Notes under the pieces: generated by a model
The model's input: only the letters and a program-made list of their open reading frames with translations
Told to the model about the DNA's origin: nothing
Databases searched by the model: none
Made by a program: the position numbers and the translations under genes
Part shown: positions 1 through 64,000 of the stretch, in pieces
Numbering within the stretch: position 1 is the first letter of the stretch
Layout: each line of letters starts with the position of its first letter
NCBI GenBank assembly: GCA_973895155.1
Contig: OZ316892.1
Location: 15,430,861 to 15,494,860, forward strand
Reading direction: 5' to 3'
Length of the DNA stretch: 64,000 nt
Source of the DNA: Marsupella aquatica
Taxonomy: Eukaryota > Plantae > Marchantiophyta

Positions 1-878
1 AGGTAGAAGGGACAAAGTGACTGTCTGAAGCAAACAAGTTAACCAATGGCAAATATGAAGAAGAGCCTCTTCACCTAAGGACCACAAAATTTCGGCTTGA
101 CATCAAAAATAAAATGTCCTGCCAAAGGTCAAGCATCAAAATTCAAAAGTTTACGTTCAAGAACACCTTCCAGCTTCAATGTACACACCTGCTTTGAACA
201 TTCACTGAAACTGCTAGTGACTTGACTGCAGACCTCTTGGTATAGAGCCTCTGCATTCGTCTTCAAGAGGTCTGCAAACCCTCTGCAGGAAACCGACCAT
301 AAGAACCGATGCTCCAGGGTGCAGCTACACTGGAACTAAAGACAAGTCATCAATGAATAAATGCTGCAAGAATTTGTCCCCTTAGACCGGTTCAGATAAA
401 TTCTACATATGCCACGCGAGACGAAGTATTGTTGCTCGTTTGTATTCCTACCAGGTAACCACAAAGCTATCAAGACTGAAAACATTCCAGATCCAGAACT
501 CCTCGAGATGTCAGACACCTGCTGCCGGACAAGCCTCGTTTCAGGTAATATCAGGGTATGTTCAACCCTAGGACAGAACAACGGTTAGGAGGAAATGCCT
601 AAGAAAGCAGCTTTCTTGAACGGAAATCTTTGCTTTCTTGAACCGTAAGAAAGCAAAGATTTCCGTCCCAATAACTGGTTGTATGATGAGGTTCAAGAAA
701 TCTTTGAAGTTGAAAGGAATGCCATCAATGTCTTCCGGGGATAATTACAAGAATCGCCTGCTGATGGTTAACATTGTAGTCAATTGACTGTGCGTACTGA
801 GCATGGAAATTTCACCATATCACTATCGGAATTTGCCCCAGAAGTTAAGTCTTCAAAGTCTTGTCTTCTAAAGCACTC

Positions 879-882
<4 letters not shown>

Positions 883-939
<57 letters not shown>
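883..939. repeat. (GA)28 microsatellite
   Basis: Perfect GA dinucleotide run. It explains the ERERER/SLSLSL ORFs at 780-1026. Confidence 0.98.
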
Positions 940-940
<1 letters not shown>

Positions 941-1549
941 AAAATTCCTTCTCGGCAGTTTCCAACCAGTTGGTGACGGACAGGATGCGAACAATAGGTG
1001 CTTTTATGAAAAAAGATATATACTAGGGTTAGGGTTAGCACCATCAACAGGTAAAGGTCATAGTCGAGAAGGGGTCGTCCTCACTCTGAAAGCCAAAACC
1101 TAGGCAGTCAATTCCATCAGCTGCTAACAACATCCATGAACTGATGCTAGTGTTCAATGTTTCCTTCAAGGGGTTTCAGTATCTCACTGATGCAAAAGGT
1201 TATAGACAGACGCTCGTCGTTGCTGAACAGCTAGGAAATTCCGTAGAAGCTCCTCCATGCTGACTACGGTGCTTGTAGCTGAGATCGTACTTTCGTCGCC
1301 CACCATCCTTCCAAAGTCTACCTCCAACCGTAGCAGCAACAAATTTCCTCTCAGTCTGGGCCGCCTCTGACTAATCTTACCGCAATCATGGCAATGAGCT
1401 GGTAACGAGAATGAAAATCATCAGGCCTTGCATTATCAAAATGCCACCCTACCCGCTTCAAATTCTCGTCTGTGTAATATTCCGACAGGGACCACATTTA
1501 AGGGTACAGAAAGTAGAAAGAAAGGGGCTGGGTCACAGGTGTAGACAGA

Positions 1550-2205
1550 TTGCAGGCAGGTAGCAACAAAGACACCTGTATGTTGGAAAAACCCCAGGCT
1601 CCAACAGATGACAACGCCATACATTTTACATCAAGCATTATTGTCAAGCAGGCCACAGAACAGCTTCTCTTGAATGACCACTTCTACTACGAAATGGAAA
1701 ACACGGGGGAACGGAACAGGACAGTCCTCGAATGTATCAGAAAGTGCTCCGATTCGAGATCAGCACTGACGACCGTAAGTGAAACCGCGGCCATATCCAA
1801 AATAAGAAAAACAAGGGAATGACTCAATCACAGTGAACATTCGATAGTAGTTATGGACTTCGGAGAAATTCTGTAGGATGCTCTGAATAAAACTTAAGAA
1901 ATCGCCTAAAGTACAAAATGAACCCGGAAGCTACCTTCACTTGCAAAACAGGGACACTAAAACTTAGTGAGTAGTTTGCACAACACCTAAAGAACAACGG
2001 CGACATGATTTACTTTTCAAAACACCTGCACAATGAGGCAGACCTTGTGACAAACTTATGGAGTGACACTCAATTCACAGTACCGTTAGTCTTCCTGGAT
2101 TTGACCTTTGGTTTGACCATGAACCGGTCCTCGAAGGGCTTCAAATATGTGTGCCAAAAGAAGCACCACTTGCTGCAGAATGAACACCTTCCACATCTAC
2201 TGTAG
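1550..2205 (+). pseudogene. Possible decayed LRR-Roc-COR (TORNADO1-like) gene fragment
   Basis: Broken frames give AQHLKNNGDMIYFSKH...VFLDLTF, which resembles the COR motif LH..G.I.YF...V.LDP.W. There are many stops and frameshifts, and no Roc P-loop was seen. Confidence 0.2.
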
Positions 2206-2679
2206 TTTTTCGTTTTTTCTTTTGGAGGAAGGACAAAGAATGCAAGTCAATTAAACCAATCAAATACCAAATGTGTCGGTACAAGTGGCACAAGACCAAG
2301 TCTCGGCATTCGGACAGAGTAACCCCTCGAACAGGAACCAAGGGGATAAAACCTTAAAAGGCACCACAAAAAAACCTTACACCTCTGTTAGACACCTCTC
2401 GTACCCCTAATTGCAAGCCCCAACTTATGTCCCAAAAGGATATCTCTTTGGCATGAAAGAGTGAATTACATATCACACTCCCAAAGAACAAAAGTACCAA
2501 AGAACAAAAGTACCAGGCTGAGAGACAAGATGGCAAAGGCAAGAGACCCAATAAAGGGGATAAACCACGGAAAAGGCCAAAGAAGCCTAAGCGTCCCCAA
2601 CAACAGCAAAAGAGCTAAACATCCAGGTTGCAAACATCCATTGTAGCATTTTGGCAAACATACATGCGTACCCATACAT

Positions 2680-3260
2680 AACAGCCTTGCATACACATCT
2701 TTACACAACATACATCGCATGATACACATCCAATCATAGGCACAAACAAACATAAGAGAATGAGATACAAGTGGACCTCATATTCACTGATGTCCCAAAC
2801 CCACAATAATCTTCATAGAATCGAACAGTGATCAACGTCACCAATGCACACTCGATCACGCTCGATCTGATCACACACATATGTCGAGGCGCACGCACCT
2901 TGCATTCAAGGAATCCACATTTATACACACAAATGTGGTCCGCCACACCATAGTCGCCAAAGTTTGTGCTTAAAGGCTCAACGTCAAAAGATGAGGCCTT
3001 TGAGCCACCCAGGGGGTAACTATCCCTCCAAACATAAGCTGAACCTAAGTTCATGTATAAGTTTCAGGTTTTTATATGTGTTGAACTTATACAACATGAC
3101 GTACTCTAATAAAACTTATAATGGTGTGACAATTGTTGTGTGCATACACATTGCTACACAACATACATCGTGTGACACACATCCAATCATAGGCACAAAC
3201 AGACATAAGAGAATGGGATACAAGTGGACCTCATATCCACTAATGTCCAAACCCCACAAC
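2680..3260. mobile_element. LTR (~2680-3131, ends ...ATGGTGTGACA) followed head-to-tail by a truncated second copy (~3134-3260)
   Basis: About 110 bp direct repeat (CACAACATACATCG...CATAAGAGAATG.GATACAAGTGGACCTCATAT) at ~2700 and ~3155. An inverted homolog with TGTCA...TGACA ends lies at 27592-28034. Confidence 0.6.
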
Positions 3261-3433
3261 TATCTCCCTAGCTGGGAGTAAGGTCCTTTAACTCTAGCTA
3301 GCCATGAGTTCTACAAGGTTGATATACACCATTTTAGGTGTGAAGATCAAGAGGTGTGGTGCAAATAAGCCTCATCGATCACCTACTTGCAATCCATTTC
3401 ATCCAAGATAACACAAATGATAATTAGCCGGCT

Positions 3434-6160
3434 TTACCAACATTGAGGACACAACCATGATCAACTAGAAATCACCTCCAATGGTGGTGTCAAACACAAC
3501 ATGTGTCATCCTCTAGAATACTTATCACAAATTAACATAGTAGTTGCTCCCTGGGTAGATCCACACAATATACACTTCAAACCAGCACAAAACATTTTCC
3601 AAGCTTGGATCCATTATGTCATCAATGTTTGGAAGATGACATGGTGCACAGTTGTGCACATGATCCTTCCAAACCATACCATCGATCCCTCCAACATCAG
3701 GACACCAGAAGGCAACACTTCACGCATACGCAAAATAGTTTGACTTGTGGTCACATCAAGTGTTGTTGTTGCTATATGCTCCAAATAATATAATCATCAG
3801 GATGAAAATTGTCAAATCCTTGCACAATAACCCCTTCCACGAATGATCACATATCATAAAGTATCACAATGTTGGGCAATGGAAAGGTTGTCAAAAGCCA
3901 TAGGCATCACTCTCTCAAATAACCGTGCCCTTGCTCAACACACCTTGACCCAAACATCAAGATCATCCAAGTTCACAACAAATGCAGCATCACAATAAAT
4001 AGTTGCAGGTAAATTTGGCTCTCTACCATAGAGAAAAAAGTAAGGTGAGAAGTATGCAAGTGATGCCTATCTGCTGAAACAGTGGCCCGTAGCTATCCAA
4101 GGTAGAGTTGCCCCTTGCTAGTGTGACACACACTAAGGACTTAGACTAGTTTGGGGCTAGTCGGGTCATGGGAAGGGTCAGGCTTAGGGTGGACCGTTCG
4201 GACCCCTGGACGAACTTTGAGTTCTAAGGGCTTGAGTGATAGCTCCTCTTGGGCCCAAGGCTAACAAAGTTTACTTCATGCGCAACGGACGCTTGGCCCA
4301 TGAGATACTGCGCGGCCCAGGTTTGACCATCAGGGATCCCCAAGTAACGACAGGTTCTGAGGGCCTAGGCATGAGCAGTGGGTCGGTTGGTCTAGTCACA
4401 ATGGGTTAAGGCACTTTGCCAGTGGACGTCTAGCTAGGAAGTTATGGGCATATCAAGCTAGTTGTGTGCCCATGCGTGCGGGTTGGAGTCCAGGTTAGGG
4501 GCCAAATATAGGGGACCAAAGGCGGTCTGAGGGTGGCAGGTCTCTAAAACCATATATGAGGGGAGTGGTGTCTCACTGGGGGCCAAGGGTGAGTCCAAGT
4601 TGTGAGCCATGGTGGTCGCAACACTAAGAGGAAATGTCAAATGAAAACAACAATAATTGTTCACCAAGAAGTCTGTTGGAGGACTTCTTGGGCGCGTTGG
4701 AAATCTCTTGAGAATGACTACATCCTCTGATCTCATCTAGGTCGAGGGTTGTCATGGATTCTTGTGGTTTATGGGGACTATCTTGCTCGCTTGCCAAATC
4801 TTGCCAAAATAGCAGCCAAGACGCGTTGAGTTTCCCAAAGGAGCTTGCATTGGGGAGAAATAGTAGGCATGGAGGTTGAGTTCCAAGTGCCCTTGGCCCC
4901 TAGACTATCAATTGAGTGGAAACCTTGGAGTTGGTTGCTTAGAGTTAGGGTCATTCTGGTCCCAATGTTTTAGGACAAGCTAGCTATTTGGGCCATGAGC
5001 ATGTCCTGGGGGCAAGGTGGTCAGCTAGTGACGGAGAGAAAGTAGGAAGCACGGGCGGAACCTGAAGAGGGGTTGTCCTAGACAAACAATGAGTGTTAGC
5101 TCTGGCTTTGGCTTATGGCAAGGCCATGCACTCCCGATAGGTTCTATTCACTAACCTACTTACCAATGTCTATTGAGCTTGAGCTGAGATGCTAGTCTTG
5201 GAGTGCCTAGATCCCATAGGTTACTTACCAAGGTGTTTGGTTGTTTGTGCACATAGAGAGGACCATTGAGCAACAATCGTGTTAGGAAGCAAGTGCAACT
5301 TCAAATGGGAGTTGTCGTTGGAGGTGCAAGAGGTACCAAGTTGCTTGCTCAAGAAGTTTTGTGTAGGCGTTTGGGCACCAAGGGCACTTATGCAAGGGTG
5401 TTGGGATTGGTGAAGGCACTGGGTGGAAAGGTCCACCACAGGTAGTTGGAGATCTCAATCTCCTAGGTGACCAACTTGCAAGTCATATTTGCGCAATCCT
5501 CTCTTCACAGTTTGTGTAGCTCTCTCAGCCAATCCATCTACCTTAGGATGATTGCGAGAAGTAGTACAATGATCAATCAAAGCTTGCTCACACAATTCAA
5601 AGTCTCAGACTCTCCACAAAACTTTGTCCCTTGATCAACCAACACCTTGGCTTTTGCTCCAAAATGACTAAGTACTCAATCCAAAAATGTGGCAGTCACT
5701 CCTCCACTAGCTTTATCTAGCAACGTCACTAGTTCAATTCACTTGGAGAAGGACTCTAACATAACCAAAATATACCAATTATGACATTGGGTAAGATGCA
5801 ATGGACAAGCAAAGTCCAAACTCCATTGGTATCTCAGACCCATGATCGGCAACGGATGCAACTGGGGAGTGGGAGCATTAAATGATGTTCTTACTTGATC
5901 ACATACCACACACTTAGCTATCAATTGTTGGACATGAGTATGCATACCACGCCACCAATATTCTGTCTACAACAAGCTATCAGTGCGCTTCACACCAAAG
6001 TGACCAAACTCCTTGTGCGCATGTTGCAATACCAAATGCACTCGTTGTGATGGTTTTGGTACCACCAATACCTTACCATCACGCAGTACCCTCAAAAAAT
6101 GATTTCCTTCCCATTAAAATCTCTTGGCTTGTTATAGAACCCTATCACGCTCCTTGCCAT
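3434..6160 (-). pseudogene. Degenerate Ty3/gypsy integrase with C-terminal PHD finger (Selgy-like), interrupted by a solo LTR
   Basis: HKEFGHFGVKRT...CVVCDQV zinc finger, WSLDFACPL core and SPYFFLYGRE. The C-terminus reads CILC...MLICDK.SRG*HMLCLTPPLEVI...WLCPQC (3437-3574). Multiple stops. Confidence 0.85.
4106..5440. mobile_element. Solo LTR (~1.3 kb) inserted in the gypsy integrase
   Basis: Flanked by the 5-bp TSD GGTAG (4101-4105, 5441-5445) and ends in ...CA. Removing it rejoins the integrase DLQLP|WIA. An inverted homolog lies at 25932-27150. Confidence 0.8.
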
Positions 6161-6180
6161 CAACATTCTTGTAAGTGGTT

Positions 6181-7990
6181 CATATTTTCATAAAATTTGG
6201 GGGCCGCAAAAACCCCGTGCCAGGGGGGCGCCAGGCTCAAAAACATCCAAGAACCACAACAAGGGCAATACCCAACAAGAGCAACAGCCAGTCAACCACT
6301 ATGGCCAAACCCATAAATAAGAAAAACCCCTTCACAAGAGCCCTCTAAATGCATCTTATTAATCTAATATCGGACTACCCAAATCAAGCTTAACAGCTAC
6401 CCCACTCAGAGACAAGTGTGCCAACTTGAGTCAATGGAAGCCAATACTGCAATAGCCAAATGTAATCCAACAATCTCTATGCCTCAACCATGCAATCCTC
6501 TCCATGTTAATCATGTCCTTCACCCTCAGCAGTTTGGTGCATCTATCTGCCATCTCTCTCCATTCATTCATTTCTTTCAACCAAAGATCTTGAATTTTCC
6601 TTAAGCCTAAATTCTCACAGCTGCCATATCTTTCCTGCCCCACAACTGGGAGCCCTTCAAGCAGCGGAGCAAATTGCCAACTGACCATTGCCCCGGGACA
6701 CAGTCAGTGGGACAAAAAATCAGATGTGCTCGTAGCAATTCCCAAGCTTTCTAGAGTCCCCCAGTGTATGCAAATCCATGGAATGCCCTTGGGCAGCAAA
6801 GCCACATCTTGTATCAAAAGGTGTAGCCATTTCTCCTCACCACTTTAGAGTTTGCCCATCCAATTAGATTAAGACTTTCAGCAACCAACTTGGCCCATTC
6901 TGAATCAGGGTGATCAATTGCACTTGTAAATCATTTTGATAGGAGTGCATCCGAATGACTTTGGAACTTTTTAAAACCCAGTCCCCCATCCACCTTGGGT
7001 CTCAAGATGCAAGCCCAGGAAACCAACGACACCCTTCTTCCCCCTTCATTGTTGTAGCCCCACAGAGAGTCCTTGCACAATGTTGTCATCTTTCTTGCCA
7101 GACTTGTTGATGCTTTCAAAAACATGGTATGATAAATTGCCCGATAAATGGTATTGCTTGTAAGATGTGTCTGACTAGAAGAGAGCATCAAGTAAAGGTC
7201 AGCATTTTCTTGGTCCAAGAAGATAATCTTTGTCCAATTTTATCTAAGCAAAAACTGTGCAGCTGTTCCGTCTTCAGATCAACACCTATGGTGGCCCTAG
7301 GTATTTTTGTAGCTCCCCCATTGTGCTAATCACACACCCGGTGTTTCTCAACCACTCGGGAATGGTTGTCATTGCAAACGGTATCACTGTCTATAGATTT
7401 GCTTGAGTTCAGCCTAGCCCCTGTGGCCAATTCATAGCACTGCAATAGTCACCGCTATTATGCAAAGAAGGCTTTTCTCTATTATAGCAAGGATGAACAT
7501 CCCTAGGTCATCCGCAAAAAATCTATTACAGATAGTAAGTATCTATGAGACTTGAATCTCATCTAACCGTCTTGCCCCTATCTCAGCATCCATAAACTCC
7601 ATTAAGGGTTGAGTTGAGAGGACAAATAAGAGTGGCAAAAGACCGCATCCCTACCTTACCCCCCAAGCAATCCTATTTCAGTAGAAAGCAGCCCATTAAC
7701 ATAAATCCTTGATCCGCCTACCATAGTACCGCTTGTACTAAGTTTATAAATTGCCCACTTATTCCCCTACTTATTCCCAACAAATGCATGGTTTCCCAAG
7801 TGTAGCTTTGATCTACCCTATCAAAAGCCTTCTGAAAGTCTAGCTTAAGGAATAGCGCTTCAAATTTCCGATTCTTCACCCAGTCAAACATTAACCAAGC
7901 CAGGATAGTCACCTTTGCCCTCAATCCAGGTTGCTTTTAAGGCCTCCAAAATTCCATCCATCCTAACCAAGGTTGGATTAGCCTTGAAAA
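6181..7990 (-). pseudogene. L1-type LINE ORF2 (reverse transcriptase) remnant
   Basis: FLKLDFQKAFDRVD, GVR*GC.LLPLLF, FADDL and VSWACILRPKVDGGLGF motifs in broken frames. Confidence 0.85.
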
Positions 7991-8767
7991 GTGTCATCCT
8001 CACCCCCCGGTTCCCCTTTGCCTCCCTTCAACAATGCATACACAAAGCGCAATTGGGTCATGGTCAGAAAGTGTTGAACCCCCGTCATGTTCAAGATCCA
8101 CCAATTGATGGATCCAATCACAATTTTCACTAAAATAAAACCTATCCAGACGCGATTGTACCATAGTTTTGTTCTTGCTCCTACGCCAAGTAAAACATGC
8201 CCCCCTCGCTACCGCACCGCCAACCCGGGCCCTAATTTTGGGTTAACAGTATTACGTGCTTACATCCACCAATGGGGGTGAGGTTATGGGCAAGGAGGGG
8301 TGTAGTGGGAGTTTTTCTTGTCCTAGCCTAAATCAGGCTATTACCATATGTATGTATATAGATATCATAGGTATGTTTGGATTCCACGGCTAGAATGCAC
8401 CCACAGTTTAGTGACTTTGACTAAATCCCGGATTGGGGACTTCCAAGCCATTGCCAACAACACGAACTTGCGAAGTATTGTTGGTGGAAAGTGCAATTGA
8501 TGCATTACGTATCAACGGTGGTCCTGAACTCTGATGCCCATTTTAAAACCCTGCAAGTTTGGAATGGAGGAACTGCGCTGTCTGTCCGACATGATAGGTT
8601 ATGGTTAGTTCGGGTCAGGACATACCAAGCAGGAGAGGAAAGGGAACCCATAAATGAAACAGGCTTTAGGCTGTAAGCAGAGCCATACTGGGCGGGTCAA
8701 ACTTAACTCCCACCATTTTTCAATTCGTGAGGAGCTCCCATAGGCTGTGTTACGGGAGTAACCCTAA

Positions 8768-9089
8768 GGGCTAGGTTCCATGGGGCTGGGAGTAAGGAGT
8801 ACGAATGCTGTCAGAATTTGTAAGCCAATAAGATTGCAGCTTTTCCAGGGACTGAGGGCTGTACAAATATTGTATCAAGGAGTATGATTTTCCCTCACAC
8901 TCCCTCTTAAAATTCAGGGGTACCCCCTGCCCCTGTATAAGAATAGTATAGGGCATTCTCATTGGCTCCTGAATCAAAATTCATACATTTAAAATACTAT
9001 ATACACCTTGGCATACAGTGTATTTGGGCCCTAGGCGATGTCAGAGGGAGTGACCGTACTCCCTACCCCTGGCCCATGGAACCTGGCCC
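8768..9089. mobile_element. Tourist-like (PIF/Harbinger) MITE, 322 bp
   Basis: About 35-bp imperfect TIRs GGGCTAGGTTCCATGG... / ...CCATGGAACCTGGCCC, with TSD TAA at 8765-8767 and 9090-9092. Confidence 0.85.
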
Positions 9090-9286
9090 TAAGGCGGTAA
9101 CTTTGGATTAGGGCCTGGGTTTGAGATGCCCTACTAGCCAGTTCCCATCTCTACTTAGAATCTGAGAACTATACTTATATATAGAAAGATATAACCGGTT
9201 AAGATTTGATCTAGGAAAATTCAATAAAGAATAGCATTAGCATCATGTCTTTGACAGAGTGACACTAGCCACCCTGGCGAAAAAGG

Positions 9287-10228
9287 AAAAATCTAAAAAA
9301 TTAATTTGATGCAGATCTCTCTCTTTTGAGTCTTTGCAAAAAGAGGAAATACCTTTTCAATAAAGTGCCTTTCCACAAACGAAAGCGAAAAGGTAGGTGG
9401 AAAAAGTACCGCACCACCACTCACTGGCCTTTTCATATCGCAGGGAGGGACGGAGCGAGCGACTGGTAGTGTAAAGAAGCAAGAGCAAGAAGACGAAGTC
9501 TAGACTGTACTACTCTAACGACGACGACCAAGGCTGCTGCTCAGACAGTAAAAGTGCGTGACAGGACCGGGCCGGAAAAGAAAAAGGTAAAGATCAATCG
9601 GGGTAAAACTGGAGATGTACGGCATACTTCACGTGAAAGACTGCATTATAATGAGTACGTGGCGCTCCTCAAACGAAAAGCGAGCACGGCAGCGGCGCTC
9701 AGCCACAGGCGACTTGTGGCTCTACTTCGCTCCCACGTGAGCATTCAGCCAATCCGCGCCCTTTGGATAAACTTTTAGCTGGTGGATGGCCTTTGCCGGT
9801 CCGCTCCCGCCCCAGGGTGCTGTTGCTCCGGATGCCATCCCTCATGATCCCAACGCTTTTTGGGGTGCCCTTTTCCTTTTGCCTCGTAGCGACTTTTTGT
9901 TACTCCTCCTGTCTTATTAACTTAATTTGGCATGAAGGTGGGAGCATCGAGACAACGAACGAATCTCGCCATACGCTGCCAACATTTAAGTTGTTGAAGG
10001 GTTTTATGGGAGGTGGCTAAACTTGGTGGGGTTGGGGGCCCCCTTCTGTGTGCTGTTCTTCTTGTGTCATGTCATGTCATCATAATAATAATGGAATATG
10101 TGAGAGGGAGTCGATCGCATGACCGGTTGACCGGTTGGGTGGCCACTGGACTGAGGCCGGTGGCGGTCAGAAGTAAAATAAGTTTCTGCGCTTCAAAAAG
10201 GTATATTTTGGCACTGACATATCACGTG
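9287..10228 (+). promoter_or_regulatory. Putative upstream regulatory region of the CDF gene
   Basis: CCA1-binding-like AAAAATCT (9287-9294), G-boxes CACGTG at 9630, 9734 and 10223, CCAAT at 9749 and several AAAG Dof cores at ~9330-9410. The region is CpG-rich and TE-free. These are short motifs and function is unproven. Confidence 0.35.
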
Positions 10229-11270
10229 ACGAGACACGCTCTCAAATGCTTGGATTTTGATATCTCATCAGACGGGTGCACTTTTTTGCCCGGCGCAAGT
10301 TTTGATGCGGGTGTTGTCGATGCGTGTAACGTTTACCCTACCCGGCCTACCGGTGACTACTGCCGGTAGTCCGTTACCCGGTCAGAGGTGGCAGGAGTGT
10401 AGCCTATTACTACCGGTAGTCCTTGAGCCAGGTAGCCGGTCAGAGAGCAGTATGTAGTAGGCACGCTGTCGTCACTATCATCCGTGCTGTACTCTGGAAG
10501 GTTTTGTTAGGGCTTGCTGGTGCTTTTTCTATCATTCTGATGATCTGGTCGATCAACACACCGAGAGCACATTCATCGTCTTCTGGGGTGGCCTACTAGT
10601 ACTCTCATGCGTAGTGCGTACCACCTGGTGACACCTCCTCGATCGCTCCCTCGATCATGGTCTTGTTGGCTACAGAAAGAATCGATCGTCAATGTGCTGG
10701 TTCTTCGCACTAGAGTGAACTCCTTCGTCTTCAGTGTCTCCTTCCTCTTCAGTTCCTTCTTCACGCCGTGGCTACGTTGTTGTGGTTGTTCCTCCACTTC
10801 CAGCGCAGGAACTGCATGCTTGGTTGCGTGGGGGGTGATCCTGTTGACAAGTAGACGATAACGGTTCATGACAAGCTAGGGACTTTCAGAAGTAATCGGT
10901 GGACAAATCGGAGGGCAAGTGGTAGAGTTCTGATCGGCCTCGGCAAACCGGTTGTTATTTTTAGAAAGTGCTGGAGGTTTTCGAGATCGAGATTGCGGTC
11001 GGGCTGGTTGAAGGTTGAAAGTTGCAGGTCGCAGGTCTGCGCCTGAGGAGGTGCAAGGTCCAGATGATGAGTTCGCGTGGTGAGAAGGCAAGCAGAGAGC
11101 GCCGTAATGGCGATGTCGTAGGCGAGAGACGAAGTTGAGGACAAGGACGGATTTAAGACGCTGCTGGTTTTGATGTGAACGTCGCCTTTCCGTCTTCATT
11201 ATTCCCGTTGGAAGGAGAAACAGGCTTAGGAAGGCGCTGAAAACACTCACGCGTTCGAAACGCAGACGAT

Positions 11271-11327
11271 ATGGCACGTGCTTGAGACATGGATTTTTGT
11301 CGAAGAATGTTTGGAACAATCGTCTGA
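11271..11327 (+). promoter_or_regulatory. Two tandem uORFs (MARA*, 11271-11285; MDFCRRMFGTIV*, 11289-11327) just upstream of the CDF start
   Basis: Read directly from the sequence. The stop of the second uORF overlaps the main ATG (TGATG). Confidence 0.5.
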
Positions 11328-14300
11328 TGGATCCGCCTTTGAAGCTTTTCGGGCAGACGATTGCCCTGACCACGTCTGCATCTTCTCAAGATGATGCATT
11401 GGACGGAGTAGGAGCGACGAGCCCTGGAGCTTGGGAAGAATTGTCTTCCGCTCCTCAGGTTAGTTTCAGAAATGTGTTCGATGACAGTCAGTAGCGTCTT
11501 ATGGTCATAGTGTTTTTAGCTATTTACTCTTTGTGCCGAGGGTATCCGGCTGGTAGGATGTGACGTTGGTCTTCTAAGGAAATTTGCTGACGGTCCTTTC
11601 CCCTCCGTATGATCCGGACGTGTTCTATACGTGACATGCAGGCTTCTTACTACCGTTCTTTCCTAAGCTTATTCCTTTACTAGTTGGCTACCATCTCTGT
11701 ATTGTTGAGTGCCCTCTGATCCTGGACGGTCTTCGTCAGCCTCCAACATATTGAGTAGAAGCTTACGGAGGAATCTCTTCTATTCGTAGTCGATAAACTT
11801 TTCATGTCATCTTACTTTTACACAAAGTTTGGATCGCCGCGTTGCTGTGGTTGCCCAGCACCTGCCTTTCCATGCAATAGCTGCAATCCTGCTCCCGGGT
11901 AGCATTCCTAATTTCATTACATGGCAGATTTCGCCTCTGTGTTCTCTTGGTCCGCACTATCTCCATTGATTTAGAGGATTCCAATTGTTCGATTTGGTCT
12001 TACTTGCTGATTTTCCGTATTACTCAGGATGACAGGACTCAGATCAACTTGCAGTTATAGGATATAGCTATCATGGACGGTCATGCCGTCACTATTAATG
12101 CTTGTCCTGGAAGATTACTACTTCCTTTCTGGAATGTGTCGATTAGATACTTCTCTGAAGCACTAGTCTTAATTATTGCCTCTAAGCACACTGAAGCTTT
12201 GTGAGTTAATGTGGAAGTAACTTTCGGGTTTAACTTGTCTTGGTGGGCAAGAGATCCGTTTATCCTCGAGGCACACGTACGTGTGAGAACGAAAAGTGTG
12301 TGAAAGCTCCGCCCAGCTTGGGCACGTCCAGTTAGCTAGTTGTGTCTTGGGGTATCTTACTCCTTGCGTGGCTGGTTATCTGCATAGGACATTGTTGATA
12401 CGCTCGCTGCTTTCCTGTACACTTGAGTTCGTGGTGTGAGTTGGAAAGCAGGTGAAGTCGAAGGTCTAGATGTTCGAAGATCGTAGAGCAAATTATGAAA
12501 TTTATCTAAATACAGCAAACGCGCTGTTCTTCGAACTTCTTTAGTGCCTGGACGACTCAGTCTTGGTTTTTCACCATGGATTCCTTCGCATATCTTTCTT
12601 TGCAGCCTTTAAATTTTGTCGTATGAAAACTTATCAACACTCGTGTTTCGTCCGCGTGTTTGTCCCTTGTCCTAGTTTCACTTATTAGTGGTCTGACCAT
12701 GATCGAATCTGATAGGTTTGGTATTGGAAGTGTCAGGGAGAGCCATTTGTGATTTATTTGTGCAGTTTTGTGGGCAGGTTATCTAATTAGATGGGTATTT
12801 TCTATCTTGCAGGACAGAACCGAAAGCGGCGCGAAAAGTGAGTTGGCGCATGCCGAGGTTCCAGCTAGTTGTGGTCCTGAGATTAGTTCATCCGGGAGCA
12901 ATGGTGCCGACGAAGAGAAAATGTCTTCTCCTCGTGAAGTGTTTGGCTTAGCGCTACCATTGGAAGAAGCATCAAAAGGCAGAGGGTCAGAAGGTGGCGA
13001 AGATCTGGATGTGGAAGAAGTGGGTTTCAGGCATGGGGAGGAGGTCAATGGAGACGACGTCGGAGGGAAGGGAGGCAAGATGCCTAGGAGACCAGATAAG
13101 GCGGTCGCTTGTCCACGATGCCATAGTTTGGAGACGAAGTTTTGTTATTACAACAACTATAATGTCAATCAACCGCGGCACTTTTGCAAGCACTGCCAGC
13201 GGTACTGGACTGCAGGTGGAACTCTCCGCAACGTTCCCGTCGGTGCGGGGCGTCGTAAGAACAAACATGGTAGTGTAGTATCCCCCAGGCAGACTCCAGA
13301 CATGGGACTAGTCAGAGATGACGAACCTGACGTTGCCGCACCGTTGCTCGTTGGAAAGGGCGTTCCGATACCGGTGCCACTGCAAGTTCCCGTGGTTCAA
13401 ACAGTCTTGGGTGGATCACTGCCATCTCCTCCTACACCCATAATTCGAGTGCCTGTTGGTGGCGGCTCTTCCGACGGAGTTAATGCCCTGCCTTACGGTG
13501 TGCGAGTTCGATCCTTGGAAGGCACTTACATTCTCACTTCTGCCGAACCGGTGAAGCCCAGCGAGCCCGGTGGAGTGGCAGGCAATCTGCCTTGCGTGTC
13601 CGCAGGATTTAGTGATGTGAGCAGGGGCCCCAACGAAGTTGAAGGTACTTGTGGCTGGCCTTCGAAGGGTGGATCGGCTTGCACACCAGCTTGCGGTCCG
13701 GGTGGTTCTAATCTACTTCCTTCTGCGAAAGGTGATTCCGCAACTCCCCCAAAACACATCAATAATGGTAGTGATGTCACTCAGGCATGGAATAGTGGCG
13801 GTGTTGGAGGAGTTCGTGGATCCCATGGTGGTCCCGGCTCTTTTGGATTCTTCAACGGGGGATGGCCGTATGGATACAACGTCGGATGGAGTGTAGGTGC
13901 AGCGTTTTGCGCTGGCGGAGTCCCAAGCGTAGGGAACGCCGTGCCCCCCCCCACTCCCGCGAATGTCGCAGCTTGGAACGGGGCCCCTCCCGGGAACATG
14001 TGGACGGGAGTGCCATGGCCCATGCCCGGTTTGTCTTGGAGCCCTGCTGGCTGGGGTCCTCCTCCTTGGCCCATCGCCCCTTGGCCGATGAGTGCAGCAG
14101 CAGCACCCGCCGGCGCTGCCGTGGCCAGATCGCCCTCTATCGCAACGGGTAGTGCATCCGGCGTGCCGAATCCTGTTCCTGGTCCACCGGGAGGGTCTCC
14201 GGGCTTGTCGTTGGGCAAACATGTCCGTCCTTTTGAGGGAGGCGGTACTTCAGATGGGACAGTTTGGGCTCCGAAATCCTTGAGAATGGCGGATCCTGAA

Positions 14301-14501
14301 GAGGCCATGCGCAGTTCCGTGTGGAGAATTCTCGGTGTTGGATCCCATCCTGAACTGATACCTGCCAGCACTTTCAAAGCTTTTCAACCGAACCCCGACA
14401 GCAAAAAGGCTCCCGATGGCGATCAGCAGACAGTGCAGACAACGTTGCACGCCAATCCAGCCGCCATGTCTAGGTCTATGTATTTCCAGGAGAGTAACTG
14501 A
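11327..14501 (+). CDS. CDF: CYCLING DOF FACTOR-type Dof zinc-finger transcription factor, ~606 aa; exons 11327-11458 and 12813-14501
   Basis: Exon 1 starts [12 protein letters not shown] (IKLFG-type TOPLESS-binding motif). A phase-0 GT-AG intron spans 11459-12812, with a CTAAT branch site at 12783. The Dof domain reads [50 protein letters not shown]. The CDF C-terminal motifs [21 protein letters not shown] and [16 protein letters not shown] are present. Confidence 0.96.
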
Positions 14502-15429
14502 GCCACAATCAACCAGAGACCCTAGTCCAAAAGATGACGAAAGGAACTTTTAGTAAAACGAAATTCATTGAGGTGAAGTTCTTGTTCAGGCTCTGTCGAA
14601 CACTCCGCAGAGGTATCCTCTGTTGACTTTAGCTTTCCCAGGTCGAGTAGATTCGGGCTTCTATGTGAGTAGACCAGTTTTGACTCCATTGGATTCGTGC
14701 CCAAGTTGTCGGGCATTTTATTCACAAGAAAAACCTGTACCATACACATCGATGACGACCGTAGCCGCATACCTTGTTCTTTTAATTTCTGATGAGATCA
14801 ATCTACTCTCGGAGTGAGGAGACTTCGAGTCGGACGGTTTTGAGTCGTTCTTTCATCTTCATGTCGTTCGGTGGATAATTCACTCTATATAGTTGTTAAC
14901 CCTTTTGTTATGGACTCTCACATTTTGGAGCCGTATTAATGTAGTTGCTTCGGAACTCCACGGACTTCACGGAAAAGTAGTACGCACTAGAGTCGGATGC
15001 TCGTTACATGCAGGACTGGAGGAGCTCCCGGACGATCATCGTAAGTCACATCAAATTGGCTTTTGCAATAGAACGGATGGAGGAGAACGACTGCCTTGAC
15101 GGGGTAACTGTCGAGGGAGAATCTCTCTTCAAGCACGGAACTGGGTTTAATTAATTATGCGACAAACACTGATCGATGCTATAGATTCCACAAACAAATT
15201 TTGCCTTCTCACTCAGAAGTTCGTCAGCAGATCGCCATAGTTTTGTGTACTGTAACTACGCAAGCGATGTCTGGCTGGCAACGCCGTTTTAAAGTATAAG
15301 ATTTGGGTCCTTGAGCTGCGCCTTTTACTAAATTAGCTTTTAAGTACATTGTCACTAAAGATTTTTAATTTACAAATTTATTTTTATTTATAAAGATGTC
15401 ATGGCATATAGTTCTCCTAGTTACTTTGT

Positions 15430-16090
15430 TAAACTTGTTATTGGCATTTTTATAAAAAAAATTTAAAAAATGTATTTTTATAAATTAAAAAAATAGTGAC
15501 AGGATTATGAATTCGAATATTTTTAGTGATAAAATATCCAAATTTTGTTTTCTAAATATAGGGCCCGTCACTTTGATGAACTTGTTATTGGAATACAAAA
15601 TAGTGATAATGACAATAATATGAACTAGAATATTTTTAGTGACAAAATACTCAAAATTTGTTTACTAAATATAGGGTGACTATATGTCTACGGGTGTATA
15701 CCTCAAAGAGGGATACAAGTGGCCTTTGTTGTACTTTTAGCCCCTTAGGTGTTCACACATCAAAATGTGTAAATAAGAGGTGGCACTCAAATGCTTATAA
15801 TCTGGTGTAGAACCCACCGCCGTAGCCACAGCCCCCTGCTTTTCAGGTTAATAAAATTTATCATGGTTCACACATCAAAATGCCCTAAATATAAGGTGTG
15901 CACTCATTGATTTAATGATAAATAAAATAAAATATTTATCCATGGTCGGGAGTGATTTATTGATTTAAAGAAAATAACAATATTTTAAAAATACATGGTA
16001 TGGAGTGATGCATTGATTTTTTAAAAATAACAATATTTATCATGGTATGGAATGATGCCACGTTGATTTTTAAAAACTAACAAAATTATC
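15430..16090. repeat. AT-rich degenerate direct/tandem repeats, probably a non-autonomous DNA element remnant
   Basis: Duplicated GAATATTTTTAGTGA...CTAAATATAGGG blocks (~15515 and ~15630) and 3-4 copies of a ~50-bp CATGGT..GAGTGAT..ATTGATTT..AAAATAACAA unit (~15900-16090). Confidence 0.5.
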
Positions 16091-17529
16091 ATGACTGACT
16101 TATCAAGAGGCATGTTTACACTTATTGTGGGACCCATGCTTACACTTATTGTGTGACCCCATCAAAATCTTCCAATCATTGTCCACATTTGACCCTCCTA
16201 ACTCAGTTCAAAACTCTTTGCTAGTGTGGCTGGCAAGTGAATAACATGATGACCATCAGAATATACTTAATTGATAATGAGGGATAAAAAGTGACACTAG
16301 CACAATACTTAGTGGGCAAGGACCATTAGGAACCCACTTCCTTAAAAAGAGCAACAATTTTCCCATGTCAATAATGTCATAAAGAATCCATGATGTTGTA
16401 GAGAATCTTGTGGGGCCTTGCAGGTCCCATGCCTTAAATGTTCGTCACGTCAGCCAAGGCCCATGTCCCTATTCCTTGACATGATGCTTAACAGGTACCA
16501 ATAGCTTAAGGTTGTCGGTATGACTCTTCACATTTTGCGGATTTAGGTTGCTACAATGCAAGCTCTTTTAGTCATGATTATATCTGCATGTAAGCATTTG
16601 GGGGTGCTTGCTCTTTCCACTTTGTTTTCTGTATACAGCCTCCCGCGCAATGAAACACTAGGCATTCTTAACTGTATATGTAACACTTGTTGCACTTGGT
16701 TCAGTTGGGACATTGTATTCAACAGTCCCGTACCTAGCGCAATCTTCAAGGTCTGATGAACAATACATCATTTTTATTAACTCTTACCCTTCAGGACATT
16801 AAAAGTATTCATTTGGTCTGATACATAGTGCCCTTAGTGATCTTTCACTTAGTTTGTGTTTTTCAGGGCATTGTTGGACAATGACCTTTCTCTTTATATT
16901 TTCCAGAGCATTAAAGATATCCTGAAAGTAGGTCGTGAGTTCCACTAGGGATTCATTCTAACTCACTATCTGAGGTGTTAATTTGCCATTGCTCGCCAAG
17001 TACATCCTGGTCTGTAAACCTGAAAAGTTAAGTCAAAATAGTCGTGAGTAATTTGAAATTTTATATATTGGTGCTTGTAAGTAGTATGGGGGTAAATTCA
17101 CTAGTTCTGCTCTTCTCATCAATGTCACAGATTTTGTCTGGCTGCCCTTCTTGCCACTCAATCATGTTGTTGTTGCAATGTGCAACACTGTGCTCCTTTG
17201 CAAGTTTACTCAATCATGTTGCTTTTGTGCTAGTGGCACGCACATACGTACGCACTGTGCCTCTATCCTCCATTCGAATCTAGTCTTTCATTGTGTGTGT
17301 GCAAGGAATAGTTGCTCTCTCCATTTTGTTTCAACTATGGATACCGGGGCAAGGAGAGGCTATCCTCCTCTCCTCTCGTTTGACAACTGATGGAGATGCA
17401 GACAGTGCAACCAAATTTTGAAAGCCTGCCTATGCAGCAAATGCTCCCTCCCCTCGTCAACAACCCAAAGCATGACCAGGGGAATGATTATTTGAGGAGA
17501 GGAGAGAGGAGAGGAGGATAGCCAAGATC

Positions 17530-17830
17530 AGGGAGAGAGCTTCATGTTGTTGCATGCAATGGCTATGCAGGTGTATCTCATAGTACTCAAATCACTTCAA
17601 CAAATTGAGCTTGCTTGAAAGTATCAGATCACGATTGTGAACCCAGGGCGACCAGTACATCTGCTCTCAGAGTACGCCCACACTCCATAATTTGTTCAAA
17701 GACCACACAAACTTTACTCTTGAAAATTTTGCAAAACTCTGTGCAGGTGTCAGTCCCACCATAGAAAGGAATGCTAGGCTCTACTGGATTATCTCATAAG
17801 CTGAAAGGATGCACTTACAAACTGACTGTA
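17530..17830 (+). pseudogene. Possible PIF/Harbinger-type transposase fragment
   Basis: NLFKDHTNFTLENFAKLCAGVSPTI resembles the HTH segment of Harbinger/ISL2EU nucleases. No DDE residues are visible. Confidence 0.3.
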
Positions 17831-18389
17831 AGTCGACCCCGATTGGATCCCATGAGTCACAAATCTCCTTGGTACAAACCTGAGCGGGAACCTGAGGACT
17901 CCCATTCACATCAGTTTGCTTAACGTAATTAAAGCATTCCGATGGAAGAGTTGTAACCGGTACTCCAGAATGAGTCCTTTAACTCTCCTTTTGCAAAGTC
18001 TGCACCAGCTCCATGTGCGGCAACCGGCAAAGAGGAATCCTTGGAGGCTCTTTCTCCAACCCTCAAAAATCTTGCCCAAAAGACATGACTGCTTTGAGAT
18101 CGCTTTGGCCATTGACAGCCCCACCTCACTAACTTTCCTCATTTTGACCTCCTCAGTCATCTCCATTCTTCCCCTTCTCAGCTATGAAACTGGAACTACC
18201 AAGGCAACGTCTAGACTTGACAACAATGCAACTGATCTTTGTGCTTGACAAGTATACCTGGATCCTGAAAACAAGGATTGAGATGACTCGAAAGGACCCG
18301 CTCATATACCCCCTTGGGTTGAATCCCATCCACTAACCTTGGACCAAATTGTACTTATGGTGCAACTACTACTTACACTAGCTAGACTT

Positions 18390-18611
18390 AAGTAGTGGAT
18401 CAAACTTAGGCTCATATATTGTTATGGATCCAGTTGTGAGATAGGAAGAACTTAGTCTCTCTTTATGTGTTCAATAAATCTCTTTTGTGTGTTCTCATGG
18501 ACGTAGCCTCTAGTGAGCTGAACCACATATCTTCTCTGTTTGTTACTTGTGTATTTGGTGGAAGTTGCATATGTGCATGTAATCTTATGAATATTGGTCA
18601 TTTTACTCAAT
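18390..18611 (+). mobile_element. Diverged LTR fragment of the local copia family
   Basis: TTGTGTGTTCTCATGGACGTAGCCTC...GAACCAC is the reverse complement of the conserved block in the LTRs at 19011 and 46361. Confidence 0.65.
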
Positions 18612-21563
18612 AATAAATAACTTTTCCCGGCCATATAGCTTTGATTTAGGATTGTAATTTATTTTTATCTGACCTCCTAAAAGGAACAGTCCTTGGATTG
18701 GGGCTTGTATTGGCTGTGTGTTTCCCCTCATTTGTGAGGCTTTTGAGCTATGAAGCGGAGCCATGCTTGATATTGTGCAATGTTCCTCCTCAACCTCTTT
18801 CTTTGTTGTGGTTATCTTTTTTGGACTCTTATTCTACAATGAATTTAGCTTGACTCTCAAGGTAAGGTTTTTGCTTTTGATTAAGCTTTGTGGATTCATG
18901 AGTGAGTTTGCACTATCTTTCATTGAATCTTTAATAAGATTTTCAAACAAGAGGCAAACTGCAAACTAATGATCTTGAAATAAAGTTTTAATTTTTATGC
19001 CCAATCATAATGTTGATCAAAAATGACATTCACAACAACAAGCCCATGTTCATCCAACACACAAGTAGTCAACATAGAGAGATACATGGTTCACCTCAAT
19101 TGAGGCTATGTCCACGAGAACACACAAGAGTTTTATTGCACTCTAGGCCCGTTGGCCATACTGAGTCTCCGCAATACAAGATCTCCCTATCTAGCTCTCA
19201 ACTGGCTCCATAACAATGAGCTTGAGTTCCACCTATCCAAGCAAACATCGCTTCAATTGGGATATAATGTGTAACCTAGTTAACCTAACCTAATCCACAA
19301 CTAAGGTCAGTCCTAACTATGGTTACAATCCTAACCCTAGACAGGCTAAGAGTAAATGTCAAACAATCTCCCCTTTGACTCTGGTCTAGTAGAGGGTAAT
19401 GCTGCTAACCTATATAACCCTAAACCCTAAACCCTAAACAAAAAACCAAATGTTAAGAAAACCCAAATAATAAGTTTATTGATTCAACTAAATTGCTTCC
19501 TTTGTTGTTTCCACTGCTACAACATACTTTCTTTTGTATGGACTTTGCTATACACTTTTGCAAAGCACACCTCCAACATATGCTTTCATCGCAAGTGTGA
19601 ACACATACCTTGTTGTTGATCTCCTCCAATTAATCCAAATTTTGTCCATAGTCAAAACCAACATAGCCAATCAATTATCTAGCATTATTTGCATTTTCAT
19701 CAAACAAAAGACCATGATCCACAGTACCCTTCAAGTGCCTAATAATCCATTTAATTGCTTTCCAATGTATCTTCCCTAGAATTGACATGTACCTGTTCAC
19801 CTTGTACACAGTCATGAAAAGATCAGGTCTAGTGCAAGTCATCAAACACATGAGACTCCCAGTGGCCTTATCACAAGGAACCTTTCATATCAGCCCTTTC
19901 CCTATCAAATTGGTCTTAAAAAAACTAATTATATATGACAACTTGAAGTGTGCAGCCATAGAGGTAATTATTGGCTTGTTGTCCCCTATGTTGAACCTAG
20001 CAATTACCTTCTTGCAAAATTGTCTTGCGTCAACCATAGCTTACCAACCTCTAAGTCCCTAGTGATCTTCATACCCAAAATCTGTTTAGTTGGCCCTAAG
20101 TCCTTCATCTTAAACTTTGCACTGAACAGTGTCTTGTGCTTAACAATCTCAGATCTATACTTGGTCGCGATAAACATGTAATCCACATACAATACTTAAA
20201 CAATGAACCTGAAGACAACATTCTTCACTGGTTCCAAATACACACAAGGATCAAATATATTCATATTAAAGCCTTGTGCATGGATCTTGGTGACTACTTC
20301 AATCTATATATTAAAGATTTTAGCAATCCTCAAACCAACATCATGCCCTTTCTTCATGAGACCTAGCTTGGGCAAAAATGATGTCACTAAGATGTCACTA
20401 AGAGGCTTCAAATTATACTCACATCATTATGTGACCGTAGATTTTTCACCCTTGCATCCAAACACTTAACTATGTTTCTAGTATGATTCTCCACCTAGGC
20501 TTTCTATTTCTTAAAATTAGACAAGACATCAAACTTATGTGTCATGAAATAAATCCACACACATCTTGAGTAATCATCAATGAAAAATACATAGTAAAAT
20601 TTTCCAGTGTATGAGAGAGTTGGACATGGACCCCATTTGTCACTATGTATATATTCAAAAACTGTTTTGGAATGATGAGTTCCAACACCAAAAGCACTCT
20701 TATGTTGTTTTTTAGAAATGCTATGCTCATAGAACCTAATGTACAAGACAGCAAATTAATCATAAATGAGCTCATTCTTCCGCAAGATAGCCAAACCCTT
20801 CTCACTCATGTGGCCTATCCGTGAATGCCACAATTGAGTCATATTCTTGTGAGATTTGGCTACATTATTGGCCTCTCCACATATCGTATTGCCCTACAAC
20901 ATATACAAATTTTTATTTCAGCTCCCTTTAAAATCACTATCTCTTCTAAAATAATTTGAAGTTTGTCATCAATTACTCTCCATATATTGATGACCATTTG
21001 TATTCAACACACCAAGTAAAATCAAGTTCTTACACATGCTAGGTATATACCTGACGCCAAAAACTAAATGCACAGTGCCATCAAAATTAAACAATTTGAC
21101 ACAGCATAAGAACTTGAAAACTTGCAAATGTAACAAATGTGAAAAGAGCAAGCATAGTCAAGAATACATACATCATCTGCTTTCCTAGATGAATTGCATA
21201 AAGTATACTTTTGACTTCATAAAACATACTCATAATTGAGCAAATCAACTTCTCCATTAGCGCGAGCAACATTGGCTGACGAAGAATCAACTAATGTCTT
21301 TGCCCTTGCAATATTTCTTCACATGACCATCTTTGTCACACTTCCAGCATACCACCGGCTTCTTCTCTTGGGACTTCCCCCTAGAATCAAATCTTGTCCT
21401 ATATTTACTTTGGCCTTACCATTTGTGCAATATTATAACCTTCCACGGTTCACATTTAAGGCAACACTAGACACCAACAATGGTTGAGAGGATATGGTCA
21501 ATTTTACCCCAAGTTGTCAGTCAATAGATTTCTTACAACCTCATTATAAGTAATGGTTTTCCT

Positions 21564-21724
21564 GCCCAGAGAGGCATGACTTTGTGGTAGCTCACTTGAA
21601 TGAGTAGAGACTGATAGGTCTTGGGTTCAACTATTGTGGGCTGACTCTTCCCAACTATTGTGGCTGACTCTTCCCTTTCTGTGGGGTTTCACAGATTTCC
21701 CTTAAAAAATTTATTAAAAAAAAT
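21564..21724 (+). mobile_element. tRNA-derived SINE (~160 bp) inserted in the gag of the old copia
   Basis: 13-bp TSD TAATGGTTTTCCT (21551-21563, 21725-21737), A-box-like TGACTTTGTGG, B-box-like GGTTCAACT, an internal ~23-bp duplication and an A-rich tail. Confidence 0.8.
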
Positions 21725-22385
21725 TAATGGTTTTCCTATCACAATGAAGTTACTTCACCTTGATAATGACTGATATGACAACAATAATGAGCTCATGAAG
21801 TGAAGAGTCTTTTGCTCATCACTCAAATCCTCCCCTTGATAATGCAAGTCAACAACTAAATTCATTTGTTGAAATCATCGATGTGGTCCTAAATCTTTGA
21901 ACTTCGTTTTTTCATTTGAAGATCATTAGCTCCCGCATTATTTAGCTTTAAGAACGTTTAGAGCTTATTTGATAGGTCCTTCTGATGGTAATTATGCTAT
22001 AATGCCACAACCAACCATGCATTGTTGACATGCTTTGTCAACTGCTTGACAATATTTGGTTGTAAGTAGAGCATCATGGTGCTCACAACCTGCTCTTGCA
22101 TATCCTACCAATCATTATTATCAATATAACGTGGCAAATCCTTCAACAACTTACCAAGACTAGTTGCATGGAGTACCTCATTCACTTGTGACTCCCACAA
22201 TAAGTCATCATACAACCATCATATTTTGTAACCTCAAACTTTGGACCTACAAGATTGGTTGTCCCCCTCCTTTTTCTTGCCGCCACTTAGGATCAAAGTC
22301 CTTGCCGATATGAGCCCTCCTCCAAAGCACTCATGAGAGAAATCAAGAAAAAAATGATGTTTTTCTCAACTTCTAAAAAAACTCA

Positions 22386-23733
22386 TTGGCTCAACAGGAT
22401 CTGGGATGTGGTGCTTTCATAGAAGAAATGGAGTGATGTCTGGTAGGTTTCTTGGACATCTTATCTGTCCACCAGGGCTAAAACCTTTTTTTGTCGTGTT
22501 CTTGCCTAGGGCCTATTTTTTGGATCCAGAGCCTTGAGGATCTTGAAGTTTAATGGTTGTTGTGAACTATGTCGGGGGTTGATTGAGACTATCCCCACAC
22601 ATATTTTTCCATTGTTGACATGCACAAAGCTGTTAGAGGGAGACCCATGGATGGTTGAATTGGCAGATTATTGGCCAGGACTCTAGCATTTTTTACCTGC
22701 TACTGCCTTGTCGAGTGAAGTCCCCACTGAGTACACTGCGTGCTTTTTTTATTTACTAGATCCTCTGGAATATCTGGATTTCTTAGAATGGACAAACCTT
22801 TGACTTGATCGACAAAGACCACGAAACGTATCTTTGATCAAATATCTGTCATTTTTGAGACGCTTGATCATCTTACTGACAGCCACATCTGGAACCAATA
22901 GGAAACACACCCACCTGGTTGGTGCTACTGCTATGCTAGAAAGGGAAAGGAGCAAGATTTTAGTGAACATTAGATATTGCTCTAGTCTTGTGACTCATGA
23001 GCTAACTACAGTTAGTCTAACTCGGGTTAGAACTTAGCTAAAGTTAGCGGTAGTGCTGTTGTGTAAATAGCCAGGGCTGATGCTAGACCCTGGTGGAACT
23101 TAGGCTCATTGTTACGGAACTAGTTGAGAGATAGGGAGAGCTTGTGTTGTGGATGCTTGGTATGGCCGGTCGGCCTAGAGTGCAGTAAAGCTCTTGTGTG
23201 TTCCTGTGGACGTAGCCTCATGTGGAGGTGAATCACGTATCTCTCTGTGTCGACTATTGTGCGTTGGATGGTTCATGGGCTTGCTGTTACGAATGTCGTC
23301 TATGCTCAACATTTAGGAAGTAGAGTTAGACTTATTGAATCTTCATGAAAGTAATGATTGTCTTTCTGTAGGACTTTAGATGGATATGCATTTATTGGTT
23401 TTGTAAGGTTTTATGTATAGATGTGAGTTAGGCTTAAGGGTTCATGAGGTGCCACCATCTGCTAAGTCACTTATCTGAATTAAGCAGATTGTGTATGGTC
23501 CATTGCCTATGATATGCTTTTTGGGTCTGTTTTGAGATGTGTTGCAGCATAAGGCTTGATATGAGCCTAATGTCGGAGAGGATACCACGTATTGCACAAG
23601 ATTTTTTGGTCTTGATGTTTGTGCTTTCCTGTCTTTTTGGTGCTATTGCCTTTTGGTGTGCTTGATCCCCCCATCCGTGGGGTTCACATGGAATAAAATC
23701 CAATTAAAGAAACCAAAAAAACTAAACAGAACT
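22386..23733 (+). mobile_element. 5'-truncated LINE 3' fragment inserted in the old copia leader
   Basis: zf-RVT-like CELCRGLIETIP.HIFFHC at 22561-22615, an A-rich 3' end and flanking AAACTCA repeats (22379-22385, 23734-23740). Copia sequence resumes at ~23740. Confidence 0.7.
22964..23311 (+). mobile_element. Solo LTR of the same copia family nested in the LINE fragment
   Basis: TG...CAACA ends with TSD TTTAG (22959-22963, 23312-23316). Its 3' half is the reverse complement of the LTR block at 46361-46580. Confidence 0.85.
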
Positions 23734-23873
23734 AAACTCAAAGCTCAAAGCTCACAACCACTGTGTAGTCCACAAGCTTAGCTATCCAAAGTTGAAAACC
23801 AGAATCAAAACTAAAATCTGACAAAAAACTTATTCACTTTTTGGTTGGGGTGACTTGAAATTCTCCCGTTTTG

Positions 23874-24075
23874 ACAAAAACCAAAATGACCAAAATGCAA
23901 AGAAGAAACCAAAATGCAAACATTTTCTTGTTTGCATTTTGGTTATTTTGCATTTTGGTTATTCCAAGAAAATGGTTATTTTGGTTATTTTGCATTTTGG
24001 TTATTTTGCATTTTGGTTATTCCAAACATTTTCTTGTTTGCATTTTGGTTATTCCAAAATGCAAACAAGAAACCA
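23874..24075. repeat. Scrambled direct/inverted repeats of CCAAAATGCA / TGCATTTTGGTTATT
   Basis: About 10 short copies in both orientations. Absent at the equivalent position of the young copia (~51570-51610). Confidence 0.8.
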
Positions 24076-25931
24076 ATGTTGGAAATGCAATTTGATCAAT
24101 GTTGCTTTGACATTGAAAATAATTACTGTTTGCCAGACAAAATCTTTGATGGATGGACAAAGAACAACTCTCTAGTTTTTTAGAATTTTATTCAATCCTT
24201 GTGCAGGCCTTATGGGGATTTTGGAAGAACAACTAAGGGGTTGCCTTGACCCTTTATCAAATCCCTTTACATTCAAAAAATCACAAAATCAAGATCTGAT
24301 TCAGATTCAAAAACAGATTTTGAGGTGACAAAGATTGATGTAAGAAGCACCCAAAACAAGGAAGGAACAAGGGAGAATTTTTTTGGACAAGATGGCGGAT
24401 GTTTCTCAAATTGTCATGACCATTTTTGAAATTGATTTTTCAAAGGGAAAAATGATACTTTGTCAAGAACAAATGTTGGTGAATTGCACTCAATGCTGTC
24501 ACCAAGTCCAACAATGTAATTGAGTTTGCTAAGCCTTCCTTTCTCTGCATCAAAAACCAATCTCAAACTCAAAACAATCATTGCATCACAATGTTTTCAT
24601 TGAGCCACAACAAGTTGTGATTCTCCAGTCGAGTCAAACATGACGTTGTTTAGCAAAGCTTAGGCAAGACCTAACGCCATAGCTTGCCAAAAAACTCAGT
24701 GAGAATGTCTCTTTAAATTCTTGTCCCGTCTGACTTGGTTTGCAAGTACAAGCAAAGGTAGTACCAAATATTATGTTCACCCGATCTACAAGTTGAGCTA
24801 TAGCATGTGACACCTTCTGCATTGCAAAGCTTGCACCATTGAGAAAACAAACCTTGGACCAAATTGGATCCTACGGCCAAGCAATGCATTTTCTTGGGTA
24901 TCAGAGTGGTGTGGAAGCCTATAGGCTATGAGATCAATAGTTTGTAAGTTGTTTGTTTATAAACTATAGGGATGTATCCTTCAACAAATCCAGATTATTG
25001 AAAGAGGGGTCATACTTAGGTCTCCTATACTAACAAAGGAAAATCTCCTTAAAAAAATTGTCAAGAAAATTATGGAAGTTGTAAACTTCCACAAAAAAAT
25101 CCGGAAACAACAAAAACTTCAATTCCTTGGCACCACAAACTCTGATTGGTGATTTCTAAGCACCGTTAGAAAGCCCTTGCACCAACCTATCCGCTGAGCC
25201 CAAAATATCCAAGTTCCATGCAATGAAACAAATCCATCGACTCTAATTGCTAAAAACATTGTCACAAAATCCCATCACAAACATTATCATCTCCCAAGCA
25301 TGCCCTCATACCAATTGTTGAGCAAAGACAACATTCACAACGACAAGCCCATGTTGATCCAATGCACAAGTAGTCAACACAATGAGATATGTGGTTCGCC
25401 TCAACAGAGGCCACGTCCACTAGAACACACGAGAGCTTTATTGTACACTATAAGCCCGTCGGTTATACCAAGTCTCTGCAATACAAGATCTCAGGACCCT
25501 ATGTCTCAAGTGACTCCGTTATGATGAACCTAAGTTCCACCTATCCAAGCAAATACCACTTAGGATACAGTGTGCAACCTAGTTAACCTAGAACCTAGTC
25601 TGTAACTAAGATCTGCCCTAACTATGGTTTATAGTCATAACTCTAGACCTCAGTGTAAATGCCTAACACATAAGTCAATAGGCACATGTATTGGTTTTCA
25701 TTCAACCCATTTGTCTACAATTACTTATCAATGAGTGCTTTCTATATTGAACGGTTTATCTTGGAGGAACCTGTACATGTGCCTACCAAACTTAAGCCTA
25801 CTAGGTTGCCTTATTGACCTTTGAGGTTTCCCTAATCCTCTTGATGTACTATCCCCATCTCATGTAATGGATTCAATTAGGGTGATTTTCTGTACCACAT
25901 TGAGATGTGTTTCACATAACCACATTTGGTT

Positions 25932-27150
25932 TGTGATGGACCTAGCCACCTAGCGCCCTCACCAGACCTAGTATCTTTGTCTAAGTACTCCTAGTGCCCA
26001 AACGCCTACATGGAACTACACAAGCAAGCAACTTGGTACTTCTATCACCATCAATGACAACTCTTGTACAAAACCGGACTTGCTCCTCAAGACAACCATT
26101 TTTCAGCGGACCCCTCTTGTCTGCACAAGAAACCAACCCAACCGGTAAGTAATGCGCATTGATCTTGGATCCCAAGACTATTATCTTGCCTTAAGCTCAA
26201 CGTCATTAGTAACTAGGTCAGTATATAGTTTCCTAGGCCCGCGTGGCCTTGCCATAAGTTGAATCTAAGGTTGACACCCACAATTTATCCAACAGAGCCC
26301 CTATACCAGATGTCTGATAATCTTCCTCACTTTCTATCCACCATTGGCTGACCGCTTGCCTCTAGGACATGGCCATGGTCCAAATAGCTAGCTTGTCCCA
26401 AGCTTCAGATTGGTCCCAACTCTAGGAATTGTCTCTATTCCCCAACGCAAGCTCTTGTGGGAATTGAACGCGATTTAATTACTATTTGGGTAATTGACAT
26501 TGAAAAACATGATGAACAAATTCACCCCCAAACCCTCTTGAGATCAAGAGGAGGTAGTCCTCCTTGAGGAATTTCTAAGGCACCCAAGAAGTCCTCCAAT
26601 GGACTTCCCGTTGAGGAGATATTGTCATTTTTGTTTGACATTTTTCCTTAGTTAGTAATGCGATCATCACGCTTCACAACTTAGGCTTGCCTCTGGCCCA
26701 TTGGGAGACGCAAATCCCCTCATATATGCTTTTGGAGACCTGCCACCCCTAGACCAAATTTGGTCCCCTATTTTTGGCCCCCCCCCCACCATGACCTTAA
26801 TCAAGGCGACTGGACACAAAGCTAACTTGCTAGACCCATAAATTTCTAGTTAGACCTTTGTAGGTGAAGTGTCTTATCCCATTGCAATTGGGCCAATGCA
26901 ATGCTAATGCATAGGGTGTCAAGGATCATTGCTCGTTAGCGGTCCTAGACGGCTCCACCGGAGCACCGCGTGTTCTCATGCGTTATGCGACCATTCGCAT
27001 GACCTAAACTTCTATGCACTTGGGCCAAGAGAGGAGCTCTCAATCAAGCCCTCATAACTCAAGGTCCATCCGGGGGTCCGGATGGTTTTCCCAAGCCCAA
27101 CCCATCTCATGACCCAACCAACCCCTAATGCCAGTGCGGGTCCCTTGTGC
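25932..27150. mobile_element. Second, inverted copy of the ~1.3-kb LTR family seen at 4106-5440
   Basis: Starts TGTGATGGACC and is collinear in reverse complement with 4130-5440 (e.g. GAGACCTGCCACCCCTAGACC vs GGTCTGAGGGTGGCAGGTCTC). Confidence 0.7.
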
Positions 27151-27591
27151 TCTAGCTCAACAACGCCTTGCCTTTGCTACAACAACGCTTCCTTGCTCTC
27201 AAGTTTCCTCAGGCTTAGTCCCTTTTGGATGGCCATCCCGGGCTTGGATCATAGAGGAGTTTGGCATCAAAGTCAGCAACCCCAGAGCTAAGTGGTAGGG
27301 TAGTTGAGTTTTGCAACACAATTTCTTACTAACACACTCTCAAAACCCTTCTCAGGTTTATTTGTTCCTGGCACACAAATTATGCAACGCTTCTCACTTT
27401 TCTTCTATGTTAAGCCACTCTAGTGCTTACTCTAGATTGCCAATGAATCTTCCTAGGTATCTTTATAGAAAATTGTAATCCCAATTCTAATAATCTTTCA
27501 CTAAATATTCTAAACATCTTATAGAATATTCTAAGCAATTAGGAATTCTAAAAGTTATTACAAATACCCAACTTGGCCACTATTAGAGAAG

Positions 27592-28034
27592 TGTCACACC
27601 ATTTAGAGTGGTAGTAAAGTATATCCTACTTTCTAGGTATAGAGGTTTTGTATGTGTGCTATATGAGCACTTAGTGTTAGTTTGAGTTGGTGTGAGGGAT
27701 AGTTATCCCCTTGTATTGGCTCAAAGGCCTCATCTTTCAATGTTGAGCCTTTGAGCAGGACCTTGGTGGCTATGGTGTGGCTGACTAGGTTGTGTGCATG
27801 TAACATAGATTCCTTGAAGCACAAGGTGTGTTGGGCTTGACATACATGTGTGATCGCGTCAAACGGGATTGTTGTTGGATTAGCACCATTGAAGATATTG
27901 TGCGTTTTGCGCATGTGTGGACGTGGGTTCCATTTGTAGTTCATTCTCTTATGTTTGTGTTGTTGGATTGTGACTATGCTTGGATATGTGTGACAAACGA
28001 TGTATGTTGTGTAGCAATGTGTATGCGCATGACA
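27592..28034. mobile_element. LTR (inverted homolog of 2680-3131)
   Basis: TGTCACACCATT...CATGACA termini, with the internal GGCTCAAAGGCCTCATCTTT block shared with ~2990-3006. No convincing TSD. Confidence 0.65.
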
Positions 28035-28166
28035 AAAGCCATAGAAAGGGAGCCCAATGGGGAGGTTGCATCCTCTTTCTATTGGGGCTCATGGAGTTTG
28101 TGGCCTTTGAGGTCACAATCTCTTCTTCCTCCTGCACTGACCCTGCAGGCTATCTGGGTGGGTATG

Positions 28167-28500
28167 GCACACGTGACTGGAAACAGGAAACAAATTTACT
28201 GGTACCAGCAAAAGTTTTCTTGTTACCAGCACAAAGTTATTGTTACCAGCAAAAATGACAATCTAAAAATACCTCCTAAAAAGTCTAATTTTCCAAAATA
28301 GTTAAAAATAAAATATTTTATGGCTAGCTTTGGATCCTACTATTACCAGCGGTGGGCGCTAGCAAAACAAAGTCGTCGACCCAAAAAACATTTCACAAAA
28401 AACATTCAAAAAATATTACCACTCATTTTCTTGTTACCAATTTCTTTTTCCTGTCACCAATTTTTGTTTCCTGTTACTATTTGTTGTTTCTTGTCGTTTG
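28167..28500. repeat. Cluster of TGTTACCAGC / AACAGGAAACAAA motifs, probably a small non-autonomous DNA transposon
   Basis: Repeated TTACCAGC motifs and an inverted AACAGGAAACAAA/TTTGTTTCCTGTT pair. The ends are degenerate. Confidence 0.35.
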
Positions 28501-30493
28501 TAAATACCTCAACTGGGCTGAGGTTTGAAACGGGATGCACTTGTTGCGGAGGGTTTGTAGTTAACTACAACGTCCTTTCTCTAAGGGAAGCACTTGCCCT
28601 TACCTTTCGATCTACATGGGGTTGCAACCTAGGTAGTTCCCTGGCTTGGGAGCTGTCCAGGTGTCTTTGCTGAGGTGGCAACTCCACTACCCTGACCTTG
28701 AGGGGGAGTCTAGAATCTCTCCTATTGCTTGGCCTATTGCCCATGAGGATTTGTTTGACGTTTAATACAATTGCTCTTGCATGCAATATGTTAAATACTA
28801 ATGCGGGGACAAGTCAAAGTGATCTTGTTGCAAGGTCGTGTTTCCTTCAAGAGAGTAGATGTTAATGGGAAGACACAAGAGAGCTTCACAACTTGTCAAG
28901 CACTTAGGACCATCAAAGAATAAATCTAAGATAGATCATTTAGACAGATGTTCCTTTTGACAGGGCAAGGCGTGGTTGGGCTGGCAGTGCTTGGCAATGT
29001 TATATATATATATAATTTAACCTCTTTTCACTGACCAGCTTAGCAGTATTGATGTGCTCAAACATTTTTGCCAAATACTTTGCTTACAGTCTAGTGAACA
29101 AAAGCCAGAACGTGATAGTTGTTGTCGCCATGCAACTCTTCCAAGATATGAATAATTAATTCTTAGCTTAAGTTTATGATGGAAGGGTAGGATTGAGAGA
29201 TATCTAGTAGCCCAAAATGAATTTTACCAACTAAATTTGATCCCCTTGGTCGATGAATGCCACTCCTGTCAAACGTGCCTCCTTGCAATCATCCCTTAAC
29301 TCCTTATGATCTGGTCCACGGATGAAATTCTCTCAGCTTCCCAAGCAGACCAGTGATCCTAAAAAAGAAACCAGCTCAATGCAAGGGGTCGCAAGTGAAC
29401 AAAGGGCAACTCAACGAAGACTTCCAGTTCTCACTGCCTCCAAAAATCCAAAATGTAGATTGAGCTTGAAGGGTCCCGCTTCTTCCATGTGCTCCTGGAC
29501 TTGCCTTGATCGAATGAACCCCCTCAGAATCATGCCATTGTTGTACTGATATGGACTTGACTCCCTATCGTTGGTTTAAGTCTGCTTGTGAATAGATCCC
29601 CTTGGGCTGACAGTGATTGATACTAAGTAATTACCTCCCTAGTCATGTTGTACTTCACGTGTCTTGCAATTGGCTTTGCATTCTCAGTATATAACTAACC
29701 TACTCCTACTCTGAGCATCATGGTTACACAAATTCCTGTCTTCTTGCTAATCATTATGCAATTGCAATGGCTACTTATTGTACAAAGCATATGTATATGA
29801 TTGTATTACCTTATAACGGAGACGCCGCTCATGTCGCACCTAGAGTAGAGGAGCAACAAGTGGTGGAGAACCCAAAGCCAAATCTGGTGGAAGAAGGGAG
29901 GAAGAGGAACTCCATAGGCTGAAGGAAGAATTCAGCGCGATTGGCAATATCGATGCCAATCAATGCGCCATTAGAGGGGTGATTACACCCTCACAATGTT
30001 TATAGTGGCGTAACGGAATCGGGCAGGCATCAAAGGCATTCGGGTAGCGCCAACCAAAGGCTCCCTTGCCTTGTCCCTGCCACCAGCCCTTATCCCTCCC
30101 GCGCCCTGACCCTGCGCCCTAAACCCTATCCCTGGCCCTGTCCCTCTCGCCATAGGGATGCAAGTCCCCTTCCGCACCACGCGGCCCTGGACTCGGCCAT
30201 CATCGCCCGTTTACCTTGGTCACCCACTATCACGAGTTCGACCGGGTTGTTGAGTAGTAGACATAAACCCTTACTATGTCTATACAGGGCTGCTACTATT
30301 TCAAATGTGTATATACATTTTTGAGCGGGATGTCAGTGTGCACAATTCCCCGAATGAGTACATTCTATTGAGAGAATGTGCATTCCTTGCACATTCTGAC
30401 ATTCTCATTCCTTGCCATGTGATTTTGTAAATGGTTCACACGGTATAGTGTTTGTGTGCGTCTGTGTCTTGGTGATTTGAATGTGGAATTGCA

Positions 30494-33400
30494 ATGGGCG
30501 ATGTCAGTGGAAGCGGCGGCCTGGAAGGTGGCATCTGTATGAGTCCACGGTCGTCATGTCCACACTTGGAACCTGTCATTTCTCTTGGCACCCCGCTTGG
30601 CACGCCAATGTGTGTTACATTCTTGCAGGAACGGATATCCAAGTTTATTGAACCGAATGACATACCTTGGGAATTACCCACGTATAAACATTCAGGGAGG
30701 GTTCGACAAAGTGAATGTGACGCCGCTGGACGGAGTGGTACCAGATGCTCTCAATTGTATGCTGGAGCAGCTACGGGGTCTGAATATTGAAGATGGTTAT
30801 TTACCTCATGTTGATATCAAGCCAAGGAAAACCCCATGCATCCGCAAGAGCTTTTGCGAGAAATTGTTGTGTGATAAAATTCAGGGTCCACCTTCAGGGG
30901 AATTTGATTCTAGTGGTCTCGAATGGTTTGGGTCAAGTTTTGACTCTGCTTGGATCCCGAAATGCAGACTTAAGGATTTCATATGGGGCAAAAACATGCG
31001 GGCAGATTTTCATACTGAATTCACTACCAGGCAAATGCTGGAGAACAGAATTTTCAAAATTAGCCCCTTGGTGAAGACAACAACATTGTATTGTTGTCGC
31101 TTTGGTCCCGAGGACTATAGAGGATGGAAATCAAAGAAGGTTCCAGACAAGTTGAAATCCGACGAAGGAGGTGTCTTCTTGAAAAGAAAAACTGTAACAA
31201 GTAAATATGTAACTCCGCATACCCGTTGGCATTCCATGAAGTTAATGCAGGTGCGCTGTTCATTTGAACTGAATTTTAATTTAGTATCTCCTGCCTTCCG
31301 TTCAACTCACAGGAATGTCTGTGCGCCGTGGCTGCCGATGCTCTTTCATCGCCACTAAATTTGAGGATTGGCCAAGGGCCCTATTGATCAAATGGATCCA
31401 AAGGCACCATTTGGACCGGCATGATAGGGTTTGTCATGGTCTCCAAGACAAGACAGCCTTTGTAGTAAATGCCCATATTGCACCACGGATCTCACTCAAG
31501 CTACGTACAAATATTGAAAGATATCTCAGGGCTGGCCTCACGTCAAGTGCAATTGTCAATGCTCACTTTGAAGAAATTTTGACTCGATGGCGGAAAGATC
31601 ATCTAGACGAGGATGCAAATTACGTCATGTCCAGGGACATGCAGCTCACCCCAAGAGATGTGCAGACTGTTCGAGATTCCATGCGCTGGCGTCAACCTGA
31701 CTATTGCTCTGATGAGTCACAAGCAACAAAATTGTGGGTACTATAGAATGAGGATCAAGTCATTTTATATCAATCACAGATCAAGTCAACCAACCAGCCC
31801 TTCATCCTTGCGTAGTCATCTCCATGGCAACAACAAAAAACTGGCAACCCTTCGGCATGCGGGACCAGTTGCTTTTGATGCAACATTCGATACAAACCAC
31901 TTTGGTGTAAGCACCTCCACTTTTCCCTTGTAGTGTTTGGGTTGCACGGTCTGAACGTAATTTTAACACACTGCATAGCAATGAAGTCTAATTAAGCCTT
32001 TCGTGTCATTTGGTTTTGTTACAATTCCCCTTCTACACTATGGTGGTGTTTGATAAATTCTAGAATGCAATTCCTGTAGCCTTTGCTCTATTGCAAAGGT
32101 ACAAAGTTGTACAAGTCATTTAAGTCTTGACTGCTTTGAAGGATTGTGTCAATGCAAAGAGGACGGAAATGAATTTGCATGGTCCATGGAGGCCAAACTG
32201 TTGGATCATAGACGTAGCCGAGGAGGAGCAAGCAGCAATCGGGTAATTATGTATTAATACCTTTTCGGGCATAACATAGTTCAAGTGCAAGTGCACGTCT
32301 CATTATTTTGGCACTGACATTCTAATGTTCTGGCAGCCAAGTCTTCCCAAATGTGCACATCACATTTTGCACCTGGCATGTTTGAAGAGCTTGGACGAAG
32401 AACATCATTTCAAAGGTGTTCTGCCCATTTGCTAAGGCGCACATCAATGCAGACTTGGGTCAAATCATGTATTCAATTGGCAGCGGTGAGATGAATTGTG
32501 AAGGGACTAATATGTAATTCATTTATGCCTTGTCTGTTGTGGGTAGGTTGTCTGAATTTTAATCTGCAAGATCCGAACTGAGGTTCTGAAATATCCTTCT
32601 AGTGACAAAAATGTGCAATGTTCAGATCTTACTGGCGAGTCCCAAGCCTTTATTGATCGTTGGATGGACAGTCAACCAGCATTTGTTGCATATTACAAAC
32701 AAGAGTGGCACAGGAAGGTTTGCAGCTGGGCTATAAAGCAATGTGTTTACTATCATGCAAAGTTAACCAAAAAACCAACGGGGGCATTGAACGTTGGCAT
32801 CACACTTTGAAGATGGAGTTGAAGGCTGGCAGGTACAGCATTATTGGAAGGTCAATCCCTTGGCTGCTCGGCCGTCTGAAAGTTTTGGAGAATCATTACT
32901 GGTGTATAGCAGTTGAGAAATTCCAGGGTTGGATACAAAACAAAACAATCGAAGGGCTTGTGTACAAGTCCTTAAACAGGGCAAAGGCCATCCCAGATGA
33001 TCATGTTGTCACATTCAACGTTGGTGAATTAAAATGTGCCTCTGTCCGCAACACATCGTCAATGAACAATGCCATCAAGGAACATCTTGTATCTAATTGG
33101 GACATAGACACTTGCTCTTGTACATGTGGGTTCTCGCTTCAAGGAAACGCATTGCAAACATCAGGTACACATAATGTATTGCCCGACCCCACAACGCAAT
33201 ACTAATGTTTTCCCTCAAGTGATGATTGCCAATATTGATGTCCTTCGGGCTTGCGTGCTCATGCTTAATTACCCACTTGAAGCCTGCGTCGTTGTGTACA
33301 GATAAAGGTGTTGTTGCTTACCCACACCGTGACTGAATTGGAAGTGCTACATCAACTGGGTACCAAGCTAGGCTCATTTCGTGGCGGAATTGAAAGCATG

Positions 33401-33723
33401 TGAATGTCATGGGTGAAGCAAAGCAGTTGCTGCAAGTCAGAGTAGGTGATGTCAGTCTGAATTATCCTCATGAGGATATTTGGGACACACACTGCCACGA
33501 AGAATCAGTTGCACCAATTCTGAAGTCACCACAGTTGGAGGAGTTTGAAGCAGTTGTCAAGCAATTCCACGACGCAATCTTGTATCATCCAACCCTTGCA
33601 GCTCAAGGATTGCGGGAGTTGAAGCATTGGATGGAGTCGTTGCTGAGAAGAGAAGCCCAGCAAAATGTAAGTCGGTTAGAAGGAGATATGACAGTTGAGT
33701 CTCTCATTCCCGTGGAAGGGAAT
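30494..33723 (+). pseudogene. SWIM-zinc-finger MULE-type transposase (5' part), multi-exon, degenerate
   Basis: QGPPSGEF...YCCRFGPEDY, RRGCRCSF...CHG, AFDATFDTN (first catalytic D), TNGGIERWHHTLK (catalytic E) and a SWIM CSCTC...CKH near 33110-33165. Stops and frameshifts are present. Confidence 0.85.
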
Positions 33724-34092
33724 CACAACTACATTTTTGCATTTCGGGACCAGGTGTAACCTAACCCAAGAAGACGTTCATTCCATTAAAGTTGGACTAT
33801 ATGTCGTTAATCTCCGGACTATTGTCGGATGTCGTCTGGAGATTCGACGGGATCAGATAACGTCGATTGTTGTGACGTTAAGTTTACGTCCTTTAAGACA
33901 CGGTAAGTTCCCTCGTATCATACATTGTACCTCTCATTACGTCTTCCTAGACGAGGTAACTTACCTGTTTCCTAAAGACGTAAATTAGAATGATGTATAG
34001 GACGACGTCCATAATTTTAGGCATTTGGAACGACATATCTGCAGATATGTCGTCATAGAATACCATACGTACATCGGGAAAAATAGCGTTAA

Positions 34093-34773
34093 TTCCACAT
34101 ATCAGCGTTGGACAGACTCAACTATAGGCGGGAGGCTCACTATAGCCAGCATTCCCGAGTGAAGACATCAAAGTGTAGAGAAGTTGAACCGTGGGAGGCA
34201 AAGTGTTCAGCTATGGTGCGAAAGTTCTTTGCAAATGTGCATTGTTGTTTCCTCCCACTTGGTGAGGAGGAGAAGATGGTTTGAGGGTTCTTTTGCCGTG
34301 GAGGGCTTGTTGACAAGCTATGCACCTCACAGACCGATTTCTTGATTGCAAATACATGGAAACAGGTTCTGGAGCACTTCAGTGACTATGCTGACTTGAT
34401 CGAGCATTTCGCTGAAACCTTGCATTTCATCTCTACTCGGTGGGTAGAGTGCTCCATTCTTGCCAACAAGCAGCTGGACCCAGGAGAGTTCTTGTTGCAT
34501 CCGAGCAGTGATCGTGGTCTGGAAGATTCGCCCGAGGATGATGATGGTGAGGCCTACCCTCCCACCTTGTCTAAATGTGAGCTGTCACCCACTGAACTTC
34601 ATATTGCTATGTTTGATTACAAGGAAAGTTGTGCAACCGAGGTGGAGGCTCAGAGGCTACAGGCCGGTGAAGCTGTTGTCCGGAAGAATTGGAATGCCAG
34701 CCAAAGGCGTGCTTTGTACAACAAGAGGAAAGCGGACGAGGAGTACTACTGGTCTGGAGAAGGGACTCCTTAA
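34093..34773 (+). pseudogene. Unknown cargo gene (ORF-X) of the En/Spm element, ~225 codons with one in-frame TGA
   Basis: The frame of ORF 34342-34773 continues upstream (…KCSAMVRKFFANVHCCFLPLGEEEKMV*GFFCRGG…) through a single TGA, probably from CGA. No family was recognised and the start is uncertain. Confidence 0.55.
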
Positions 34774-37700
34774 TCAACATCAGTCTGGAGGGAGGTTGTA
34801 GAGGGATGACCATGACTCATGTAGGCTACATTTGCAGTAGAAAGGATGGTAGAGCTATAGTGTATCTCTATTTGGTCTATGTGCAGCAATAAACACATCC
34901 ATGAATGTTATTTGTTGCAAAAATTGTGTGGTTTGAATGTTGTATCTTTTTCCTGTGATTAACGTCAAAAATCATTTGTTACGTTGAATGAAACGTCGTA
35001 TGTAAATTGCTAACGTCGTTATACTCGTGGTAATATAATTTTGTCGCTACATACATCGTTAAGTACGTTGTTTTTACCTTGTTACGAAGTATAGGACGAC
35101 GTTAAAGAGAGTTATAACGTCGGATAATGGTTCGGTACACGACGTTGAATCATGTTACGTCAAGGAGGCATAGCTATAAACGACGTAAAAAATTGTGCAT
35201 CGACGTAAAATTCCAAGGATGACGTTAATGACAAGTATCCCTTGTAGCAGAAGGCCAAGGGATCATGTGCATAAATGTATGGTTGTTACTTGTTTCTTTA
35301 CCAAGTTATTAACACAAGCCCATCCCACTCTCCAAATACACAGATGCCTAGGCCATGAAATATGTGTGTTTATATGCGAGGAGTGACAATAGTCAATACA
35401 AATGGCGATAGTGAGTCTATCATGTCAATCCTCATCGTCTGCAAGAGTTGATGGCATGAAGCCCTTCCTACGGTGTGGAAAGATGGGAATCACAATGGAC
35501 CATCCTCCCATGGTCTGCATCGGAACCATAATGCATTGATCCACTTGGCTAGGAAAAACTATAGTGTCACTAAACTCAGTCCCGCTTGGTGCAACACGGG
35601 TCGTGTCCACACGATAAAATCCACACTCATCCTTCACCATGGTAGCTCTTGCTGGAGGTGACATGATGGACTTGTGCCACCTCACCTCTAACACTGTGGT
35701 GGTAAACGAGCCAAAATTAACATCCAAAATATCCAAGACTATGCCACAATAAGGAACCTCAACATCACCTACATCGGTCACCATATATACTCCAGAGTTA
35801 CAAGTACTCTTCTTTCATATGGTCCGTCCTCCAAGTCCGAAAGTGGTGCCCTGACTCATACATGTGAGTATGAGTCATAGCCCACATCGAAGGCCCCCTA
35901 ATGATGTTCTGTACATCAATGGGAATGAATGTAGGGCCATGCACAGCCAGGAGCCCCTCCATGCGCTCCAAGGCCCATATGCAAAATGATGCATGAACAC
36001 GCTCTCGTGCTGCCCCTATCCGCTGCTGCTCCACCCATGCCCTGCAAGTACTGGGTCACATATACATTAGTGACCACCCTAAACCCTAAACCTTGAATGT
36101 AAATTTCAAATCTAAGTAGGACTCAACATGAAGGATTACGTCCCTACCTATACAACTCTCTCCAATCTGACATCTCCGTGCGGTTCTCCAACACATAATT
36201 GTGGATCTGTCGGCAAAAAATGTCATCATGTAATGATCTCTTCTTTGATGCGCCCATCACTCGCAACCCACCGTTGTCATCATCTTGTGTCTCTTCCCAA
36301 GCTGTGGGAGCTTGTGTGTCCAAACTTCCTATCACCCCGCTTGAGTAGAATAGGCACTCCGACATGATATACCCTGTTGCTATACTTCCCTCTGGTCAAG
36401 CGGGTTGGTGCACCCAAGACTTTAGCACTTTCATGAACTGCTCTACCCAATACATCCACCGCGCATGCATTGGACCAGCAATGGCTACCTCGTCCACCAA
36501 ATGACATAGCAAATGCAACTGCATGTCAAAAATACATGGGGGAAACACCTTCTCCATATTGCACATAACACGGGCAGACCGTTCCCTCATCTCGAGAATC
36601 TCATTCTCCTTTATTTCCTTGGCGCATACCCACCTGTATGGGGTACTCAAAATTTTGTCAAATTATTAGTATGATAAACATATGCAATGATCATAGCATA
36701 AATATATGCCAACAAGACCATATATGCTCACCTGAAAATGGAGCACAACTCATACACTGTATGTCGGAGTAGGCGTCGCTCTCTAGAATCATCACAACAA
36801 CGTGAGATAGCAGGTAACACATGCTGAATCAACTTGTGATAATCATGAGACTTCAAGCCTATTGGGGGTATGTGGTCATCCCTTGTAGTGCACCCACAAA
36901 AGCCAGCTCCGTAATGGCTAGGGAACTTCATTTCACATATCATCCCGTTCATCTCCTTCAATATCTGTCTTGGCAAAACCCAAGGAGCAGGTGGCTTCTC
37001 CCCATCTTGAGTTATCCAACAACTCTTCACCACTCCAACCTACTTTACATCCTCTCGGACCCCACAAGTATCATTCATGCCATAAATGTGCTTCACCAGG
37101 TTCTTGGCAACATTTACTTCAATATGCATGGGGTCCAACAACCATCGTATCTAGAGGATCTGCAAAATGAGTGGAGAATCAGGTTTTGTTAGTAAGAAAT
37201 TCATAAAGAGAATAAGTCTACAAGTCACTAACTTAAAAGAAGGTAAATTTATTTTACTTACCCTCCAATATGGCTAGTCCCACAAAGCTGAGCGCCTATT
37301 GACACCACAGTGCTTGGGTTGAAGTAACTTTGCCTCCACTTTCTCTGCCATCTGAATTTGGGCCTCAGCTGAGGGCCCATTGGGACATGGCCTAAACTCA
37401 GTCTCAGCCCAATGTGTGGTATTATGTTGCAAGATATCATCCATTGGTAATCGAACCCTACTGCCCTCATATGTGGTTTTGTGCAAGTGGTTAGAATATC
37501 TCCCATGCAACTCGGGACCACATGAAGGGCAAGTAGAATAACCAGCCACCTTCAACCCGGATATTGTGGCCATACCTGTGAATGAATGGAAAAAAACTGT
37601 CAGGCCATAAACATTGACCCATGCAATAGGACCCTGCACAATGCATGTCAAAAATTTTCAGTGACTGAGCATTACCTGGACCATCAGTGGTGCAGTGGGT

Positions 37701-39489
37701 GATCATCGCCCTCATCTGAAATGTCCTCTCATTATCCAGTGCACGAGTGACATCTATGGTCACTGCCCCAAACTCCCATAGCTTTTGCAATTCTTCATAA
37801 GCTGGAGCCAAACAAATATCCGGATTCTTACACGCTTGAGGACCAGGAATGATAGCGAGGAGAAGAACATGACCTTTCTTCATCGCCAACCATGGAGGGA
37901 TATTCTGATTTATCAAGAGAACTGGCCATATGGACTTAGGCTTGCGTCGTTGCTTGTATGGGTTTACCCCATCTATTGCCAACCCCAATCAAACATTCCG
38001 CGGCTCCAGAGAAAAATCAGGCCAAGTGGTGTCAATATGCTTCCACGCTGGGCTATCGTGGTGATACCGCATAATCCCTGGTGGGGACTTGTTCTCAGCT
38101 AGCATGCCAAGTTTGGAGTGCCAATAGATGTTTCCGTCGATACAGATGTTGTAGTCGGGGTGTGATTGGGAAATACCTGAAGACCTGCAAAAACCACAGT
38201 CACAACGAACCCTCCGACGTTAATTGAGATTAAACGTTGAACAAATCATCGTGTTACCTTAAATACCTTGTGATACACGAGGTAAATTGAGACGACGTTC
38301 ATAACGTCGGTAGGTTTAAAGTAACCTCGTCAGTAATGATGTTAATAATTTTACGTCGTTGAGTAAGACGTAAGGTACGTCGTATATACTATGATACATA
38401 AGATACCTCCTGATATACGTTGTAAAAGTTTGTTACGTTAACCTAGATGACGTTAAATGGGAAAAAGCCGCACTAGACAATTTAAACAATGTTTTTTGAA
38501 ACGTAACTCTATGGACTCCTACATTAATTTTGTAACAAATGTCTTCCGATCATAGCAGGAGATCTTATCTCACCTTCTTTGGAATTTTTTTGCCAATGGT
38601 GTCGGGCCGGTATCGTGGAAGCTTACATTGTGTCTCTAGGCACTCTATGTGGTCCATGTATGTCCCTCTGTACAGGATGCATCCACTTGGACACATATGG
38701 ATAGTCTCTAAAGCCAATCCAATTGAGGTTAACAACTTCTTAGCTTCCCTCACACAACCACGAAGAGTGTTTGGTTGGGGCAAGAGTTTTTGGTGGAATA
38801 GCTGGAAGAGTGCATCTGTATGGACGTATGAAGTGTTGAAAACTCCCTGCAAATTCAACATCAGCAAAGTGGCACCCAACCTGCATTTCGTGAAACCAGG
38901 GGATAATTAGTTTGAGGTATGACATTGGGTGTGGCCTGTACAAGTTCATAAGTAGAGTCTTGGGCTGGATCAAACCCTAAATTCATTAAATATTGTGAAA
39001 AAAAGAAGCATACCGTGATGATGGAGAATCCAAGAAGAGTGGAGTTCTGTCTTCCATTTCCACCTGGTCCCAATCATCCTGGTCTACTTCCATGGTAGGC
39101 CTCATGTCCTCAGGTGCATGTGGTCCAAAGTGAACGTCCACAAGGTGGGCAAAAGCATCCTCTTCAAGAATGGGTGCATCCCCCTCATCTCCATCATCCT
39201 CATCAAACTCTCCATCATATGCATCATGGTACTCCTCATGGTCACTATCCAAATCATCAGGCTCCAAGTCATCATCTTCATCATCATCAAAATTTAGAGT
39301 GGCACGTAGGTGAAAGGCACGCGCTGACATTGTCATCATGGATGGGTGAGGTGTAGGAGTAACATATGCACCATCCTATAATTGTGAAATCCAATATTTG
39401 ATACAAAGTCATATATAATCAAACGCAATAAACGACACAACAATGTATTATGCAACAATGGGTCCATAAATTACAAATATGTCATATCG

Positions 39490-40299
39490 TCAATGTCGAT
39501 CATAATCTACAAGAATCTCTTCCCCTGCTCTAATGGTGAGGGTAGCATGGGTCAAGATGTAATGCGTACAAGCCATGGGCAAATGAGGGTGAGTCTGGTC
39601 ATGGTACTCATGCCACTCAGCGTTTGGCCTAAAACCTGAACGCCGAGAACCCAATGTGCTATTGATGTAACCCGCCAGGTTTCCAGTGCGCGGCGGGTAA
39701 CCATCCATCTGAGCATACCTAGGGTCAAGCTTGACCGACATGCCATATCGACCAAAGGTCGGACATTGTTGAGACAAGATGCGCCATCGTTGAGCAAAAT
39801 ACTTAGGCCCATAGAATGGAAAGAGCTGAGGCAAGTCCTTGGGCGCACAACCATTAGGGACCACAATATCTACAAGCGCAAATAATCCAAGCCCTACACC
39901 AGGGCCCAATGTGGAGGGGAGGAGGACCCATGGGCGATCCCAAACTATGATAGGCTCCCTAATTGGAAGGTCCACAGGGAGCCCAAATTGGGTAGGGAAG
40001 GAGTCCTTTACAATGTCCAAGGCTCTCCCATGCAACTCTCTCGGTGCCCGAGCAATAGATGCATCAAGAAAAGGACAATGTGGTGGCCTCTCCCTAGGCG
40101 GACGAGACTCCAAAGACCGTGGTCTGGTATTGACCATGACTCCCCTCTCAATAGGGTGCACCTGTGAAACCCTCCTATCAAAAACACGGTCTATTGCCCT
40201 CAAAGTGGCATCTAGAGCTGATGGGGGCACCAGTGCAGTCAGAGCTCGACGTGCAACCTCTCTCATTCTGTCCTTAGGAGGTGACGGCACAACCAGAAT
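39490..40299 (-). CDS. SET-domain (lysine methyltransferase-like) terminal exon nested in the transposase intron; predicted ~444-aa protein when spliced to exon 40954-40430
   Basis: PSTLGPGVGLGLFALVDI, FYG, GNLAGYINS...PNA and ATLTIRAGEEILVDY are SET motifs. A GT-AG intron 40429-40300 (130 nt, phase 0) joins it in frame to transposase exon 1. The reading frame is intact. Confidence 0.85.
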   Translation of the reverse strand: MLVVPSPPKDRMREVARRALTALVPPSALDATLRAIDRVFDRRVSQVHPIERGVMVNTRPRSLESRPPRERPPHCPFLDASIARAPRELHGRALDIVKDSFPTQFGLPVDLPIREPIIVWDRPWVLLPSTLGPGVGLGLFALVDIVVPNGCAPKDLPQLFPFYGPKYFAQRWRILSQQCPTFGRYGMSVKLDPRYAQMDGYPPRTGNLAGYINSTLGSRRSGFRPNAEWHEYHDQTHPHLPMACTHYILTHATLTIRAGEEILVDYDRH

Positions 40300-40723
40300 C
40301 TGTTCCACATGTAAGCAAGAAAATCTCAACATGCCAGCAAACTTGAGCATTCATGATTGAAGGCAAAGTACTCCAACCTTGTGATAGTTAAAGTTAAGCA
40401 AATGGTTTTGCAATAAGAAGGAAACTCACCTCGGGTATTGGTGGTACATGACGACCATGCATCCCTAAATGGCTAACGACAGTAGTCCTCTCGTGAGATA
40501 CAACACCCTTGCATCGTCTACAAGGGCAAGGCATCTTCTGGACTGGTCCAATCCCATGAAGAGCAGCCATGGCCTCTCCAAACCCCTCGTCCAAAGAGGA
40601 AGGTGAGCTGTGACCATGGGGCTCTGGATGACGATGAACGTCATATGGCCGATGGGGGCTCCTATCTCTCCTATCCTCCTGCCTCCGTTGATGGCGATGA
40701 CGTCGGGATCTACGACGTCTCGA

Positions 40724-40870
40724 CCTCCTCCGCTCTGGCAAGTAGTCCCTCCTCCTCTCCGAAGAGTAGTCCCTCCTCCTCTCCTGAGAGTAGTCCCTCC
40801 TCCTTCTCGGCGAGTCGTCCCTCCTCCGCTCTGGCGAGTAGTCCCTCCTCCTATGAGGAGAATAATCCCT
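40724..40870 (-). repeat. 24-bp coding tandem repeat (~6 copies) encoding RRRDYSPE-like units
   Basis: RDYSPHRRRDYSPERRRDDSPRRRRDYSQERRRDYSSERRRDYLPERRR in ORF 40394-41002. Confidence 0.9.
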
Positions 40871-41421
40871 ATCCCTATCATGATGCCAGTATCTGCGACC
40901 AACAATCGTATCCCCATCATCTATGTCATCGGACAGAGAGTCATAGATCACCATGTCCTGCAACCAATAAAACCATCTCTCATTTGAGAAAAACCTATAC
41001 AAAACCCCTCACAAAAACCCATCCTTAAAACCCTACAAATTACAACCTAATATTAGTTTTAACGTCGTTTTTTTCAAAAACCCTAACATTTAACGTCCCG
41101 CTTAAACCCTGTCCGATGTCGATTACATCTTACAGAATGACGTTCCTAAACTTAACGTCGTTTAGGACAAGGTGCTCACAGGAAACGTTGTTTGGAAGAG
41201 ACGTAAACAGGACATTAAAGCGACATTAAAGAGACGTTAAAGAGACGTTAAAATGACATAAATTGCAAGAAACGGCAAGCCCGCAAGGTTAAGTGTTTCC
41301 CTGGTCATTTCCTTCAGAAAACATCGGGGTTGTGTTCGAATGCGAGTCACATTCGACATTCCCCAATGCACCTCTAATCCTCACCTCTCTTGGTCTCCTC
41401 TACCTCACAGAATCGCCCGCC

Positions 41422-43471
41422 ATGTCTCATCCAGGCTACCTTCCATGCAGTGTGAACTTTGATGCAGTGAAGGTGGCCATGGAGGATCTAGAGGAGATGG
41501 AGAAGGTGCATACAGCACTACGTTTGACACATTCACTAGTTCAGGCCTTCAACCATAGCTGGCAATTCATGGGAGGATAGGGAACGAAGGAGTCCAGGTT
41601 TATAGAGTACCTGGAGAGTATTGAGGCCAATGCTCCCGACCAAGAGGAGGTGGCCGAGGTTGAAGCGCCAGATGTCGTTGGAGAGCTTGATGGGGCATCG
41701 ATTGATCCGCTGCCTACATTCCCAGCACTAGCAGACGATGGTTGGGACGATCCAACCTTCTGTGAGATCCAGCTAGATTCTCAGGCAACTGCTCAAACCC
41801 CTATCAAGAGTCAAGTGAGGATCGCACATGAGAGATACAGGGCAGACGATGAGAGGAGGGACCGTCGAGCACATAGGAGGAGGAGGCAATCTCGGTCTTT
41901 GTCAAATAGCAGCACTGAAAGGAGAAGGCGAAAGGGGAAAGGAACCAATGAGCACAATGCAGAGACATCAAGGTCAAAGAGACGTAGGGGAGATCGACAT
42001 CATGGAGCATAGAGGAGAAAGGAGCACTCACATTTAGAGCGGCGATCACATCCTCAACAAGCTCCTGCCAGCAAGGAGCACCTCCCCACCATCACCCTTG
42101 CTGCTTTTGATGCAAGGCCGGACGTTTTGGATGAGAAAGCACTCACAAACAGAGTGCAGACCTGTGTAACTAAACACTGCCTTGGTTGGACGACCTGGAA
42201 GGAGCTGGTACATAACGAAAAGAAGTTCCAAGTGCTCCTGAATGATGTGCAGGCTGGATTCAGAAATGGGCGAGAGATTGACTACCCCCACATCAGGAAG
42301 AAGATTGTGAATCACCTTGCTGATCGACGGTTCAGGTGGAGAGCAAAGGTGTGCAAACTCAGGTGCATAAGGACGGGGGAGTATAAGAAACCCGATGGCA
42401 TGAGCGAAGCTGACTTCAAATTGATTGTCAGTGAACTCGAAGCAGCCCCGGACACCCTAGTTGGAAAGCGAGTGCGTATGGGAGACAAGGCCACTGCTGT
42501 TTGAAAAGCGAGTGGCAAGAAGGTGACGAATTTCTGGGGGCAGGGAGGATGGGGAGGATTTCTTGCAACCTATGTAAGTTCTCTTCCATTTCACATTGCG
42601 CAATCATTCAAATCAATGCCTTGTGGTGCTGCTTCGGTGTGAAACAGTAATTAACGTCGTTCTTTTAGATTAACGTCTCCATTGCCAAATTGAACGTCGC
42701 TCAAATCGTCATATTTCACCCTTTACGTCTCACGAGATGACGTTACACTACCCCTAACATTGTTGTTGCGACATTAATGCCATCGAGTAATATGTAACAT
42801 TGTTTGGGACGACGCAACTAGTTTAACATAGTAGTGAGGTGTGTAAAGTACCTCCTCTTGAACGACGTAATGTGACTTTTGCTGCAGAAGCAAAAGTATG
42901 GCCGAGATGCCCACCCAAGTGAGCAAGAGCGCTTGTACTCCAAGCGATATGGCCCGGCAGCCCTATGGGCAAAGCTTGATTCAACTCCCGAAGACTTCCC
43001 AGTAAGTAGTGATGTCTTGGCTACATTGTATTAACACCATTCCATAGACATGGAGTGAAAGCGTATCTTGTGCCAACCTAGACTAAAACCGTTCTTGTAT
43101 ACAGGTGGATTGGACTGCACCAGAGGGTTTAGTAGCATGACCCATTGCAGAGGATGAGGATGCTGACACTGTCCCGCTTGAGGCGGGTACCCAGGAGGAG
43201 GCCTCGGTACCATGCGGACAGCATGGTGGGACTTCTCGTGATCTTTTCCCTGAAGGAGGACGAGGGAGATAGAGAAAGACGGAGAGATAGAGAGAGGAGG
43301 AGGAGCAGTGGTGAGAGGCATTCCACTAGGGTACCTTGTAGCACTAGAACAACAAGAAGCAAGGCTGCGCCGGAGCCAGATAGTAGTACCTCAGAGCAGG
43401 ATGACCAGAGGTACGAGTTGCGCCGGCGAGGCGGACAGTCAGGACGTGATAGGCAATCTCAACGACATTAG
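41422..43471 (+). pseudogene. TnpA-like (Ptta/En/Spm, Transposase_24-like) gene, divergent from the transposase
   Basis: One frame 41422-42573 is broken only by TAG/TAG/TGA, each explicable by C>T. It reads WKELV...F...IRKKIVNHLADRRFRWR...KPDGMSEADFKLIV...WGQGGW. GT-AG introns lie at 42574-42887 and from 43002. Confidence 0.7.
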
Positions 43472-44148
43472 CTAGGAGGCCTAATTTTGTATGTTACATC
43501 TCGGATTTGTATTCAAAACACTCATTTGTGGTGGCATATCATTCTAGGTTACAATGTGTATAATGAATGCATGTATTCTATATTGAACCAGAACAACAAC
43601 CCGAACCAGTCACGTACTACCGTGCCTAATCACGTATACTACCGTGCCTAATCGTGTATACGTCCTGTTGTGTTACACTCTTAACTGTTCCGAACATCAT
43701 GATGGACTATGTTCCCCAATGTACGTCCGCATACAGAAGTAGATAACCATGTTATTTACTGTGTAGACCGTACCAAACGTCATAAGAAATGTCACACTTA
43801 ACCAACTAAACTACGTTGCACCCGTTAAACATGGTGTCTTACATGGCAATGCACAACGTATCAAACTTGGTTAAACAATGTCTAACGTCATTTCTAGCCA
43901 CGTCAATAGGCCATGTTATCAACAATGGCGCGTTGATGTTAACGTCGTCTAATACAATGTTAAGTAGAGAACGTCTCAGTCGGCGACGTTAAGTATGTTG
44001 TGTAATGCTACATTAAGAACGTTAGGGTGTACATTGTTAGTAACGTCGCTACTTAAACATCGTTGGGTGGGACTTTTCCACACGTCGGTTGAACGTCGCA
44101 ATTAACGTCTGCTTAAATTACGTTAATCAAGCAGATAATGTAGTTGTG

Positions 44149-44751
44149 AATGACATAACCACAGTGAGGAAGCGAGGGTGGGTGGATAAATTGATGGGCG
44201 TAAAGGGCCGTCCAAAGTGTATTGGGAAGACGGGAGATGTCATAGCTAACAAGGAGAACATGCCATCATATCCGGACGGGGACCCACGCAATTCTGTATG
44301 CGGTGTTCATAAGCCAGAGAAGATGGTGAAGAAGACCAAAGAAAAACAACCATCATTCCAGGGAAAATTTGATGTGGAGACGGTTGAGACGCTACGGGAC
44401 ATGTGCAAATCTATCTTAGATAGACTACATTCCATGGATCCACAAACCAATCATGTAAAACGTGAAGCACCTAGCAGCGCCACAAGAAAGAGAGGACGTC
44501 CCGCAAAAAGCAGATCAACGTCACCGTTCCCGATTGAGAAAGTCCTCACCCAGGCGTCTCAAAATATGCCCCTCAAACGCCCTCTATGCAAACAAACCGT
44601 TGACATGCTAGGCCAAGTTTGGGTAGGCTCGAGCGCAGCCTGGGCAATGGCACCCAACTTTGCAGAGGTTGTTCATGCATTTTTGTTGGGAAATGTAAAT
44701 AGCACTGTAGTGTTGAGTCCAGAAGCCATAGTGTCCATCGTAGAAGAGTAG
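44149..44751 (+). pseudogene. 3' part of the SWIM/MULE transposase gene split by the En/Spm insertion
   Basis: In frame with ORF 33400-33723 across the AAT TSD. It has an AT-hook-like RKRGRPAK. Confidence 0.8.
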
Positions 44752-46620
44752 TTGCCGCCCATGACCGGGGCTGACATGGAAACGATGCTATAAATAAAAG
44801 TTGCCACACTTTTTGGTTGCCAAAAGCTGCCATGTTACTATCTTATCATGGTCACATTACATTGTGAGGCAAGTCATGTAAATTCAGTAATGCACGCGGA
44901 ATGCTTCGTTGGCTTGGTTCTTCGGGAATGGATAAATAATGTTTGTGATCGGATCATCTTTGCGAGGTACACTAGTTTCCTGACAGCGCAGCCAACCAGA
45001 CTTGCAAGTCTTATTCATGTTAACAAATGTAATTGTAATGAGGTATAGTGCAAGTAATTATCTTGTATCATTGAAATTGGGCTCCTTTATATAAGAGTTT
45101 GGCAAATACATGATGAGCGATCAACATATAACCATGTAATACAAAGGGTCTTGCACTACAGTATATAATTGCCTTGTATATTTAGGCAGGTACAAAAACT
45201 CGTTGTTGTGACATCCTTCACTAACTCCTTTGTTACCCGAATGAAAACCTCAGGTTACATACACTGAAACCAGTGTAATACAATGTTTGTTGCTCTGAAC
45301 TACTCTACTCAGATTATGCTATGATTACGGTTCACATGCCGGTGCTGGCAAGAAATAATCAGGAGAAGCTGTTGTTGGTAATGGAGGTGGGGCGTTCAAA
45401 TCATAAACATGATCGGCAGGCACGTGGACTACATCGTCCTCAGCAATTGAAGTAACTTCAATGCAAATTGAGGCTGCATGAACATCTTCAATTGCAAGTT
45501 CACTTGACGTAAAGCTGGGAGGAATGCGAGTGGAACTTCTAACTCCATTTCGACCTTCCCTTCCAACCTACCACCTTCTTTCTCATGTGCTTCCCACTCA
45601 CAACTAATCACCATCACCATCTTCCCACCAATCAATTGATTACAACAACATTCGTTTGCTTGAAGGTGCGGAATCAAATTTGTACCAAAAGCTAGAAAGC
45701 TGCAGACCCCCCTCCGGCATCCGATTTTTCTCTCACCAACCAGACCTTGGTTGGTGCTCATAATTTTCCAGAAGGTGCGCCTACTTCCCTTCTACCTCCA
45801 CAAAAACTATCAGCAAATTTGGTCAAGCAAATGTGGCTCCAGAAAATATTTGGTGTTGCTGATTTTTCTTACCATGAGTTTTCCGCGATTTTGACTTCGA
45901 CAACTTGTGATTCGACATTATCTCTCCAATTCGACTTGTCTTTCCAGGCCACGATTGCTTCACTTCATTTCTTGCAACTGATGACCACCTAATCCACCAT
46001 ATCTCATCAATCAATTGTTGATGGAGTCTTCACTCCTACCTAACTCCATATCTCAATCAGTCTTATCACCAACTAAGTAATTTCCTATTTCTTCCTTTAC
46101 TCCTTTGATTCATCTACCTCTTCTTTCCTCTTCTTTTGACTACCCTCATCCACATGAGAGTACCATCTTTAGGAGTACCCCTCTTTTCACTCATGAGTAC
46201 CCCCCCGGTTAACTCGCAACAAAATGGCCAAACGGCTTAGCGGCCTAGTGGTTTTGCGGTAAAACTACTAGACGCCTATTCCTTGCAATTTTAAAAAATC
46301 TAACCTGAACTCCGTTTGTGCTGAAATTTTTCCAGTGCGTTTTCTCTACCTATAATCTATTGTTGAGTATAGACGATGATCGCAACGGCAAGCCCATGAA
46401 CCATCCACCGCACAATAGTCGACACAAGAGATACGTGGTTCACCTCCTTGAGGCTACGTCCACGGGAACACACAAGAGAGCTTTACTGAACTCTAAGCCC
46501 ATCGGCTATACCGAGTCTCCACAGTGTAAGCTCTCCCTATCTCTCAAGTGGCTCCATAACAATGAGCCTTGGTTCTACCTCTCCAAGCACACATGCCTCT
46601 TATGATATAGTGTGCAACTT

Positions 46621-46853
46621 AGTTGTACCTAACCACATAGTTGTACCTAACCACATAGTTGTACCTAACCACATAGTTGTACCTAATCACGTAGTTGTAC
46701 CTAACCACATAGTTGTACCTAATCACGTAGTTGTACCTAACCACATAGTTGTACCTAATCACGTAGTTGTACCTAACCACATAGTTGTACCTAATCACGT
46801 AGTTGTACCTAACCACGTAGTTGTACCAACCCACGTTGTTGTACCAACCACGT
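46621..46853. repeat. 18-bp tandem array (13 units) in the 3' LTR U3
   Basis: AGTTGTACCTAACCACAT (A) and AGTTGTACCTAATCACGT (B) in the order AAABABABAB, followed by 3 diverged units. Confidence 0.97.
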
Positions 46854-47080
46854 CATACCTAACCTAGACGTAAGAGTAAATACCCAACAATCTTCCCCTT
46901 GACTCTGGTCTAGGGGAGAGTAATACTGCCAATGTATATGATCCCTCAGCGGGAAGTTCTGGACAGAAACCAAACCGGTTTCCCTCTCTAACTAGAGCAA
47001 ACCAGAACTAAGCCGTAGCCTAATACATAGGAATGAGGAAGAGCATATATCAGTAATTACAATGAATGTTTAAGAAAACT

Positions 47081-47641
47081 CTACTTGTGATGCAATTGCA
47101 AAACCTGCAATACGTCACGGTGTCTAGAGAAACTCTCCAAAGGAATCACTTTGGTAAATGCGTCAGCCGGGTTGAGTTTACCATCAATCTTGACTAGCTC
47201 AAACAATTTATCAGACACAGCCTGCCTGATAAAATGGTACCTGACGTCAATGTGCTTCACTCTGCTGTCCATCACCTGGTTCACAGCAAGGTGGAGCGCA
47301 CTTTGACTATCACAATGGAGCTTCACATTCCCCTGTGGCAATCCCATTTCAGTGATAAGTCTATCCAACCAAATCGCTTCCTTTGCTGCTTCCGCAGCTG
47401 CAACATACTCCGCTTCTGTAGTAGACTGAGCAATACACTTCTGCAAAGTAGACCTCCAACTTATGCATCCACCGCCAAGTATGAACACGTATCCTGTTGT
47501 TGATCTCCTTCGGTCCAAATCTTGTCCATAGTCAGAATCAACATAGCCAATCAATGATTTAGCATTCTTTGCATTCGCATCAAATAAAAGACCATGATCC
47601 ACGGTACCCTTCAAGTACCTGATAATCCACTTCACTGCTTC
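47081..47641 (-). CDS. Copia RNase H region (C-terminal pol, separated by a TGG>TAG nonsense codon)
   Basis: GYVDSDYG...STTGYVF...STTEAEYVA...CDSQSA...KHIDVRYHFIR...NPADAFTK, in the same frame as 47642-50308. Confidence 0.93.
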   Translation of the reverse strand, partial: EAVKWIIRYLKGTVDHGLLFDANAKNAKSLIGYVDSDYGQDLDRRRSTTGYVFILGGGCISWRSTLQKCIAQSTTEAEYVAAAEAAKEAIWLDRLITEMGLPQGNVKLHCDSQSALHLAVNQVMDSRVKHIDVRYHFIRQAVSDKLFELVKIDGKLNPADAFTKVIPLESFSRHRDVLQVLQLHHK

Positions 47642-50353
47642 CTAGTGTACCTTCCCTGGATTCGACATGTACCTGCTCACCTTGCCCATAGCCATGGCAA
47701 GATCAGGTCTAGTGCAAGTCATCAAATACATGAGACTCCCCACTGCCTTGTCATACAGAACCTTTGACATCAACCCCTTCTCTGTGTCATCCGTAGGACA
47801 GAACGCTAATGATAACTTGAAGTGTGGAGCCAATGGGGTACTTACTGGCTTGCTATTCCCCATGTTGAACCTTGCAATTACCTTCCTCGCATAACTGCTC
47901 TGCGTCAACCATAGCTTGCCAGGCTCCAAGTCCCTAGTGATCTCCATACCCAAAATCCTCTTAGCTGGCCCTAAGTCCTTCATCTTAAACTCTGCACTAA
48001 GCAGTGCCTTGAGCTTAACAATCTCAGACCTATCCTTCGCTACAATTAGCATATCATCCACATAAAGTACTAAAACAATGAACCCAAAGACAACATTCTT
48101 TACCGGTTTCAAATACACACAAGGGTCAAATACACTTCTGTGAAAACCTTGTGACCGAATCCAATCGTCAAACCGCTTGTTCCACTGTCTTGGTGACTGC
48201 TTCAACCCATACAAGGATTTCAGCAATCTGCAAACCAATTCCTCCTGTCCTCTCTTCACAAAACCTAGCGGTTGTCTCATGAAGATCACCTCTTCCAATG
48301 TGCCATAGAGGAAAGCTGTGACAACATCCATCTGATCTAGGAGCAGACCAAACATTACAACAAGTACACACAATAGTCGTATTGTAGAGTACTTAGCAAC
48401 TGGTGAGAAGACCTCATTGTAATCCACACCTTTCTCTTGTGTGAATCCCTTTGCTACCAATCTAGCCTTGTAGACCTTCGATCCACCTCCTATGGAATTA
48501 TCCTTCAGCTTGTAAATCCACTTGCTGTCCACCACTTGCTGACCCTTAGGCAGCTTAACAAGCTCCCAAGTTTTGTTGTCCTTTAGTGACTGCATCTCTG
48601 TTTGCATTGCTGCAGTCCACTTCTGCTTCTCCTTTGAAGCACTTGCCTCATGAAATGAAGAAGGTTCCCCTTCTTCCAAAATTAACGCATCACCCTCATC
48701 ATCAGTTGTAAAATCATCCTCTTGCAGTTGAGATGAATCAACCCACTGTCCATACCTTGGTGGAGCGCGTACAGTGCGACCAGATGTTCTTCTAGCCGAT
48801 GACTCCGGTTGATCTACGTGTGCTGGTACAATTTGAAGCTCAACAGCATCCACTTGCTGCTCACCAGCATCAACAAACTCCTCTGGTTCCTCTGGCACAG
48901 GAACCAGCTCCATAATTGGAGCAACTCCTTCTCTCCGGTCATGCACCTCATAACCAATCTCCCCCTCAACGAGATCCGGGATAGGAGATTTTCCTTTGTC
49001 AGTACGGGAGACCTGAGTATTCTCCCCCTCCTTCAATAATCTGGATTCATTGAATGAAACATCCCTACTGACAACGAGCTTACAGGCAATAGGATCCCAT
49101 AGCCTATAGGGTTTCACACCACTCTGGTACCCAAGAAAAACACATTTCCTGGAGGTAGGATCCAACTTGGTCCTATTCTGCTTCGGTGTGAGAGCATATG
49201 CATCACTTCCAAAAACTACCAAGCCATGATAGTCTGCTTGCCGCTTATAGCGCATCTCAAACGGCGTTTTGAAATTGATAGCACTAGAAGGAGAAAGATT
49301 TACCAAATAAGCTGCGGCATTGACAGCTTCTGCCCAAAATTCTTGTGGTAAACCTGATTGGCTCAACATACTCCGTGACCGCTCCAACAGTGTCCGATTG
49401 AGCCTCTCAGCGACACCATTCTGCTGCGGAGTATAAACTATGGTGAGATGGCGAGTTATCCCCTGTTCTGAACAGTACTCTTCAAATTCCATTGAAGTGT
49501 ACTCCCCGCCGTTGTCTGACCTCAGACTCTTCACCCTTGTATCCAAACACTTGATCGTGTTTCCAGTCTGATTCTCCACCTGGGCCTTCCACTTCTTAAA
49601 AATGGACAAGACATCAGACTTATGCGTCATGAAATAAATCCACACAAATCTTGAGTAATCATCAATAAATGATACATAGTACAACTTTCCAGAGTGTGAG
49701 GGAGTCGGGGATGGACCCCACACGTCACTATGTATGTACTCAAGAACCGCTTTGGAACGATGAGTTCCAACACCAAAAGCACGACGATGCTGCTTTCCAA
49801 GAATGCAATGCTCACAAAACTCTAATTTACAAGATTGCAAATCAGAAATGAGTCCATTCTTCCGTAAGATAGCCAAACCCTTCTCACTCATGTGGCCTAG
49901 CCGTGAATGCCACAGTTGAGTCATCTCCTCGTGAGACTTGGTTACATTGGCCTCTCCACATACAGTATTGCCCTGTAACACATACAAATTCTTTTGTCTA
50001 CTCCCCTTCAAAATCACTGTCTCTCCCGACCTGACTTGAAGTTCACCATCAATAACGCTCCATTGATGACCATTTGAATCCAACACACCGAGTGAAATCA
50101 GATTCTTACGCATGCCAGGTACATACTTGACTCCGGACACTGTGCGCACAGCGCCATCAAACATTTGAATCTTCACAGACCCAATTCCCTCAATTTGACA
50201 GGAGTGATCATTTCCCATCAGAACTGAACCGTTTGAAACAGAGTAAGAACTGAAAAACTCACGAATGTAACAAATATGAAAAGAGCAAGCACAATCAAGA
50301 ATCCACACATCATCTGCTCTCCTAGATGACGTGCACAGGGCATACCCCCAGCT
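47642..50353 (-). CDS. pol: Copia pol: protease, GAG-pre-integrase, integrase, reverse transcriptase
   Basis: WILDCACSFH, LWHSRLGH...CEHC, IHSDVWGP...LRSDNGGEY...PQQNGVAER, YKARLVAKG, QMDVVTAFL, SLYGLKQ and LYVDDML. Confidence 0.97.
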   Translation of the reverse strand, partial: SWGYALCTSSRRADDVWILDCACSFHICYIREFFSSYSVSNGSVLMGNDHSCQIEGIGSVKIQMFDGAVRTVSGVKYVPGMRKNLISLGVLDSNGHQWSVIDGELQVRSGETVILKGSRQKNLYVLQGNTVCGEANVTKSHEEMTQLWHSRLGHMSEKGLAILRKNGLISDLQSCKLEFCEHCILGKQHRRAFGVGTHRSKAVLEYIHSDVWGPSPTPSHSGKLYYVSFIDDYSRFVWIYFMTHKSDVLSIFKKWKAQVENQTGNTIKCLDTRVKSLRSDNGGEYTSMEFEEYCSEQGITRHLTIVYTPQQNGVAERLNRTLLERSRSMLSQSGLPQEFWAEAVNAAAYLVNLSPSSAINFKTPFEMRYKRQADYHGLVVFGSDAYALTPKQNRTKLDPTSRKCVFLGYQSGVKPYRLWDPIACKLVVSRDVSFNESRLLKEGENTQVSRTDKGKSPIPDLVEGEIGYEVHDRREGVAPIMELVPVPEEPEEFVDAGEQQVDAVELQIVPAHVDQPESSARRTSGRTVRAPPRYGQWVDSSQLQEDDFTTDDEGDALILEEGEPSSFHEASASKEKQKWTAAMQTEMQSLKDNKTWELVKLPKGQQVVDSKWIYKLKDNSIGGGSKVYKARLVAKGFTQEKGVDYNEVFSPVAKYSTIRLLCVLVVMFGLLLDQMDVVTAFLYGTLEEVIFMRQPLGFVKRGQEELVCRLLKSLYGLKQSPRQWNKRFDDWIRSQGFHRSVFDPCVYLKPVKNVVFGFIVLVLYVDDMLIVAKDRSEIVKLKALLSAEFKMKDLGPAKRILGMEITRDLEPGKLWLTQSSYARKVIARFNMGNSKPVSTPLAPHFKLSLAFCPTDDTEKGLMSKVLYDKAVGSLMYLMTCTRPDLAMAMGKVSRYMSNPGKVH

Positions 50354-51388
50354 TCATAAAACATACTCATCATTGAGTAAATTAGCTTCTCCATCAGCCC
50401 TAGCCACATTTGCCGATGAAGTTTCCGCTGCCTTTCCCTTACAGTCTCGCTTGAAGTGTCCAACTTGGTTGCACTTCCAACATGTCACCTGCCTCCTCTG
50501 AGGGGATTTACCCTTGGACTTAGATCTGGATTTAGATCTAAACTGGGTTCTACGGTCCCCAGTTGGTCGCTGCATACTCCTCCCACGATTAACATTGAGG
50601 GCAGCACCAGATGATGAAGGCTGTGACGTGATGTGCATCTTCTGCTGAAGATCATCACTAAGCAGAGAACTTACCACGTCATTGTATGAAATGGTATCCC
50701 TATCACGATGCAACAACACTCGTGATAGGGACTGGTAAGATGGAGGCAATGAACTAAGAAGCTGCAGAGCCTTCGTCTCATCATTCAAAGTCTCCCCAAG
50801 GTTTTCCAAGTCAACGACCATGTCGTTGAAAGCATCCACATGGTCTTGCAACTTCGTACCAGATTCCTTCATCCTGAAACTCATCAGTTTGTAGGAAGTG
50901 TAGAGCCGGTTCGACAACTCCTTGCGGTGATACTTGCTCTGCAATTCCGCAAATAAGGACATGCAATCCTTATGTGCACCCAACTGCTTGATGATGGGAG
51001 GCATGAGATAGAGTGTAACACACCACACTCCCTGCTCCTGCATGCGGTCCCATTGTTTCTCATCAACATCGTCTTCACGAGGGCTCAGCAGTTGGCCCAT
51101 CCCTGACGCATAAAGCACTCCCTTCACCTGCTTCTCCCATAGCAAGTAGTCAGAGCGCCCATCATACTTTGTCACTTCATACTTGGGTCCCCCAAGCTTG
51201 AAAGTCCCCATCTTCTTCTTTACCGTGAGCTCCGGTAGTAGTACTGCTTCCTCCACCACACGCCGCACCGGTGATGGTATCGGTGTCACGTGCTCTTCCT
51301 CCTGCTCCTCTCTCTGCCCCTGAAACATCCGCGGTGACCCTCGTGCTTCAAGTTCCACGTCTTCGAAAAACTCCTCCGAATCACTCAT
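50354..51388 (-). CDS. gag: Copia gag (344 aa) with CCHC zinc knuckle
   Basis: KYDGRSDYLLW, LLSSLPPSY and CWKCNQVGHFKRDC. It ends in a TGA in frame with pol. Confidence 0.95.
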   Translation of the reverse strand: MSDSEEFFEDVELEARGSPRMFQGQREEQEEEHVTPIPSPVRRVVEEAVLLPELTVKKKMGTFKLGGPKYEVTKYDGRSDYLLWEKQVKGVLYASGMGQLLSPREDDVDEKQWDRMQEQGVWCVTLYLMPPIIKQLGAHKDCMSLFAELQSKYHRKELSNRLYTSYKLMSFRMKESGTKLQDHVDAFNDMVVDLENLGETLNDETKALQLLSSLPPSYQSLSRVLLHRDRDTISYNDVVSSLLSDDLQQKMHITSQPSSSGAALNVNRGRSMQRPTGDRRTQFRSKSRSKSKGKSPQRRQVTCWKCNQVGHFKRDCKGKAAETSSANVARADGEANLLNDEYVL

Positions 51389-52802
51389 ATGAGAAAGTCA
51401 CAAAAAATGTTGTTTTTCACAACTTCTCAAAAAACTCGAAACTCAACACCGCCGCGTAGCCCACAAAGCTAGGAGTCCAATACTGAAAACCGAAATCAAA
51501 ATCGAAATTTGACGGAAAAGTTATTCAAATTTCGGTCGAGGTGGGTAAAACCTTGGGAAACTCCCCCGTTTTGACCACCTCAGGGAATAACCGAAATACC
51601 AAGTACAACCCGTTGTCGGAATTGCGATGTGATTGGTGCGCTGCATTGCCAACTTCAATGGCTACGACCTCGCCGAAAAATAACCAAAAAAGTTACCGTT
51701 CGGCGGATGAAATCTTTGTCGGACGGTCAAAAAATAGCTCTCTGGTTTTTTGGAATATTCTATGACCCTTGTACAGGCCCTGTGGGAATTTTGGAAGAAC
51801 AATCGAGGGGCTGACATGTGTCCTCGAACCCCCAAAACCCCCTACCACCCTTCGTCGTCGAAATCTGGTCGCGCGCGCAGAAAATACACACGGCAGAATG
51901 TACCCCTCGACACCAAACGCAAGATATCTCACTCGGGTTTTGACTAAATCAAGATCCGATTTCAGATTTGGAAACTAGACTCCGAGGCAATGAAGATCGA
52001 TATAAGAAGCACCCAAAACGAGGAAAGAACGAGGGAGAAAAAAATTGGTAAAGATGACAGATTTCTCTCAATTGCCATAGCCAATTTCGAATCAGTTTTT
52101 CAAAGAGAAAAAAATGGTACCTTGTCAACAACGAATGTTGATCAATTGCACTTGGTGTCGTCACCAAGTCCAACAAGGTAATTGATTTTGCTTAGCCTTC
52201 CTCTTTGCATCAAAGAGCCAATCCCGGACTCAAAAACAATCGTCTTGCCTCAATCTCTCCGTTGAGTCAAAACACTTGACGCTTCTCCCTCCGAGTCGAT
52301 TGCCAACTTTCTTCACAAAATCCAGAACGACGAAAACTTAGATCTCTCTGCACCACGAGCTCCGTTCAACGATTTCTTCACACCGTTAGAAAGCTCTTGC
52401 CCTGATCTATCCGTTGAGCCCATAAACTCCAAGTTCCATGCGATGGAACTCTGGAAAATCCACCAACACTCAACGCTGGAAAAACCGTCATGAAATCCCG
52501 TCACGAACACACGTCACCTCCCAAGCATGCTCTGATACCAATTGTTGAGTATAGACGATGATCGCAACGGCAAGCCCATGAACCATCCACCGCACAATAG
52601 TCGACACAAGAGATACGTGGTTCACCTCCTTGAGGCTACGTCCACGGGAACACACAAGAGAGCTTTACTGAACTCTAAGCCCATCGGCTATACCGAGTCT
52701 CCACAGTGTAAGCTCTCCCTATCTCTCAAGTGGCTCCATAACAATGAGCCTTGGTTCTACCTCTCCAAGCACACATGCCTCTTATGATATAGTGTGCAAC
52801 TT

Positions 52803-53035
52803 AGTTGTACCTAACCACATAGTTGTACCTAACCACATAGTTGTACCTAACCACATAGTTGTACCTAATCACGTAGTTGTACCTAACCACATAGTTGTAC
52901 CTAATCACGTAGTTGTACCTAACCACATAGTTGTACCTAATCACGTAGTTGTACCTAACCACATAGTTGTACCTAATCACGTAGTTGTACCTAACCACGT
53001 AGTTGTACCAACCCACGTTGTTGTACCAACCACGT
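52803..53035. repeat. 18-bp tandem array in the 5' LTR U3 (copy of 46621-46853)
   Basis: Same unit order as in the other LTR. Confidence 0.97.
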
Positions 53036-53582
53036 CATACCTAACCTAGACGTAAGAGTAAATACCCAACATCTATTACCTGACAAAAACTCACACTTTT
53101 TGGACTAATCTAAGTCTACCAATAAAATACCTAAAGATGTTAATTTAGTATAAAGTTGTAAAAACAGAAAACTATTCAAAGTGTCAAAGAACCAAAGTGT
53201 TAATATGTGAAACAAAAATGACTCTAACTTCCTAATGACATGTCCGTTTTGTCTGATATTTTCTTGGGTAGATTTCTCTATCTAAAATCTATCTACTCAT
53301 CAAAATTTGAGAGTTTTTCATGACCTACAAAGATTTGATTAAAATATCATAAAATGCTACTCTACCTTAAAACTATCACTATTAACTTCTCACTTAATTT
53401 TCTAGATTCAAAGTTGACCAAGGCCTAAAGCCTTCAACTACACTGAAATTACATAGAAAGAGGTAACTATAAGTCTTAATAAGCTCAAAAATTAACTAAC
53501 GGCCCTGTGTGACACCTTTAAGGGGGCGCACATAATCCCAGGACCAGCGTGCGAACGCCCCGAGAGCACTCTATGTCTAAGA

Positions 53583-54673
53583 TCAATCTTTGAAGAAATG
53601 CCTTAGATCATAGTACTTTCTCACTCTAGAACCATTAACCCTGGTTGGCAACTCCTCTCCATCTAGAGTAGCCAAAGACAAAGAACCATTCTTGAAAATA
53701 GAAGTCACTTGAAATGGACTAAGCCAACGAGTGTGCAACTTCCCTGGGAACTTCTGGTGTCGGCTGTCATACATCAACACCAGGTCTCCTTCTTCCACGG
53801 GGTCATGCTTGATCTTCTTATCAAACCTCCTTTTCCTTTGTTGTTGGACTGCTTGAGTCCTCTCCAAAGCAATCTCTCTCTCCTCATCCAACTCCTCAAT
53901 CATGGCCAACCTGCTGTCTAGCCACTCCTCTGGTCTAGGATGCTCCTCAATGGTGCGATCAGTCCTCAACTCTGACTCCACAATTGATAATGGGTTCTGT
54001 CCATAGACCAAGAAGTAAGGGCTCTTCCCAGTGGTGCTCTTCTCAGCTGTATTGTATGCATAAACAGCTGAAGCAAGCTTCTTATCCCAATCTGACTTAT
54101 GTGCTTCAACCATCTTGGTTAGAATGGTGCACACAATTCCATTAGCTCTCTTAGTCAAGCCATTAGCCTTGGGTTTGTAGGGTGTAGTGAGCCTATGCCT
54201 GATTTGGTGTTGCTCAGTGATGGTTTCAATCACTTCATTAATAAAATGCAAACCCCTATCACTCACCAACTCCCAAGGAGCACCAAATCTCATCAAAATA
54301 TTTTCATACAGGAATTTACCAGCAGTCTCAGCATCATTCTTCCTAGTGGCCTTAGCCTCCACCCATTTAGTAGCATAATCAGTAGCAAGGATGATGTACC
54401 TATAGGTCTTACTGGCTGGACTGATAGGACCAACAAGGTCAATGCCCCATTTGGCAAAAGGGCCCAAAGGAATGATAGGAGTGAGAGGCCAGTGGTCCTT
54501 AACTGAGGGCTTGCCTGAATGTTGGCAAGGGTCACAACTCCTGATGTACTTGTGCACATCCTTGTGAAGAGTAGGCCACCAATAGCCTGCAGTCCGGATC
54601 TTCTTAATGGTGGTTTGTATCCCAAAGTGACCTCCCTCCTCTCCTGAGTGAAATGTGTGCATAATTTTCAGGA
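53583..54673 (-). CDS. Ty3/gypsy (non-chromovirus) integrase, 5'-truncated by a Helitron insertion
   Basis: HSGEEGGHFG...CDPCQ, WGIDLVGP, SDRGLHF and a GPY/F-like KLHTRWLSPF. The frame stops at the Helitron CTAG end. Its 3' region continues left past the copia insertion. Confidence 0.9.
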
Positions 54674-57600
54674 CTAGCTCCGACTACCCGTTCTTTGAAC
54701 GTCAATAGGGATGAGTACCAAAAAGTGCTTGAGACAAAATAGATTTGAGAGAGTAATAAGAATAGTGTATCAAAAGACAAAGGGAAACCCCACTTGAAAA
54801 CTTTTTCCATCAAGAGTCAAAACTTGATGGTAAAATGGTTCAAGTGGGGGAAAACCCTAAATTTTATTCAAATGGTGGAAATCTTAACATAAGGTATGTT
54901 AGATGGCTTGACATACAACAATAATGTCATATGACAGCCACCTTTGAAATAGTCCATTGTAGATTACATATCTGCTTGAATATCTAGAAGTTCACCATTT
55001 GCTTGGAGCGTAAAACCAACCAAGCAACCAAAACTACAACTGCAAAAACACCCAAAAGGAGCCAAAAGAACGGTCATAGGAGGAAATCAATTACAATAGA
55101 TGGAATATATGCAAGAGAGTGAAGTAAGCAATATAACCATCTTCAAAAATATTCCAAGTGCTAAGAAGTTCCAATCATGTCATCAAATTAAAGAGGGTCA
55201 AGTCAGTATTGAATTGAAATGAATATGGAAGGAATATTTACCTGTCAATTGAAACAATTGATTATTGAAGCTCGGAGTAGAGGAGCCGTTCTATCAATGC
55301 ACGGGCTCATGCTAGTGTAGCCAAGAGCTCAATGGATACACACCCTCCCATCATCTTAAGATCTCATGGTATACAACATTCCTTGTGTAAAGGTCATCCT
55401 TATTGGGATATGCATTACGTGCTATCATAATGCGAATACCAGTCCGAGCACCAACCCTAGACAATGCCACATATAATTGACCATGCGAGAAAACTGGGTT
55501 TGGTAGAAATATCCCAATCTTTGCCAAGGTTTGACCTTGAGACTTATTGATGGTCATACCAAAGGCAGCACGGATAGGAAACTGAAATCGACGAAGATCA
55601 AATGGTAACCCTGAGTCGGATGCAATGAGAGGAATGCGTGGAATAAAAACACGGTCTCCAATATTCTTCCCTGTGATGATCTCTGCATTTATGACATGAT
55701 GCCCAAAACCACGAACTATCAAGCGAGTGCCATTAGCTTGTCCTCTTGACCCATTCATGTTTCTCAAAAGCATGATGGGTGCACCAATCTTCAAAGTCAA
55801 CTTATGTGGAGGTAAACCGGAAGGCAACAATGTATTGAGGAATTCTGTGGGATACATGAAGGCAGTTGCTTCATTGGGAATTGAATCTGGACTCAAAAAC
55901 TCATGTTCCTGCAAAACTCCATGGATAAAAATTAGAAAGTTACCAACTTTCATTGAGAAAATTTTCCTTCAAGGACAAAATTGAAAGTTATTCATGTTGC
56001 TAGTGGTAAGGGATTTACCTCTCCAGGAAAGCCACGCATCACCTCCTCATTAACCTTATCCACATCTTTGTTTGTGGTGGTCAAAATAGCTCTATCTTTT
56101 AAAAAGTTAGCATTGTTGAAGTTCACTGGATCTGAGCCATAGATCTCAACAATTAGGTCACTAAGCTGGTCAGTTGGCATTATCAGGTTATGCGGCAAAC
56201 AAATGACATCATCACCCAAATCAGACTCAGTTGGCAAAGTTCCCTCTCCAATAGCTAGTAACCAATCGCTAAAGCCTTGTTGCTCAAGCGCCTCTTCTCC
56301 TACATATATAAAAATCCAGAAAGGTTGTTAGTATTTTTGAAGCAAATATTAAAAGAGTATATATTTACTTATTCCAACATGGAAAAGTTAGTGCTAAAAT
56401 AAATTAACATTTCATAAACTAAATAGTAAAAAATGATACTCTATAAATATCATAGCACACTAAGTATAAAATATGCAAACAAATTTTGATAATATAACAT
56501 ACCTTCTAGTGTTTTTACTCTCACGTTCTCATTTAGCCTCATCACTTTTATCTTTGACCATATAGAAGATCTTTTGAAGGTGGCTCGAATGATGGCCACT
56601 TGATCTCCATGCTGAACTACAGGAAGCACTTGGCGAAAATCACCACCAAAGACCATCAATTTTCCTCCAAACGGCAAGGTATTCTTCATGATATCTTGAA
56701 GTGTCCGGCTAACAGCCTCAAAGGCATGTCTATGAGTCATGGGTGCTTCATCCCAAATGATCAATAATGCGCATCGGATCAAGCGTGCTGCTTCACTCTC
56801 CATTACTATGTTGCACACAATCATAAAAAAATTAAATGAAAAAATAACATTTGTACTATCTCTCTAAACTAATAGCTCAAAATTTCATAAATTAGTATTT
56901 TTTATGAACTCAATCTCACTATCAACACAATTTTAACTTCTTACTTGCAAGTAGAGCTTTCGTGAACAATGAGTGAAATCTTGAATCGTGAATGTGCCGT
57001 GCGACCTCCCTGTAATAGTAAGGCTGCAATGCCTGATGATGCCACAGCAAGAGCAATGTGCCCCTCACATCTGACCCTTGCTAGTAGAAGATTATACAAA
57101 AATGTCTTTCCAGTTCCACCCGGTCCATCAATAAAGAATAGATGCTCCTAGATAAAAGAAAAACCTTGAGTTAGACATGGAAATTATTCATAGTGTCAAA
57201 AAAGCATTTCATAATCATGTTGCAAAGCTATATGAAATGTAATGTGTATACTTACCCGAGGAGATTCACCTTGCAATATGGTCTCACAAACATCATTCAC
57301 TTGTTGCCAAATTAAATTTTGTCCATCATTTAGTTTTTCTTCTCCCTCCAATGCACATGCACGTAGTGCAACACGATCATATGAGAGTTCCTCTAACTCC
57401 AAATGAGAATGAGCCTCTTCATTGCAAATAAAATTTGCTTGATACATGTCAGAAAAATGAGACAATCGTTTGTTGTGATCTTGTAAATAACGGTCAATTT
57501 CCAACAATGCATTATTGATAACTGCATGTTGAGGAAGATCAAATATTCCAAATTCCTACAAATAGAATGTGGTTGACAAATGTTAGTTTGCAAGATGAAT

Positions 57601-60600
57601 GTAGCACATTAAATCATTTCATAATAAGTTATGCCTCATGAGTAAAAAATTGTATTTGTGTAGAAAAGAATACCTGATGCCTCAAATACAATAGATCCTC
57701 TGTCATGGATGTTTGAAATTGATCCCATAACTCTTTAGGGCGTGCAGGTGTGTTGTAGAGAAGAATGATGGCAAAAAGTTGATGGATTGCACGTCCAGTT
57801 CGAATCTCTGAACATTCTCTCAAACAATCAATAACCTCTGAATCATCTTCCAAGAGTCCCAACTTAATTGCTGCCTCCTTAAAAGTGGGCATGACTACGG
57901 TATCAATTGTTTTCAAACTATCATATCCAATAGCCCCTTTAATATGATGAAGAAGTAACCGCATCCAATGACGTTCTCCTTCACCTACAGAATAAAAATT
58001 CATGTAAATAAATATTTTGAATATAATAACAATAAATTCAATTATTTGAGTGCAATTAAGTCAAGCTAAAAATAATACCTGGATGAGTCAAATATAAATG
58101 ACCAATAGGATATCCGCAGCCTTTAATCTTTTTCTTATGGATGATCCATTTTTTTTGTTCTTGTTCCAACTATAATGAAGTGGAAACTCATGGTATTTAT
58201 ATTGTCGTGCCTCAGGATCACTAACATTCGTTGCAAACCATTCTATCAATGTGGTTGCCACCCTCCGTTGCAAAATCTCCTCGGTTGTTGCATTCTCACC
58301 AAAAACTATACTTTGCTCATTCTCAAGATGAACAGTTAATCGAACAATACTCGGCTCTTCTGAATGCAAACGAAACTTGAAAATGCGCCAACATGCTTCA
58401 ACAGATGAGATGTATCTACAAACAAAAATATTAGTATGATTTGAGAAATCTTCAAATGGAATCAAATAACAATTGTACAAAAACTCCTAACACAATTTAC
58501 ATTATTGAAAAACTTGAAATTGATTAATGAATTAGAAAAAATAGAATACAAATATAAAATAAAATAAATACCGTGCATCTCGATATTCTGAGACCTCGTC
58601 TACTGGTGCCTCCGTCTCAATTGTGCCACCAGCTCGTGACAATCGGACCAAAATTGCGTCGGATCCCTTATACACATATTTATAAATATACTTCACAGCA
58701 GCAATGCCACTTGTAACTTCAAGATTTATGTGACAATCAAAAAGTGTGCAAAGTAATTTATTGTATGGCACCACCCAACGATTGTCCAAGAAACAATTTT
58801 TCTTCTTCACCATACGACCATCATCTCGTCTGCAATGTTTAAAATAAGAAAAAATCATAGGTAAATATAATTATATACACATATAAATATAATATAAGTA
58901 CATGAAAGCATGATATATAAGTAATTGAAATCAACGCACCTGTGATATGTCGGGTATCCATCCTCGTTTAATGTGGTGTGAGAGGCAAAAGGTTTTGGAA
59001 AACCTTTTGAGCACACTCCATTTTTCATGCATGGAGCATTTCTCATTTGGGCACCACATGGTCCATGCATCATGCAAGTAACCACAGTTTGATAAAGACT
59101 TGGATGCAAAATAGGATCTGGTATCTCCGCCGAAATAACATCATCAATCTGGGTAGCATTTCGTGGTTTGTCCTCGTAACCCATGCACATTAAAAGATGA
59201 ATATGTGGCAAACCTCTTTTTTGAAATTCTATAGTATGTATCTTTGCCACACAATTACCCAAAATCTTCTGATTTTTTAGCAAATCTAACAATGTCTTCT
59301 TCTTTTGTTCAAACACCCGAGCAATCAAGTCAGAATGATTAGCTGCTTTTTGGTTGCTACATACCAGCTCATCCGTGATCTCCTTCCATGTAGGATTGCA
59401 TGTCATTGTCAAGAAATAATCAGGCTTGCCAAAATGCCTAACAATAGCCATGGCATCCTGAAATAATTGGTGCATATGACGTGGACCTCCTGTAAAGCTT
59501 GAAGGTAATATGATGCGTCTTCCAATGTCTGCTGCATGATCATGTCTCGTCACTGCATCTTGAACTCCCTGATATAGATGTACTCTTAACTGAGGTTGAT
59601 GGGTACGTATATAGGTCAACCTCTGGCTCTCAATAGTGGCATACACATCCACCATGTACTCCTGATAAAGTCTATCAAAACGTGTCAACCTACTACCATC
59701 CATGCACTCCATAGGATTATCTTCTCGTGTATGAAGCCTAAATGAGGCAAACTCCAAAGGGGTAACATTCTTTGTCCCTGTATCTGCATCTGCATCATTA
59801 TCCATGACATTGTCGTATGCCCTCTCATGAATAATATTCTCCACCACTCCCTCTTCGCTTTCCATAGCAATAGTCTCTTGCAATATAGAAGAATTCTGTT
59901 TTCGAATGCCTATATGCCATCCTGCCTCACCATATGGAAATAGCAGAACAAAATGCAAAGGAATATATGCCTGATTGAGATCAGATATACGACGTACCCC
60001 TCCTCCATGCAAATATACAATGATATCACGTGGACCAACCTCCTCACTCCCATCTCCAGGAATAATGGTTGCGACCTCTGATGCTATCGGCAAGTTATAA
60101 CGTCTAGCATCACGACCTCTCTCGCTAGCTTTCAATACTATGCGTACATTTTGACTACCAATTTCACATGCTATAGCTTGAAAAGATCTCACATATGCAT
60201 TATGCTCACGCATAAGATTTTGTAATCCTCTCAATGTCTCAATCTCAATACCATCAGTAATTACCCTGCCTCTATTTTCTATCTCGTGCTCAGTGTCATA
60301 AATATAAAGTTGAGCAAATTTTGGGGGTTGTCCTACCTCTGGATAAAGAGGGCCAATAGAATGATAGATCCCACCTTGAATGCGAAGATGTTTTATGCCA
60401 CCATGTACTTCTCCGGACATGTTGGCACCGGTGGATGCAAGCTGAAGTGCTGAGTTATATGCTCAAATATGACTCAAGAACTTCTTACTTGTTGGTCCCT
60501 CACCTGAGACCAATGTTGCCAATAATGGAGGAAGAGATCGCAATGGTGGTAAATCCACCCTACCATGACTACAACACTTGCCAAATGGAGAGTCCTTAAA

Positions 60601-62300
60601 ATTTGTAGAACTCACCTTCTCTGCTGTCCAGTGCAAGGCTTTACATGATGGGCACACCACATTCATGCGTCCAAGGTAATGGTGACCATTCTCTTGATTT
60701 GTTTGACCTCGTAGTTTCAAGTGAAACACATGATATTCGTCAAATATGCGGCGGCGTGCTAGGTTGCTGAAAACCAATCAAAACCAAGGATAAGCCAACT
60801 ATCTCATTTTTCCTTCAAATATTCAAATACTCAAAATCCTGTCAAATCCTGTAAATAATAAACTTTAACAAAGTAGAAGTTTGAACTATAAAATTCAAGA
60901 GTTCTCAACATACATAGTTGGCAGATGTGGAACACGACTTGTGCAACGGCGTGGTGGGTTGATCGTAATTTGTGGAGGCACTATATCATCTTCATTGTGA
61001 GACGGTTCCCTAGTGGTGAACAATAAACAACATAAAGTATTATTTACATTTCAAAGAAGTATTATATTTTACTCATGATGTATGCAAAGAAAATAAATTT
61101 TGCTTCATACCTAGAGGTAGACCCATGTCGTGTCATAAGAGGCCCAAATTCAGGCTCATTAGTTATCCTTGCACGTCTGTTTCTTTGCCCCTCGGCTCTA
61201 GCAAGCATTTGTTCATCTCGGAGGCTTCTTCGAATGAGAGGCATGGGTAACCTGTAATAATATCAATCATTCACGATCATGTTATAAAAATGGTTGCATT
61301 ATGAAAACTCCAAAAAATGATAATATCTTGAAACTTACATTGGAGATGGATCATTTGCAACCGGTGTTAAACATTGATTTGAAGAAGGAAGCTGTGGAGG
61401 GTCTCGAACATTGTCAACAAAAATTGGGTCCCTGTGTAGTAACAAACATGTAACTCAATGAAATTATATCACAATAAGTTGTAATCTTCCATGAAAAAAA
61501 CAGTATTCCTAGTGACTTGAGTATTTGAGCATGAAGATTAGATATAAAGCTTTCTTTAGAATTGTTTGCAAAAAATAGTATCAAGATCTTTAGAAAGTAA
61601 AACTTACTTGGGCACCAATGCTAAATTTGATTCCAAAAGTTGTGGAGGTAATTGTGCATCTCCAACAATAGGTGGTAGTTCCCTATCAAAAATATAATTA
61701 AGATTGAAATAAATCTTGATAGAAATGATGCTTGGATACAAACACATTAAAATTTGTAAAACAAAAATTAATACCTGATATGAAGCATTTCTGAGTCCTC
61801 TGCAACAACATGAATGTTCCTTGTTGCTTTTTCAATTGCGCGTCGATCCTTTTGTTGTCTAGCCCGTTTAGCTGCTTTGTTTGGCACGGTAACCTCAACA
61901 ACTTCTCCGTCTACTAGTGCATCTAATCTTTTGGCTCGTTGCCGTGCACACCATTCTCGCATATATTTGGCTTTATTTGCCTTTCTCATAGTGTCAACAG
62001 TCTCGCCAACTCTCAATGACGCTCGTGCTGGTCCCTCAAATTCATATGGCTCTTCAACTTCATATGAGAGGTCTACTCTTGCAATCGGAAGACATTCTTC
62101 TCGTCTTGGTTCATTGATGCGAATAGTTTCCCTTTCATTTATGATAAGGGTAGAATCAACATGCCTAAAAATAAAATAAAAAGTCAAAATTAGATATATA
62201 TGATCCATTTTTCAATAGCAAACAAAATTGAATCATACATTTTGCTCATAAAATAGAAAAGAGGAGAGTGATGAAATTAGTAATATCTATATTAATACCT
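54674..62300 (-). mobile_element. Helitron; 3' end at 54674, 5' end not located (beyond ~62300, possibly outside the window)
   Basis: Minus-strand terminal CTAG|T with a CGTTC-AAA-GAACG hairpin 11 nt upstream (54689-54701). It contains a RepHel gene. Confidence 0.88.
55351..62208 (-). pseudogene. Helitron RepHel (HUH Rep + PIF1 helicase), multi-exon, with nonsense lesion
   Basis: [69 protein letters not shown] and HGQLYVALSR, with GT-AG introns. HI*AYNS at 60463-60465 (likely CGA>TGA). Confidence 0.93.
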
Positions 62301-64000
62301 TGGAGAAGAAATGACTTGTCCAATCGTGGTTGACAAATTAGTAATATCATTCAAAACCCTTTGGTTTGACATTGTTGTACACATCTAGATCATTTATATC
62401 TACAAAATAGAGGAGAACAAATTCGGGATAAGAAAATGTATCAAGTATAAATGATTGCTCAAATTTATTCATAAAATGATTGTGATCCACCATCACATAC
62501 AAAGCCCTGTGTTACATGCCTCAACTATTTTCTATCTCAGATGCCTCTATCTAGGGCCAACATTTATCTCAGATGCCTCTATCTTGGACCAAAATCCATA
62601 GTTTTAGGAATCTAAACTCTATCACTAATTTGATATGCTATGTAGATCACTTCACCATGATATGATCTCACTTTGTCTTGGTGAAAGGGATGAAAGGAAA
62701 GGCTGGAGCGGAACTGCTTAGCTCACCGCTCTCTTGTGATTGACTACTCTTCTGCCTGCCCTCTAAATGCGCTGTCTACTCTACTGTTGCCGCAACCACC
62801 GATGCCAGTGTCTCTGCAACGACCAAAAATCCATTGAGCTAGTACCAGCTTGCTTCCCACAGAGTTCACCAAATATTGATGCTATCTCTGGACCATGAAC
62901 TGCAAGCACCAACCTCCTTTCTCCTGAACACAATGGCACCTATTAGCTCCAACACTATCAACCTAGGCACCATTCAAATGAAATGTGGCGACAGTTGATC
63001 ATGAGATATAGTAGTAGGATATGCACAGATTCAAAAGAGCTTAAGAACCTTCACGGTTGAGCAAAGTTGGAGCTTGCTATGGCATAATTGAGGATGCAAC
63101 AGCAGACACCTCGCTCCTGAATTGTTGGCCTAAAGCTCTAGAGTGAACTTTGATTACACAGGAAGCTCTAGGTTGAATCAATTGGACATCTTTTCGAAGA
63201 ACTCCTGGTCTGTAGTCTCAATCACCTGGGGGAAAACTGAGATTACATGAAAATGTCATTCAAAGCATCAAGGGTGAACTATGGTACATTACACAGGAAG
63301 TTCTACATTTTTGCGTTCGCAGGAATGGAAAGAAACTCAGTACAAACTCTGTCAGATGTGCCAGATCTTTGCCTCTCTCCTTTTCTCTTACCTCGGGGAC
63401 ACTGGCACCTCGACTGGTCATGGAGGGCGTCCTGACTTGGTGGGCAATTCCACATTCCAAACCAAACAATAATTTTGGTGATTCAGTGACCGAAAATTGG
63501 TACATCGACGATCAACATCGCCCCCTTGACGTGCGTGCGACCTCGCAGCCCTTGATAGAACGGAGACGGAGTCGGGACTCACTGTTTCGGCCCCTGTGGA
63601 GGAGGAGACGGAGTCGGGACTCATTGTTGTTGACGATGAAGAAGAAGATGGTAGCGGATGACAATCGCCCCAGGATGCATGGATTTTGTCTCGATTCCAA
63701 GGGAAAAAGCAGAGCAAAGCTAGCAATCTTGTCATGCTGCGTGTCGGCTCAGTCGTTGTATTTCCAGAAATCCCGCTCCAATTCGGTCAATGCTTGATTC
63801 CTTCTCGCTGCGCTGCTGTGTTGTTTTGAGTTGTTCAGCACAATGTTCAATTTGCGGCCGCCTCGCCTCCTCCTCCTCCGAAACTGAGGGCCGAGGCAGG
63901 CACTGGTAGGCAGGAAGGAAGGCAGGCATGTCCAAACTTCGAAACTTAGATGAATAGATTCCCTACATGAGCCATCTAGGCTGCAACAGACATTGCTGGA

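Follow-up and report, generated by a model that had tools for sequence, protein, structure and literature searches.

A SET-domain exon nested in the transposase gene of a liverwort EnSpm/CACTA element, a likely alternative last exon of a putative zinc-finger-SET methyltransferase

A 10.4-kb EnSpm/CACTA element, spanning positions 33724-44148 of the 64-kb stretch of Marsupella aquatica DNA analyzed here (the window), carries an exon for a SET domain inside its transposase gene, which raises the question of whether a transposon can splice a chromatin enzyme onto the first coding exon of its own transposase. The element is bounded by perfect 12-bp terminal inverted repeats (TIRs; CACAACTACATT) at 33724..33735 on the plus strand and 44137..44148 on the minus strand, with no third exact match in the window, and is flanked by the target site duplication AAT on the left (33721..33723) and right (44149..44151). 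Members of the EnSpm/CACTA superfamily have short TIRs with a CACTA or CACTG start; here the start is CACAA, one base off, and three further features of the class are present, namely the 3-bp duplication at either end, subterminal repeats (GACGTWA clusters at both ends and also internally) and a Tnp2/TnpD transposase. The latter is encoded on the minus strand by about seven exons within 35425..39375 (PF02992, E 2.7e-25, above the cut-off, and 2.7e-5; tblastn to the Riccia protein P0084), with limits set by eye at 39375-39004, 38884-38569, 38186-37675, 37576-37260, 37159-36729, 36633-36147 and 36050-35425; this coding sequence, about 1,013 codons long, is broken by five in-frame stops and a frameshift near 35815. 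A third open reading frame region of unassigned function (34100..34773, plus strand; longest open stretch 34285-34773) is oriented toward the 3′ end of the transposase and had no match in a Pfam search. While tblastn revealed no further copy in the 64-kb window, variant copies are numerous in contigs of public sequencing runs, and the TIRs and target site duplication of the window copy are intact. The closest named relatives are from liverworts, and the window copy is a dead member of a bryophyte-type EnSpm/CACTA family.

The first coding exon (40430..40954, minus strand; 175 codons, 525 nt) contains 24-nt tandem repeats encoding Arg, Asp and Ser, followed by the CxCxxC...H motif of a transposase-associated domain (PF13963, E 4e-4), which by its Pfam name accompanies transposases; the motif is common to the window exon, the related contig L001 and Riccia proteins. 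Its ATG at 40954 and its phase-0 donor GAG/GTGAGT at 40430 (GT at 40429-40428), as given in the initial annotation, are all confirmed in the sequence. The same annotation called it the first exon, and here the coordinates hold but the exon is probably only the first coding one, given an acceptor-like AG 3 nt upstream of the ATG; L001 has such an AG 2 nt ahead of the corresponding ATG. Both of the phase-0 acceptors proposed downstream were likewise found. The nearer, CAG/ATT at 40299, follows a 130-nt intron (40300..40429, minus strand; GTGAGT...AACAG) with a purine-rich, weak-looking acceptor and opens the SET exon (39490..40299, minus strand; 810 nt), whose description as an intact 269-codon exon with its own stop at 39490 is borne out by the open frame and its TGA. 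The farther acceptor, TAG/GAT at 39375, leads in phase 0 into an acidic exon and then the Tnp2 transposase. An AT-rich 114-nt stretch (39376..39489, minus strand) separates the SET stop from this acceptor (TATAG/GAT, phase 0) and may be either the 3′ UTR of a SET isoform or the 3′ part of a long intron.

Because the SET exon has a stop, the PF13963 exon can join Tnp2 only if the SET exon is skipped. Skipping (40430>39375) would give a transposase with a normal N-terminal transposase-associated domain, and inclusion (40430>40299) would end translation in a finger-SET protein, for which the earlier estimate of ~444 aa agrees with the exon lengths (175+269 = 444 aa). Judged from the splice signals and phases, one pre-mRNA probably yields either the transposase or the finger-SET protein. 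On balance, we favor the reading that the SET exon, located in the first coding intron of the transposase gene, is likely an alternative last exon producing a putative zinc-finger-SET lysine methyltransferase that would act on chromatin.

A search for the SET exon in other copies recovered it at the same position and with the same phases in a distant element, so it is not confined to the window copy. This element, L001, is a contig that is 47% identical and also a dead copy, and its exon order, phases and stop match those of the window: a finger exon ending GAG/GT in phase 0, an AG acceptor before a SET exon with a stop, and an AG acceptor before an acidic transposase exon in phase 0. Between the two SET sequences, identity at codon positions 1/2/3 is 0.57/0.62/0.36, and dN is 0.59 against a dS of 2.1 that is near saturation; the ratio is not near 1, which supports the view that the exon has been conserved under purifying selection. 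In the window itself, 0 of 20,000 base shuffles of the SET exon stayed open, and an open exon in one copy is no evidence of selection, since at the stop rate of the transposase it has a probability of about 0.27. Two public-run contigs (X1 record 6 and X3 record 20) bridge exon 1, the intron and the SET exon, and among the public-run contigs the introns (40320-40440 and 39378-39490) are divergent while the flanking exons match. The 40430>40299 joint was absent among the best 15 of 80 joints, and this result is uninformative because the contigs, which come from four runs of unrecorded type, span the introns.

In addition to L001, a CxCxxC-type finger lies 5′ of SET in 6 of the 69 homologue matches, with finger and SET combined in the Riccia sorocarpa gene models P0048, P0046, P0069, P0085 and P0084 and joined in a single 423-aa open reading frame in P0049. 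A query with the Riccia finger region matched only P0084 and P0048 and returned no SET-skipping model, a close 444-aa fusion was absent among 15 matches of 147-471 aa, and no fusion was found at 526-2000 aa, which weighs little. Riccia holds at least two SET lineages that are only 38-41% identical, further lineages occur in Calypogeia, and the SET exon family is present in both main liverwort groups sampled.

The alternative that best withstands these data, and which we still consider unlikely, is that the SET frame belongs to a nested accessory gene transcribed separately and translated from its own start (Met12 or an ATG at the acceptor), without the finger exon. A Met occupies the Met12 position in five close homologues (P0001, P0002, P0004, P0005 and P0006), an ATG directly follows the acceptor AG in L001, P0032 and P0098, and the transposon-borne SET genes in print are, in the available parts of those reports, separate genes. 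However, four of the five Met12 proteins merely begin there, as the gene caller forces, and P0009 and P0011 have no Met at this position, their frames extending upstream to a Gln that follows a run of T-rich codons, the pattern expected of a CAG acceptor in phase 0; the same pattern occurs in 16/53 N-termini versus 19/197 background windows, a noisy count from redundant rows. Moreover, the gap between the finger donor and the SET acceptor is just 130-145 nt in the window and L001, and proteins combining finger and SET are recorded, as in the Riccia gene models and P0049.

Structure prediction of the exon product recovered a SET fold (AlphaFold pLDDT 80.9), with two N-terminal helices and a disordered Arg/Pro linker ahead of a SET core at residues of about 100-269. 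Foldseek with this model gave SETD8 as the top match (E 3.4e-6); the model aligns with SETD8 and Set1 at Z 12.5 (rmsd 2.2-2.7 Å over 121-124 residues), and nearly all of the best 50 structure matches listed are SET or PR proteins by title. The PR domains of PRDM proteins score Z 11.5-11.7, tied with active enzymes, so the substrate is not readable from the structure matches. A Pfam SET search (PF00856), suggested earlier as a check, did match the window exon, but weakly (E 0.0034; 18.2 bits against a cut-off of 22.4), and the SET assignment rests on fold and family.

Residue conservation was assessed in an alignment of 51 rows, including 50 near-complete homologues drawn from 15 and 69 overlapping matches, with one of the 69, the spurious repeat protein P0077, excluded from alignments. 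G138, Y167, N226 and E261 are present in 51/51 rows, G164 in 50/51, Y266 in 49/51 and G136 in 48/50, and both GxG and ExxxxY (E261, Y266), features of the class, are present. GxG is the SAM-binding motif, and the C-terminal ExxxxY carries the catalytic Tyr. Together with GN..YIN and N226, these residues are near-invariant across homologues that are 26-63% identical. The canonical NHS motif is absent (His in 0/51 rows, N213 in 46/51), as had been noted from the YINS of the window copy; the absence of His stands, but it weighs less as a doubt than was assumed, because an active enzyme shares it. The best PDB match of the 51-row family profile is LegAS4 (E 5.6e-5), in which GNLTRYINFS, likewise without His, aligns to the GNLAGYINS of the SET family, and LegAS4 is described as methylating H3K14 (10.64898/2026.05.29.728679). 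PDB sequence searches with the single sequence and with a 16-row profile returned no match. At residue 162 the window copy has Phe, against Tyr in LegAS4 and in 28/51 rows, and at residue 268 it has Arg, against Trp or Phe in 31/51 rows. Among viral contigs, 38 pattern matches included none related to the SET family. An atlas row named "Type III effector protein" scored 0.95, with SET in 11% of its members and recognition under threshold, and is a lead only.

The reported lack of a post-SET domain is accurate, since the stop falls 3 residues past the knot tyrosine Y266, and most SET homologues also have short C-terminal tails. In SET methyltransferases the post-SET or C-flanking region closes the active-site pocket, and the very short C-terminus is a real doubt and the main one on activity, ahead of the missing His. 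Even so, it is reasonably likely that the SET domain binds SAM and methylates lysine. Somewhat less probable than a nested gene is that the isoform is made and is not a histone writer, being either a catalytically weak SET fold with a binding or sequestering role, or an enzyme that acts on something other than histones, for instance the transposase, the TnpA-like protein or a silencing factor of the host. The missing His, the short C-terminus and the PRDM scores, given that fold alone shows no function, are consistent with this, whereas the near-invariant residues and the same His-less motif in active LegAS4 argue against it.

In SETMAR, one domesticated host gene encodes a single protein in which SET precedes the mariner transposase. 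A similar product here, one long finger-SET-transposase protein made by splicing out the stop from a donor within the SET exon, is improbable. The Riccia models P0084, P0045 and P0073 do pass from SET into transposase exons, but they disagree on the exit point (P0045 and P0073 from the end of SET to the acidic exon, P0084 from mid-SET to the Tnp2 transposase) and lose the conserved Y266. Moreover, the window and L001 retain a stop between SET and Tnp2, with a fresh phase-0 acceptor beyond it, and no consensus-like donor was seen near the end of the SET exon of the window. The proposed finger-SET isoform resembles SETMAR in that SET is joined to transposon sequence by splicing, and differs in that a multi-copy element carries its SET as cargo, with a separate stop before the transposase. 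Chance capture of a decaying host SET-gene fragment, of the Pack-CACTA type, would suit the weak Pfam score and the dead state of both the window copy and L001 but is largely refuted and very improbable, given the shared exon position in elements 47% identical, the divergent Riccia and Calypogeia lineages, a dN far below dS and a single-sequence search that matched no solved host SET protein.

Motif clusters in the element offer a candidate means of self-targeting. GACGTWA occurs at 40 sites in the window, against 6.3 expected, and 35 of these lie inside the element, all outside coding exons. They include subterminal clusters of five copies at 33858..33983 and 43883..44109, eight intergenic copies at 34960..35227 (CpG observed/expected 2.3 in bin 35000-35249), five in a transposase intron at 38216..38455, six between divergent genes at 41060..41250, likely a promoter or leader-intron region, and five in a likely intron of the plus strand gene at 42652..42870. 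L001 has seven related sites versus 0.6 expected, four of the seven upstream of exon 1. In Arabidopsis Spm, as far as the available description goes, TnpA alone accounts for motif clusters of this type. The divergent gene (41420..43150, plus strand), which has in-frame stops, is TnpA-like by eye only, with no Pfam match, weak atlas matches and a poor fold model (pLDDT 49). It tentatively seems to be separate, on the opposite strand and head-to-head with the transposase gene, in which case SET would fill the alternative-isoform slot held by TnpA in maize.

Under the favored finger-SET reading, the protein could reach its targets through the Arg-rich, zinc-finger N-terminus shared with the transposase or by way of a partner that occupies the GACGTWA clusters in non-coding DNA. 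We propose, tentatively, that it methylates a histone tail on copies of its own family, with the mark opposing host silencing. More speculative still is a splice switch between "jump" (finger-transposase) and "mark" (finger-SET), in which SET would be steered to the GACGTWA clusters and write a mark there, shielding the copies and their CpG-rich clusters from silencing.

The initial annotation knew of no described CACTA-SET system of this layout, and the novelty it implied proves too strong. In red algae, PAG2 of Plavaka (EnSpm/CACTA superfamily) carries a SET domain (PF00856), for which a role in modulating chromatin has been suggested (bioRxiv 10.1101/2025.02.11.637652). PAG2 is like the window element in being an EnSpm-superfamily SET carrier, and is described as a separate gene with an N6-adenine DNA methylase and SET, whereas the window SET is nested in the transposase gene and a Pfam search identified no methylase domain in the finger or SET exon. 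SET methyltransferase genes have also been described in HarbingerS, Phytophthora MuDR and Helentron transposons, the Helentron SET being 50% similar to Clr4 (PMC12730594; PMC4067079). These belong to other superfamilies and hosts, with SET as an accessory gene or separate open reading frame in the accessible accounts, in contrast to the divergent His-less SET family without a close solved relative found here. No assay of the published transposon-borne SET genes was found in the available portions of these sources, and searches of CC-licensed PMC and bioRxiv texts found neither a report of a CACTA-SET exon in bryophytes nor a shared-exon layout. Compared with such genes in print, the likely novelty, as read from gene structure, is a SET exon that shares the finger exon of the transposase rather than forming a separate accessory gene.

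The structures of SETD8, Set1/MLL, EZH2, PRDM and LegAS4/RomA have the core SET fold in common with the window SET (Z 10-12.5), and LegAS4 also has the His-less YIN motif; the window SET is 13-25% identical to solved SET domains and has no pre-SET, post-SET or ankyrin region. It helps define a divergent His-less SET family whose members standard Pfam thresholds often overlook. At about 170 residues the domain is small, and it is conserved and also occurs in Riccia, which makes its activity and substrate amenable to direct assay. Maize En/Spm and Arabidopsis Spm3 produce TnpA and TnpD by alternative splicing, with TnpA described as a sequence-specific anti-silencing factor (10.64898/2026.08.24.746577; PMC13547354). 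As proposed for the window element, one transcription unit there gives a transposase or a regulator, with dense motif clusters; their alternative product binds DNA and brings in host demethylases, whereas that of the window would be an enzyme. VANDAL elements, the targets of VANC, similarly carry clusters of a short motif in their non-coding DNA, both in introns and in intergenic and terminal regions, and VANC is a MuDR accessory protein without a SET domain (PMC5735166), while GACGTWA here is a candidate binding motif. Whereas the plant anti-silencing factors VANC and TnpA are described as binding DNA and borrowing host demethylases, the proposed system, if correct, would be a land-plant transposon that writes chromatin directly, with a lysine methyltransferase that a splice choice links to the transposase and that is self-targeted via the transposase's own N-terminus.

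The element is an EnSpm/CACTA copy of 10,425 bp (33724-44148), bounded by perfect 12-bp terminal inverted repeats (CACAACTACATT, with only two matches in the window) and flanked by a 3-bp target duplication, AAT. Its minus-strand transposase unit begins with a 175-codon exon (the finger exon, 40954-40430) that carries 24-nt Arg/Asp/Ser repeats and a CxCxxC...H motif corresponding to a portion of the transposase-associated domain (PF13963; E 4e-4, below the cut-off), and that ends at a phase-0 donor (GAG|GTGAGT). The SET exon (40299-39490, minus strand; 269 codons plus stop) opens at a phase-0 acceptor 130 nt after this donor, and a second phase-0 acceptor at 39375, 114 nt past the SET-exon stop, opens an acidic exon leading on to the Tnp2 transposase (PF02992, E 2.7e-25). 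On re-reading the sequence, all coordinates in the initial annotation were confirmed; the finger exon, described there as the first exon, is probably the first coding exon, following a leader intron, because an acceptor-like AG immediately precedes its ATG both here and in L001, a metagenome contig with a related element. Over its roughly 1,013 codons the transposase of this copy carries five in-frame stops, and it has a frameshift as well; the damage is largely private to this copy, since contigs from public runs differ in letters at the stops at 37153 and 36398.

A third ORF region within the element (34100-34773, plus strand), which has no Pfam match, converges on the transposase 3' end. 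Surrounding the element is a broken plus-strand coding region, MULE/SWIM-like by eye (30476-34800 and 44044-44751), whose ORF at 44044-44751 crosses the right end into the flank. Farther out lie an 18-nt tandem repeat (46490-46867, plus strand; translating as VVPNHI/V) and, adjoining it, a Copia-type LTR retrotransposon pol (47081-50353, minus strand) with a 903-aa open frame and integrase, RT and RNase H recognizable by eye.

Judged by its predicted fold, the nested exon is a SET domain, as had been proposed, although its own Pfam SET score falls below the cut-off (E 0.0034). In the first alignment, 15 of 16 rows match SET at E <0.1 and no other family, and several distant relatives exceed the Pfam cut-off. 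The AlphaFold model built from these 16 rows (pLDDT 80.9, residues 43-85 disordered) has SETD8 as its top Foldseek match (E 3.4e-6), and superposes on SETD8 (Z 12.5, rmsd 2.2 A, 121 residues) and Set1 (Z 12.5, rmsd 2.7 A, 124 residues), with PRC2, SET7/9, NSD2, PRDM3/5 and LegAS4 at Z 11.0-12.2; such near-equal modelled scores do not single out a substrate.

The arrangement is real and conserved, and sequence comparison indicates that the SET exon is old, selected transposon cargo. A word-based search yielded 15 relatives (39-63% identity), and 69 matches, one of them spurious, were found among 1.84 billion representatives. The organism is known for 11 of 30 proteins looked up, all from liverworts (three Calypogeia fissa, eight Riccia sorocarpa). 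The window's SET clusters with two Calypogeia proteins in a nine-row clade (98/93), and Riccia holds two separate SET lineages, 38-41% identical to each other. The Calypogeia fissa proteins P0071/P0111 are more distant, at about 31% identity on a long branch, and carry repeated Cys/His motifs (a weak DUF5763 match) in place of the transposase finger; their SET may come from another element type.

The SET exon occupies the same position in L001 (one of 134 pattern matches; 47% identity), with matching order and phases: a Ser-rich exon 1 with the finger (PF13963, E 4.9e-4) and a phase-0 donor (GAG|GT), a SET exon with AG acceptor and terminal stop, and a phase-0 acidic exon with AG acceptor that shares EEDAFA with the window. 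L001 reads as a dead copy as well, because its SET exon has one internal stop. Identity between the two at codon positions 1/2/3 is 0.57/0.62/0.36, and dN (0.59) lies below dS (2.1), a rough ratio given near-saturated dS. The full length of the element is covered, in many variants, by contigs from four public runs, which come from two organisms and two studies. Some of these contigs run continuously from the finger exon across the intron into the SET exon, and in some the exons are retained while the two introns flanking the SET exon diverge.

Splicing of the finger exon to the SET exon is likely, as read from the sequence. The SET-exon stop means that the transposase must skip this exon to retain its N-terminal domain. 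A stand-alone SET gene with its own start would be allowed by a Met at the position of Met12 in five close relatives and by an ATG at the SET acceptor in the L001 group, but the phase-0 acceptor is conserved between the window's element and the distant L001, and a finger lies upstream of SET in six of the 69 matches (four by pattern, two by eye). These are P0049, an unnamed 423-aa ORF whose 2,141-nt contig may represent either RNA or DNA without introns, and five Riccia gene models. Gene models are predicted, and they leave SET at different points. One of the five, P0084, joins finger, half a SET and Tnp2; no close 444-aa finger-SET fusion appeared among the word-search relatives or in the longer-protein search.

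Most likely, then, a single pre-mRNA would give either a finger-transposase, by skipping the SET exon, or a finger-SET protein, by using it as an alternative last exon. We consider it reasonably probable, if a little less so than the splicing, that the SET domain is enzymatically active. All 51 rows of the family alignment share G138, Y167, N226 and E261, while G136, G164, D199, G200, N207, N213, S214, G259 and Y266 are nearly invariant. Real doubts come from the sequence of the C-terminus, which is very short (the chain stops three residues beyond Y266, in agreement with the reported lack of a post-SET domain), and from Phe at the Tyr-x-Gly position (Phe in 23 rows, including the window's subfamily, and Tyr in 28). 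We take this position to correspond to SET8 Y245/EZH2 Y641, which tunes methylation state. The earlier doubt over YINS in place of NHS stands insofar as the histidine is missing from all 51 rows, but it does not imply a dead enzyme, because the best solved relative of the family profile, LegAS4 (E 5.6e-5), aligns its GNLTRYINFS with the family's GNLAGYINS and is reported as an H3K14 methyltransferase (10.64898/2026.05.29.728679).

The finger-SET protein would act as a lysine methyltransferase on the chromatin of the family's own copies, against silencing, a self-targeting role that we put forward tentatively and regard as rather doubtful. Candidate binding sites for an anti-silencing protein are the copies of GACGTWA, of which the window has 40 against 6.3 expected, a count that none of 100 shuffles attains. 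Thirty-five lie inside the element (33858-44109), none in coding exons; they sit at the two termini, in one intergenic stretch, within three introns and between the divergent genes. The bins that hold them have a CpG observed/expected of 1.1-2.3, compared with mostly 0.15-0.8 for exons. A comparable cluster precedes exon 1 in L001 (L001:89-195). The layout is of the same kind as that described for VANC target motifs (PMC5735166) and for TnpA-bound clusters in Arabidopsis Spm (10.64898/2026.08.24.746577). A separate plus-strand gene (about 41420-43150), in head-to-head orientation to the transposase unit, has in-frame stops and no Pfam match and is TnpA-like by eye only; its product is at least as likely a GACGTWA binder as the finger-SET isoform.

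In maize Spm, transposase and regulator arise by alternative splicing. Among DNA transposons, SET genes have been published for HarbingerS and Phytophthora MuDR (PMC12730594) and for Helentrons (PMC4067079). Within EnSpm/CACTA, a SET domain is published for the red-algal Plavaka gene PAG2, together with a DNA-methylase domain (10.1101/2025.02.11.637652). For the layout, which the initial annotation did not know from any described CACTA-SET system, we found in the main text of open-licence papers and preprints no SET exon lying within an intron of a transposase gene, and no CACTA-SET in bryophytes. Split TnpA/TnpD-type genes also occur in Arabidopsis (PMC13547354). Those genes are arranged head-to-tail, whereas the genes here stand head-to-head, and while PAG2 is a separate gene, the Marsupella SET is an exon nested in the transposase intron.
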